Assembly (NCBI GenBank): GCA_040285825.1
Contig: JAUPSS010000002.1
Location: forward strand, 1,922,001 to 1,986,000
DNA length: 64,000 nt
Origin: Eukaryota sp. TZLM1-RC
Lineage: Eukaryota; Protista; Metamonada: BaSk clade
Direction of reading: 5' to 3'
Shown: positions 1 through 64,000 of the stretch, piece after piece
Position numbering within the stretch: the stretch's first letter is position 1
Layout: the number at the start of each line of letters is the position of its first letter
Position numbers and translations under genes: made by a program
Notes under the pieces: model-generated
Told to the model about the DNA's origin: nothing
The model's database searches: none
Seen by the model: the letters and a program-made list of their open reading frames with translations, nothing else

Positions 1-788
1 TGTGATAGCAGTACGTTTTCTCCCTTGATTAACCTTGGCTTCACGAAGCTTATTGGTATGTGAGACTTGGTATTTGTACTTCTTTACTTCACCAACGGCA
101 GCATCAACAGAGTCTTGCGTACATTGGATAAGAGAGTGTAGGTTAGCGGCATTGACACTGTTTTGGGAAGGCACAGGCTTGGGATTGGTGATAGATTGGT
201 TGATCAAAAACTTTGATAGCCAAACATTGATAAGGCCAGTATTGTGCACAATGACTGGAAGTTCTGTCCACATATCTTGGAAAGAAAGTTCAGTTTGTTT
301 CAATCTAGGATAAGAGAACAGGAAGGTACATACTGAGAAGCCGTAAAAGTGTGATTACCATAATACTCAAAGAACTTGTCAGAGAGCTTGAATGCTTTGA
401 GAATTATTTGTCCATTGACTGCAGAAGCTGGACAAGCAAGAAGGGTGATTCGGTTGTGCATATCCTTTTGATTTTGATATTGGCCTTCCAATGCGCCAAT
501 ATCGAGAAAGGTACCAATAGAAGACCATCGAAAGCTCCCCACAGGAAAAACATCATGATTGGCTTCACGAAGAGCAGGAAGAATTCTTTCATAATAGTCT
601 CGAACATCAGAAGAATGTTGAGACACTAGAGGATAACAATCAGTGACTTCAAGAACGGAATCATTCTCCATTCCTAATAACTGACCATTACAAAGATTGG
701 ATATGGATTCAAGACCATATTTAAGAAGTTTAAGAACTACTTTACCATCTACGCGGACGGACTCGATCGGTGGAGATGAAGGATCCAT
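1..788 (-). CDS. EIF3H: Eukaryotic translation initiation factor 3 subunit H (MPN domain); 29-nt intron at 305-333; 3' end runs off the window
   Basis: VRVDGKVVLKLLK..GQLLG..LEVTDCYP is an MPN signature. Splicing out GTATGT..CTTATCCTAG (305-333) continues as LKQTELSFQDMWTELPVIVHNTGLINVWL, typical of eIF3h. Confidence 0.85.
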
Positions 789-1718
789 TATCAGAAAAAA
801 TGAAATAAATATCCTCATCAACATATAATACGTATTTATTGAATTTCCACACTTAATTCTTTAAAACATACAGTTGCTTGTTTCACAATATTTAAATCGA
901 CATACATCATATGTGTTCACTAGTCATCTACTTCCTTGTAACACGGATAGGAGCAGTCCTTGAATGTTTTTGGTACCATATTGTTTGTATTTTGTAAACA
1001 ACTTCTGAACCATTTGCAACGAAATTGTGTAGAGTCACAACTTATACAAAATTTGTATTTGCTTAATGACGACTAATATTCCCTTAATGACGACTAATTT
1101 CCTTTAAATTGTTGAGTGTTGAATTTGAACATTCATTTGTGTTTCCTGCAATTCTGTTCGACTCAAAATTAATCTTGGAATTAAAAAATCTATTTTCCTG
1201 TTCTTGTATTAGGATTGCATAATGGATTCTGAACAAAGGTTGTGGATAAGAGCAGTTTTTCGATAGTTCAAATAAAATGGATAACAGTTAGTTTGCTTTA
1301 AAGACATAAAGCACAGGTGGAAAGTAAAAAACCAGCATCACAATGATCAATATTTCTTGAGAAATATACTAAAGGTTAGTTGTATACTTTTTTAAATTTT
1401 GATTCAGATTTGAATTTAATCAATTATCACGTACTAGTATTAATAACAAGGAGCAACTATCAAGATAGAGTAACAATGCATCTTGAATCTAAAACAACAA
1501 ACTGCAACACTATTCTTTCTTGGTTTCGTGGTAAAAATTGTCAAAATTTGATTTAGTCTTTTGTGTGGTAGAAGAGCTATCCTATTTGAAAGTTTGTTTA
1601 ACTTTGCTTTGAAGGTTTTGTTTGATACAGATCACCTAGTATGATCTACCGAATATCTGTCGAATACTGAAGAAAGTAATGAAAAACCTTTTGCAGATCA
1701 AAATTTGTTTTTCAGTCG

Positions 1719-2570
1719 TTGTTATTGGAAAAGGATGTTTGTGACAACAAGTCATCAGATTCTTCACTTTTTGTAACCATTGTACCACGAAGATTTGGAC
1801 TGTGTGCTACTAATGAAGCATTTGTAACAAAAATGAGATTATATTTGAATATCCCATTAATCAATTATTATCAAAAGAAAAATGTATTTGTTCGAATTCA
1901 CCTCAACTCACTTTGCGCCATGCTCTGAATTGCTCTAAATTGATAACTTATCGTTCTTCATTATATGATGCTGTTAGAGACACTGTTTTCAAAATGGCAC
2001 AAACTGCAAGGATATCGTGTATCAAAGAGCCGCTGCTGAAGGAAACACTTTCTCTGAATAATTTTGGTTCTGATGATAGAGGTGATGTATACTGTGATTG
2101 GATTGATAATTCTGAAGCTATTGTTGACTTTGTCTCTGTAATGTTGCAAATGATACTTTGGTTCACAGAAGAAAACTTAATCCTGTGGATGCTCTTGATT
2201 TTAAAGCAAGAGAAAAACATAGAAAATATTTCAAAGATATCGAAGAGGCTAATATCGATAGAAATACACAGCTGGTTTTTATTGCTTTCCCATTTTCGAT
2301 AAATGGAAGATTATCAGTTGAAGCAGAAACTTTTTTGAATGACTTCAAAAAATGGTTTAAGAAAAAACAATGAAAAGATTTGATATTTTTTTATGGCGCT
2401 CTCGGATTCAATTTGCCATTATTAATAGATTACTTCGGTTTTTCGACCGAATTAGAGAAGCTTTAGCTACACAGCAAGCAGATCAAGATTTTGTAGAGGA
2501 AATCTTGGTTCAATGATATTCGTCCCATTAGTTATGAATTAATTCAATTAAGTGTGCATGTTCAATAAAT
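1719..2570 (+). mobile_element. Non-LTR (RLE-type) family A unit, copy A1: CCHC knuckle plus restriction-like endonuclease, frameshifted
   Basis: CICSNSPQLTLRHALNC, DAVRD, KEPLL, RGDV..VDFV, KHRKY motifs; near-identical to copies at 23.6, 33.1, 36.6 and 43.5 kb; AATAAAT tail. Confidence 0.85.
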
Positions 2571-3072
2571 GCCATTAACTAAAAACGATTGATAAAAGTA
2601 GTAATTCATTGACAAATCAAAGCAAAAGTTCAAAAGTAAGAACCATAAAAGACAAAAGGCAGATATTTGAGGTGGTGAAAGAAATTGTCACTGAAGAAGA
2701 ATGATTTCCACCAAATTGGGAAACATGCTTTTAACTTTCATTTTATCAACATTGGTTCTCTGCATGCTCACTGGTCTATCCTAACCATGTAGAGCTTCCA
2801 CCTCTACCAGCATATTCGATGATAATTATCACACCATTAGCAATTTATTACACAATAATATAGCTTTGAATAGGAAAAGTGAATTTTCCTCAACCACACC
2901 TATTCTAATGGAATCCAATGCAAAATTTAAAGACGTACTTTGTTGAATTGTGTATGCTGAACAAGAGAAAATGTAAATGAACAGCTGTTATCCATATTGT
3001 CTCCTACCGCCAAAAAACACAGACTTGATTATGCATAAATTTACATAAAAACAAAAAGCGATTTAAAATACA

Positions 3073-3603
3073 CTACAAAAGCAGACCATCAAGTTTTCGT
3101 AGATTAGGCAAACGTTGAGCCAGATCTTGTCTGTATGTTTCTGTTTGCGCAACAGGATTACCCACCAACACCAACTCCTCCAACGGTAATGGTGAGAGTC
3201 TGTCAATCTCTGATAGAGATGAAACAGAGTTGTTACTAATGTACAAAACCTTGAGGTTCTTCAGCTTCTCGATACCAGCCAAACGCTCAATGTTATTGTA
3301 TGATATCCATAGTTGTTCAAGAGATGCGGAAACGGCCTCCAAGTTCTCCAACCTTTTAATTTTATTTCTACCCAACGATAGTATTTTGAGATTACGGAGA
3401 CCTTGAAGGTTACCAATGCGTTCTATTGCATTTGAGGAGAGGGATAGATGTTCACAAGCTACCAATGTATTGATAGATGCATCAAATTTGTCAATTGGTG
3501 GAAGACATCCATTTAATTTGACATGGACAGCTTCAGATGCGACGCATTGGTGCTTTTCTTCAAAATGTTTAATGGCTTCTTTACAAGTAGTAGGTTTAGA
3601 CAT
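3073..3603 (-). CDS. DNAL1: Axonemal outer-arm dynein light chain 1 (LRR)
   Basis: [63 protein letters not shown] matches the LC1 pattern. Confidence 0.93.
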
Positions 3604-3746
3604 TGTTCACTAGCTTATAGAAGAATTGAAGTTGTGTAAAAGGGGAGAAAAGAAAATGGCCCTTGTCCAGGAAGACCTTTTGTATTGTCATTCTATTTGT
3701 AAACAAATACTATCAGGCTTCTTGACTACTATCCAGTTCGACCTTT

Positions 3747-6548
3747 ATGCCACCACAGCAGCTGGTCTTTTGGTTCAATTCTTTAGAATTTCCTTCTTGT
3801 CTTATAGTTGATGATGTTTTAGATTTAAGTGATGGTGTTGCTGTGTCTGACATTGTCCATCATTATATCGCTCCTCTTTCCTTTGATGATGACCTCATCT
3901 CTCAGTCTGGTACTCCCGCTGCAGCTGAACGATTCCGTGCTTCCTTGGAAGCCATTCATAACACACCATCTCTACTGCGGGATCTTCCACTGGAATTCCG
4001 TGATGTAGATGTCATTTGCTCCTTAGTAGCTGGTGATGACAGACTCTTAACCTCCTTTGGTAATTTTCTGATGGAATCTGTCAATAAATTGAAAACCAAA
4101 AAACTTAAACCAGAAGATCACAACAAGAACTCCTTTTCCCAACCAAGCCGTCTTTCCAAAAGTGGAAAGTCTTTATCAATACCCCCGAAAATCCGAACTA
4201 CTAGTCCTAAACGAATGAAATTGATGAAGAAAGATGAACAAAAGTCTGACGAGGTCAAGAGTGTCAAGAAGATGGCCTCTTTCCAACTCTTACCAGGGGA
4301 TTTCAGGAGGAGTGGCTCTAATGGTAGGAAGGAAGAGGTTAAGAAGGAGGTGAATGATGATGAAAAAATGGTTGAAAAGGTCAAAAATAGTTCAAAAGGA
4401 TTTAATACCGCTAAACGGCGTGGTCAATCAAATAATCAATCAAATAATCAATCAAATGTTCAATCAAATGTTCAATCAAATGTTCAATCAATGACCACTC
4501 TGGACCCATCATTTGATTACTTTTCAGATGGCCCTCAAGTCACCCCACTCACCAACTTCCAAAAGAACTGTATTAATTTTGTCAATCAATCACTGAGACT
4601 TTCCTTGACCATTTCCTGTGTTGAGGATTTTAAGCTTCAGTTTTCTGATGGTGTATTACTCTCTAATTTGGTTGCCAAATTAGAAAAAATCACTCCTAAT
4701 ATTCCCGGCACTGAATCCAATCCAAAGTCCACGGCAGCAAAGTTGGCCAACTTTGAAAGGGCTCTGGCAATTCTAAGAAAAAATAAAAAACTGGACCCAC
4801 TTTTATTGTTTTCAGGGCGGAATTTATTAAATAACTTGGATTCTTTTTTTAAACTGTTGAGTGATTTAAAAAATGTTTATAAAGATAGAAGCATTTCAAG
4901 ACCACGGGCATCATCACGCCGTCAATCAAATCACCAATCAAATCACCAATCAACCTGGCCTTCACGGTCAGTATCTCGGTCAAAAAAGGAAAGTGTCACA
5001 GTAAATAACATTGTTTCTATCAATTTTGATTGGTTGATTGGTCTAAATTTTACCTCAGACAAGGATCCTCAAAATTTAACAGCTGATCCCTACTCCATCT
5101 CGGTGTTGTTCTCCAAAATTTCCAGATTCTTCAGTCCAAGAAAGTCTTCTCCGGCCAAACGTTCGCGGACACTTTTTGGCGCAAGAAAAAGTTTGGCGGA
5201 CTCCTTGGCCGAATTGGAAAGGATCAAGCTCCTGTCAAGGCAAAATATTGAGTTTTCAGATGAAATTTTGGCGGGTGACGACTCTATATTTTGGAAAACA
5301 ATTGATTCGATTAGACTGAGATCACAATCGTTGTCAAGTCGTTCTGTCAAATTGAGATCACCTTCTCCAGTTTCTACACCTTTGTTTTCAAACTCGTTAC
5401 GTGACGAGGAGGTTGTTAACCGTCTTGACACGTGGTTACGTGATAGGGTCATAATCAAACGTCATCAAACAATTAAAACGATTAATTATGACCTATTGGT
5501 GGTCAAATTGGCTCAATCTTTTACTAAAGTTACAGGGCTCATGCACAAGCCATCTACTGAGAATCACAAACGGCATAATAGAATTAGGGTCTTCAAAAGT
5601 CTTCTTTCGGTGATCAAAAGTCCTACTGGAAGGTCAGAATTATCACGTTATCGAGAAGAATTTGTCGATGGTCAGTTTTTGATGTTTTTGGATAGTTTTA
5701 GACGTCTACTTTTGCTGGAGGAACCAAAAGGTAGCCAAAAAAGTACCCTCAATCAATCAAATACACAGTCAAAAACTCAATCAATTAACCAATCAAACAA
5801 GACTTTTTCCTCAAGACTGGTCAAAACTCTGCCAATCAATCACTCAATCAATCACTCCAGTTTAGAGACTTCCTTTGACTTTGATTCGGAAAGTGATTCT
5901 GAACCTTCGACGTTTTCATTACGGAAACCTAATTTGTCGATTTCCATTCCTGACACTAATCTGAGCTCTAACTCCCCATGCCGAAAATTTTCCCCTGTCA
6001 CTTCTACAGGAAGTTTAGTCAGTCATGGTGGTTTTCTTCCATATTCATTGGAGGTTCCTAAAGTGCCAAATAATTCAACACTCAATACAAGTAGCTCGTG
6101 TTTATCAACAGAAGCCCAGAATTTATTCGATTGGTTGACTTCCCTTGACCTTCATTTATCTTCTGCTCTAGCACTAGATGATGATCCCATCTCTGAGATT
6201 GACGGGACCTTTCTCTGTAAGTTGTTGTCAAAGCTAGAAAGGAGAGAGATTGCTGGTTTTCAGTCTGATGCCAGTCATCAAGGAACTAAGCTGTTGAATC
6301 TTCGACTTTTTCTGAGAACATTGGCTTCACTTCCGTGTGCTTCTTCTATCACCCATACAGATGAACATTCTCTTTTTAGAGGAGATCGGGAGGAAGTTAT
6401 TGGTCTTTTGCAAGGTTTGAGGAATAGCTACAAGTTTATAAAAACTGAATCTTTAAGCAGCACACCAATATTGACTACTACTAAAGAAATCAATAGTGCA
6501 AGGTCAAATTCCACATCTGATAGGCTCAGAATGATGATGAATTTTTGA
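3747..6548 (+). CDS. Large multi-calponin-homology (CH) domain protein with Ser/Gln/Asn-rich linkers
   Basis: 933-aa ORF with at least 3 CH-like motifs (WFNSL..DLSDGV; FSDGVLLSNLV..KLANFERAL; WLTSL..DGTFLCKLL..KLLNLRLFL). Start codon uncertain. Confidence 0.65.
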   Translation: MPPQQLVFWFNSLEFPSCLIVDDVLDLSDGVAVSDIVHHYIAPLSFDDDLISQSGTPAAAERFRASLEAIHNTPSLLRDLPLEFRDVDVICSLVAGDDRLLTSFGNFLMESVNKLKTKKLKPEDHNKNSFSQPSRLSKSGKSLSIPPKIRTTSPKRMKLMKKDEQKSDEVKSVKKMASFQLLPGDFRRSGSNGRKEEVKKEVNDDEKMVEKVKNSSKGFNTAKRRGQSNNQSNNQSNVQSNVQSNVQSMTTLDPSFDYFSDGPQVTPLTNFQKNCINFVNQSLRLSLTISCVEDFKLQFSDGVLLSNLVAKLEKITPNIPGTESNPKSTAAKLANFERALAILRKNKKLDPLLLFSGRNLLNNLDSFFKLLSDLKNVYKDRSISRPRASSRRQSNHQSNHQSTWPSRSVSRSKKESVTVNNIVSINFDWLIGLNFTSDKDPQNLTADPYSISVLFSKISRFFSPRKSSPAKRSRTLFGARKSLADSLAELERIKLLSRQNIEFSDEILAGDDSIFWKTIDSIRLRSQSLSSRSVKLRSPSPVSTPLFSNSLRDEEVVNRLDTWLRDRVIIKRHQTIKTINYDLLVVKLAQSFTKVTGLMHKPSTENHKRHNRIRVFKSLLSVIKSPTGRSELSRYREEFVDGQFLMFLDSFRRLLLLEEPKGSQKSTLNQSNTQSKTQSINQSNKTFSSRLVKTLPINHSINHSSLETSFDFDSESDSEPSTFSLRKPNLSISIPDTNLSSNSPCRKFSPVTSTGSLVSHGGFLPYSLEVPKVPNNSTLNTSSSCLSTEAQNLFDWLTSLDLHLSSALALDDDPISEIDGTFLCKLLSKLERREIAGFQSDASHQGTKLLNLRLFLRTLASLPCASSITHTDEHSLFRGDREEVIGLLQGLRNSYKFIKTESLSSTPILTTTKEINSARSNSTSDRLRMMMNF
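4425..4490 (+). repeat. 12-bp coding minisatellite (CAATCAAATAAT/CAATCAAATGTT) encoding QSNN/QSNV
   Basis: About 5.5 tandem units visible directly; a related QSNH repeat lies at ~4923-4952. Confidence 0.85.
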
Positions 6549-6671
6549 TTGATTTTGTATATTTTTTTCTTCATTTTGTATATTAATTTTTAAGATCCAA
6601 ATAAATATTTTTTATTTTAAATTCCACTTATATAGTTCCAAATTATACTAAACGAAACAATTAAACTAAAA

Positions 6672-9600
6672 CTAAAAAACGGAACGAGGGGATTTTTTTA
6701 AATGAGACAGTAGTGCTAAAAGAAGCAAGCAAGACAGTGACGATAGTAAAAATGCCAAGAATATTTGCAAATTCGAATGACGCGATGGTGACGTCACCAA
6801 CAGTTGATGACGTGATGGATGGAGAGTAACAACCACTGGAAAGTTTTTGGATCCATAGTCTTTAATATTGACCAATCTCTCATCCATCATCTCTGGAACT
6901 TTTGGTTTTTGCTTCAACTTGATCTTCTCTCCATGACTAACAATAGTTTTGGGTTCATTCTTAACCCCACTTTCCCCAAACCTGACAACAAAAGTGGCCA
7001 CTTCTTGAGGACGAAGAAAATCAGGCTTACTCATTGAAAATGAACTCAACTTTTCATTGAGGGAATTTACCTTCAAATTAGCGCTTCTTTGTGTAGCAAG
7101 TTCAGTTGAATCACTAAGTTTGAGAACTCCATTTGGTTTGTAGCTAAATTCTGGAAGTTTGTTCAAAGTCAACGATCTTCTCTCAACAAAAGAAGTGGGT
7201 CTAGCAAATAATCCAGGAACTTCTACTGCTGCTCCTTCAAGTGTAGTATAGTCGTAATCACCATTGATTAAAGATGAATCGAGTTCTTCTTCAGTTGGTT
7301 GTATTGAAGGCATAACTCGTAAAACAACTTCATCAGAACGACTTGGAGAAATAGAAAGAATTCTTAAATTATTTGGTAAATACTCAAACAAATGAATTGG
7401 CTCTGACTCTATTAGTTTGTTAGAAAAAAAACAAAGTGGTCTATATTCAAAAATAGAACCAAAAGAGGAATCAAACAGGTAATCACCATCAAAAATTATG
7501 GAAAACTCAACTTTTGAAATACTAGAATCCTTATGACCTTGACCAATTCCTCGCCCATCATCATCCTTAAGGTTTCTCGCCACCATAACTTCAATGTAAT
7601 TGTCCTCAGCTCGGGCTCCAAGTGCCTGGGAATGGTACAATGCCATGGAGGACTTTTCAGAGGTAAGAGCTGAGTATCGAACAGAAGGGAAGTAATCAGC
7701 AGCGATTGAATCAGAATGGGAGCTTCTGAGAACTAATTCAAGTCCATTATCAGTCCAGAAATCAATCTTTTTTGATTGAAAATGATTGGAAGCAAATCGA
7801 ACCACGATTTCCTGGTTTTCTTTGGCTTGAACGGATAGTTCATAATCCAAAGTAATCACGTCATTAATCACGTGACCGATTGACCATTTGATTGCTAGAC
7901 CAGTGTCGAACCAAACAGTTGCAGAAGAACCTAGGCGATTTTCAGAAATAATGGCATATCTTGCTTTCAATTCCAATGTTCTTGGTTCTTCTAATGGACG
8001 GAAAAGGTAAGCACCTGATCTCTTTGTCGAATATTCTAAAATTTGAGAAGAAATGTCGAATTTTTTGCCCTTGATAGTGACAGAGGAAACTTGTCCTGAT
8101 TTGTCCAGTTCAAAATGCGAATTTTGGCCCATTTCGACCGAAACTTGATTAAATTCATGAATGTCTTTAAAATCAATGACGTGATCACCGCTCAAAATTC
8201 CAAAGTTCTTGACCCCCTTCCATAACTCACCAATCTTATTCATTGAGGTTTCTTTTGAGAAAAGAGTCAACTTTCCTGCTTCTTCCATAAAACCATTTCT
8301 CTTGCAGGGAATGAGATCAAGTTGGGTGACCGAGAAGGGCAGTAAATCAATCAGAACAGAAACTGCAACCTGGTCATCAAGTGACGTGTCAGGGCCATCG
8401 AATGAAGCATGATTGATTGCGGGGGTTACTTTGAAATCAAGATGTTCTCCTTTGCTTGAAACAATGTCAAAACAACGAAATTGGTCATCAATAGTCAAGG
8501 AAAAATCAACAAAAGTCTTGGAAACCTTGTCCGGGTTAACAATCACGACTGTAGAGGGGCCAGACAGTTTCAAATTTTTAATGATTGATCCTTCTGTAAT
8601 GACTTCCAAGCCATCAATAACAACTTTTTCAGTTTCCATAATGGCTGAATCTAACCTTCGATGATAATCAATCAGTGTTTGATGACGTGAAGTTCCTGTA
8701 ATCGCATCATGGTGCTGAACAAGAGAAACCGTTCTTCTGGGTTCTTCCAACCTGGTGATCAAATCATCAACTGATTCTGACCTCTTTTTTGACCCTGCCA
8801 ACGCAGCAGTAACATCAGCAACACGTAGTATCGACTCCGAACTTCTGATCTTTTTCTTTAACACTGGCGAGGTGGAGTAATACCCAGTCCAGTATGCGTC
8901 AGCGTTGTCAGAATAAGGGAAGAAATCCCCATTGTATACAGGAAATTCAACTTTTTCTTCCAACACCTTATCTAAATAAATTTCAGGCGTAGACCAATAA
9001 ATGTCAACGTCATCATATCTTTCATTAATGGAGTTCATCAACATCTCCCAGTTTGCGAACTGTTTTTCAGCCTGCTTGAATTTAAAATCATCACCAACTG
9101 GAACCATGACGTGATTTGATGGATAGGCCTTCGCTTGGTTTCTCAGATCACGAAGTAATTGATCTGCTTTCATCACCACATTGTGCCTACTAATCTGCCA
9201 ATGAACGTCTTCAAAATCAAATCCTTTAGGAGCTGAGTAATGCTTATACAAGACATGAGCAAGTGATCTGGAATGTTTCCCTGCACCTCTGGTTCCTTGC
9301 CACAGAAACTCCATCTGTCTCTGTTGGCGAAGTTTCTCCTTTAGTTTGAAATGTATGCGATTAATGATAACCAGCTCAAAGCCAGAATGAGCAGCAAGTG
9401 CCATAGAAGAGGAGGAATGGCCAAAAGGATCCTATTGTTAGCTAAAATTGTTAACAAAAACACACAATTTGCCAAGAAACTCGGATAGGGGACTTGAAGC
9501 CGAGGACATCACGAATCCATTCTTGACCAGTGGTCAGCTGGAGAGCAATGGATTCGGCAGTAGGGGAAGCTTCGTCGTGAGAAACCCAACCCCCCTGCAC

Positions 9601-9897
9601 GAAGGAGAACTGTCCATTATTGACAAGGCGTCTGAAATCTTCCTGGATGGTAGGGGTTTGAGACTCAAACCAACGAGCAAAGAAAGAAATGTCACTGTAA
9701 CAGAAGTGACGGTCAGGGTTGTCTTTGAGGGCTTTATATACATTGTCCAGAATACGAACAACTTGTTGGTTGTAATATTTATCAAAAGTGTCGAGCCAGC
9801 CAGGGTCAGTATGTGTGAAAGGTGTTAAGTGGAAGTGTGTCTTTCCTGCAGCCAACAGGGGCAGCACTACCAAAATAAGAAGTAGAAAGCGACACAT
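6672..9897 (-). CDS. GH38 alpha-mannosidase with signal peptide and C-terminal TM helix; 34-nt intron at 9432-9465
   Basis: THTDPGWL, GGWVSHDEA, SWQI|DPFGH after splicing, GDDF, YWTGYYST, QHHDAITGT, SGAYLFRP, DDGRG. Confidence 0.92.
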
Positions 9898-9959
9898 AAG
9901 TGTAAAAGCTGTAAAGATAACCTGGAAATAAATTTATCAACTTTATTTTGGTAATCCTC

Positions 9960-10330
9960 TTTCAAATGCTGAAAGTTTCAAAATCAAACAATACAATGTA
10001 CCTTTATCCAAATTGTCCAGCCAACAGCATAAAAAATACAAATTGTATCCATTTGTATTTTCTCTATTTGGTTCACCTGCTCCCACAGCTGCAGGTTCTT
10101 TGGCAGATTTTGAAATGATTGTAAAGAGAACTAACAGAAATTTCAACAGATTGTATTGGCAAAATAGAATTGTGTTTTCTATTTTTGAGGGGATGTTGAA
10201 GATGGTGTTTGCTGCTTTGCTTTCTCTTGGATCTCACTATGAGAGAGTTGCATCTAGTTATTTTGTTTTGGGAGAGATGGATTATTTAGATGTTGATTTA
10301 TATGTTTTCAGATAAATAAATAAATAAATT
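9960..10330 (+). mobile_element. 3' fragment of RLE non-LTR family B
   Basis: YKLYPFVFSLFGSPAP..WQNRIVFSIF..DYLDVDL matches the ORF at 44463-45113; (TAAA)n tail. Confidence 0.8.
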
Positions 10331-10782
10331 TCAAAAAAAACTGTATTTTGGTTCAAAATAGTTCAGTCCAATCACAAACTAGTAAACACACTTAAAATTC
10401 TATTTCTTCCTACCCCAAGTCAGGTCATTGTTTCACAATCAGTCCAAACTCTACCAAAAAACATAGGGCGGTGGTTGCAAGTGTACCAAAAAGAGAAAAT
10501 ACAAATGGATACAAATTGTAATTTGCATGCATTTGGGTGGGTAACTTGATTATTGGACTATATTCTTTGTTTGGATTAGAAATTGTTTCTCCAATCTAAT
10601 CCTATAATTGCAATGTTTATTAACAGCTCAATGCCACTTTAAAAACTTTTTTCTTGAAACGTTTCAAGATGGTGTTATTGTACATATTGTTTCATTTACT
10701 ATAATTTTCAGTATAATTTGAGAGTGAAACAATTGCTGTTAGGCACAATAAAACACAAAAAAAAATACATTTATATAAAAAC

Positions 10783-13700
10783 CTAAACTAAATCATCTTC
10801 AACTTGGATCAATAAAGGAGCATTTTCATCAGACAAAGACTCTACCTTCCTTTGATTTCTCCTCCTACTAGCGCCCCATGGTTTGTACAACTTCAACAAG
10901 AGCGTGTTTAGAATCACAGAAACCGATGAGGTTACCATCAATAATGAACCATAAGCAGGATCTAAGCGTACTTTGAACCAAGGATAAAACACTCCTGCGG
11001 CAATAGGAATAAAAGTAATATTATAAATAAACGCCCATACATAGTTCTGGTAAATCTTTCTGACAGTGCGTTTGCAGATTTGAATCATATTGACAATATT
11101 AACTAGGTTATTAGAACAAATTACTGCATCTGCTGCTTCAATCGCAATATCGGTACCATTTCCAATCGCCAATCCAATGTTTGCAATCGATAAAAGTCCA
11201 GAATCATTCAAGCCATCACCCACTGCGAGGACGGAGTGACCTTTTTCTTGGAGTTCAGCAACAATGGTGGTTTTATCTTCTGGCAAACACTTACTATACA
11301 CATTGTTGGGAGAAATGTTGAGCATTGAAGCTACGTGAAGAGCAGGTTCACGTTGATCTCCAGTTAAGAGGAAAACATTAAGCTTCATCTCCAATAGTTT
11401 TTGAATAACCATTTTCGTTTCTTTTCTAAGAGTATCTGCTAATGAAACAAAACCTAAAAATTCACCATTGTGGCCAGCATAAACGTGGGTGCATCCAATA
11501 GAGGATAAGCGATCCAACTGGGGATTAAAAGTTTCTGGAACACTGATATTATTCTCCAGTAAAAATTGGCGAGATCCAATATATGCTTCTTGATCATTAA
11601 TGAGACAGCGAATACCTTTACCTGGAACATTAACCAATTCTGACACCTTGGATTGGACAAATGTATCCTTAAAATGATTTCTTATACCTTTGGCGATAGG
11701 GTGATCGGACTCTCCCTCAGCAAGCATCAATACTTCATCTAACAAAAGACTCTGTCTTTCAGTATGAACCACAGAAAACTCTCCCATTGTGAGCGTGCCT
11801 GTCTTGTCCAAGCAAATGGAATCTATTTTGGCACTTTTTTCCAAAACATCACCAGATTTCACCAAAATACCATTGCTAGCGGCAACTCCACTTCCTGCCA
11901 TGACTGCTGTAGGAGAAGCTAAACCAAGAGCACATGGACAGCTTACCACAAGAACAGCAAGGGAAAACATAAGGGAGTAAACAATAGGGGATTGAGAGAA
12001 CCAATTTGAAGGGATAAAGTCAAATTTCGAAAGTAAAAACCACGCAAGAAAAGTAAAAAGTGAAATTAAAACAACAGTAGGGACAAACCAAGCAGAAATA
12101 CGATCTCCAATCAATTGTAAACGTGGTTTTGATTGCTGAGCTGAAGTAATCATGGAAGCAACACGAGATAAAAAGGAATCTTGACCGACAACAGTCACTT
12201 TGATTACAATTGATTGACCATTTGATTGATTAGTTGAACCCCCAATAACCACATCACCAGGATTCTTTACGATTGGTTTAAATTCACCAGTGACGACAGA
12301 CTCATCCACTTCAGTCGTATTCCTGACAACAACTCCATCAGCAGGAATGGTTCTACCGGGAACAACCAACAGCAAGTCACCTTCCTCAACTAGAGCTATG
12401 GGAACCTCTACTTGACAAACATCGTCACCTTCACCATCAATGACCACAGCCTTCTTTGCCTGAGTGTTAAGAAGGGTGTTGAGGGAGGATGTAGTTGAAG
12501 AAAGAGTCATGGTTTCGAGAGCTTTACCAAATAAAACAAACGTAATTAGAGCTCCTATTGTTTCGTAAAATAATTCAGGATCAGAATCACCATCCCGGCT
12601 AAGATAAAGGGAGATTGTAGAGTAAAACCAAGCTGTGATGACAGCCAAGGAGATTAAACAATCCATATTAGCAGATTTACCATAGAAAAGGCCTTTATAA
12701 GCTTTTTTGAAGAACATGAACCCTGAAGGAGAAAGAGTTAACAAAGTGGCGGAAATTGCAACAATCAATTGTGAAATATTAATATTTTGATAGACTTTAA
12801 TGGTTAGGAAATCCACTTTGTGGCCAAACATTGAAACTGAAAAGATTATTGCAAACATAAACAAGGCAAAGTAGAACTTAAACCAAGTGGATTTAACACT
12901 AGAATTAGAAAAGGATTCAGCAATGTCAGTAGAAACAGTATGGTTAGGTAACAAAGTTTTGATTTCTGCAAATAAGGCTCTAGAATGGAGTTTTTCAAAG
13001 AATACTTGGTAATAATGACTGGGTCTTTCAACTTTCATTACACCATTGACACTGGCTAATAAATCCTGTTGAGAAGAGGTTAAACTAGGGGTAATGGTAA
13101 GCTTGAGTGACTTTGAACCAGATTTGCCTGCATTTGCAGATGTGCAGGCAAAACCAAGTTGCTTAACAGTGTTGATAATTTTACTGATACAGTCACCTTC
13201 ATCCTCCACCTCTTCGTGAAGGTCTACTTTAAGAGATTGAGAGGGGAAAAGAGAGACGGTGAAAGATGCAGGTAAATGAAGAGAATCGAGTGCATTAGTG
13301 ACAGAATTGCTGCATGAAACACATGTAAGACCAGATAGGTGGAACAAGAGCGTGGTTGAGCCATTTGGTTGGTTGGAATCGGCATCATTTTGGGGGTTAG
13401 GGTTAGGGTTAGGGTTTGGTTCTTTGTGCAACGAGTTGTCGGAGTTCTTTTTAGTGGTTTCAGCTAGGGTGACGTGACGTTCAGGTAAGAGTTCAGCAAT
13501 TCCCGAGAGAGTAACAGGCTTAGACGCAGTGATTGTGACCAACTTAGAGGGAATATCTATATCAGTGGTGATTATGTCTGAATGGCCGGATAGTGCAGTA
13601 GTGACCTTTCCAGCACATCCCTGACAACGGAGAGGATCTACTTTGACTTGAAGGATGTATGTTTTGGTCAAAGTAACGGTTCTGGTAGGAAGAAGAGCAC

Positions 13701-13863
13701 TGATGTCGTCAATGGTGAGAGAACCTTCATGAGTGATTGTTACGACTTTTTCAGGAATGTCAACCTCCACATTAGTTATTGAGGAATGAGAAGTGAGGGC
13801 ATCAGTGATTGCCGATGCACAGCTCTCACAGTGCAGAGGTTCAACCTTGACAGTGGTGCTCAT
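10783..13863 (-). CDS. Cu(+)-transporting P1B-type ATPase (ATP7/CopA-like) with three N-terminal HMA domains
   Basis: CxxC HMA motifs (CESC, CQGC, CVSC), TGE, CPC, DKTGT, HP, GDGLND, YN..P. Confidence 0.95.
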   Translation of the reverse strand: MSTTVKVEPLHCESCASAITDALTSHSSITNVEVDIPEKVVTITHEGSLTIDDISALLPTRTVTLTKTYILQVKVDPLRCQGCAGKVTTALSGHSDIITTDIDIPSKLVTITASKPVTLSGIAELLPERHVTLAETTKKNSDNSLHKEPNPNPNPNPQNDADSNQPNGSTTLLFHLSGLTCVSCSNSVTNALDSLHLPASFTVSLFPSQSLKVDLHEEVEDEGDCISKIINTVKQLGFACTSANAGKSGSKSLKLTITPSLTSSQQDLLASVNGVMKVERPSHYYQVFFEKLHSRALFAEIKTLLPNHTVSTDIAESFSNSSVKSTWFKFYFALFMFAIIFSVSMFGHKVDFLTIKVYQNINISQLIVAISATLLTLSPSGFMFFKKAYKGLFYGKSANMDCLISLAVITAWFYSTISLYLSRDGDSDPELFYETIGALITFVLFGKALETMTLSSTTSSLNTLLNTQAKKAVVIDGEGDDVCQVEVPIALVEEGDLLLVVPGRTIPADGVVVRNTTEVDESVVTGEFKPIVKNPGDVVIGGSTNQSNGQSIVIKVTVVGQDSFLSRVASMITSAQQSKPRLQLIGDRISAWFVPTVVLISLFTFLAWFLLSKFDFIPSNWFSQSPIVYSLMFSLAVLVVSCPCALGLASPTAVMAGSGVAASNGILVKSGDVLEKSAKIDSICLDKTGTLTMGEFSVVHTERQSLLLDEVLMLAEGESDHPIAKGIRNHFKDTFVQSKVSELVNVPGKGIRCLINDQEAYIGSRQFLLENNISVPETFNPQLDRLSSIGCTHVYAGHNGEFLGFVSLADTLRKETKMVIQKLLEMKLNVFLLTGDQREPALHVASMLNISPNNVYSKCLPEDKTTIVAELQEKGHSVLAVGDGLNDSGLLSIANIGLAIGNGTDIAIEAADAVICSNNLVNIVNMIQICKRTVRKIYQNYVWAFIYNITFIPIAAGVFYPWFKVRLDPAYGSLLMVTSSVSVILNTLLLKLYKPWGASRRRNQRKVESLSDENAPLLIQVEDDLV

Positions 13864-13959
13864 TGAGACAAAATAAACAGAAGAAGGTTACCAAAGAAGT
13901 TGTTTGGTGGATGACGAGATGCTGATGTGATACTTTGAAAAATCCAAAAATGTGATTCT

Positions 13960-15920
13960 CTACAAACATCAGATTGAAATCTTAAAGAAGAATGACACAC
14001 ATGGTCTAGGATTCTCAACATCCAGAAATACATTTACTGGGTTATAACAAGTTGGATACTTTGAAGAGGTATTTCTTTCATCAACTAAACAAACTGTATA
14101 ACCATTTCTGTTGAGGAAATTTCTCCATCCAACTCTTCTACTTGATCGATGACCTTTAAATTCTTTGTCTTCTTGCTTTCACTGCTTCTCAGCCATGCTT
14201 TTTAATAACTTAGCCTCTGTTTTCTGATGATGGACATATCTTTGCATTTTTGAATGCACCATATCATCAAACAATAGTAATCAAATGCAAATGTCATGTT
14301 TGTCAGCTTGGAAGCAACATAAGAATAGAAATTATTATAAATGGAGGAGTTTGATGATTCTTTTGATAAAGTAGCTTCTGTTTGTTCCACTGTGATTCCA
14401 TTTTGCAAAATAAACTCTGTCTTATTCAATTTTCTGAATTTTTGGTGAACTCTCGATACCCTTGACCACTCCAATTCTGTTAATCTCAGCCACTCATATC
14501 GTTTATCTCTTTTTAGTTGGTCTTTTTCATTAAGTTTGAATCTTTTTTGACTACAAAAATAAAGTAAATCACTTTTACCAGAGTCAGTATGTACTTTGTG
14601 TTTTAATGTTATAAATTCAACGTCCAAATAGTTCTCAGTGGTTGCAAACTTTGCACTGTCACGCTTGAAGGACATGCCAATGCAATACTCACTTGCTAGC
14701 TCAATACAGGCTGCAAAACCATCAATTTCAATGGTGTTGTTAACTATGTAACCTTTTTTAATAAATAGTCTATTGAATTCAAAAACAGTACGACCAAAGT
14801 TTTTTCTGTTCTTCTGGAGTCATTTGTTGAATGTCAGCTATTGAATTCCACACCGAATTATTTTTTTGTCATAAATTTCATCATTTGTAACAAAAAGAAT
14901 GCAAAATACCCCATAGTCCTTGGCTATCAACTTCAAAAAATCCAGGAGTTTCATGACGTACAATTGGAATAGGCTATTCCGAATAGCATTAACTGTTTTC
15001 CCTCAGCTTCTTCTATAAAATTAGTGATTTTGATAACTGATTTGATGAATGATTGGGGATGTTTCTGCACAGTGGAAAGTAATGATTTAACTTCAATAAA
15101 CTGCTCCTCATTTTTTGAATTTTTATTACAATAGATATAGGCAAAACTGAATTCACCCAATTCTCATCTTTCAATAATTTACAAATTTTGGGATGAGTAC
15201 TGTCTACAATAAGAGTTTCCGCTGATCGATTCAAACAATTTTCACTGTCTTCGTTCAAGGTTTCATCATCAGAAAGTTTAATGAAATTATCAATTTGATC
15301 ATCAGCAGTCGGAAAATTGTTACGATTTGTCACAAACAAATAGATTTTTGACTTGACGTAACCCTCCTTTGATGCTGTTGGGCAGATGGACACACGAAGG
15401 AAAAAGAGAAATCTAAGTTTATTAATAAAACTGATTCAAAAACGAGTATCACGTCATCAGTCGAAATACAAAGAAACCTACTAAATCAATTTAAGTTCAA
15501 CAACAACACCATAGAAAAACAAACTTTTCTCTTTGGCCCATCTGTTCCTCAACTTCCATTTTTTCAAATTTCAGTTAATGTGTAAAAGAAGAATACCTCC
15601 AGTATTTACCATCAGCTGGTAATAAGTATTTTCAACAACACTGTTCAAGTCTTCAGTAATTGAAACAGTTCTTCCCTCGTGGAGTGTAATTCTGTGTTCA
15701 TTAGCACTTATTTTATTCAGTAATATTGTAATTTGTTCTACTTTTTTTCGAGTAACAATAAGAAAATCGTGGTTATCTTTGTTAAATGTAAAAGAAATAA
15801 TTTAAAACAATATGCAGTGTTCATTCTCAATCTGTGAACCAATTCAGCATAATAATTCAAGAAAATTCCAATCCTCTATGCTTAACAATCAATGTGGTTT
15901 TATGTAGTTTTACGACCATT
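13960..15920 (-). pseudogene. Decayed Fanzor1-like (TnpB/RuvC) nuclease, interrupted by a solo LTR
   Basis: Fragments QKHPQSFI, IDG, TDSGKSDLLYF (RuvC-I-like) and EATLSKESS, plus GWRNFLNRNGYTVCLVDERNTSSKYPTC..VENPRP (~14000-14165, not in the ORF track). Many stops and frameshifts; 5' limit uncertain. Confidence 0.7.
15370..15508 (-). mobile_element. Solo LTR of the family at 49709-50811
   Basis: TG..CA termini; aligns over its full ~140 bp with both LTRs at 49.7/50.7 kb; flanks CCTT/CCAT form an imperfect 4-bp TSD. Confidence 0.85.
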
Positions 15921-16932
15921 TTGTTGTTTTGAAACAGTAAAAATAAACTTAAAGCAAGAACACTATCTTTGAATGAATAATGAATGAATAGTAATTGTAA
16001 CGTGGTGATTACTTCTAATACAATCAAGTGCAAAAAGGTTTTTAAATGTATCATGAAGAAACCCCTTGCATTTATTCAATAGAAACCAACTCAGCGACCT
16101 CAAAAACTTGCCGGATTTTGATGTTTTTGCATCAATGATGAATCGCAAATAGAAAATTTATCAAAACCAGAGCAAATCTTCTGCCAAAAATGAGATAAAA
16201 ATGCATAATTTTCATCTGATTCCATTAATTCTGGAAAACAATTTCCAAGAATAGTCAACCTGTTATTGCAATATCAAATTTCTCAACATTGATACATATC
16301 AAGGCGTTTTTTTGTGATCAGTTAAAAATTGAACAAAGAATGATAATAATTCTTCCTCCGTATCACAAAAATGAATACAATGACAATAATTAGGAAGTTT
16401 CAAGATGGCCTCAAGGTTTATTTCAAATGAAGCAACAAAACTTTCTTGCAAATACAATTCATCTTTTTCAGAAACCCCAAAATACCAGAAATAATGAAAA
16501 TTTCTTGGCTATTGATCCATCATGCTAATTGTTGTTCACCTCTCAGTTCTCTCAAGTCTTCGGCCTGTTGTTTCTTCAACTCAATCATCTTCTGATTACC
16601 CTTGTTCACTAGAATTTCATTTTTGGTTTTCGTTTAAACACCAACTGCAAGAACTGATCCTCTAGGTGAAGCATTTTTCAGTTCAGCATTGTTGTTTATT
16701 GTTATCATCGGTATTTCATAATTATTGCCCTTTTTTGTTTTTCCCATTGGTGTTGGCGCCTTCAGGCCTAAATAGAATGAGGGCAAAATACAACAACTTT
16801 ATCTTATTGAAATTTATGCCATTGACCTTATCTTAACTTCACAACTTAGGGCAACACTGGCCTTGGGTTTATTCGGCGGACGATCAATTTTTGGGGTCCT
16901 TACAGCAATTTGGGGTTTAGGTGAGGTACATA

Positions 16933-18205
16933 TGTTAGCAGTAGCTAAACGTGACCTTCCCCGATTATCCTACAGAATACTCTCACTCCCACGTTCACCT
17001 CGTAGATATTAACCTGGAACTTTCTTTCAACACCGTGACTATTTACTCAATGCCACCTACGATGTAACGATGTTCATTGCCTTGTGTTTTCTGAAACCTA
17101 TTGTTTATAAGGTTTATTACCATATATTACCACTCGACGTTTCCTCTGAAGACGAACACGTTATATCTTCTGTCACTCATCAAGTACCTCTGACTCTCCT
17201 GTCCAAAATTGATCTCTGTTAAACCTCAAAGTTTTTCAGCGCTTGCGCTTCTCGACACAGTATTCTAGGAACAGCAAAAGATTCCTGACGATGACCCATT
17301 GTTCCGAATGCTGCTAGACTTCTCAGACTACCACAATCGGTCTGATTATGTGCCTCTTTGTCAACTGTTTCTCAATTCTCAAGAAAGGAAGGCTCTTCGC
17401 ACCTCCCCATATTGTTCAGTCTTTGGATCTGATACTTCCCCACGTGCCTTAATTGATCAACTACTGATCTCTCTTTCAACCCATCCTCTGCCACCCTGAC
17501 AAGCCTGATTTTATTGAACATCTCCAGTTCTTGCCCAAGAATTTGATTTACTTCTTGGGAGTCTTTCAATCGGTCCTCTGATTTCCCAATTTAAAAATAT
17601 GCCTGAACCAGCCTATCTCCCCAAAGTCGATGAACGAGTCTTTGTTCTGCGCGAGAAGCCAGACAAACTCCATGAACAATTCGTAGGTTTTTACGTTGTT
17701 CTAACTGTACTGTTCCCCAGCTCCTTTCTCGTCCAAAATATTTGTTTCCGGTTCCTCGCCGAAAACTTCATCTAGTTTTCGGTTCATCTAGTCAAACCCT
17801 GCCTCTCCTCGCTACTTCCTGAAATATTGAACACCAAGGTAGCCGCTGATGATTTAATCGTCGATGCTACTGTCGACATTTCTGACGATTCTGCTACTGT
17901 AGTATGGTCTGATGCGATCACAACTATCCAACCCGTAGATTCTGTACGTACCACCACTGCCTACTCCAGATTTATGAAGCTCACCACTGATGCCCCCAGG
18001 ACCTGACGAAAGAGAAAGAAAAGGCAGTGTTAGCAGTAGCTAAACGTGACCTTCCTTTTATGGAAACTATATCACGTCATCGGTAGTTTAAATTGTATTA
18101 GTTTGTTTTATGTTAGGTTGTTGGTTGAGTTTTAATATGTGACTGTTCCAGAAATAAATCTTTTACTGTAAATGGAAGGATTTTGTATTTTTGGCTAAAG
18201 TGACA
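16933..18205 (+). mobile_element. Internally deleted Ty3/Gypsy LTR retrotransposon remnant (integrase C-terminus, GPY/F, chromo-like)
   Basis: 28-bp LTR start TGTTAGCAGTAGCTAAACGTGACCTTCC at 16933 and 18028; polypurine tract AAAGAGAAAGAAAAGGCAG before 18028; peptides PLCQLFLNS..SPY..FG, KVDERVFV..DKLHEQFVGFYVV and VVWSDAITTIQP. The LTR end at 18205 (TGACA) is inferred. Confidence 0.75.
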
Positions 18206-18236
18206 ATTTCAATACTCAACTCACCAATGCAAACTA

Positions 18237-18661
18237 CTGTATTCTCCCGATTAGAACACCTGGCTCTATTTTAGAGCACCCCTCCACCCAATTAGAGGCT
18301 CTATTCAGGGGTGCTCTATTCGAGAGGATACCACATTATAATCCAAATTACTTTTTTAAAAAAACTTTATTGTTAATACAATTTCTAAGCTACCAACATA
18401 TATTCTACAACATTGAGTTCTTCTTCAACCTCCGAAACATCTAGAGACCATGTGAGAAGAAGGAATAGAATATCAAATTGTTCATCCACTTTCCAGTATT
18501 TATTGTAATTTGCTAAGTTGTTAGAAATACAGTTTAACAAATACTATTGACTGCAGTTGATTTTAGTCAAGTATGAGGGTGCTCTATTCAAGAGCGCTCT
18601 GTTATAGAGCACCCCTTGGGGAGGTGCTCTAATGGGGGGTGCTCTAATCGGGAGAATACAG
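18237..18661. mobile_element. MITE, Tc1/mariner-pogo (Tc2-like)
   Basis: 24-bp TIRs CTGTATTCTCCCGATTAGA(A/G)CACC with one mismatch, TA on both flanks, multiple subterminal GGGTGCTCTA/TAGAGCACCC repeats, no ORF. Confidence 0.88.
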
Positions 18662-18799
18662 TATTAAATTTTCTGTTTCCTGTTCATCATTTCAGGTAAT
18701 TTTCTGGTCACTATTGGCGAGTGTAGTGAAGTGAGTAACTTCACTATAACCCAATATAACCCAATAACATGACCCAATTTGAAATTGTTTATAAATAAA

Positions 18800-19662
18800 T
18801 TAAAAGGAGAGATCATTTATATCCGAAATTGTATTCGAGAAAATGACGGTATGGGTATATTTTTGATTTTTATTTTGTAAATGTGGGTCTATCCAAACAA
18901 ATTCTTTTATGAAATCGCCAAAATGGTAGTAGACCCAGAACACCCACAGTTTGTACAAATACGGTATTTATCATGCTTGTTACTACGAAACTTTCTCCCA
19001 TCAGCAAGTGTTACAAAGGCTGATACTTAACACTCTCAAAAATTTGCAATGTTAATGGTTGCCATTGTGGTATAATATGCTTACTTTTGGAGTTTTATAG
19101 TTGTTATTATGTTAATGCAAAATAATTAGAACTGAAGAGAGATTTTAAGCAATGTAAGGAATATCTAAGTAATTCATGGAGGTATGATATACACTGACGA
19201 CATAGGTTAAGTTTCATTGAGTTGTTACATGAATAGTGTCAATGTTTTGTAACTTATAGACCATGAGCGACCAACGTAATAATGCCTCAAGAAACAACAA
19301 TACCGCTGTTCGAAAGCACAACAAAGCAGAACAATGGTGGGCTGAACATCCAAGAGTCAATTCGGTACAAAACTGCATTAATGTGAACTTCTCCACAAAA
19401 CTGAAGTTGCGTTACGTTAACCGAAAGACAGTATGGGTCATATAAATGAAGGGTCCACCTGAGAGCATGAGTTCAGAGCTGATAAACAGTTGTTTAACTA
19501 ACAAAAAATTACCGCCGAAGCGGATGAGGTGACAGGATGGTTGTTTGCGTTTTAGCATCAAACCAGCAGTATGTAGAACATCATTGCTAAGTTCATCACC
19601 TCCACATAGGATTGTGAAGAATTATTTCTCCCATTTCCTTTTGAACACCTTCACTAGTGAAG
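18800..19662 (+). repeat. Unclassified ~860-bp dispersed repeat, copy 1
   Basis: Colinear reverse-complement match to 35397-36252. Confidence 0.85.
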
Positions 19663-19684
19663 CACCAAACTCTTAGTTACTTTT

Positions 19685-20670
19685 TTGAGCAACATTAATT
19701 CTCCAACTGATCAACACTATCTGGTTAAATTATATGAAGGCTTGGATTATGAAGTAAGACTTGGCTTGGCCAAAACTAAAAATCCCGCTTTCGGTAATTT
19801 TTTAAAGGATATTCGTGATAGTTCAGCTGCTGCTTTAGTAACTCAAGTTCCCTCTGTTTATGGACTTTTGTTAAAAGACAATGAATGGCTTCTAAACATG
19901 CGTTTTCGTTGTTTTCTGTGGCCAAACAATTTGCCCAATCATTTAACTTGTAAATGTGGTAAACCTCTTTTGTTTACTCATCTTTTGAACTGTAAACATT
20001 TCATTACGTTTAGAAGCAAAGTGCATAATAACGTCAGGGACCAAATTTATGTAATGTGCAAATCATATCGAGTAGATTCCTTTTTAGAACCGCTGTTATC
20101 AAAATTAATTCTTGATGATCCCAATATTGATAGTACGCGTTACAACAGAGCTTCTATGGGTCTGACTAGAGGTGATCTAGTTGTTCCTGGTTTAAATGGT
20201 AGTTTTACTATTTTGGACGCCATGTCTATTGACCCTTGTAATTCATCTAACGAACATTTCATTAACTCGGATGTAAATAATCCTCTTCTTGCAGGCGAAA
20301 AATATAAAATTGCTAAATATGCGAAACCCATTTCCTCGGTTAATGAAAATTCTCATGCCCAATATAATTTATGTCCATTTGTTTTTTCTTTGCTTGGATC
20401 TCTAGGTAAGGCTGCTATGGCTTTCCTTGAGGATTTTGTTGTAGTTGTAAAGGAAAGAACTGGAAGAATTTTCAATCGTGTTTACTGGCAAAACAGGATG
20501 GTATTTTCTATTTTTAAGGGAATGCTAACACTAATTTCTGATTCACTATCTTCTTTTGGGAAATTTTCTGAATCTTTAGCGATTAATTGTTTTGATGTAG
20601 GGGAGGCAGGTTTTGAGGATGTGGAGTTTTAATTGTGTATTTCATATTTGTTGTTGAATAAAAATAAATA
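19685..20670 (+). mobile_element. 5'-truncated RLE non-LTR family B element with an open 315-codon C-terminal ORF
   Basis: CKC..THLLNC knuckle, VHNNVRD, EPLL, RGDL..LDAM, EKYKIAKY; AATAAA-rich tail. Confidence 0.85.
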
Positions 20671-21152
20671 AGGTAAAAAAAAGATCAACACTTAAAAATT
20701 CAATCAGAACTAATAGGACGGAATTTAATGAGATTTTTATACAAAATCCCGATCTGTTTGCTTGATTGCTTTAAAATCTGTCATTTGTTTAAAGTACAAA
20801 GTTCATCCATTAATGATAGCAATTTGAGTTCTAGAAGGCCATAGCAATATGTCAAAGTTGTTCATTGTATTGTGGAAGCAAATAATTTTGAAAACATATC
20901 ACCATTACCTGAATCTCCATATCAGCACACTTGGTTCATTATAGAATCGGGTATCGGTTTCTGCCTATGACTTATCTTTTGTTGAGTATCTAAGGGACTT
21001 TTTTGTTGATGCAGACTTGCTTAGTCCGATCTACTGCACCCATCCATGGTTCAACCTCTGATGATGCCCATCTAGTGATCGATTGAATCATCCATGTAGA
21101 AGTCTGTTCTGTTTGTATCAATTTCTCCCCAATTGGCGCATTTATTAAATAC

Positions 21153-22676
21153 ATGTTTCCTAGGAATCAAATGGTGACCCTTCCTCGCTACCTTATTGAG
21201 ACCATACTCACACAATTGACACCCTCATCTTACCTAAACATGGCAACTGTGTCCAGCAAGTTTCATAGTCTTGTTTCCATCACTGTTTCTTCATCACACA
21301 GCCTTGACCTTCTTCGACTACACCCAGGATTTTTCCCTTTTCTGACATCTTATTTTGATATATCCAGGATTTCCCAATTATCCTTACCCTCTCTTCCAGC
21401 TGATCTCTCTTTGATTAAGTCTCTTCGCAATCTTACTCACCTGACCCTCGCCACATCACCTCGCGTTATCCCTGCTGAGCTTCTGACGTTACCTTCCTTG
21501 GCATATCTTCACTCTCCCACCGCCACTGGTTTTTCTCTTTATTCACTAACCAATTCTTCAATCAAACCTTCTCAACTACGTGACTTACACGTGATTCCTG
21601 ATCATTCCAATCTTTTCACCATTCAAACCATCTTTCCTTACCTTGAATGCCTTTCCTTTGTAGACTCTATTGTTCCTTTCTCTAGTTGTAAGTCCCTTTT
21701 AACCTCTCTACCGCATCTCAAGCATTTGTCGGGAGTTTCTTACTCTTTGGTGGAGTTGGTTGGATCTTGTCCTGGCATTAAGTCGGTGTTTGTGTCGGAG
21801 CAAGATGTTGGCTTTTTTGACAGACGACAAGCTCAAATTTTCAAGAATGTCAATCATTTTTATGGAAGATCTCTTTCAGTGTTCCAAGGTGTTGATGTTT
21901 TAAAAGCTAAGTCTATTAGTTTATTTAATCCGATTCCCAATGAAATACCGGTTTTTGGTAGTAGTTCATTAACAAAAAATGTTGTTAATTTAGAGTTAGA
22001 TTGCAATAATAATGTTAGTTGGTGTGGTTTTTTAGGTAATTGTTTTGTTTTGAAAAATCTTAAACTTAAAATGTGCGATTTATCTCAAATCATCGATGTT
22101 ATTCCTTATTTAAGCTCAACAATTAATTCACTTTCTTTTCAGTTAGTTTCATTTCCAATTAATCAATCTCGAAATTCAGAAATTTTTTGTAAATTGAAAG
22201 AGCTCAATCCAAAATTGTTTGATAACTTGCAAAATTTTGATTTTGAATCTTTACTTGCATTTCCCAGATATTGTGTTGGTTGGAGGGACTTTGTCTGCTT
22301 AATTGAACTTCTTGGTCATTTAAAATCTATTTCTTTGAGACATTTAAGTTTCCAAGAATCTGGGTTTCTTTTCAAAACAAAAAATATAGTTAAAATCAAA
22401 AAACAAAATTTTTCTTTAACCAAAGTTTCTATTATGGACTGTGATCACCTCGTCAACATTGCAAGGTATCTTTCGCTTTGTGCAAATATTATTTCTATTT
22501 CCTTTATTGGTCGATCATGTAGTGTTGGTTCAATTATGAATTACTTGGATTTAATTTCAAAATCAGTTATAGATAGATTTATTAGTATTACTCCAATTCA
22601 TTTATCTTCTTGGAGGATTTGGGGTCTTGTTTACTTGGTTTCTGTTTCATCTTTGCTTTTTTTTGTTTCAGATTAG
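21153..22676 (+). CDS. F-box/LRR-like protein with hydrophobic C-terminus
   Basis: LPRYLIETILTQL..MATVSSKF is an F-box pattern; it is followed by LxxLxL repeats. Confidence 0.65.
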   Translation: MFPRNQMVTLPRYLIETILTQLTPSSYLNMATVSSKFHSLVSITVSSSHSLDLLRLHPGFFPFLTSYFDISRISQLSLPSLPADLSLIKSLRNLTHLTLATSPRVIPAELLTLPSLAYLHSPTATGFSLYSLTNSSIKPSQLRDLHVIPDHSNLFTIQTIFPYLECLSFVDSIVPFSSCKSLLTSLPHLKHLSGVSYSLVELVGSCPGIKSVFVSEQDVGFFDRRQAQIFKNVNHFYGRSLSVFQGVDVLKAKSISLFNPIPNEIPVFGSSSLTKNVVNLELDCNNNVSWCGFLGNCFVLKNLKLKMCDLSQIIDVIPYLSSTINSLSFQLVSFPINQSRNSEIFCKLKELNPKLFDNLQNFDFESLLAFPRYCVGWRDFVCLIELLGHLKSISLRHLSFQESGFLFKTKNIVKIKKQNFSLTKVSIMDCDHLVNIARYLSLCANIISISFIGRSCSVGSIMNYLDLISKSVIDRFISITPIHLSSWRIWGLVYLVSVSSLLFFVSD

Positions 22677-22727
22677 ATTTTTTATTCTTTCTTTATAATT
22701 TAAAACACAATCATTAGATGTTGTTTA

Positions 22728-23450
22728 CTACCAAGCTATACACTCTTTGTCACAATGCACATTCCCACACTTCAAAGCATCTTCATTCATTTCATAAAGA
22801 GGACACTTACAGGGTCTGAATCCCCTTCCTTTCTGACAGTTGACCCAAAACTGTTCTAAATAGACCAAGTCTTTAAAACATTCAGGAATAGTACCAGTCA
22901 AAAAGTTACATTTCACATTGAATCCTTTCATAGTTGCCTTGAAGCGTTCATCAAAACATTCAGGAATGTGACCTGAAATCCTATTATCAGACAGGTCCAC
23001 ATACATTAATGAGCGATAAAGTTCACATAAACCTGTAGGGATTTTCCCGGAAAGTTTGTTTTTGGATAGATCCAAATACTGTAGCTGCTTCAGCACACCG
23101 ATACCAGCACTTTCAGTATCGTATATGGATCCAGTCAGTTCATTGTTCTGTAGATGGAGTACTTGAAGCCTGGGATAGCAGAAGGATGTTCGGGGAAGTT
23201 GTCCTTGGAGGTTGTTGTTGCTCAATTGAAGCGCTGTCACCTTCCCTTGTTTGTTGCAAACGATTCCATGCCAGCTACAATGATCAGAATCATCATCATC
23301 TATAGGCCATGATTTGGACCAGTGTTGGCCCTTGAGAGCCCTGTAAAAGAGAATCAGCGACTCACGTTCTGTAGAGGCACAATTTCTGGCATGGTATCCA
23401 GCGACGATAGCTACTAGTAATGTAAGCAAAAATAACAAAGTCAGACGCAT
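22728..23450 (-). CDS. Secreted plant-type LRR protein (LRRNT cap; PGIP/RLP-like)
   Basis: Signal peptide, HCSWHGIVC cap, LxLSxNxLSGxIP repeats. Confidence 0.85.
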   Translation of the reverse strand: MRLTLLFLLTLLVAIVAGYHARNCASTERESLILFYRALKGQHWSKSWPIDDDDSDHCSWHGIVCNKQGKVTALQLSNNNLQGQLPRTSFCYPRLQVLHLQNNELTGSIYDTESAGIGVLKQLQYLDLSKNKLSGKIPTGLCELYRSLMYVDLSDNRISGHIPECFDERFKATMKGFNVKCNFLTGTIPECFKDLVYLEQFWVNCQKGRGFRPCKCPLYEMNEDALKCGNVHCDKECIAW

Positions 23451-23548
23451 TCTACACTGCAGAATTGCTTCATGTCTGCTGCTGCATTAAACTGTAGATT
23501 GTCGAGAAATCCTTTTTGATTGTTTTTCATTAATTTCTATTTAAGATT

Positions 23549-24675
23549 TTGAATTTGACATTTCGTTCCCTTTTCTGGCCTAATAATTTACCTCATAATT
23601 TAATTTGTAAATTGTTATTGGAAAAAGTTGTTTGTGAAAATAAGTCATCAGATTCTTCACTGTTTGTGACCATTGTGCCACGAAGATTTGGACTGTGTGC
23701 TAATAATGAAGCATTTGTAACAAAAGAGACATTATATTTCAATATTCCCATTAATCAATTATTGTTGAAAGAAAAATGTATTTGTTCGAATTCACCACAG
23801 CTCACTTTGCGCCATGCTCTAAATTGCTCTAAATTGATAACTTATCGTTCTTCATTACATGATGCTGTTAGAGACACTGTTTTCAATATGGCACAAACTG
23901 CAAGGATATCGTGTATCAAAGAGCCCCTGCTGAAGGAAACACTTTCTCTGAATAATTTTGGTTCTGATGATAGAGGTGATGTATACTGTGATTGGATTGA
24001 TAATTCTGAAGCTATTGTTGACTTTGTCTCATGTAATGTTGCAAGTGACACTTTGGTTCACAGAAGAAAACTTAATCCTGTGACTGCTCTGGATTTTAAA
24101 GCAAAAGAGAAACATAGAAAATAAGAGAAAGATATTGAAGAGGCTAATGTTGGTAGAAATACACCACTTGTTTTTATTGCTTTCCCATTTTCGATAAACG
24201 GAAGACTATCAGTAGAAGCAGGAACCTTTTTGAATGATTTCCAAAAAATGGTTCAAGAAAAAACAATGAAAAGATTTGATAACTTTTTATGGTGCTCTCG
24301 GATTCAATTTGCCATTATTAATAGATTACCTCGGTTTTTTAATCGAATTAGAGAAGCTTTAGCTAGACAGCAAGCAGATCAAGATTTTTTAGAGGAAATC
24401 TTGGCTCAATGAATTTCGTCCCATTAGTTATGATTATATTTTGTCAAATGTGTAAGTTTAATCAAAGTTTTTGTAAATTTAGTTGAACATTTACAATTAG
24501 TCATTTCTTGATTTTATACAATTTATTACTTATAGAAGCAAGGTTCATAATGCTGTAAGAGACCAGCTGTATTGTATGTGCAAGTCTAATAGAATTGAAT
24601 CTTTTTTGGAATCTCTGTTGTCAAAGCTGTTTGATGCTGAAGATTTTTATTATAAGTTCAAGGTTAATAGAGGTG
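23549..24675 (+). mobile_element. Family B fragment (23549-23611 + 24470-24675) with nested family A copy A2 (23612-24469)
   Basis: The B peptide FRSLFWPNNLPHNLICK is interrupted and resumes as FITYRSKVHNAVRDQL; TTTGTAAA is duplicated at 23604-23611 and 24470-24477. Confidence 0.8.
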
Positions 24676-24685
24676 TAATCATGCT

Positions 24686-24871
24686 TTGGAAGTCAATTCT
24701 ACATTGAGGGAGCTTTTGATACATCATAACCCTATCAGTGACCAAAGTATTCAATGTCTTACTAAAGGTTTGCATTCAAATAGTTCATTGTTTGATCTTG
24801 ATTTACATAGAACTAAATGTAGTAATCAAGGAGCTGCTGCTTTGAATGAAGCTTTAAAGGTTAACAGTTAA
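24686..24871 (+). pseudogene. RNI-type LRR gene fragment
   Basis: LEVNSTLREL..NPISDQ..GAAALNEALKVNS shows 28-aa repeats; no start context. Confidence 0.6.
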
Positions 24872-25077
24872 CATGAAATACTTTGGTTACCTGGTAAAAA
24901 TGAAATTTTGGCTCAACCAATGATGGCAAATTCAAAAGTTCAGTTAAAGCTTGTGTTCAACCAAATATCTGGAAAGCATGGAAAACTTGAAATCAGGTTT
25001 GGTGGTAGGATTATTGTAAAATTGAAAATACATTATTTTCTTCATTTAATCAAATACCATTTTGCATGAAGGAATTT

Positions 25078-26372
25078 GTAGTGCTTTTTTAAAATAACCA
25101 ATGTATTATTTGAATCCTGATGTCGAATTAGCTAAGCACCAAATCAAAGTATATCAACGTTAACTTCGATGGCTTAGATGAAAATTTCTTTAATGTTCAT
25201 ATTACCTGGATTAGATTGGACCTTCATTTTAGTGGATGTAATGTCTGTTGATCCTTGTAATGCCTCAAATGAAAGACTAGCCAAATCTGATATTCACAAT
25301 CCATTTTCAAATACTGACAAATTGAAAATCAATCAGTATAGTGAGCCATTATCCAAATTGTCCACCCAACTTCATGCAAACATTTTTCTGTTAATCTTTT
25401 TGTTATTCTTCAATGAAACATATTTGTAAAATTTTATATAAATTCAAAAAATATATTGTTGTTGAATTTTATAAAAAGTCGACTTCTGTCAGTACGTATG
25501 TTTTGCTTCTCATTCATTATTCTATATTGATTTCTTTCTTTTGTTTCCATAGTTGTAACTTGTTGTATAGACCTGTTGTTGTCAAGAGGTTTTAGACATA
25601 CTTGAGTTCATTGATTATAGAAGGTGATTCGAAATTTAGAACTTTTGCGTGATGGTGGAAATGAACCAATATCAAAGCAAAAATTGTGAATCCACCATCA
25701 TTAAAAATATCGTCAAAGAAAAGTCGTAGTGCTTTTTTAAAATAACCAATGTATTATTTGAATCCTGATGTCGAATTAGCTAAGCACCAAATCAAAGTAT
25801 ATCAACGTTAACTTCGATGGCTTAGATGAAAATTTCTTTAATGTTCATATTACCTGGATTAGATTGGACCTTCATTTTAGTGGATGTAATGTCTGTTGAT
25901 CCTTGTAATGCCTCAAATGAAAGACTAGCCAAATCTGATATTCACAATCCATTTTCAAATACTGACAAATTGAAAATCAATCAGTATAGTGAGCCATTAT
26001 CCAAATTGTCCACCCAACTTCATGCAAACATTTTTCTGTTAATCTTTTTGTTATTCTTCAATGAAACATATTTGTAAATTTTATATAAATTCAAAAAAAT
26101 ATATTGTTGTTGAATTTTATAAAAAGTCGACTTCTGTCAGTACGTATGTTTTGCTTCTCATTCATTATTCTATATTGATTTCTTTCTTTTGTTTCCATAG
26201 TTGTAACATGTTGTATAGACCTGTTGTTGTCTAGAGGTTTTAGACATACTTGAGTTCATTGATTATAGAAGGTGATTCGAAATTTAGAACTTTTGCGTGA
26301 TGGTGGAAATGAACCAATATCAAAGCAAAAATTGTGAATCCACCATCATTAAAAATATCGTCAAAGAAAAAA
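25078..26372 (+). repeat. 648-bp near-perfect tandem duplication containing a family B RLE fragment
   Basis: Identical 83-aa ORFs at 25178 and 25826; only ~4 differences seen between the units. Confidence 0.92.
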
Positions 26373-26411
26373 TGAAAAATCTAAACAGAAAACAGTATTT
26401 ATTCAAGAACA

Positions 26412-27501
26412 TCAATGCCTACCCTTTAAATACATCACAAAAGCCAAAATTGCAAAAAACACTGCTAATTTGACAGCCAATGAACTTGAAGAAGCCTGCC
26501 TTGCTCTATTTTCAGCTATTAATTCTAACCTTTTGTTCTTTTCTTCTAATTCTCTATTTAAATCCCCAATTTCACTGGTTCTTGCTGCCAAAGAAGTGTC
26601 AATTTCAGACTTTTTGGCAACCAACTCATCAAATTGGGTTTCTAATCGAGAAATTCTGTCCTCGAGATCTTTAACTTCTTCTTTCTTGCTTTCTAATAAT
26701 ATTGATTGCTCATTTTTGCTCTTTTGTAGTTGGTCATTGTAATCAGTGAGATCCGCGACCTTTTTGCTGAATTCATCCCGCACATGTTCAACTTCTATAA
26801 TCTTAGCCCGTAAATCATCAATTTCGAGCTGCAGACGTGACCTTTCATCTTCTCCATCACCAACGATTGATTGACTTCCTTCGTCGACTGCTTCTTCTAT
26901 TTGACTTCTAGCGCTATGAGCAACCTGTTCATCATTATCACTGGTACTTTGCTCTGTTTGAAGAGGGGAAGGGCGTGGGGGTTTCGTGTAAGGGGGGATG
27001 GTGTGGAAAGAAGGAGAGGAAGCAGGTTCGTGGGAGCATTTGAGTTTTTGGTAAACCACCTGTGCCTTCTTCTCTGCGTCCTCTTCAATTGCTTTCCATG
27101 CTTGGTGGAAGTCTCCTTTTGACAGGGTAGAGAATGAGTCAATATTGGGGATTGGGTAGGATTGTATCAAGAATTTGTCTTTGTTCGGCTCAGTCTTGTC
27201 AGGTTGAAGTTCCACTGAAGTAAGAAAAGGGTGTGGTAGAATACATACCATTGATAGTGGTGGACTCTCCTTTAGGGATGAGTCCCATTGCAGGACGTAC
27301 AAAGTAACCGTCCCGGGAAGTGGTTTTGAATTTGAACAGGACAAAAGAGTCTGAGACATTGGCAACATGAAGGTCTACGGTAGGTAATGGTGCCTGTTGA
27401 GGGTCCTTAGAAAGTTCTGTTGGTTCAGTAGAGCGAAAGGTAAGGCATGCAGATGGAGTAAGCCTCAGAAGCTTGTTTTTAGAATCTTGATTTGATGTCA
27501 T
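26412..27501 (-). CDS. VAP/Scs2-like protein (MSP domain, coiled coil, C-terminal TM); 34-nt intron at 27215-27248
   Basis: FKFKTT..YFVRPAMGLI..DKFLIQS are MSP motifs joined by a GTATGT..CTTACTTCAG intron; tail anchor at the C-terminus. Confidence 0.88.
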
Positions 27502-27871
27502 TCTTATAGATGTTGTCTATAACAATGAAATAAAACCAATGTAGAACAATGTGAGGAACTGAGTTTTTTACAAGATTTTCTCAATGCCGTCTTTTTGTAA
27601 CCTTTACCAACCAATTCACTTGTACTTCCATCACTGTCAACATATTCAGTGAAGCGTTTCGATCTTGAGGTCATAATGTGAAGTAATCGAGTTGAAAAGG
27701 CACAACAACAACCACGTCTACCTAGGTGTACCGTAAATCTGTTCATCACAAATTTTATTAGTGTTTCGTTCACTAGTGACTGCAGGTTTACATTCGCAAA
27801 CTTCGCAAATCACTACTAACATTTATGAATTAAACTTAGCAATCTACTGACCTGTTTCTCAGTTACATATA

Positions 27872-28129
27872 ATGCCTATATTGAAAAGTGATTTAATATT
27901 TGAAAGTCCAATTGCAATGCTCTCCTCAGACTCTGAGCATGAAGCAATTACTCCATCAGCTATTACAAACTCACCATCATCTGTGATTGTTGAACCAGGA
28001 ACACCCTTCTGGGGTTCTGATCAAAATGTAATTGATTCGCCTCAATTCTTTACTGTACATTTTCATACAGGGGGAGATTGGGAGGATGAACACGAGGCAT
28101 TGGATCCTGATGTTTTCTTTGGTACTTAA
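27872..28129 (+). CDS. Small acidic hypothetical protein
   Basis: 85-aa ATG-initiated ORF between genes; no recognised domain. Confidence 0.35.
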   Translation: MPILKSDLIFESPIAMLSSDSEHEAITPSAITNSPSSVIVEPGTPFWGSDQNVIDSPQFFTVHFHTGGDWEDEHEALDPDVFFGT

Positions 28130-28419
28130 TAATTTATCAATGAGATTTTTCAGTTTGAACATCATGAGTTTTAGTGTTCAAAAAGTGGTATAATGCTAAA
28201 GAGTTCTTTAATAAAATGTTGTATTCAAATCTTAAATCTACTGAACCTTCTAAAGATATATTAACATATTAATACAAAGATAATAAAACCAACAACCAGC
28301 AGTCTTATTACACAGCAAATTTTCATTGAGATAACATCTTTCTGGAAACAATTCTATCAATTCCAAAAAGAAAATGAAAAAAACGAGGAAAATCCCGAAA
28401 CACAACTTCTGGTAAAGAA

Positions 28420-28926
28420 ATGAGCCTCGAAGCAGATGTAGCACAACGTTTGGTGGCTTCTATTCACCATATTGGTCCTGAACGGTGGACAACACCGTTG
28501 TGTTCACCAGGAGTTATTAATCTGACTGAAACCTTATCTGCCATATCAACAGAACTGAACGAGATGGATTTGAACCATCAGGAGGTTATCACAAAGATTG
28601 AGTGTCTTCATACTCTAGCAAACCACTCATATACTGATCTCAAATACAATGCAGAACATGTTTTACAACAGAAGGATCAACTTGAAGATGATATACGACA
28701 GCTTTCGTCACTAGACAATTCAGTCAAAACCACTGACACTTCATGCATACAACACCTTCTGGATAGGGAAGATGACATTGATTTTCTGAACAGAAAAGCA
28801 GACAACTTACATCAGAGACTGGTGAAGAGTTCTAATGAACTTGATGCTGTGATATCAGCACAAGTACGTCTTGTTAGAGCTTTAAATGGTCATTTTACTT
28901 CAGTTACAAGTGATAAGGATACATGA
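28420..28926 (+). CDS. Coiled-coil hypothetical protein
   Basis: 168-aa ORF with gene-like composition and a heptad pattern. Confidence 0.6.
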   Translation: MSLEADVAQRLVASIHHIGPERWTTPLCSPGVINLTETLSAISTELNEMDLNHQEVITKIECLHTLANHSYTDLKYNAEHVLQQKDQLEDDIRQLSSLDNSVKTTDTSCIQHLLDREDDIDFLNRKADNLHQRLVKSSNELDAVISAQVRLVRALNGHFTSVTSDKDT

Positions 28927-29116
28927 TTGTTCCCTGCAGTATCAAGTCCTTAACTAATTCCCAAAACCAAAGCTGACAAGGTTGTTTTTTGTTACAATTC
29001 AGTTGTGTTGGGATGTAAAGTCATTACTTTATTGGCTTTATTATTCAACAGTTTTTTGAAGTAACTTGTGAATAAACATTTTATTAAATTCTGTTAAATA
29101 CTAATACAATTATTAA

Positions 29117-31562
29117 TTACAATGAACCAAGTTTGTTTCTTAATTCTTGGTTTTCTATTTGCAGCTGCTTTCTTTGTTCCTGTACCACTAAAAGCAAACC
29201 CCTGGTCTGTTCCAACTGGGTCTGGTATCTCTTTATGCTGTCATTTAAAGCACTAGTTCGTTCTCGCAAACTTTCTCCTGCTTCTTCCCCAGTTCTTTCC
29301 ATCTCAGCGATTCTATTCTCTAATTGTTTGTTCGCATTGGTTAAGGTTTCAACCTGCTCCTCAGCTTCCTGAAGGTTATTGACCAGTCGTTGTCGATCAA
29401 AAGAAGAAACTTCTGAGGTGCTTTCAAAATCATTAATGTAGTTCTTGAGTGAATGAATTTCTTTTTCCAAGTTTGAAATAACTTCTCGAGATTTCGCTTG
29501 ACCTTCAGAGAAATCTGATTGAAGCGATTCTAAAGATTCTTGAAGTTCTCTCTTTTGATGATTATTTTGATCCAGAGAATCCCTGAGAGATTGATTCTCA
29601 GATTCCAATTCCTGTATTTGATGATTAAAGGAATCAACACTAGATTCCAACTCAGCTACAGACTGTTCTTTCAATAACGAATTATCACGCTCTAAAGAAG
29701 AAATTTTCGAATTAAGTGTCGAAACTTCGGCCTTAAAAGAACTTAAAGAATCGTCCAATTTGGAAATTTTGGATTTTGCATGAGAGAGCTCTTCTGACAA
29801 CTGGTCAACCTGAGTCAAAGCATCATCACGTTCGTTTTTGACCCTATCAATAATACTATTGAGCTCTTCCTTCAAATCGAGATATTTCTGGTCAAAAGCA
29901 ACCTGTTGTTTTTCATTTTCGGCAACAAATCCTTGAATTTGAGCATACAACGCTTTCCCTGCATTCAAAACATCAAATAATTCAGCCTCGGTCCTCGAAA
30001 TTCCACTGACTGTTGAAGAAATTTGTTTAAGACGTGATGTAAGTGACGACACTTGACCATGCAAGACTTTGATCTCTTTATCACGTGATTCAACAGCACT
30101 TTGACCTTCACTTTTGAGCTGAGCTTCTTTTTGTTTAAATTGTTTCTTCAAATCTAATATTTCCTCATCTTTATCCTTGAGCTCTGACATCCTCAAATTT
30201 TCAAGCTCCTCAATCTTTTTGATCTGTTGTGCTTTTTCCTTCTGAACATTCCTTAACAAATCATGAATTCGAGTATTTTCTGCTTGTAAGGATGAGTACT
30301 GCTTTGACACTTGGTTAATTTTTTCTCCCATCTTTTGTTCAATTGACTTGGCTTGGTTACCAGCATCTTCAATTAAATTTGCCCTCAATTCGCTAATTGA
30401 AGACTGTAACTGTTCCTTTTCTTTTAACAACTGATCAATTCTATTCTCAGAGTTGAGTATTTCAGATTGCAATTGCTGCTTTTCTTTGGCCAAAACTTCA
30501 TTAGACTCGTGTACGTCATTTCTGGCATCTTCCAGCCGTTTTCTTGTCTGGTCTAGCTCCTGAACTCGAATATTGATCTGTTGACGTTCTTCTTCTGATT
30601 GTTGACGAGCAGCAGCCACTTCTTCAGACATTGTTATGATTTGGCCTGTCAATCTTTCAACATCAGACCTCAACTGCCAATTCTGATCTTCCAAAATGTT
30701 TAATTGACCTATTAGTTCCTCCTTCTCAGTCAATAATTCTTTATTTGCTTGTTCCAAACTACTTGTTCTTTTGTTGGTAATGCTACTGTTATTGGAAGCT
30801 TCTTTTAATTGGCCCTTCAACTCCTCAATCATTGATGTCATCGACTTGACCTTCCTTGACTCTTGATTGAGATTTGATTGAAGCTCAGAAACTTTGATTG
30901 TCAACAAATCCCTTTCTGAAACAACCTTTGACAGTCTAGCTTCATTCTCCTGCTTTGCACTGTCCTTCTTCCTAGTCAACTCAGCTACTTCCTCCACAAG
31001 AACCGAGTGCTGTTCACGGAGCCGAGTTAGTTCAGAGTCCTTCCTCCGCAGTTTTTCTTCGTTGGCCTTGTTGAGTTCAGTGAGGTCTTTCGTGCGTTTA
31101 CGAAGATCACTTAGTTCACGACTGGTACTTGCATTCAAAGAACCTTCCCGTTCCTTCTCTTGGGACAAGGTACGGAGCTGGTTGCGGAGATTGCGGACTT
31201 CCTGGCGATAAGTAGAGGCTTCTGTTTGAAGTTCGGAAAGTGTCTGAGATTCACGGAGGTTTTTACGGCGCTGAGAGAGGGATTCTTCCTCGTATTGTTT
31301 TAGTTGTTCCAGCAGCTACAGTTAGATAGAAGATGATACGTACAGTGTTGTTGTAGGAAATTTGTTCATTTAGTTGTTGGTTAAGCTGCTCTATGTCAGA
31401 TGAAGCTGCCCTTGAGCGAGAATAAGAGAGCGAAGATGTAGATCGAAAAGAGGGACTATTGGAAACAGTTTTACGTATGGATGAGGGTGTAGCATGAGGA
31501 GTATGTAGGTTGGAGAATCTATACCCAGGTGTATATGCAATGGAATGTCCAGGGGTGTCCAT
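29117..31562 (-). CDS. Long coiled-coil protein; 28-nt intron at 31316-31343
   Basis: Splicing GTACGT..CTAACTGTAG joins ORF 31562 in frame (YNNT|LLEQLKQYEEE) to the 683-aa coiled-coil ORF. Confidence 0.8.
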
Positions 31563-31869
31563 TGCTGAGACTCTGAGAATATTCGTTCTTTCTCAATTCA
31601 ACCAAATTCATTATCTAAAACGGTTTGTTGAGCTCTTTTTGCATGTCTTATGTTGACAGATTTCCTGAATAGATGGTGAAATTTGAGAGCGGCTTGTTTG
31701 AGGTGTTTGAAACGTGTATTTGTTCCAATTCAAAAATCTCGTGTATGAAAGTGCCTCAACTGAAAGATACGTTGTCACTGAATAATTTTGGTTCTCACGA
31801 CAGAGGCGATATTTAATGCTATAGGATTGATAACTCTGATCTTGTTGATGTGTTGTTACAAATATCACT

Positions 31870-32210
31870 TAGGTTCAAGGTTCAAAGAAGAAACTTCATA
31901 CTATAGCTGTTTTTGAATTGAGAGAAAACATGGAAAATATGACAAACAATTATCAGGAAACTAATTGATCTTTATTCATTTGTAGGTTAAAATGACACTG
32001 AATTTTTGAATAATTTCCAATACAAGTGTCAAAAATATCGATGAAGAGAATGGATATCTTTCTGTTGCGGTCTCGAATTCGATTTCCCATCACTAATAGA
32101 TTTTCATGGTTTTTCAATTGAAATAGAGAGGCAATAGTGAGAATCCATTGAGATCAGAATTGTGTACAGTAATTCTGGGTTCAATCAGTTTCGTCCGAAT
32201 ACGTGTGAGG
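31870..32210 (+). mobile_element. Highly degenerate family A 3' remnant
   Basis: Patchy similarity to the family A tail (GGTTCAAAGAAGAAACTT, TCTCGAATTCGATTT, TTCGTCC). Confidence 0.5.
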
Positions 32211-33049
32211 TTATTATTGGAATTGATGACAAATGCTTACATTTCAAAACAAGCAGATATTTGACTTAAGTCAGGCTTCGGTTGCTTGATGTGTTGGAGG
32301 CTTTTTAAGTGGGAATTTTCTGCAATATATTTAAACAACATTGGGTTATCTTCCAAATTCAAATACAAAATAGCAAGTTTTAGCATCGAGAATAAATTAT
32401 TACATGCCAATTACCAACTTTGAGAGGAGGAAAAATTGAAACCGAAAATCCTCAGTTAAAACACAGATTTCCCTTTGACCATTTTCTGTTTGAAGAAGTA
32501 GTAAAATAGTAACTAATTTATCAAGCAAAAGTGAAAAAGTTTCAGAAAAAGCTGACATAAAAGCTGTCTCATTATCGACATTATCTTTTTCCTGACAATT
32601 TTTTTCAATCGCTTCTTATAGAGTTAACTATTATACAATGCTTTATTTGTCCTTCTGTGGTTTTAATTCAAAAATGTCGAACGAAGTAACTAACAAAAAT
32701 TAATTATTTATCTTCAGTAAAAAAAGTTATTCAGTATTTAGTATTTGGGACGAATAATAAATCATTTTTCTGGCAAAAAAATACAGAAATCTCTTGTCTG
32801 TTTTCACATAAAACTAGCAACTTTTCACTTACAATCAAATCCTCATTCTTATTTCCAAGCATTCTTTTCAGCAATGATATGGACATTGTTATATATGACA
32901 TTCGTTTGTGGAATTCGGTTATTGAATACTCATTCAGTATTTTTACTCATTACTATTTAACTCATGTTTTAATAGCGGAATTAATTCATAACACCAAATT
33001 CCAAAAAAAGAATATGAATTAGTTTTCAAAAACACTATATTCTTTGCTA

Positions 33050-33863
33050 TCAGATACTTCACTGTTTGTAACCATTGTACCACGAAGATTTGGACTGTGT
33101 GCTACTAATGAAGCGTTTGTAACAAAAATGAGACTATATTTGAATATTCCCATTAATCAATTATTATCCATTGAAATATGTATTTGTTCGAATTCACCAC
33201 AGCTTGCGTCATGCTCTGAATTGTTCGAAATTGATAACTTATCGTTCTTCATTACTTGATGCTGCAAGAGACACTGTTTTTAATATGGCACGAACTGCAA
33301 GAATTTCGTGTATCAAAGAGCCTCTGCTGAAGGAAACATTATCATTGAATAATTTTGGTTCTGATGATAGAGATGATGTATACTGTGATTGGATTGAGAA
33401 TTCTGAAACTGTTGTTGACTTTGTCTCCTGTAATGTTGCAAGTGACACTTTGGTTCAAAGAAGAAAACTTAATCCTGTAACTGTTCTTGAATTTGAAGCT
33501 AAAGAATAACATAGAAAATATGACAAAGATATCGAAGAGGCTAATGCTGGTAGAAATACACCACTAGTTTTTATTGCTTTGCCATTTTCGATAAACGGAA
33601 GACTATCAGTAGAAGCAGGAATTTTTTTGAATGATTTCCAAAAATGGTTCAAGAAAAAACAATGAAAAGATTTGATAATTTTTTATGGCGTTCTCGGATT
33701 CAATTTGCCATTTAAAATAGATTACCTCGTTTTTTCAATCGAATTAGAGAAGCTGTAGCTAGACAGCAAGCAGATCAAGATTTTGTAGAAGAAATCTTGG
33801 TTCAATGATTTTCTTCCCATTAGTTATGAGTTAATTTTATTAAGTGTGCAAGATAAATAAAAA
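33050..33863 (+). mobile_element. Family A RLE unit, copy A3
   Basis: Same sequence as A1/A2 with frameshifts; AATAAAAAA tail. Confidence 0.85.
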
Positions 33864-33927
33864 AGTAATTCTTTACTCAGTTCTTTGTTTTGAAAATCCA
33901 AAACAATTCCGGGCTACTACTTCAAGA

Positions 33928-35101
33928 ATGACTTCTTCGTCAACAGCTCCTTCAGTGGCAGCGTCTGCTGTCCTAGTACAATCTGACCAACTTCCGGAAG
34001 ATTCTATCCCCGTCAAGGGATATGATTGGGATCAACCTTTCGATATCAACAAACTATTTGAATCTTACCTCACTTCTGGTTTCCAAGCTACTCAGCTTGG
34101 CAAAGCTATCAATGTGATCAATAATATGGTAAGTATCTTTTATTTACTAATCTTTGATTAAATGTAGGTTTGGTGAAGTTGAACCACCTACTGAAGACGG
34201 TACACCCTTTACCTTTGATCCTTCCAAACCTAAATGTACCATCTTCCTTGGGTATACCTCTAATCTAATCTCTTCTGGACTTCGTGAGACCCTTTGTTTC
34301 TTAGTCAAGCACAGAATGGTTGACGCCGTAGTGGCTACTGCTGGAGGTATTGAAGAAGATGTAATAAAGTGTCTAGGTCCAACTTATCTAGGTGATTTCT
34401 CCCTCAAAGGCAAGAATCTTCGTGAAAAGGGAATCAACAGAATTGGCAATCTCCTAGTCCCCAATGATAATTATTGTTCATTTGAAGACTTTTTTATGCC
34501 TTTACTACATCAATTCTTGGATGAACAAGAAGGTCAAAATACAGTTTGGACACCGTCTAGAATTATAGACCGACTTGGGAAAGCTATTGATGACCCCTCT
34601 TCTGTTTGCTATTGGTGTCATAAGAACAACATTCCTGTGTTTTGCCCAGCTTTGACTGATGGTTCAATGGGTGATATGATCTACTTTTTCACTTATAATC
34701 GACCTGGGTTAGTGATTGATTTGGTGGGTGATATTAGAAAACTCAATGACCTAGCTGCTACAGCTAATCATACTGTACGTTGTTTTTGGTACTTGCTCTG
34801 ATTTTAGGGAATGATTGTCTTGGGAGGGGGTTTGGTCAAGCACCACATTTTTAATGCTAATCTCATGAGGAATGGAGCTGATTATGCGGTTGTCATCAAC
34901 ACTTCTTCTGAGTTTGATGGTAGTGATGCAGGTGCAAGGCCAGATGAAGCTGTTTCTTGGGGTAAGATTAAGTTGAACGGGCAGAGTGCGAAGGTATATG
35001 GAGAGGCTACAATGGTGTTTCCTTTGATTGTCTCGCAAACTTTTCATAAAATTGTCAATGATTCACGGCATCTCAAAGTTAAAAATGAATTAATTCAGTA
35101 G
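33928..35101 (+). CDS. DHPS: Deoxyhypusine synthase; introns at 34129-34156 (apparent GT-TG) and 34775-34807
   Basis: [77 protein letters not shown] (catalytic Lys present). Confidence 0.95.
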
Positions 35102-35396
35102 TTTTATTCATATATTTTTCTTTATTAATTAAATTATTTTTTCTATTGATATACTTGACAATCAATTCTTGTAAAATTGTTGGTGCCGTCGTTGATGAGT
35201 GTTGATTCACTTATTGCGAATTTGTGCAATGTTATTGCAATGTTGCTGCACTAACTATATGGTGATAGATCTAAAAAATGCCTTACGTCTACTCAAAAAG
35301 TATGAGTTGGTCAAGTACATTTTGATAGACATTCGTAGTAGGTACGAATTTTGGATAAAATCTCAATTATTACCCAAAAATATTGGGAATATCACA

Positions 35397-36252
35397 CTTC
35401 ACTAGTGGAGGTGTTCAAAAGGGAATGGGAGAAAAAATTCTTCACAATCCTATGTGGAGGTGATGAACTTAGCAATGATGTTCTACATACTGCTGGTTTG
35501 ATGCTAAAACGCAAACAACCATCCTGTCACCTCATCCGCTTCAGCGGGAATTTTTTGTTAGTTAAACAACTGTTTATCAGCTCTGAACTCATGCTCTCAG
35601 GTGGACCCTTCATATATAGGACCCATACTGTGTTTCGGTTAACGTAACGCAACTGGAGGTTTGTGGAGAAGTTTACATTAATGCAGTTTTGTACCGAATT
35701 GACTCTTGGGTGTTCCGCCCAGCATTGTTCTGCTTTGTTGTGCTTTCGAACAGCGGTATTGTTGTTTTGTCAGGCATTATTGCTCTTGTCACACTCATGG
35801 TCTATAAGTTACAAAACATTGACACTATTCATGTAACAACTCATTGAAATTTAACCCATGTCCACAGTGTATATCATATCTCCAACAAGTCGTTAGATAT
35901 TGCTTACATTGCTTAAATTCTTTCTTCAGTTCTAATTATTTTGCATAAACATTATAACAACTATAAAACTCCAAAAGTAAGCATATGACACCACAATGGC
36001 AACCATCAACATTGCAAATATTCGAGAGTGTCTTGGATCAGCCTTTGTAACACTTGCTGATGGAAGAAAGTTTTTGGAATAACAAGCATGATAAATACCG
36101 TAATGTACAAATTGTGGGTCTTCTGGGTTTTCCATTTTGGCGATTTTGTAAAAGAATTTGTTTGGATGGACCCAAATTTACAAAGTGAAAAGCTGAGATG
36201 GAGCCACGCTGGCAGTTTCTCCATTACAATTTCGTATACAAATGATTTCTTT
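35397..36252 (-). repeat. Unclassified ~860-bp dispersed repeat, copy 2 (inverted relative to copy 1)
   Basis: Reverse complement of 18800-19662 with scattered substitutions. Confidence 0.85.
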
Positions 36253-36284
36253 TTTACTTGATTGTCATTTCTCTGTTCTGCTGC

Positions 36285-38150
36285 TCTACTTGGTAGAGGG
36301 AAAACTTTGGTGTCGATTTTCGCAACCGCTGTCCAAATGATGTTGCTTTCTTGATTTCTACAAGTAATAAATATTTAAGAGACCTCGAAAATGCTCTTGA
36401 TTGTTTACCCCTTGACGTTTGAAGTAAATGTTTTCCCGAAAATGTACAGGAAATACCACTTAGAACGCTAGGAAATTTGAGGTATTGTGTTAAAAAATTG
36501 CAACAAATCAAAAACCTTCGATGCTTCATTTGGCAGAATAACGTGCCTCATAATTTGATTTGCAAATGTAGTTCAAAAATTTCTATTTATTGAACATGCA
36601 CACTTAATTAAATTAATTCATAACTGATGGGACGACTATCATTGAACTCAGATTTCCTCTACAAAATGTTGATCTGCTTGCTGTCTAGCTAAAGCTCCTC
36701 TTATTCGATTGAAAAACCGAGGTAATCTATCAATAATGGCAAATTGAATCCGAAAACGCCATGAAACAATATCAAATCTTTTCATTGTTTTTTCTTGAAC
36801 CATTTTTTGGAAGTCATTCAAAAAAGTTTCTGCTTCAACTGATAATCTTCCGTTTATCGAAAATGGGAAAGCAAAAAAAAACTACCTGTGTATTTCTATC
36901 AGCATTAGCTTCTTCAATATCTTTATCATATTTTTTATGTTTTTCTTTTGCTTTAAAATCAAAAGCACTGACAGGATTAAGTTTTCTTCTGTGAACCAAA
37001 GTATCATTTGCAACATTACATGAGACAAAGTCAACAATAGCTTCAGAATTATCAATCCAATCACAGTATACATCACCTCTATCATCAGAACCAAAATTAT
37101 TCAGAGAAAGTGTTTCCTTCAGCAGGGGCTCTTTGATACACGATATCCTTGCAGTTTGTGCCATATTGAAAACAGTGTCTCTAACAGCATCATGTAATGA
37201 AGAACGATAAGTTATCAATTTAGAGCAATTCAGAACATCGCGCAAAGTGAGTTGGGGTGAATTCGAACAAATACATTGTTCTTTTGATAATAATTGATTA
37301 ATGGGGATATTCAAATATAATCTCATTTTTGTTACAAATGCCTCATTAGTGGCACACAATCCAAATCTTCGTGGTACAATGGTTACAAAAAGTGAAGAAT
37401 CTAATGACTTGTTTTCACAAACACCCTTTTCTAAAAACAATGAGTGAAGATCTTGATTTGAAACAGTCGAACCTAAATTTAAAATTTCTCCAAATCTTTT
37501 TCATACGTCAACACTTTGTAACTTTCCGATCAAAAGTCCATGATGCAATGAGGGATCAACTCTGTTGTATGTCAAGATCACACAGAATTGTCTCCTATTT
37601 AGAACCTTTACTTTCTCGTTTGGTTGATGAAGATATTTTGAATTCTTTTTGTCGAACTAGAGGTGATTTAATGCTTGAAGGTCTTGAAGGGACGACCATC
37701 ATTAATGATGTTACATCAACTTATGTGTGTAAGAATACTTTCATACCATTAGCACAGTCAAAACACAAGAATCCGCTGTTTGTTGCCGAAAATTCTAAAA
37801 TTGCTAAATATAAAGCAAACTTGCGATCTTTGAATGCTGAATCTCACACTCATATCTCCTTTGTCCATTTGCTTTTTCCTGACATGGTACGCTTGGACCA
37901 CTTGCTTTATCTTTTTTGGATGATTTTGTTGAAATTGTAAACAACGTACAGGAAGAATTTTTGACAAAACAATTCGGCAGAAAATGTTATTTTCAATTTT
38001 TAAATGTCGTTCCCTTATTGTCTTCTGCTTCATTATCTCTTGGTCGCTTTTATGAAGGAAAAAATTCTGCCAATCCCTTTTGGCTGATTTGATATATGAA
38101 GATTGAGAAGTTTAATTTGTGTTGTTTAGTTTCTCAGTAAATTAAATTTT
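36285..38150 (+). mobile_element. Family B (subfamily B2) fragment with nested, inverted family A copy A4 (36585-37480, minus strand)
   Basis: The B peptide ..PHNLICKCSSKIS is interrupted and resumes as FVTFRSKVHDAMRDQL; AAAATTTCT is duplicated at 36576-36584 and 37481-37489. Confidence 0.8.
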
Positions 38151-38319
38151 TCAAAAAAAAGTTTTGAATTACTGCTTGGTATGATGGAAATGAACTAATT
38201 ATCGATTGCACCACTCTGGATAAGAAGTTCCAATTCCGACATTTGACATTGACTCAAAGTTGCAGAATATTTTTGTTCAAATTGTCCACCCAACATCATG
38301 GTCAAGGTTTCCTTTTGAT

Positions 38320-38680
38320 GTTCTCCAGAAAATCGAAATACCAAGCTCTTCTTCAATGTCTCAATAGAGCAAGAGGCAGAAACATCAAATTTGTCCCAAT
38401 TGCTATTTCATTATATGGTACTATTGGAAAAGAAGGTCTAAACCTTCTAGATAATTTAGGAAAACTTTTCAAAGAAAGTGGTCGTACATATGATTTTCTG
38501 ATTTGGAAGAACAGAATCGTATTTTGGTTATTGAAAGATCTTCCTATATTAACTCAATTTTGAATGACATTGCCGAGTTTTCTAACAAGCGAGCTCCTAT
38601 TCAAGTGAATAGCGAAAATTTCCTGTCATTCAATTGAAGTGGGTTTCAGAAGGCTAGAGTATTAGTTAATGTTTTGTTTT
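38320..38680 (+). mobile_element. 3' fragment of a third RLE non-LTR family
   Basis: KSKY..FVPIAISLYGTIGKEG..WKNRI follows the RLE C-terminal pattern but is distinct from families A and B. Confidence 0.55.
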
Positions 38681-39398
38681 TTGGTTGAACTTTAAAATGT
38701 CACTGTTCTAGGAATAATCTTAAAGAAACCAAACATCTGGTGTGAGTTTCTTGAAAATCAGCAGGAAAGCATATGGATCGGATTTGAGAAGAAATGCATT
38801 CAATTGCATTCTGCAAAATCCAAAATTAGTCACAGTAAGACTGATTACTGATTACTAAACTTTTTACTTTTATAACTACTTCCACCAATGTAAATGAGAG
38901 GAAAGCTGATTTCAAATTTCATCTAAATTACCTAAATAACAACCAACATTTCGAACACCTCATTCATATTCTTTAATAAAAGGAGCAATTGACTCATCAA
39001 TTACAAGTTCAGCAGACTCTCCACGAATCAATAAACATTTGGAATAAGTTAAAGAAAGACCGATTTGACAAAAGCGCTGTTGAACAACTTTAGCAATTTT
39101 TCTACATGAATCAATTGGACCAATTATTGAAATGTCATCTATATAAGTTGTTGATTCAATTTAAGGGTATTGCATTGTAGCAAATTGTTTTGAAACTTAA
39201 TAAATTTTGTATTTGTATTTTTTGAGAAATTTACAATTCAAAAACATGAAATTTTGAAAAATTCTATTGATAGTCTCAGGAAGTTTATTTGGAATAAACA
39301 AAGAAAAAACTTTTGTTCAAAAACGGCAATTCAATTCTTTGCAAAATCAAAAAGTTCACTAATGCTTCAAGAAAATAAGTTTCGAGACGAAAAGATTA

Positions 39399-40289
39399 CT
39401 ATTCAACACAACAATGTCTAAAAACATCTATCAATTTCTCATATAAATTTTGATGAATTGTGTCAAAATCAAAACCATCTACACTACGCTCCACCACTCC
39501 CAACACCCCATCAACAGCTCCAACACTCAGTATCCTATCCAATGCTGTGGATTCAAATGAGATAAAGGAATCTAGCCATGACTGTTCTTCTCCTTTGGGA
39601 AGATTCAATCGTCGCAACATAGCTAAGCAAAGAGCCAGTCCAGCCCAGTTGGACACCCCAGTAACTATGGGATGATCACTGCAGACCCTACATGAGATAA
39701 CGTCACCATTTGGTATTATAGCACATTTATCAGCAAAGTTACCCATTCCTAGTTCATTACCACCATCCCCAACAGCAATAGTTGGTATATTACGAGCTTT
39801 TGCGATGGCAAAGAGTTCAGCAAAGATGGCACCGTGAGCGGTGTCCGTGCAATCTTTTGCTTTCATTGTATAACAGCGTCCATCGTACAAAGATGGTCCC
39901 ACGGCTTCAATCGAAACAAGAACATCAAACTGAATTTCAGGAACCAAATTACTAATGGGAATTAATTTGAATGAGGGGAGATCAAACAACGGTTCAAAAC
40001 ATTTCAAGAAAACATTAAAACAAGACTGTGGACAAATAATGGTAACATTAACATTGAAACTCAAAAGAAAGCGTGCCAGTGTGAGTGTACCAAGAGGACC
40101 ATCGGTTTCAGGTGCGTTTCCGGGGATGAAAAACCCAGAGATGATTGATACAGTGGAATTGTTGTGCAGTAAGGGAAATAGAACATCAACAGCAGCTGAG
40201 AGCTGTTTGGGATTGAACAGATGTGTAATTCGACGATTACCGATGTCATTCTGAATAACAGAGCATAGAAGACTGTCAATGTCATTCAT
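39399..40289 (-). CDS. D-glutamate cyclase-like (DUF4392) protein
   Basis: SGF..PETDGPLG, IAVGDGGNELGMG, GVSNWAG, GAVDG..SVDG; intronless. Confidence 0.82.
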   Translation of the reverse strand: MNDIDSLLCSVIQNDIGNRRITHLFNPKQLSAAVDVLFPLLHNNSTVSIISGFFIPGNAPETDGPLGTLTLARFLLSFNVNVTIICPQSCFNVFLKCFEPLFDLPSFKLIPISNLVPEIQFDVLVSIEAVGPSLYDGRCYTMKAKDCTDTAHGAIFAELFAIAKARNIPTIAVGDGGNELGMGNFADKCAIIPNGDVISCRVCSDHPIVTGVSNWAGLALCLAMLRRLNLPKGEEQSWLDSFISFESTALDRILSVGAVDGVLGVVERSVDGFDFDTIHQNLYEKLIDVFRHCCVE

Positions 40290-40502
40290 AGTTAAAAATT
40301 GTACCAAAAACAATGAAATAAGAACTTTGAACTATACTGTGAATTTCTATCAAAACGCACTTCTGGCTTTTGACCAATTCATGTAATCTTGATAGACGTT
40401 AAGCTTACTTTAGTTCTACCACTATATGATATCACGATCAAATGATAGTTAAAGCAGCAACATCACAATACGCGTACAGGTACGCAATACATGGAATGAC
40501 AC

Positions 40503-42174
40503 TTATCTACGGGGTCTCCGGAACGCCTCAGGTCTTTCATTGTAGTAGTGCTCACTTATGGCAATCTCCAGTTGGTTTCTGGAAGCTGAGATGTCCCTCG
40601 ACCAGAGTGTCTGGCATTGAGGGCAAACAAACTTTTCATTGTTTACCCTTCCATCATCGTGATACAACTTTTGATTGAATACCTTACAGCAATTCGTTTT
40701 GGCAGATGTGTAGAATTCATCTCCATTAGGCTTCACATATGTAAAATGTTTCTGAATCTCCTTCAAAAAGCGCTTCCTTGGGGGTTTTCACAGATTGTCT
40801 TGATGGCCCATCACCTCCACTACCAAACCAAATTATGGTTTCTCTTCCATTAGCCATTAGTTTAATGTTTTCAATAAATCCCATTATTCTTTTTTGCCCT
40901 CTTATAAAGAAATCAAACTTGTTGCGCCGCAGGACTCGGCGATCTCCATTTATCAACAGTTGGTCTAATATAGTTCTCTGACGGAAGTCGGGATTGCTGA
41001 TTTCTTCCTGTGTCGGTACCCACATCAAGGCATTGCTATTTCATTAAGACATTTGTGTAAATTCTTAGCAAATTAGCAATTTGGTGATGCATGGGTCAGG
41101 ACCGGTGGGTGAACGATCTTCCTTGCCTTTGGATTCAGAGCAAGGCCCGAAAGTTGATGATCAACATTGTTATTATCAATTCTTGATCCAATTGAATAAC
41201 CACACAAATTTTTGTGATTAGGATCAATTACACAAAATGAATATTCAATTTGATCAACTGGCGGAGGCTCATAGGCGTCGTCAGTTCTTCGACGTTGCCT
41301 TGGACGGACCTGTTGTTGAAGTCTAGAGTTTCGCTTCCGACTCTTTGCAGGTATTTCGAGTTCCCCACTGGCTATGGTGGTTGCCAATTCTGTGGCTGTC
41401 CGGCGATTTTTATTTTTTTTTCGGGGTAAAGGAAAAAGTGAAGCGGATTGAAACGGCATCTGAACTGATTATGTAAGTCAGAAACTACTTTTTTCTGAAA
41501 AAGGCAAACGGATCTTTCAGCAGACAGTGGTTGGCATTAAAAGAGAGAAAATGCTTTTCCAGTTTTTCACTAAAAGAGATAAAGCCAGGAGAATAACTGG
41601 GGGATGGGGACACGGCATTTCTTCGCATGGTATCAGATGCAATATTTTCCAGAAAGGATAAAATATTTAGCCCAGCAGTGAATAAGAAGGTGATGTTGTC
41701 TGGACTGAGATCAACATTGTCCAGCATCAGCATAGCGTCAAAAAGATGAGGGTCGGCAACCTGCTGAATAAATAGGTCCATTATGTACTCATGGTGACCT
41801 TCATCACACCATGCGCGCACAGAGTCAGGAATAGTGGCTGCAGTCGTGTTCACCACTAATGAAGCATATTTCTTTGGGCAAGGGCACTCAAAGAACGTAG
41901 CCATTGTCCGGAAGAAGTTCAGCTTCCAGGAGACAGGGCCATCAGTAAGTAATTGACAAAAGCTGTTCGCCATTTGCAGTGTACGAAAGCTTCTAATGTC
42001 AGAGTGGCACCAGTTGTCGGTTCCCTTATGAAAACCAATAGGAGGAAACGGCCAGCCAGGTCGGAAAGAGACATCATAAAGTGCGCGATGTGTGACAACA
42101 AAAATGCTCAAACTTGTCCAGATCCAGATCCAGTGGCTTGTGCAACTATGGGTGAACAGAAAAATGTAATTCAT
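40503..42174 (-). pseudogene. Fanzor-like nuclease, 5'-truncated and frameshifted paralog of 54004-55966
   Basis: Four ORF pieces carry VIDPNHKNLCG, LRRNKFDFFIR, WFGSGGDGPSRQSVK, GDEFYTSAKTNCC and CPQCQTLWSRDISASRN..RPEAFRR. Confidence 0.88.
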
Positions 42175-42287
42175 GAGAAATTATGTTAAAAAAAGTGAAG
42201 GAATTTTAAAGTTCTTCAGTATATTGTTTTCTCTGAAGCGTTCGATTTTTTCCTTTTACTAATATTTATCTATCAAACAACTTGTAA

Positions 42288-42510
42288 ATCAACATCTAAA
42301 TAATCCATCTCTCCCAAAACGAAACAACTAGATGCAACTCTTTCATAGTGAGATCCAAGAGAAAGCAAAGCATCTGAAACCATCTTCAACATCCCCTTAA
42401 AAATAGAAAACACAATTCTATTTTGCCAAAACAATCAAAATTTCTATTGGTGCGCTTTTTTATACAATGATTTCAAAATCTGCCAAAAAACGTAAAGCAA
42501 TGGGAGAAAG
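42288..42510 (-). mobile_element. Family B 3' fragment
   Basis: Reverse-complement match to ~10100-10300. Confidence 0.7.
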
Positions 42511-42907
42511 TTAATCATACGATTTGATCTATTGTTCTGAATTAAAGTTATAAAATTTCCAAATGACGGACAACAACAATTGATGGTACTGACATTCATG
42601 TTGATTTACATTAGTGATGTGAAGTGAGTAGCTGATTTTTGTAAATGATTTTGCAACATAAAAAGAAACACAGTCAACCATAAAAGTATCATATTATAGT
42701 GATAATAGGTCATAGTACGTTGAAATGTAAGTGCTTTTTTGCATGATTATACATTCCTTATCATGCTTATATTTCAAATTGCAAAAGAGCAGAATAACAT
42801 GATTACTGCTCATGAACCATTAAAGTGCCAATCAAAAAATCAAAGAAAATGTTAAAATATTTATGGCTAAACGAGAGGATAAACACAACTACTAAATGAA
42901 GACAGAC

Positions 42908-43270
42908 CTAACCACCCAATTGATAAAGTACAGCATCGATGAGAGCCTCGTCATCTAAATTGAGGTCATCAGCAGTTTGATGAGGTTGAACTCGATCGCC
43001 ATCATACAGAAATCGTAGACTTTGGTCACTGAGTCCAGTACGGCGACAGTATGTATCAATCAGCTTACGCAGAGGGGTTGATCGTTTGATTCTGAAAACT
43101 GTTTCCTTACCATCGCTGGATCTAACTTTGATCTTGACGTATTCTTCTTCGGCTTCTACAGGTTGATTTTGCCCTTCTGTTTCTTGTTGAGGAGATGTTT
43201 CCGCTTGCTCAGGTTGAGTGGGTGGAGGACTTTCAGGAGAAGGAGTTTGTGTAGGTTCAACGTCAGACAT
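42908..43270 (-). CDS. SUMO: SUMO (small ubiquitin-like modifier)
   Basis: IKVRSSDGKETVFRIKRSTPLRKL..LRFLYDG..QLGG-stop. Confidence 0.93.
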   Translation of the reverse strand: MSDVEPTQTPSPESPPPTQPEQAETSPQQETEGQNQPVEAEEEYVKIKVRSSDGKETVFRIKRSTPLRKLIDTYCRRTGLSDQSLRFLYDGDRVQPHQTADDLNLDDEALIDAVLYQLGG

Positions 43271-43546
43271 TGGCTAATAGCAGATTTATGTCAAATAGGA
43301 GCAATGTGTTGAGATTGAAGTGAGTGGATGAAATTAAACACCACATTGTCTTTCACTCAAATGTACATTCCCAACAATTTTCCACTTTCACAATTGAAGT
43401 TTTCCTTTACCTCAACCACTGCTACTACACCACCTTCTCTGCTTCAAATCCATTTCTTTTAGAAATTGTATTCAACCAGGAAGTGGAGAAGGTCGATTGT
43501 ACTATATTAAATGTTTTTGCAATATATTTATTTATCAGAAAACTTA

Positions 43547-44451
43547 AATTTTATTTATTGAATTTGCACACTTGATTAAATTAAATCATAACTAATGGGA
43601 CGACTATCATTAAACCAAGATTTCCTCTACAAAATCTTGATTGGCTTGCTGTCTAGCTAAAGCTTCTCTAATTCGATTGAAAAACCGCGCTAATCTATTA
43701 ATAATGGCAAATTGAATCCGTGAACGCCATAAAAAAATATCAAATCTTTTCATTGTTTTTTTCTTTCACCATTTTTTTGGAAGTCATCCAAAAAGTTTCT
43801 GCTTCAACTGATAATCTTCCATTTATCGAAAATGGGAAAGCAATAAAAACCAGCTGTGTATTTCTATCGACATTTGCATCTTCAATTTCTTTATCATATT
43901 TTCTATGTTTTTCTTTTGCTTTAAAATCCAGAGCAGCCACAGGATTTAGTTTTCTTCTGTGAACCAAAGTATCGTTTGCAACATTACATGAGACAAAGTC
44001 AACAATAGCTTCAGAATTATCAATCCAATCACAGTATACATCACCTCTATCATCAGAACCAAAATTATTCAGAGAAAGTGTTTCCTTCAGCAGGGGCTCT
44101 TTGATACAAGATATCCTTGCAGTTTGTGCCATATTGAAAACAGTGTCTCTAACAGCATCATGTAATGAAGAACGATAAGTTATCAATTTAGAGCAATTTA
44201 GAGCATGGCGCAAAGTGAGTTGAGGTGAATTCGAACAAATACATTTTTCTTTTGATAATAATTGGTTAATGGGGATGTTCAAATATAATCTCATTTTTGT
44301 TACAAATGCTTCATTAGTGGCACACAATCCAAATCTTCGTGGTACAATGGTTACAAAAAGTGAAGAATCTGACGCCTTGTTTTCACAAACACCCTTTTCC
44401 AATAACAATGAGTGAAGATCTTGATTTAAAACAGCCGAGCTGCAAATATTA
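43547..44451 (-). mobile_element. Family A RLE unit, copy A5, inserted in the 3' tail of a family B element
   Basis: 222-aa ORF 43740-44408; TATCAGAAAACTTA is duplicated at 43533-43546 and 44452-44465. Confidence 0.85.
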
Positions 44452-46500
44452 TATCAGAAAACTTATAAATCAACATCTAAATAATACATTTCTCCCAGAA
44501 CACGACAACTAGATGCAACTCTCTCATAGTGAGATTCAAGAGAAAGCAAAGCATCAGAAACCATTTTCAACATCCCCTTGAACATAGAAAACATAATTCT
44601 ATTTTGCCAAATCAATCTGTTGAAATTTTTCTTAGTTTTTCTCTTTACAATCATTTCAAAATCTGCCAAAAAACGTATAACCGTTGGAGCAGGTGAACCA
44701 AATAGAGAAAATACAAATGGATACAAATTGTATTTTGCATGCTGTTGACTGGTCAATTTGGACAAAGGTTCATTGTATGTTTTGGTTTTGAAATTTTCAG
44801 CATTTGAAAGAGGATTATGAATTCCATAATTAGCAAGCCTTTCATTTGCGGCATTACAAGGATCAACAGACATTACATCCATCAAAATGAAGCTTCCATC
44901 TACTCCAGGTAATATAACATCACCTCTATTATTCTTATGAAAATCATCTTCTGCATCAAACAGATTTGACCACAGAGGTTCCAAAAAGGATTCAATTCTA
45001 TGAGACTTACACATACAATATAATTGGTCTCTTACAGCATCGTGAACCTTGCTTCTATAAGAAATAAAATGTTTACAATTTAACAAATCAGTAATTGTAA
45101 TTTTCGAGGACATTTACAAATTAAATTATGAGGTAAATTATCAGGCCAGATAAAGGAACGAAATCTCATATTCAAAGTTATAGGCAGAATCAGTGGAGAG
45201 AGTGCCATAAACTTGAGGAGTTGTTGTTACTAAAGCAGAAGATGTACTATCACACATATCTTGTAAAAGATTTGCAAAAGTCTAACATCAAAATTCAAGC
45301 TTTCAAAAATCTTTGACAATTTTTGTTGAAGCTTTTTACAGCAAAATTGCAAATTGAAAAGAGGTCGGTTCGGAATTTCTTGAATTGATTGGGGAAAACA
45401 TTTGGTCTAGATTTGTGGCGGCAATCTATGGAGTTCACAAAATAACCCATTCAAATATGGACTGCAACTGGGAACTAATAAATGAGAATTTGACGGAAAT
45501 TTAAGAAAAAATTCATAAATAAAATTCTTGCCTCCACCCAAAAATACTGATTGACACCAAATAGAAGATTTTGTAAATCCAAAACCACCCAAATTTGCTG
45601 CCGAAAATAAGTGATTTTTCAACATTCCTGTTTTTACCTCCAATAAATCAGAAAAAAATTCTGTTCTCAATGACTTAAAGGAACGACAAATATTTAATGT
45701 TATAGCAGGAGCACAAGATCTCAAAATGTGGGTTATTTTCCCAGTATAGCAACTTTTCAATACAACAAATTCGATATGTTTTTCTAAATCCAAGGAAGAA
45801 ATTAAATCAAGTTCAATTTTCATTTTTCCAAAGTAACTTGTAATTCATTCTGAATTTGAGGCACATTTCCTAACCAACAACCAAGGAACTTAAAAGCATC
45901 ACTACTATAATTAGTAAAAGGGACATCAGAATCGTTTATCACAAGATTCTGAGCACAAAAGCCAATCAGAAGGCATTTGCTCGCATTAAGATGAAGCCCA
46001 ATATTTTCATATGAATCGGCAATTTCTCGAGCAACCAATTCTAGTAAATCTAATGAACCAATCAAGGATATATCATCCATATAAGCAACTATTTTTAGGG
46101 AAGAATATTTTTGCTGAATGATATCTCAAATTTTGTGAATAGCTAAACAAAACAAGAAAGTACCTAAAGAATCACCTTGTTTTACACCGGAAGATGAATT
46201 TAAACAAAATGAATTAAAAATTAAATTTAATTCTGTACCATAAAAATGATAGAAATTAATTGGAAGCTCAGGAAAATCAGATTTAATTTCTTCAAAAATT
46301 GCTTTTCGTTTCACAGAATTAAAAGCATTTTTGAAGTCGAGATCAAAAATAAAATTATTATCCTCTGAATTAAAAACAGTATCAGAGGCAAGAGCAGCAA
46401 CAGAAGCACCATCATTTGTTTTTATTCCAAATTGATGAGGATTTAAAAATTTAGAAGCTTTGTCTTTGACACGATCAAAAACAATCGATGCCAACAAACT
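44452..46500 (-). mobile_element. CRE/R2-like non-LTR retrotransposon (family B): degenerate reverse transcriptase, CCHC and RLE
   Basis: PHQFG, LDFKNAFNSV, GVKQGDSLG, AYMDD, FKFLG, LGGFG, then VHDAVRD..RGDV; multiple stops and frameshifts. Confidence 0.9.
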
Positions 46501-46831
46501 TTGTTTGTTAACTAATAAATACATTTCTATTAAAACATGTTTAACCAAAAGGGTTGGTAGCAAAACGGTTTTGTAAAGAAGTAATTGTAAAACCTAAATA
46601 ATCTCAATAGGTTCAAATATCACTATTAATACCTTCTTCAATTCAAACAATGACTCTTGTATCAATGAAGGACACCGATTTTAAGATTCTCTATAATGGA
46701 ACTGTTGTGACTCATGGCGCAAACTGCCAAGTAATCGAAAATGGTGCAGTTGCTTTTCAGAACTCTACCATCGTTGATGTCGGCACTTCATCTGAAGTTT
46801 TATACAAGCACTTAAACAATCCCTCACAATC

Positions 46832-47360
46832 TCTTACTGCATAATGAACTTTTGATCGGAAAGTAATCAAATGTTTACAATTGAAAAGATGATTTGAAGA
46901 CACTTTTGCTCCACATATACAAATCAAATTACGAGGCATGTTATCAGGCCAAATGAAAATTCGAAGGCGCATTGTACAAGAAAATGTAGTATCAACTAAA
47001 AGCAGACATGGATTTGTGGAATTTGAATAATTTAACAAAAAGAGGCCCTCTTTTGGGCATCTAACAGCATGTTAGAGTAAGTAACATTATCATTTTTGGA
47101 CGAGTTAAGACGAACATTAAAATCGAAAAAAAATTGCAAATTTTGGTTGCAATTTTAAAACACAATGCCTCAAATTTACCAGCGTTCCAGGTGGTATTTC
47201 TTGTATATTGTCCAAACAACAATTACACAAAATGTCAGGGGCAGTCAATCGAAAGCATTTTAGGCTCTCTTAAATAGTCGTTACTTACAGAATTCAGTAA
47301 ACCAACATCATTTGGTCAGTGGTAACCAAATACAACACCAGAGATTTTTTTCCTCTACCA
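46832..47360 (-). mobile_element. Family B2 fragments
   Basis: FIWPDNMPRNLICICG..NHLFNCKH; inverted similarity to 36290-36520. Confidence 0.65.
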
Positions 47361-47619
47361 ATGCTTCACGGATTTTTTGCTTCACAAAGAATCAAAGATT
47401 TAGTGAAATAAATACCATCAAATTAAGATGATCAGTAAAATATGACTTCGAATCAGATCAGGATTAACAACAATCAAAGACGCAAAAAGATTTGTTCTCA
47501 AGCAATTAAAGGAGCAGCAAAAATCAAGTGTTTAGCTGATTAAGCTGACGTATATCAAAATCGTTGAATGATTACAGCAAAGACGAACTTAGACACCCAA
47601 CATATAATATTAGGAAAAT

Positions 47620-49100
47620 TATCCTGTGAACTCGATAGATTGCCACTACAAATCTGGACCAAATGTTTTCCCCAATCAATTCAAGAAATTCCAAACCGAT
47701 CTCTTTTTAATTTGCAATTTTGCTGTAAAAAGCTTCAACAAAAATTGTCAAAGATTTTTGAAAACTTGGATTTTGATGTTAGACTTTTGCAAATCTTTTA
47801 CAAGATATGTGTGATAGTTCATCTTCGGCCTTAGTAACAACAACTCCTCAAGTTTATTGCACTCTCTTAACTGATTATGCCTGGCTTTGAATATGAGATT
47901 TCGCTCCCTTATCTGGCCTGATATTTACCACATAATTTAATTTGTAAATGTTTTCAAAAAATTACAATTACTGATTTGTTAAATTGTGAACATTTTATTT
48001 CTTATAGAAGCAAGGTTCACGATGCTGTAAGAGACCAATTATATTGAATGTGTAATTCTCATTGAGTTGAAATATTTTTTTGGAACCTCTGTTGTCAAAT
48101 CTGTTTGATACTGAAGATGATTTTCATAAGAATAATAGAGGTGATGTTATATTACCTGGAGTAGATGGAAGTTTGATTTTAATGGATGTAATGTCTGTTG
48201 ATCCTTGTAATGCCTCAAATGAAAGACTTGCTAATTATGGAATTCATAATCCTCTTTCAACTGTGTTTTATTTGGCCCAATAACGTTCTTCATAATTTGG
48301 TTTGCAAATGTGGATCAAAAATGATCAAAAATTTCTCCAAATCATTTGTTTAACTGTAAACATTTTATTACTTTTCGATCAAAAATCCATGATGCAGTTA
48401 GATCAGTTCTATTGTATGTCAAAGTCTCACAAAATTGTCTCCTATTTGGAACCATTACTTTCTCGTTTGGTTGATGAGGACATTTTGAATTCTTTTGGTC
48501 GTAACAGAGGTGATTTAATGCTTGAACGACTTGTTGGGACCACCATCATTAATGATGTTACATCAACTGATGTGTGTAATAATTCTTCCATACCATTAGG
48601 TCAGTCAAAACACAAGAATATGCTGTCTGTTCCCGAAAATTCTAAAATTGATAAATATAAAGCAAACTTGCGATCTTTGAATGCTGAAACTCACACTCAT
48701 TACTTCCTTTGTTCAGTTGCATTCTCCCCACATGGCTTTCTTGGAGCAATTGCTTTTTCTTTCTTGGATGATTTTATGGAAAGTGAAACAACGTACAGGA
48801 AGGGTTTTTGACCAAGGGGTAGAAGAGAATTGTATTTTCAATTTTTGTAGGTGTTGATCCCTTATTATCTAATGTGTTATTAGTTTTTGGTCAATTTTAT
48901 GAAAGATCAACACTCAGTCAATTATTCCCACTTATTCAATTTGCCATTATTAATTGATTACCTCGGTTTTTCAATCGAATTAGAGAAGCTTTAGCTAGAC
49001 AGCAAGCAGATCAAGATTTTGTAGAGGAAATCTTGGTTCAATGATAGTCGTCCCATTAGTTATGAGTTAATTTAATTAAGTGTCCAAATTCAATCAATAC
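47620..49100 (+). mobile_element. Stacked RLE fragments: family B (47620-48260), B2 (48260-48900), family A tail (48934-49100)
   Basis: Direct similarity to 44800-45430, 37500-38050 and the family A 3' end, respectively. Confidence 0.78.
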
Positions 49101-49708
49101 AAATACTTATTGAAGGATCATATTCAAAAACAAAATTCATCAAAAATACATGTCTGAAACGAATATTCAAACAATGCCCTTACCAAAAATTTAATATCAA
49201 CAGAAAAAGTTGGAAAAATAGATTTAAACAAATTTTATTAAAAACTAATGGTAATGAACTGCTTTTAACACTTCAAAGTAAAAATAAGGACTCAGAAAAC
49301 ACAAATGAGCTGGATGAACCACCGAAAAAGAAAAGAAGATTAAATAAAGAAATGAAAAGTGATCCTGATGCCAACAAAACCAGAGAAATACAGTTGAAGG
49401 GCACTAAAAAAATGCCCCATCGAAGACGCAGACATCAAGTCGAAATGTTACTTGAAAGACCTTGTTATTGGTGTTGATCTGGGCCAATGTAGATTATGTG
49501 GTTCCTTCTTAAATGATAATCAATGTGGAGTTATCTCTTGTCCAACTGGCAGAAGATACATGACAAAACCTTCACCCAGTAAACTCTCTACAACCAATAT
49601 TCCGTTCAAAATTTCAACCAATAATTGAACCATTGGAATTTGGTCAGGAGGGAAGTGTACTTGGAAAGTAATCACCAGAAATGGAAAATAATTAAATTTG
49701 ATAACCGC

Positions 49709-50811
49709 TGATGCCGTTAGGCAGATGAACACAGGAAGGAGAGAGAGAAATCTGTTGTTTATTAATAAAACTGATTCATAAATGAGTATCACGTCATCAG
49801 TCGAAATACAAAGAAACCTACTAATTCAATTTGAGTTCAACAACAACACTACTTTTTCCCACTTTTCTGAGGACAAATACAGTACTGGCTCAATAGAGGG
49901 AGGATATGGGGTTTGTTAAACTCTTTGGTGCATCGTTTGTGTGACACAAATAATTTACCTCATGTTTGATTTTAGATGGACAATCACGGGAGATGTGTCC
50001 AGGCTTGTGGCACTTGAAGCACGATTGATTTTTTAAATCCTGAGAGCGCCAAGAGGACCTCGTTTTAGTGCCAGCCGTACGTTCCACATCATTCACTGAG
50101 GTTTTGAAACCACGAGTCCATGAAGCAACCCTAGAGCAGTCCAACAGCTCATCAGTAGTGGTTTCGACAAGAGAGTGAAGATCTGGGAATACATCATCTC
50201 GAATTCTCGCTAGTAGAGAACGTTGAAGACCTACGGGAAGAATTCCTCTGGCAAATCGATTCAGAAAAGCTGTGTCTGGTAACTTCAGTCCGGAAGCCCT
50301 ACTCTTTACCTGGAGGAAACGTCGCAGGTAACAGGACATACGTTCTCGGACGTCACCAATACGGACATCAAGCTTCAGTTCTGACATAGCCAGACTAAAA
50401 TCTTCGTACGTGGCGAACGATACGACAGATTGAAGATGTCTAAGAAGAACATCGTCACTGGAAGAGACGTCGGATTTCTGGAGAGATAGGGACTCTAACA
50501 GAAAAGAATCGACCAAGAGTCTTGCTGGAACAAGCTCTTTCTTAGAAGTCACAGAAGAATAGATCTTCCACTCTTGTAGGAACAAGAGAACACTTTCAAC
50601 TTTCATGGAAGAAAGAGACGGGAGGTTGACAGAAGGAACAGTCATCTGAAATAAGAAGGGCCAATAATTATTGATGCCGTTAGGCAGATGAACACACGAA
50701 GGAGAGAGAGAAATCTGTTGTTTATTAATAAAACTGATTCATAAATGAGTATCACGTCATCAGTCGAAATACAAAGAAACCTACTAATTCAATTTGAGTT
50801 CAACAACAACA
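49709..50811 (-). mobile_element. Complete non-autonomous gag-only LTR retroelement (1103 bp)
   Basis: 140-bp LTRs at 49709-49848 and 50672-50811 (TG..CA, one mismatch seen), 4-bp TSD CCGC, polypurine tract AGAAAAGTGGGAAAAAGTAG, putative PBS TGGCCCTT. Confidence 0.93.
49890..50645 (-). CDS. gag: Gag-like protein with CCHC zinc knuckle
   Basis: 251-aa intact ORF containing CFKCHKPGHISRDC, lying between the LTRs. Confidence 0.85.
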   Translation of the reverse strand: MTVPSVNLPSLSSMKVESVLLFLQEWKIYSSVTSKKELVPARLLVDSFLLESLSLQKSDVSSSDDVLLRHLQSVVSFATYEDFSLAMSELKLDVRIGDVRERMSCYLRRFLQVKSRASGLKLPDTAFLNRFARGILPVGLQRSLLARIRDDVFPDLHSLVETTTDELLDCSRVASWTRGFKTSVNDVERTAGTKTRSSWRSQDLKNQSCFKCHKPGHISRDCPSKIKHEVNYLCHTNDAPKSLTNPISSLY

Positions 50812-51626
50812 CCGCAGACGAAAAGAGAAACGCTTCCGAGAGAGTCTCAACAAATTTCAAAGGCTGACTGGACATCCTGAACAACTCTACCTTGCTGTGG
50901 CTTCTGCTAGTTTCCCTTCTCATTGCCGAAAAGTCAATCGATATGGATCAGCAAGGGCTTTCAGAAAATGGTTGTGTTATCAAAAGGACGTGAAGCACTT
51001 GTCAACCAGTGAATTTAATACAAGCAAACTGTCCAGTTGTTGCATGGCGGAGAATATTCAAGCAGGCTCATGGCAGATACGTATTTGTATTTGTCAAATA
51101 TTATATGACAGAGATATTTCCGCTGCAAAAATATTCAAATTAAGAGGAAACGGAATTGTGGCCGGATCGATACAGTTGTCCAGAAGCTCTGTTGAGGAGA
51201 TGAATGGGTAACCTGAGCATACAGAAACAAAAACTTTTGAAAAACTGATATTATATTTTCATTTTTTTATTTTATTTTTAATTTTTTTTGAAAAACTTTT
51301 GAGACCGATCTACAAATCCTTAGTAACATTTGGTAGATCCACTTAGATACATCAAGTCGCGAGGCTTTGTTCTGTGAAAGCAGTAGGTGTATTTAAGTGA
51401 GGTAGCCCATTGATAAAGATCAAAATTGTCTTTGTCAAATGACGCTACATGTTTCTTACAGCCTGTGAGTAGACATTGAGAAAGTTGAAAACAGGAGTGA
51501 AATTCACAATAGTACATGAACATGAGTTGTTTGGTTAATGATCTAAAATTGTATCACAATGGTTTTCAAACAATGGCCTTACCCTTTATTTCATTTGCAA
51601 CTACTTTACATTTAAGAAATGAGTAA

Positions 51627-52184
51627 ATGGTAGATGACACTCTTCATCATTCCTTCTCCTGTCCTGTTTGTTGGGATACAATGTACAAACCGATCCTTCT
51701 AACTCCATGTGGTCATACAGTCTGCAGTTTGTGCTTTTCTAGGCTCAATCAACGTTGTCCTCTCTGTCGAGAATCAATAGGGTCATCTGTGGATAACCTA
51801 CACCTCAGAAATGTGATTGAAGATTATCTATCCTCTAGCAATGCTGTTTCGTCCCGTAATGCTGGAATACAACGCCAGCTATCCAGTGTTGAACATCGAC
51901 TAAACAGTGTTAAACATAGAATGATTGAAACTTCTAAAGAAAAGGACGAAGCAAGACATAACATTGATGTTTACAGAAAAGTTGTCAATCACTTTATGGA
52001 GAAAGAGAAGGAACTCTTAGTTGAGTTGCAACAAGTGAGAGATGGCCTGAATGAATCTAATTCAAAACTTGATACCTATGTCAATCTACAACGGAATCTA
52101 GAAGTTCAAGAGACCAAACTGGGTAATTTGCAATCCTCTTTACAGAAAGAATTCAATAAGTTAACCTTATTGGCAAGGAAATAG
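51627..52184 (+). CDS. RING-finger (C3HC4) plus coiled-coil protein
   Basis: CPVC..PCGHTVCSLC..CPLCR. Confidence 0.88.
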   Translation: MVDDTLHHSFSCPVCWDTMYKPILLTPCGHTVCSLCFSRLNQRCPLCRESIGSSVDNLHLRNVIEDYLSSSNAVSSRNAGIQRQLSSVEHRLNSVKHRMIETSKEKDEARHNIDVYRKVVNHFMEKEKELLVELQQVRDGLNESNSKLDTYVNLQRNLEVQETKLGNLQSSLQKEFNKLTLLARK

Positions 52185-52864
52185 GTTGTGTATCCTGATC
52201 AATAATCAATACTACCAAAGTAGATGCCTTTTGTTTGAATTAATCTGCATCAATACATGATTATCATTTTATAAATCTCTCTTAAGTATCTTTCAGTTTT
52301 ATTTGGTCTATTCTCAACCTCACCCTGACTTGGCTTGCGGTTAGTCAAATTCACAAGGAGAACACACTTCTATTTGGAGGACACAGAATCAAAGAGAATG
52401 GGTTTTCAACTTCTATTTAATTGTTAATGAAGTTTAAAAACCATTCTCTTTGTTCATAATTAAACAAATGATGTATTCATCACGACGAATAAAACCTTCA
52501 TTATTCATCAATTTACAATCATTTGACTGATATAAAAAGTTTTTAAAGGGAAATTAATAGATAATAGATTAAGATTATTCATCTCATGCTTAACAAAAGT
52601 GGAGAACGGCATTTGTCTTCATTGTAATGCTTCAATTAAAGTTAAATGTCATCAGAGCAAACCTGTTGAACGATACTGTTAAACTTTTCGAAATCTTGAA
52701 CTGTGGTTGATTTTTATGTTGAATACAATTCCCCCAAACATTCCCAATTTCAGTTTTCCCCCAAAACTTCCCCAAACAATATGCCCCAAACAATATGCTA
52801 TTGTGGATATAATCCCATTGCCCAACCTTTTGTTATGTCTCTTTCTGCTCGCTACATCAATTCT

Positions 52865-52980
52865 GGTGCTTTGCTTTCTTTTGGATCTGACTATGAGAAA
52901 GTTGGAGCTAGTGTTTTTGTTTTGGAAGAGATGGATTTTTTAGATGTTGATTTATAGGTTTTCAATAAAAAAATTAAAAA
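52865..52980 (+). mobile_element. Family B extreme 3' end with A-rich tail
   Basis: ALLSFGSDYEKVGAS..MDFLDVDL-stop followed by AATAAAAAA. Confidence 0.65.
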
Positions 52981-53081
52981 AAATATACACACCTTAAAGT
53001 GAGAAAACATAAAACCATAAAACAACCATAAACCAACCATAAAACCATAAAACAACCATAAACCAGATCTTGTAAACCAGA

Positions 53082-53981
53082 TCATATGAATGCAGTAGAA
53101 GACTCAGAGTCCCTGGCAAAGGTTCGAAATAAATCCAGTATTCGATCACCATTCAGCAATAGATTTTGAGACAGTAGGGGAGGGGGGTCAGAAAAAGGAC
53201 GGAAGCAAGTGACGAGGGTAGAGAGACGTTGATAAAGAGAAAGAAGGAAAGATTGGGGCAGGGTTGAGGTTGTTAGTTTGTACAAAAGGGAGACAATTAG
53301 TTGCCGATCATGATTCCATGATGGGGTGATGAATGATGGTTTAATTGAGCAAAGGAGGATTACTATTGCCGAAGCATGGGATAAGTCACAATCAGTGTTG
53401 AGTAGTGAAAACCAGTGTTTGGAAAAGTTTTGGAACTGAGGAAGAAAACATGCAGGACGTAGACTCTTCTGTAGCTTTAATACAAGGTGTGGAACATCAG
53501 GAATAGAAGAGAGGGAAGACAGCCAGACTGATTCATATGAAGTCCAGGCAGCCACAAAAGAACTTGAGGGAAGGGACCTATGACAATGTAGTAACAGCTC
53601 TGTGTTGATCATTCTACAAAATAAGTGCCCCTGCATAGTAGAGACTTTTATATTTGATTTGATTCCAGAATCAATCTTGTATTCATGGTTATATTCCATA
53701 GAGGAAGGAAGAAAAAAAAACATTACTTAAAATAAAAGTGATTCTCAATTTCCGACATAAAGAGTGGTAGTAGCTGCAAGCAAGGATTCGTAGGAGAAGG
53801 TTCGTAGTAGAGTAAGTGATGAAATGTTGTAAGTGATGAAATGAAATTCAATTACGAATCTGGGCAATGATGACAACCCAACCAAACTCCACTCACCAAC
53901 TTTTGTAACATGTAGTTCTTGTCTAAAGAAAGGAAAATATTCAGAAAGTAATCTTGAACGATATGTCTCATTAATAAACAC
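53082..53981 (-). CDS. Hypothetical protein (exon structure unresolved)
   Basis: 213-aa and 78-aa ORFs with gene-like GC content; no recognised domain. Confidence 0.4.
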
Positions 53982-54003
53982 TTGTAACTAATTTTACTTT
54001 GAA

Positions 54004-55966
54004 TTGACAACTATAAGATTGATTGACTTCAACAAATTTTCAATTTTAGGAAACAAATTTTCAATAATTTCTGACTGTTTCTGTTCTGTGTTGACTGCCA
54101 GGGATAACGTTCTACAAACTACAACTGTGGGAGCGTCTGTCAACCAGTTCTTCGACTCAGATGCACAAGAAGCAATGGAACGCCAGTTCCAAGTTCTTGC
54201 TAGTATTGGAGCTCATGCTACTCACCTAGTACGACTCTTTGTGCTCCAATACCCAGAACACTCAGTGTGGCTTACTCAAAGCCAGTTCTGGAGCCTCTGT
54301 TTCGACTTTGTTTGCCAAAGTGAGCCTAAACAAAGGAGGCCATTTGAAAACCATCCTTTGGTTTACCAAGCGCTGCAACACCTTGTTCAGTACTTTTGGC
54401 CTTGGCGACCGCTGAATGAAACCACCTCAACCGACGGTGGTAGATTTTGGTGTCTTTCCACTCTTCTTGGCAGTCGAGCCATCCAACTGCGAGAAGCCTT
54501 TTGTCAGTTGCTTGCTGACGGCCTTGTCGTCTGGAAACGCAATATTTTCAAAAACTGTGCTCAGTTTCTAAATTGCCCCTGGCCCAAGAAATACGCCGAC
54601 TGTGTACTTCAAGGGATTCAGCCAGATGAGTCAATTTTACAATGGTATCAAGAAATACACCAGCATATCTTGGTCCATTGGCTCAATATGACAGCAAACG
54701 CCTATATTGGTGGCGGTCAAAATTTGTTCGAAAATTCAATAAGAAACGAACGGTTTCCCATCAACATGGAGTCTGCTGCAACAATCGTTCAACCTGGCTT
54801 GAACATTTTATCTTTTTTAGAAGATAACTGCCCTGATGTGATGAAAAGGCACTCTCTCTCCACTGTCCAGTTGGTCTTCATGCCTCTGCAGCTTGACTAA
54901 AGAAGCAGAAGCTTATTTCACAAAACTAAATGCAAACAAAGAGCTTCTGAACAACCCTTATCGGTTCTTTAATAAATCGAAATTTATTAACTATACCATT
55001 TTTTCGAATGGTGATTCCTTGCGGTTTACGTTTACCCAGAAGGAAAGAAAAACTTATAATAGGCCAAATAAAGCGGAATTTGAGCCCAGGCGAGCCTCTG
55101 GAAATTATGATTTTCATAACTCTGAAAGGAAACGAAAATCCAATTTCCATAGAACAGCAAATCCAGAGAGAAGACCGCGGTTACCAGTGGAACAACAGCC
55201 CAATTACAGAGATCCTGATGAAAATTTGTTTTTTGTAGCCATTGATCCCAACCAAAGCAATCTTTGTGGTTGGACTGCTGGTTCTTTCCGAAATTCTGCT
55301 ACTGTTTTTGAACGTTCTGGACTGCTACTGAATCCAAAAGAACGAAGACTAAATCACCCTCCTCCTCTCACTCAAGCAACTCCTAACACTTATTCCGCTC
55401 AGAGCTTCCAAGAGTATCTGATTGAAATAAGTTTACCTTATGTTCCTGAATCTGAGGAAGAGCCTGAATATGCTTCAATTATGTCTGGAAATTTGCAGCG
55501 TGGTGCAAGAAAAAAGCTGAGAAGAAATAAGTTTGATTTCTTCATACGAAGACAAAAGAGACTAACTAGTTTTATTAACAAAATTAAACGCTTATCTGAA
55601 GGAAGAAACACTATAGTTTGGTTCGGCAATGGCGGTGGTGGTCCATCTCGTCAATCTGTGAAATCCCCCCGAAAGAGATTTCTCAAACAAATCAAAAAAC
55701 ACTTTGGAAGCGTCAAAGTCGGGGACGAGTTTATGACCTCAGCAAAAGTGAATTGCTGTAAGGTCTTTCATAGAAAGATCTATCATGATGACGGAAGGGT
55801 AAATAACGCTAAGTTCGATTGCCCTCGATGTCAGACCAACTGGTCTAGAGACATCTCAGCCTCCAGAAACCAGCTGGAGATTGCAATTAGTGAGTATTTC
55901 ACTGGTACTAGGCCAGAACCATTCAGAAGGCCAAGGCGTGTGAGACGTCTAAGGAGACAGCAGTAG
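54004..55966 (+). CDS. Fanzor-like (eukaryotic TnpB) RNA-guided nuclease, ~600-650 aa, one frameshift at the (CT)n run 54852-54860
   Basis: RuvC-I AIDPN (D 55244), RuvC-II GDEFMTS (E 55727), NCC..CPRC zinc module, RuvC-III SRDISASRN (D 55850), terminal RPEPFRR. Start codon uncertain. Confidence 0.88.
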
Positions 55967-56016
55967 CTGTTTTAATCAACGTATTTCCAAGGTGTTTAGT
56001 GTATACTAACCCTTGG
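55954..56016 (+). ncRNA. Candidate Fanzor omegaRNA scaffold (two hairpins)
   Basis: GAGACAGC-AGTA-GCTGTTTT (55954-55973) and CCAAGG..TTAGT-GTAT-ACTAA.CCTTGG (55987-56016) at the ORF 3' end. Confidence 0.4.
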
Positions 56017-56109
56017 TGCTGAGAAGTTTATACAATTATTAGGGATATTTATTCAATATTCATTTTGTGTGAAATTCTCAGAACTTTTCCTTATAAGCAA
56101 TATTTCTCA

Positions 56110-57324
56110 ATGCCCCCAAAAGAGAAATCCAAGCCCAGACCACATCACAAGAATACTCTCTTCTTCCACTTTGGCAAAAATAAAGATAATGATAATGGTA
56201 AAGCACCATCTCCTATGGAAGAATCTCCATTGTCTAAACCCGAATCTCAACCACCAGTTCAGCCAATTAAAGACTCTTGTATTATAGATATTGACACTGT
56301 TTCCAATTCTCTACCACCTTCTGAACCTTGCCAATCACTCTCTCTTGCAGAACGTTATCCCAATCGCCATTTTCCTGAAGGAACAGTCTTCTACAAAGCA
56401 CCCAGTCAACAACTAACTAAATCACAAGAGACCAACCTAGTTGATTTTATCCTGCACACACCCAATCACAAGAATTACTCTCATTATTACCACTGTTTTG
56501 TGGATGCAACATGTCCAGATCTACCCCATGAACCCATCAAAACTCACAAACGTGATCGACACTTCATCACATTGGGACCAGACAAGAAAGTTTTTAAATT
56601 ATTTTCTTTTCATGATGACTTTTCTAGACCACCATATTTTGGAACAATTTCTCGGTCCTCCACCGTCATTACTCCATTGAAACCCTTGAGTAAAGATCCT
56701 GGTTTAGACTATGATATTGACTCAGCCGAGGAATGGGAAGATGAACAGGATGCAGAAGATCTTGTGTCTGGGGATGATAAGGAAGACGAGGAAAGCAGCG
56801 ATGAAGAAGATGTAGGGTTTGTGGTGGATGATGGGTATCTGTCTAAGGATGAGGGAAGTGATGAAGAAGAGGGCCTGAAATCCAGAGAAGTCAATGATGA
56901 TGACGTGGAGGGTCAGAAATCAGTTGTTGTGGGTCCATTCTTTGCTTCTGATGGAGGGACAGTACCACCCGAACTTCAAAATTTGGCAATTGTCACTTTT
57001 TTATCCACACCAGTCAACATTAGGCGATCTTCTGCACTTGCGCAAGCTTATGGTAACACTTCTCCATGGCCCTTGGAACATCTGAGACTTTTGGTTCAAC
57101 TTATAATGCAAAATTCCAACAACAAAATTGAAGTTCTTGTTAGTTCTTTTTTGAGTACAATTGAAGAACAAAATGCTTCATTAGAGGGTTCCTCATTACC
57201 ACAAAAGAAGTATACCAAGAAGGCAATACGGCATGTTATTGGAAACTTATTTAACAAGGAAGGTTCAGGAAAGTCCACTCATTATATTGTTAAAGATGAA
57301 ATTAGAGAAGAACTTGGTCTCTAG
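56110..57324 (+). CDS. CHAF1A: Chromatin assembly factor 1 subunit A (Cac1/FAS1/p150)-like, compact
   Basis: KLFSFHDD..RPPYFGT..KDPGLDYDIDSAEEWE..GFVVDDGYLSKDEG, plus a C-terminal winged-helix-like region. Confidence 0.85.
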   Translation: MPPKEKSKPRPHHKNTLFFHFGKNKDNDNGKAPSPMEESPLSKPESQPPVQPIKDSCIIDIDTVSNSLPPSEPCQSLSLAERYPNRHFPEGTVFYKAPSQQLTKSQETNLVDFILHTPNHKNYSHYYHCFVDATCPDLPHEPIKTHKRDRHFITLGPDKKVFKLFSFHDDFSRPPYFGTISRSSTVITPLKPLSKDPGLDYDIDSAEEWEDEQDAEDLVSGDDKEDEESSDEEDVGFVVDDGYLSKDEGSDEEEGLKSREVNDDDVEGQKSVVVGPFFASDGGTVPPELQNLAIVTFLSTPVNIRRSSALAQAYGNTSPWPLEHLRLLVQLIMQNSNNKIEVLVSSFLSTIEEQNASLEGSSLPQKKYTKKAIRHVIGNLFNKEGSGKSTHYIVKDEIREELGL

Positions 57325-57447
57325 GATATCAATCACTATATTGGTTTATTTATAATTTTTTTATTTCCGTTTCTTTATTTAATTGCAATTTATTATTTGA
57401 GCTATTATAAAACAAACACTTTCTTTTCGAATTTCTTTATTCATTAT

Positions 57448-58228
57448 CTACATTTCAAGCATATCTTCAGCGTATTTTCTTCCAAATTCGTCAGCTTGTG
57501 AAACTATAAATTCAGGAACCAATGAATGTGTGCCATCAGCTCTAACCCAAGACATCTCTAAAACATATTCCTTAGTGGTGGCCTGTTCTCGTTGTCTAAC
57601 CACATGTAGAACCTTTGCTGCTTCCTTGACTGCCTCTTCCACTGTCATTGTGGTAAGAGAAAGACGTTCCAATTCAGCTTTGGCTTGGTGTGATCTGTTC
57701 CCTATGGCTGTAGCCATATAGCCAAGATGCGAACCTGACGGATCTACTAGATACAATGTTGGTTCATTATCCTCCATGCCACCTATCAGAGTAGAGACGC
57801 CATATGGGCGAACAGGGGACCTCATTGTGTAAATGTGCATGTGTAGGGCTATGCGTTTGGCTAATTGTGAAGGAGAAATAGCAGTGCCAAAGCTGGAACG
57901 CCATTGTTTAGCCTGATCACGGGCTTCTGATGCCAGTGTTCTTGCATCAGCGGTTAATCCGGCCATCGCAAAACCAATGCGTTCATCAATTGTATAAACT
58001 CGTTTTTGAGAAGACATGAGGAGTAATGAAGACGGAACTTCTTTTTCGACAGCAAAAACTACACCATCGCTGACACGTAGTGCTACTACTGTACTGATGT
58101 AAGGATTATAAGGATCGGTCATACCCAGAGTTCGCTACTGCTTTATTAGCATATTCGACCTGAAAGACACGACCATCAGGAGAGTATGTAGTGGGAGAAA
58201 GATCATAACCAGTTCCGATTGAAGACAT
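57448..58228 (-). CDS. PSMA3: 20S proteasome subunit alpha-7; 31-nt intron at 58094-58124
   Basis: [30 protein letters not shown]|TVVAL after splicing; RPYG. Confidence 0.95.
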
Positions 58229-58639
58229 GAGAAGATGATGTTGATGAGAACAAAAATGTATGCTTTAGAATTGGATTGTTATCTTGACTGAAATTATCTA
58301 CCTTTGTACCAATGTTAGAATTCTGAACGTACGAAATTGGTACAAAGTTTGTACCAAACCTTTGTTTAATTCCACACATCATAAGTTAGTACCAATTTAA
58401 CTAATACATACAGCTCTTACAGCTTCATCTTATCTTATTCATTGCTGAAACAAAAAACGATAAAATTGTTGACAATGACTATTACATTGGATAGACGATT
58501 GACCATATTTATCAGAAACAAAACATAATCAAAAATAAGTTTTGTCGATACCAGATTTGATGCCATAAATGAATTGATCATAGGTAAAAACAAAATTTAT
58601 TATAACTAACTAAAAGAGATACCAGAACCCTCTATAGTA

Positions 58640-59545
58640 GTGACCTGCTTCATAATCTCTCTCTGTTTGTCAAAAATTAGGCCATGACGTTCGCCAAACT
58701 GCTGAAAACTAAGAACAACACTCAAAGATTTTGATGAACAAAATCCAAATCACACTGGATAAGTCCCTTGTTTAAAAATCTATACATAATTTGAAATTCT
58801 TCATTGATCTCCTCTACGGTTTCCATTCTCCTATGATCTAGCCCAAGTAATGAGGCCATTTCTAAAGGCGTTAAAGCTTCTGAACAGAGATCAACCTAAT
58901 TACCATGATCTACCAATAGTTGGGGGTGAAAAACACAGTCAGCAACAGATTTACCAAAGCCCTCAACAGAAACAAGAGGAAGCTGGACATTAGGATTTAA
59001 TGGTAATGCAAGAGTCTTTTGAACTCTGATAGATTTTTCTAAAACTGAATCCCAAATTAAATTATCGATAAAATAGGTAGATCTAATGATTTGAAGTGAG
59101 GTAAAATCAGATTTGTGATTTAGCAAGTACTTTTCAATAATGCCCTTACAATAAAAATGGGGAAAATCGGCATAATTTGAGCCAGCAAAAGAACAATAAA
59201 CTATGTTGGGAACACCATTTTCAATGCAGATATCTGTGAGACGGATTGCGACTTCCACTTCAATAGTAGAAGCTTCGATATAATCAGGTGCATAATCAGC
59301 AGTGTTTTGAATCAAAACAACAGTGTCCATGAACATCACAGCTTCCCGTACTGCAGTGGAGGACGAAATATCACCAACTAATATCTCCAGCTTGAGCGAA
59401 GCCTTTTGTAATGATGAAAGTGCTGATGCATCATGTTTAGTAAAGGCGGAAACAGAGTTAACTTTTTCAATGAATAAATGATTGAGAATAAGGCCAATGA
59501 TGCTACACCATGCTTTTCTGATGCACCAAACACAAGAATATTCAT
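58640..59545 (-). pseudogene. NmrA-like NAD(P)-binding protein, disrupted
   Basis: MNILVFGAS start followed by a frameshift; VGDI, PHFYCKGIIEKYL, IIRSTYFIDN, LVSVEGFGK; in-frame TAG at 58896 after which homology continues (LCSEALTPLEMA). Confidence 0.65.
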
Positions 59546-59738
59546 TTCATTTCGATGGGAAATTCCAAAAAGAAACCAAAACTTAGCAAGAAAAAGATGG
59601 CTGAGGATGTTCTGGGCTCAACTAATACAGAATAAGTAACAGTGAGAGATCATGGCCGAACATATCCACAAAAGAAGGTATTTAGTTGTAATGCAATTCA
59701 TAATATAAAATCCTCTTTTCTCCCGTTATTCAGTCAAC

Positions 59739-60204
59739 ATGGGGTTTGTTAGTCCTTCCCCTTCCCATTAACTTCAGTAAACCACGTGGTATTAGAACAG
59801 CACGTAAGTATGTCAATATGAGGAAGGACAGCCGATGGGCTGACAAAGATTACAAGCGCACCCATCTTCTTGCTTCTCTCAAGGCTAAGCCTTTTGGAGC
59901 TGCCTCCATGGCCAAGGGTATTGTCCTTGAAAAACTCGGTATCGAATCCAAGCAACCTAACTCTGCTATTCGTAAGTGTGTCCGTGTTCAACTTATCAAG
60001 AACGGTAAGAAGATCACTTGTTTCGTCCCCAACGATGGTTGTTTGAACTTCATCGATGAAAATGACGAAGTTCTTGTCACTGGATTCGGTCGTAGAGGCC
60101 GTGCCGTTGGTGATATTCCAGGTGTCCGCTTCAAGGTCGTCAAGGTTGCCGGTGTTTCTCTCAACGCTCTCTACCGCGAAAAGAAGCCCAAACCCAGAAA
60201 TTAA
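59739..60204 (+). CDS. RPS23: 40S ribosomal protein S23 (uS12); 34-nt intron at 59744-59777
   Basis: MG|[34 protein letters not shown]. Confidence 0.97.
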
Positions 60205-61000
60205 CCTATTACATTTGCCTTCGTGGCTTTTTAGTCATTGTAGTTGCTTTACCAAGTCTCCGTATATGTTCGTTTGCCATTACAATCAACGGTTGATAAA
60301 CTTTTTGAGTCTAAAATATCAATAAAATCACAAAGTACATGTTTTTAACGTATCTAGATTAAATGACATACGAACACCTCCATTAGCTAGGTTATTCAAC
60401 ATTGGTAAACAATCAGATTCTTTTGACAAGTGGCCATTCTTCTTCAACTCTTCAGCATGGATCCATAATTATGACAGTGTGATTCTTTGCGCAAAAATTT
60501 CAAAAGCACAATTTGGAAGTAGAGATTCAAGCAGCATGTATTGAATTACTGTTGAGTTAAATCACAACTGCTACTGCGAAAAACAAACTGATGAGGATTT
60601 TATGTAGAAAATCTTGGTTCAGTTTATTTGGTCAATTGTTTATGTTTAATATGTAAGTCTTCAATCAACATTAACCCATTCAATGTTTTTGTAAATCGTG
60701 TACATCAACAACAATTTAATGTTTTATCTCTCTCACACACTGTCATTTGCAACACCCTTATTCGGTGTTTCAATGCTATCATTGAATTCAATGAATGCAG
60801 TTACAAGCATTTCATTGTTTCAAAAGATAAATCCTTTCATATTGTTGTAATTGTTTAAATCTGTTCGTTAGCACAAATCAACTCTTGTCAGTAAAACATC
60901 AGTGAAAGGATGGTAAACGCACTATCGCTAAAAAAATTAATATCTTTGATTTTTTAGAATATCAATTAGTACTGACAAATTTTTATTACATTTTATTGAA

Positions 61001-63556
61001 TTAGACACCTTCACAAAGTGGCAATATTTCTCTATAGGCCTGTCTAAATCCATCACAATCTTTGAACTTCAATGCTAATCCAACCCACTCCTCTGCGGTC
61101 TTATAATCAGTTAGCCTTGTGTAAAAAACACCATTATTCCAGGCTGAAATTCCAAACCAATTAACTTCTTCAGCAGTGAGAGCATCTATTAGAGTCAATG
61201 CCTTAACGTAGTATTGTTTACTAGATTGGCGATCAGTTGAAAGCTCAATTAGAGACTTTACCAAAAGAGCAACCGAAAAAGAGCCTTCCTTGTAATTGTC
61301 AAGACAAATTAATAGTAGTTTCACAATGAGATTGTGGTATGAAATCTTCAAAGCCTGATTATTCTGAAGAATTGCTAACAAATCAAAAGCCAACAATACA
61401 TTTTCAGAGATCAAATTGTCGATATACTGAAGGACTGGCTGGTCTTGAAGAATTAACATGACTTCAAGATTCAATAGAATGCAATTCTTTTTCTCTTTTT
61501 CAGAATCATTGTTTTTAATTCTTGAAAGTAATTGCTTTGCTTCAATTAGAGAATTATACAAAACAGAATTGGGTTCTGGCAAGGTGGAAATGGTTTGTTC
61601 GCGGATTTGTGTTAATCTAAGTTCCAAAAGAGCTAAAATACACTTTGTACTTGAGACATTCGCCAAAAGATTTGATACATCTTGGCGCAACTTCTTGTCT
61701 TCAATTGGAGGTAATTCTTCCACGATTTGAGCAAAGTGAAGACTCAATTGGAAGGCTTTCTCAGCGATGTCAATATGCTCAGAAGATTTGTGACAAACAC
61801 CCAAATTCCACAGAGTACCAAGAAACCAAGCTAGGTCTGCAGTTGATTTGGAGTTGAACACCTTGTTATTGTTGATTTCGTTTTGTAATCTTGAAAGTAA
61901 CTCACGGGTCAAGTTGGAATTATTTTCACTAATTTTGAATAAATGTCGATAAATTACTGAATAGTCGATATTATTATGTTCCATCTTGCCAAGACCAACA
62001 ACGTCTCAAAAGCAACAAAGAGCGGTAAACGATGTACTTGACGATTCATTATTCATAATTTTACTGTTTCTAGTTTTCCAAAGCTCTTGACTGATTGCAG
62101 CAAGAAGGGTTTCGGCAGTTTGGCTATCATCGACATTATTGATTGCAATTTCTTTTAATTGAATAATACCCTGTTCAGCGCTTACCGCCTCGCCCAAATA
62201 ATGGTGAATCAACACCTTTAACCAAAGTGTTTCAGGCTTATTTGGCTCCATGTGATCAGCATACTCTACATGTGAGAGAGCTTCCTGAAGTTCACCTTGA
62301 TCAAAGTAGGCTCTACTAAGGGTCCTCCGTAGCTTACATAGAGCTGCCACATCTGTTTCTGGAAGAATTTTTAACCCTCTTTTGATCCATTCGACTGCCA
62401 AAACTGATTGATTATTCTTTAAGGCCAAACTGATTTGTTTCCAGACAACTGTGTGCACAGGATCACTAGAACCAAGAACTGAGCAAGAATCTAATAAGAG
62501 AAACGCCTCTTGGTGTTTATTGGCAAGTGAATAAACATTCAAAAGCTTGGCTTTCGAAGTACTATTGGTTGAATCTCTATCAATGGCCGACAATAACAAC
62601 TTTTCTGCAGTGTCAAAGTCATTAAACTCCAAAGCCAAATCAACAGCAGAGGTATCTTGATTAGAATTAGTTATGGATTGGAATTCAAAAAGAGATTCTT
62701 TAGCTAATTCGGTTCGCTCTAATCGGTATAAAATCTTGGCACATAGCAGTAAACTTGTGCTGGACTGTTCAAGAGAAAGAGAATTTTCAACAACAGTCAA
62801 GGCCTGGTCAAGATGATTCTGATTGAAATGACAAATCGCTAATAATCGCAGAACTTTGGCTGTCCTAATGGGTTCTGATCCATCTGCAGCAGCCCCAGAA
62901 CCATCAATCAGCTCTGAACAAATACCGTAATGGCCCTCTTGGACCAATGAGGAAGCTGAATTATATACCATTGAAGTAAAATAAGATCTTTCAACTGAGC
63001 AGTCTAGTGAAGATTGTTCCTGGAAAAGATTGTTCAACTCCCGCGAAAGAGAATTCATTTCAGTAAAGTTTTTGGTTTTAAAATGGTAATCAAAATACCA
63101 TATCCTAGCGGCAAATATTGTCCGAAATACTTCAATAGTATTAGGCGAAAAAGAGCGCTCACAGAGTGAAAGTGTGGTGTTGTAGAAGTGTTGGCACTTG
63201 GCATCAATGGAGGAAGGATTGAGTGACGAGTCTTCTTGAGAAGTGGGACAATCTGAATAAAGTTTACCAAGCTTACTGGCAAATTTTGCGAGCTCCAAGG
63301 TGTCTTCACTTGGTTTAGCTGTAAATTGAATGATGGTGTAGGACGCTTCCCGCAAACGACATCCTAGTGAAGAATGTTTCAGTGAGGCAGGGAGCTGTAC
63401 ACATTGATTCCAGAGACGAAGTCCCAGATTACGATCCTGGGGACACAGTTTAGTTGTGTCATTTTTCAAATATTCCTCCAAAAGACAGAGCCGCTCATTG
63501 ATTATTCCAAGGTCTAGGTCCTTTTCCAATAACGGGGTAAGAAGATCGCTAAGCAT
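61001..63556 (-). CDS. ZIP4/SPO22/TEX11-like meiotic TPR protein, with an in-frame TGA at 62006-62008 or an atypical 33-nt intron at 62005-62037
   Basis: Two in-frame ORFs; TPR repeats; GLRLWN, LWNLG and the C-terminal EEVNWFGISAWNNGV..AEEWVGLAL typical of ZIP4/TEX11. Confidence 0.65.
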
Positions 63557-63602
63557 TTAGTTGCAGGGAAAATCACATTCAAGAATTCCAAGTTTGTTAT
63601 CT

Positions 63603-64000
63603 ATGTCGTTTCGCACTATTTCAGCAGCAGCAGGACAACCTATTCTTGCACCTGAAGAGCAGCTTTCTTTCTCACTGATGGATGTTGACATGAGAATTGA
63701 TGGAGATGCATGTGGTCTCGGAAATCTGTATGTAACTACCAATCGAATGTTGTTCATACCCGATGCATTTTCTCCTGATGCAATACACACCAAGGGATAC
63801 CTGTTTCCATACACCACGTTCATCACCTTTGGAACAGTACATGAAGGGTTGTATTTTCAATACTCATTGGAGAAGGACAAATTCTCCGAGTGTTTGATGA
63901 AGATGAAAACAGAGCAATCCAAGGTACTATTCGATGTTCTTACAGGTATTATGGAAGGTATTCCTCCAGAAGATGACTCCGAAGAAGATGACGTTATATT
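63603..64000 (+). CDS. pICln/CLNS1A-like (methylosome subunit), runs off the window
   Basis: Open frame not in the ORF track: GLGNLYVTTNRMLF..GYLFPY..LYFQ..LFDVL..PPEDDSEEDD. Confidence 0.65.
   Translation, partial: MSFRTISAAAGQPILAPEEQLSFSLMDVDMRIDGDACGLGNLYVTTNRMLFIPDAFSPDAIHTKGYLFPYTTFITFGTVHEGLYFQYSLEKDKFSECLMKMKTEQSKVLFDVLTGIMEGIPPEDDSEEDDVI

Follow-up and report, generated by a model that had tools for sequence, protein, structure and literature searches.

Fungi, algae, amoebae and animals are the groups in which Fanzor1 nucleases are known. The Fanzor1 structures that we used for comparison are those of SpuFz1 from Spizellomyces punctatus (8GKH, 9CEU-9CEZ), PpFz1 from Parasitella parasitica and GtFz1 from Guillardia theta. 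The RuvC domain of Fanzors is rearranged, the canonical RuvC-II Glu being replaced by Gly or Pro and an alternative conserved Glu lying downstream (Jiang et al. 2023), and the C-terminal half of members of the TnpB/Fanzor superfamily carries the motif D-X(125,275)-[TS][TS]-X-X-[zinc finger]-X(5,50)-RD (Bao and Jurka 2013, PMC3627910). Spu-1, GtFz1 and others come without a transposase (Saito et al. 2023), while CRe-1, CRe-2 and CRe-3 of Chlamydomonas reinhardtii are Fanzor1-carrying, non-autonomous Helitron2 elements (Bao and Jurka 2013, PMC3627910).

The stretch of DNA analysed here (the window, 64,000 nucleotides) comes from the flagellate Skoliomonas litria, strain TZLM1-RC. It holds, at positions 52693-56081, what is very probably a single insertion of a young mobile element, non-autonomous and present in many copies, whose sole recognisable gene encodes a Fanzor1-type, TnpB-derived nuclease, predicted to cut DNA under RNA guidance. 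The element would thus represent a divergent Fanzor1 family in a metamonad lineage for which none has been described so far; our literature search returned no paper joining Fanzor with metamonads. Like Spu-1 and GtFz1, it presents a lone gene without a transposase. Unlike Spu-1, it has no inverted repeats, and its copies have one fixed right end, left ends that are truncated and target-site duplications (TSDs) differing in length. With bacterial TnpB of IS200/IS605 and IS607 (for instance ISDra2 TnpB, 8H1J) and with Fanzor2 (ApmFz2, 9B0L), the Skoliomonas protein shares the RuvC fold, the zinc-ribbon TNB domain and an RD..A..N motif, and a guide RNA would likewise be expected at the element's 3' end. 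In contrast to both, however, the protein is much larger owing to its N-terminal half and is Fanzor1-like by profile E-values and Z-scores alike; unlike in TnpB systems, the element is accompanied by neither TnpA nor a serine recombinase.

A young repeat unit with one recognisable gene

Aligning the genomic copies, a step proposed in the first-pass annotation of this DNA, revealed a common right end and varied left ends, which together delimit a 3.39-kb unit (Table 1). The copy in the window is collinear with, and 94-98% identical to, those at loci L001, L002 (two copies) and L004-L008; the overlap with L003 covers 54602-56081 only. The fetched set comprises at least ten copies of 94-98% identity, spread over five contigs of at least 0.9 Mb at unrelated sites with eukaryotic genes on their flanks. 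Stop codons, frameshifts and internal deletions occur among them. The family has been recently active in this metamonad lineage.

The upstream neighbour of the unit is a RING-finger gene at 51627-52184. The earlier description of the Fanzor gene as sitting tightly between two host genes was mistaken on this side, as the unit begins at about 52693 and takes in the minus-strand open reading frames (ORFs) at 53082-53981, which belong to the repeat and not to the host. One candidate for a second gene or transposase among them, a 213-aa ORF at 53082-53723, had no Pfam match and no Atlas match at or above 0.9, and we rejected it since its relatives are element copies only and deletions or truncation cut the ORF elsewhere. 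Similarly, a 115-bp module was considered as a family-wide left end and discarded, being missing from the sister subfamily locus L009 and adjoining other repeats.

No transposase was found inside the 3.39-kb unit, and neither was a terminal inverted repeat. The only end-to-end inverted match (52716-52733 with 56042-56059, 18 nt, 78%) is at chance level, doing no better than many chance pairs; one arm sits 24 bp away from the 5' end and the other within the loop of the 3' hairpin. The initial impression that neither feature is visible therefore stands, and "transposase-free" is a true, but not an unusual, attribute (Saito et al. 2023).

The gene lies in gene-dense surroundings and is oriented like its downstream neighbour, as a domesticated host gene might be. 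Set against this are the at least ten near-identical copies at unrelated sites on five contigs with eukaryotic flanking genes, the TSDs that some of them carry, the stops and frameshifts among copies, and a fold nearest to eukaryotic Fanzor1 rather than to TnpB. Taken together, these observations make both domestication and contamination with bacterial TnpB hardly credible. The former had been raised as a possibility and does not survive the finding of a multi-copy family, 94-98% identical, at different insertion sites, with three copies bearing their own TSDs.

Table 1. Features of the Fanzor1 repeat unit and its flanks (positions in the window)
Feature	Position	Strand	Basis or remark
3.39-kb repeat unit, one copy; very probably a non-autonomous Fanzor1 element	52693-56081	+	Left end full length
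TSD, left copy, AACTTTTC, 8 bp	52682-52689	+	Followed by filler GAA (52690-52692)
5' region without recognisable gene	52693-54099	+	No Pfam and no credible Atlas match for its minus-strand ORF
115-bp module within 5' region	52861-52981		Also in other repeats
Tandem repeat within 5' region	53004-53065		
Lost start codon, AGG	54100-54102	+	ATG in the eight other copies covering the site
Fanzor1 pseudogene, N-terminal part, frame 1, WED/REC half	54100-54900	+	hhalign coverage; structural alignment
(CT)4C run, frameshift site	54852-54861	+	One CT below the read-through state
22-nt GT..AG stretch, "intron" of NCBI model P9112_003065	54870-54891	+	Single solution from gene-model arithmetic
Fanzor1 pseudogene, C-terminal part, frame 2: remaining WED, basic linker, split RuvC, zinc ribbon	54893-55966	+	
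RuvC-I, IDPN, predicted catalytic Asp	55241-55252	+	Column at least 90% conserved; aligned to SpuFz1 IDPN
WFGNGGGGPSRQSVK, strand at canonical RuvC-II position, Gly replacing the TnpB Glu	55619-55663	+	
GDEF followed by TS, relocated Glu, predicted catalytic	55721-55732	+	At least 90% conserved, invariant in alignment A6
Variant zinc ribbon, NCC(KVFH)...CPRC	55751-55831	+	Family alignment
RuvC-III, SRDIS, predicted catalytic Asp	55844-55858	+	RD pair at least 90% conserved
Structured 3' untranslated end, two hairpins, conserved terminal motif	55967-56081	+	z-score -5.5 for 55860-56100
TSD, right copy, AACTTTTC; also first bases of the would-be guide	56082-56089	+	Directly after right end

Profile searches and predicted folds point to Fanzor1

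The window locus was searched as two separate pieces, never frame-joined. Its C-terminal piece matched PF07282, the Cas12f1-like TNB domain (formerly OrfB_Zn_ribbon), with an E-value of 9.6e-6 and 26.1 bits, that is 0.2 bits below the Pfam cut-off of 26.3; NCBIfam gave a weak match to IS200_TnpB (E 1.4e-3). PF07282 was matched at E <0.01 by seven out of eight family members, and its cut-off was passed by eight of the ten distant relatives scanned. A phmmer search of 1.84 billion proteins yielded 99 matches, the distant ones being 580-860 aa long and carrying PF07282. The relatives sampled at E <1e-9 all came from three Skoliomonas genomes.

Searched against PDB sequences with phmmer, the C-terminal piece found chance matches only (E >0.4), and a profile built from the family alone found nothing significant in the PDB (best E 0.14). 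Because the family-only profile reaches no solved structure, the sequence link to named Fanzors runs via unnamed metagenomic intermediates. An alignment confined to Skoliomonas (A1) matched an outsider alignment of Fanzor-like proteins (A6) in hhalign with a probability of 99.94% and an E-value of 2.6e-36 over 537 columns. A6, in turn, aligned to SpuFz1 over its full length at E 1.6e-66, followed by PpFz1 (5.7e-49), GtFz1 (3.4e-46), Fanzor2 (6e-12) and TnpB (1e-4).

Complementarily, we examined the predicted folds of two proteins, the database model of the window locus (P0001) and a natural intact paralog (P0142). The AF2 model of the locus's annotated protein has a pLDDT of 77, and its top seven matches in Foldseek and VIA are all Fanzor1 structures (E 4.8e-10 to 2.4e-5, Z 14.5-16), ahead of TnpB 8H1J (Z 12.7, 149 residues, 21% identity) and Fanzor2 9B0L (Z 12.2). 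For the P0142 model (pLDDT 85.4, pTM 0.79), the top seven are again Fanzor1 structures, at E 4.6e-14 to 1.8e-11. Their alignments span 456-512 residues and score Z 18.1-21.1, compared with Z 14.3 for the next-best family and Z 11.4 for TnpB. Full-length structural matches of the predicted folds were obtained with solved Fanzor1 structures only, and the alignment to SpuFz, PpFz and GtFz starts as early as residue 3-5. The predicted RuvC core also superimposes on bacterial RuvC (Z 11.5-12, rmsd 3.1-3.4, 134-141 residues). At Z 18-21, the intact paralog thus shares with the solved Fanzor1 proteins a full-length architecture of WED/REC, split RuvC and zinc ribbon, with an identity of only 11-15% in the structural alignments.

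Sequence profiles and fold together make it well supported that the locus encodes a TnpB/Fanzor nuclease of Fanzor1-like type, bearing out an identity that the first-pass annotation had read from motifs. Both lines of search that it had suggested led to the same place, profiles from the family through A6 to SpuFz1 and structures to Fanzor1, over the full length in the case of P0142. The Skoliomonas family is a real but divergent member of the known Fanzor family. Of the earlier phrase "undescribed protist Fanzor lineage", the divergence holds, as the blank PDB search with the family-only profile illustrates; the kind itself, however, is known Fanzor1.

A rearranged RuvC site and a variant zinc ribbon

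All of the hallmarks picked out at first sight (IDPN, GDEF, SRDIS, a Cys module and an RPxxFRR terminus, here RPEPFRR) are indeed present, and in an alignment of 38 relatives the conservation of D, E, RD and CxxC is 90% or higher. Two of the features that had been considered atypical look less so in the comparison with known Fanzors. IDPN is also what SpuFz1 has at the aligned position. The GGGGPSRQSVK loop does exist, but it occupies the canonical RuvC-II position, at which Fanzors have Gly or Pro in place of Glu. The Gly of WFGNGG in this region is invariant and aligned to SpuFz1 VVMGDWS, and GDEF, whose Glu lies 34 residues downstream of that Gly, is aligned to SpuFz1 LDEYKTS. The Skoliomonas protein thereby displays the Fanzor1 rearrangement, with Gly at canonical RuvC-II and the Glu moved into DE(F/Y)xTS.

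The spacing agrees with the superfamily motif as well: 164 residues separate the Asp of IDPN from the TS of GDEFMTSAK, and CPRC is followed by RD after a gap of 5 residues. SRDIS is aligned to RDINAAKN, a motif found in LaTranC and TnpB, and both the W.RD motif and the RP..F.R C-terminus are shared with Fanzor1.

The third oddity, the NCC form of the zinc finger, proved real and family-wide. In contrast to the solved Fanzor1 proteins, and to the C4 finger (CxxC...CxxC) that the superfamily motif places directly after TS-x-x, another residue stands in for the first Cys (Val in the window copy), and an adjacent Cys/His pair is present instead (NCC or NCH). The resulting family pattern, NC[C/H]K..H...CPxC, offers four possible ligands with non-standard spacing. 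Distant relatives have the consensus CxCC...CxxC.

The window copy is probably a pseudogene of a family with intact members

Two ORFs cover the gene, at 54004-54900 (frame 1) and 54893-55966 (frame 2), with the frame change confined to 54849-54897. They are one gene, broken by the loss of 2 bp in a CT run. The prediction that adding one CT would fuse them is confirmed by natural copies: L001 and L005, which carry the extra CT, read through as HSLSPLSSWS.C.CSLTKE, while eight out of ten copies are in the (CT)4 state. The longer run of L005 is pure. The gap-free match of the restored segment to NAVSPSPSYSPGFISFSEK in the paralog at 41 kb, reported along with this prediction, is likewise real.

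Beyond the CT run, the window copy has lost its start codon (Table 1), at which the family protein models begin with MDNVLQ..., and differs from the family majority at 16 non-synonymous positions, private or shared with a minority. Because of the AGG start, the 2-bp deletion in the CT run and the 16 amino-acid changes, we classify the window copy as a pseudogene, and "near-intact" was an overstatement.

In NCBI annotation, by contrast, the gene is intact: model P9112_003065 (589 aa) treats the 22-nt stretch as a true micro-intron and starts at an internal Met at 54175. The stretch is bounded by GT..AG and is 3n+1 long, at least five other copies have NCBI models with the same splice, host genes are annotated with introns of 25-31 nt, and eight of the ten copies are in the state that needs the splice. 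Three host introns of 28-31 nt, however, show an ACTAAT/ACTCAC branch-like motif 5-8 nt before the AG, which the stretch lacks. Moreover, the residues that the skipped bases encode are conserved in the genus and line up with a conserved part of the SpuFz1 WED domain. The WED domain is predicted with a pLDDT of about 50-60 in the spliced model and of about 90-95 in the read-through paralog, a comparison confounded by the 25 N-terminal residues that the spliced model lacks. In yet another copy, a 1-bp deletion is bridged by a 29-nt "intron" that deletes the catalytic IDPN, so the pipeline evidently invents such introns. A genuine micro-intron is consequently very improbable, and the 22-nt "intron" is most likely an annotation artefact. 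The Skoliomonas Fanzor gene is hence without a credible intron, unlike the CRe genes with their 5-10 exons, and the public annotation of this genome masks frameshifts with invented micro-introns.

A different objection is that the true locus reads through and that the frameshift arose by error, during assembly or polishing, at a dinucleotide run in a multi-copy repeat. The assembly was made from error-prone long reads with subsequent polishing, the lesion alters a (CT)n run by 2 bp, and the CT states disagree with the copy tree, the pairs window/L001 and L003/L005 each being mixed, as noise would give. Slippage mutation, though, accounts for this tree pattern equally well. Eight copies in different contexts share the same state, yet L005 is longer, although a systematic under-call should have affected it too. 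We regard an error as unlikely, and even a corrected run would leave the window copy without an ATG.

As regards the suggestion that the nuclease is possibly still active, it fails for the window copy, which has neither a start codon nor an open frame, but activity may persist in the family, to judge from its reading frames. An intact copy does exist elsewhere in the same genome, namely P9112_012553 with an uninterrupted ORF of 621 aa, and TZLM3-RCL holds the intact ORFs RCL1_004782 and RCL1_004020. With these natural genes to hand, a repaired version of the window sequence is unnecessary.

A probable right-end-anchored spread and a structured 3' end

The right end is identical in all copies, ...GAAATTCTCAG, with no tail. 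Three copies have their left end at 52693-52701 and the others are truncated on this side, giving seven distinct left ends. Clear TSDs were found in three out of nine copies, with lengths of 8, 10 and 13 bp, whereas anchored matches in 72 mismatched flank pairs, used as a control, did not exceed 6 bases. One to three filler bases stand at the 5' junction, and the bases preceding the duplication are TTTG, CTTG and GTTA (n=3).

These features closely resemble those of CRe-1/2/3, in which 3' ends are nearly always intact and 5' truncation is frequent. Their TSDs, of variable length (7-19 bp), are found for the most part on truncated copies, with a few additional bases after the 5' one; there are internal deletions, and families are young, with about 98% identity between copies. 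The resemblance does not extend to every detail. The pre-duplication bases in Skoliomonas only loosely resemble the TTTT of CRe (n=3). Helitron2 elements have asymmetric terminal inverted repeats, set off from the 5' end by 0-2 bp and from the 3' end by 20-30 bp (PMC3627910), but neither such repeats (8-15 bp) nor a 5' hairpin were convincingly found at the ends of the Skoliomonas unit. No RepHel was seen within the window or the fetched loci, nor did the Skoliomonas loci fetched yield an autonomous Helitron whose termini match.

Spread of the element would accordingly be anchored at the right end, leaving 5' truncations and variable-length TSDs, rather than proceed by cut-and-paste with inverted repeats, and the mobilising machinery would be supplied in trans. 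The mechanism could be Helitron2-like one-ended rolling-circle copying, as for CRe-1/2/3, or target-primed reverse transcription. A fixed 3' end, 5' truncation, variable TSDs and 5' filler are the classical marks of the latter, and the fixed right end, graded truncation, TSDs of 8-13 bp and 1-3 filler bases seen here would all fit copies retroposed by non-LTR retrotransposon machinery instead of a Helitron-like DNA mechanism. The right end of every copy, however, lacks the poly(A) or simple-repeat tail of a retroposon, and a hairpin followed after about 10 bases by a fixed ...CAG end is more Helitron-like. Furthermore, the same marks occur in the Fanzor1 elements of Chlamydomonas, and these have termini that agree with verified Helitron2 elements (PMC3627910). 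We rate retroposition as less likely than not. The unexplained pattern noted in 2013 for Fanzor1 elements, with the 3' end kept, the 5' end lost and TSDs variable, recurs in the Skoliomonas family, whose host is a very distant eukaryote, and the role of Fanzor for its element thus becomes testable by comparison.

The segment between the stop codon and the right end is a candidate omegaRNA scaffold and/or cis-acting right end. Its two-hairpin layout is similar in four out of five other lineages, folded singly, with L011 showing no clear fold. A MAFFT alignment of six 3' ends, too poor for the purpose, gave a consensus RNA structure with 0 pairs; Rfam had no match on 52600-56300, and a promoter/terminator scan showed no enrichment, its models being bacterial and irrelevant to a eukaryote. 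The 41-kb paralog has the terminal motif too, and the other Skoliomonas genomes show a GAAAAACACAG-like end. By analogy with solved Fanzor1 complexes, the nuclease would bind an omegaRNA transcribed from this structured 3' end, and the transcript would run past ...GAAATTCTCAG into the flanking DNA as guide.

A more speculative proposal, which we consider improbable, is that the Fanzor1 ribonucleoprotein itself drives the right-end-anchored spread and that the CT run serves as a slippage-prone on/off switch of the nuclease. A guide-directed break would then be repaired by inward copying from the element's right end. If true, this would explain the odd pattern shared by the Fanzor1 elements of Chlamydomonas and Skoliomonas as well as its rarity in Fanzor-less Chlamydomonas Helitrons. 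As regards insertion sites, in 11 out of 12 loci the right end is followed, a few to about 85 bases downstream, by the start codon of a host gene on the same strand.

A frameshifted, dead copy of a Fanzor-like gene

The Fanzor-like gene of the window is carried by two overlapping ORFs that are offset from each other by one base. Frame 1 runs into a stop at 54900 and frame 2 opens no earlier than ~54849, which confines the frame change to 54849-54897; the run at 54852-54861 is (CT)4C. Read in frame 2, the window stretch gives ...SPLSSWSSCLCSLTKE, which aligns without gaps to ...SPSPSYSPGFISFSEK of a second, broken Fanzor copy on the window minus strand (41-kb paralog), and IDPN, GDEF, NCC...CPRC, SRDIS and RPEPFRR were each found. 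While the first-pass annotation was accurate on the split, the CT run, the motif set and the gap-free restored peptide, its description of the gene as near-intact did not hold. Ten copies were aligned: that of the window, one each from the separately fetched loci L001 and L003-L008, and a pair from L002. The alignment revealed AGG at the start codon of the window copy (54100-54102), where the eight other copies covering the site have ATG, as well as 16 non-synonymous and 7 synonymous differences from the family majority. Together with the frameshift, these changes identify the window locus as a dead copy.

Intact copies exist elsewhere. L005 holds P9112_012553, an unbroken ORF of 621 aa (JAUPSS010000009.1:280347-282212) set apart from the remaining copies by nothing but substitutions and the in-frame loss of 3 bp in the Gly-rich loop. 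In TZLM3-RCL, ORFs of 596 aa and 592 aa are likewise intact. The condition under which activity would have been refuted, a lack of intact copies elsewhere, thus does not apply, and the earlier suggestion of possible activity may hold for the family. In a crude count, dN/dS was ~0.49 for single-copy private changes, seven stop codons included, versus ~0.16 for changes common to at least two copies; this contrast, drawn from just 19 shared changes, is compatible with selection acting on the lineages that propagate and with decay once a copy has inserted.

Sequence profiles and predicted folds point to Fanzor1

Direct evidence on the window copy is thin: Pfam PF07282 scored 26.1 bits (cut-off, 26.3), NCBIfam IS200_TnpB gave an E of 1.4e-3, PDB sequences returned no match, and a profile built from eight Skoliomonas proteins alone reached only LaTranC (E 0.14). 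The indirect profile chain is strong. Searching 1.84 billion representatives with the C-terminal piece (phmmer) yielded 99 proteins; the distant matches have lengths of 580-860 aa, and of ten that were scanned, eight passed the PF07282 cut-off. An alignment of 24 outsiders from among these distant relatives (A6) was matched by hhalign to the Skoliomonas-only alignment (A1) along 537 columns, covering the whole protein, at a probability of 99.94 % and an E of 2.6e-36. On its own, A6 matched the solved Fanzor1 references SpuFz1 (E 1.6e-66), PpFz1 (5.7e-49) and GtFz1 (3.4e-46), compared with 6e-12 for Fanzor2 and 1e-4 for TnpB.

The predicted folds agree. For the AlphaFold2 model of the window locus's database protein (P0001; pLDDT 77), the solved Fanzor1 structures took the first seven ranks (E 4.8e-10 to 2.4e-5 in Foldseek; Z 14.5-16 across 434-487 residues). 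The model of a natural intact paralog (P0142; pLDDT 85.4, pTM 0.79) matched Fanzor1 structures at E 4.6e-14 to 1.8e-11 and Z 18.1-21.1 across 456-512 residues, with the next family at Z 14.3, and its modelled RuvC core superposes on bacterial RuvC (rmsd 3.1-3.4). These comparisons argue strongly for the TnpB/Fanzor membership proposed at first reading.

Several traits initially singled out as atypical are normal for Fanzor1. SpuFz1 itself carries IDPN at the aligned position. The GGGGPSRQSVK loop comes after the strand ...VWFGNGG, whose Gly is invariant across three wide alignments, aligns with SpuFz1 ...VVMGDWS and occupies the canonical RuvC-II position, where Fanzors have Gly or Pro for Glu and a compensating Glu further downstream (Jiang et al. 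2023). The E of GDEF, 34 residues downstream of this Gly, is the compensating Glu here, so the active site is rearranged in the way known from Fanzors. The variant zinc ribbon noted at first is confirmed, the family showing NC[C/H]K..H...CPxC versus CxCC...CxxC in relatives.

Eukaryota sp. TZLM1-RC is Skoliomonas litria, a free-living metamonad. All sampled relatives at E below 1e-9 came from three Skoliomonas genomes, the nearest outsiders being unnamed metagenomic or transcriptomic proteins with ~28-31 % identity across the C-terminal half. Among the papers searched, none joined "Fanzor" and "metamonad", and metamonads are absent from the main text of three large Fanzor surveys (Saito et al. 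2023 and Jiang et al. 2023 among them). The locus is therefore a new, divergent Fanzor; the proposal of an undescribed protist lineage stands as to divergence, the sampled close relatives being confined to Skoliomonas, but the superfamily was already known.

A shared frameshift is hidden by an annotated micro-intron

Eight of the ten copies have the (CT)4 state, and a longer run that reads through occurs only in L001 and L005. As the copy tree pairs the window with L001 and L003 with L005, run length changed at least twice, which is expected for dinucleotide slippage, or else reflects assembly noise. Relatives at 37-49 % identity from all three Skoliomonas genomes read uninterrupted through the frameshift segment, which in the wide profile aligns with a conserved WED segment of SpuFz1; the reading-through state is thus the functional one.

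NCBI protein P9112_003065 ("Eukaryota sp. TZLM1-RC"; 589 aa), to part of which the C-terminal piece is 100 % identical, begins at an internal Met (54175) and bridges the frameshift by a 22-nt GT..AG "intron" (54870-54891). Were this a genuine intron, the gene could be spliced into frame; however, it lacks the ACTAAT or ACTCAC motif that three host introns (28-31 nt) carry just before AG, and elsewhere the annotation masks a 1-bp deletion of another copy by removing 29 nt as an "intron", at the cost of the catalytic IDPN. We therefore read the 22-nt intron as an annotation artefact. The WED region also scored lower in the spliced protein (pLDDT ~50-60) than in the reading-through paralog (~90-95), a comparison confounded by the 25 N-terminal residues that the spliced model is also missing.

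More generally, NCBI gene models bridge frameshifts of these transposon pseudogenes by invented micro-introns of 22-29 nt, so that protein sets from the assembly overstate the number of intact genes. Annotated host introns start with GTAT or GTTT and place their motif, which we take to resemble the fused branch-point/acceptor motif of other metamonads, 5-8 bases before AG.

The gene resides in a mobile element with a fixed right end

Copy-to-copy similarity extends past the ORF, from ~52693 to 56081. Every copy has the right end ...GAAATTCTCAG, directly after which the flanks diverge, and left ends are listed in the table. In three copies a target-site duplication begins exactly after the right end and stops 1-3 bases before the left junction, compared with a longest equivalent match of 6 bases among 72 mismatched flank pairs; these truncated copies are therefore separate insertions, truncated at insertion. 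Multi-copy, with a fixed right end and its own duplications, the locus is a mobile element and not domesticated as had been proposed. No transposase, RepHel or reverse transcriptase was found in the unit or the window's larger ORFs, and no terminal inverted repeat stands out in the unit, as first noted; Fanzors standing alone without a transposase are nothing unusual (Saito et al. 2023). In the 5' 1.4 kb, no gene is recognisable: the unit itself includes what had been taken for an upstream host gene, and the real neighbour is a RING-finger gene (51627-52184).

The 41-kb paralog belongs to the sister subfamily of P9112_003412 (L009; DNA identity 94.8 %), relative to which it is 5'-truncated, 330 bp into the gene. 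It is split into at least four frames and has the right end ...GAAATTCACAG at 40337; no clear target-site duplication was seen. A third Fanzor lineage reported at 49100-51211 was undetected by tblastn with either gene piece (E up to 0.01) and, if real, is far more distant.

Features of the window and of the fetched loci (L)
Feature	Locus	Position	Strand	Detail
ORF, N-terminal piece	window	54004-54900	+	frame 1
ORF, C-terminal piece	window	54893-55966	+	frame 2
41-kb paralog, broken	window	40503-42174; 40334-42087	-	
Left end	window, L002, L004	52693-52701		
Left end	L001	52757		
Left end	L005	53070		
Left end	L008	53185		
Left end	L007	53238		
Left end	L006	53413		
Left end	L003	54602		
Target-site duplication	window	52682-52689 + 56082-56089		8 bp
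Target-site duplication	L007			13 bp
Target-site duplication	L008			10 bp
Micro-intron-bridged model	L001	4001-5868		
Micro-intron-bridged models	L006, L007, L008	5001-6867/6868		
Host gene, intron with motif	L008	8153-8639	-	
Host gene, intron with motif	L008	1112-1901	+	
Host gene, intron with motif	L001	6069-7299	+	
115-bp module, other copies	window	10210-10328	+	
	window	42264-42378	-	
	window	44457-44559	-	
	L007	1114-1222	-	
0.5-0.9-kb repeat	window	1711-2570; 23611-24465; 33050-33864; 36580-37506; 43549-44452		

Proposed copying anchored at the right end

In Chlamydomonas, the Fanzor1-carrying Helitron2 elements CRe-1/2/3, which are non-autonomous, have 3' ends that stay intact, 5' sides that are often truncated, deletions in the interior, target-site duplications that measure 7-19 bp and sit mainly on truncated copies, and a few added bases behind the 5' duplication; for these, a one-ended, rolling-circle mode of copying that starts from the 3' end was proposed (Bao and Jurka 2013, PMC3627910). 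The Skoliomonas element shows exactly the same insertion syndrome; the asymmetric terminal repeats of Helitron2, however, are not convincingly present. Target-primed reverse transcription would leave the same marks, but the right end has no tail. We consequently commit only to right-end-anchored copying, in which the machinery would be supplied in trans; a Helitron2-like route is somewhat more likely than retroposition. What is worth keeping from the locus is this one-ended insertion pattern, the intact paralog, and a frameshift that copies share, that is prone to slippage and that the annotation conceals.

The last 241 bases (55860-56100) are predicted to fold at -74.2 kcal/mol, versus -52.4 +/- 4.0 for shuffles (z -5.5). 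Five of six lineages, the window's included, are predicted to form two hairpins immediately ahead of the conserved terminal bases; the L011 3' end has no clear fold. By eye, three consecutive pairs of the end-adjacent stem differ between the 54-kb and 41-kb copies with pairing kept. Rfam had no match to the 3' region. The predicted structure would fit an omegaRNA scaffold and, equally well, a Helitron-like 3' hairpin.

Neighbourhood of the insertions

Twelve loci have an annotated gene downstream. In 11 of them (window, 56081/56110; L001, L003-L009, L011, L012), the distance from the right end to the start of a same-strand host gene downstream is 0-85 bases; in the exception, L002, it is 303 bases. 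By eye, the 41-kb copy of the window (40337/40313) shows this arrangement too. The two head-to-head copies in L002 (343-2936, minus; 3762-6983, plus) remain identical past their right ends; they reflect segmental duplication in inverted orientation and not separate insertion. A ~115-bp module of the element's 5' region (52861-52981), absent from the sister locus L009, recurs beside other repeats at 82-87 % identity. A repeat family of ~0.5-0.9 kb, whose ORFs have no Pfam match, is abundant, with five copies in the window and more in L003, L004, L008 and L009.
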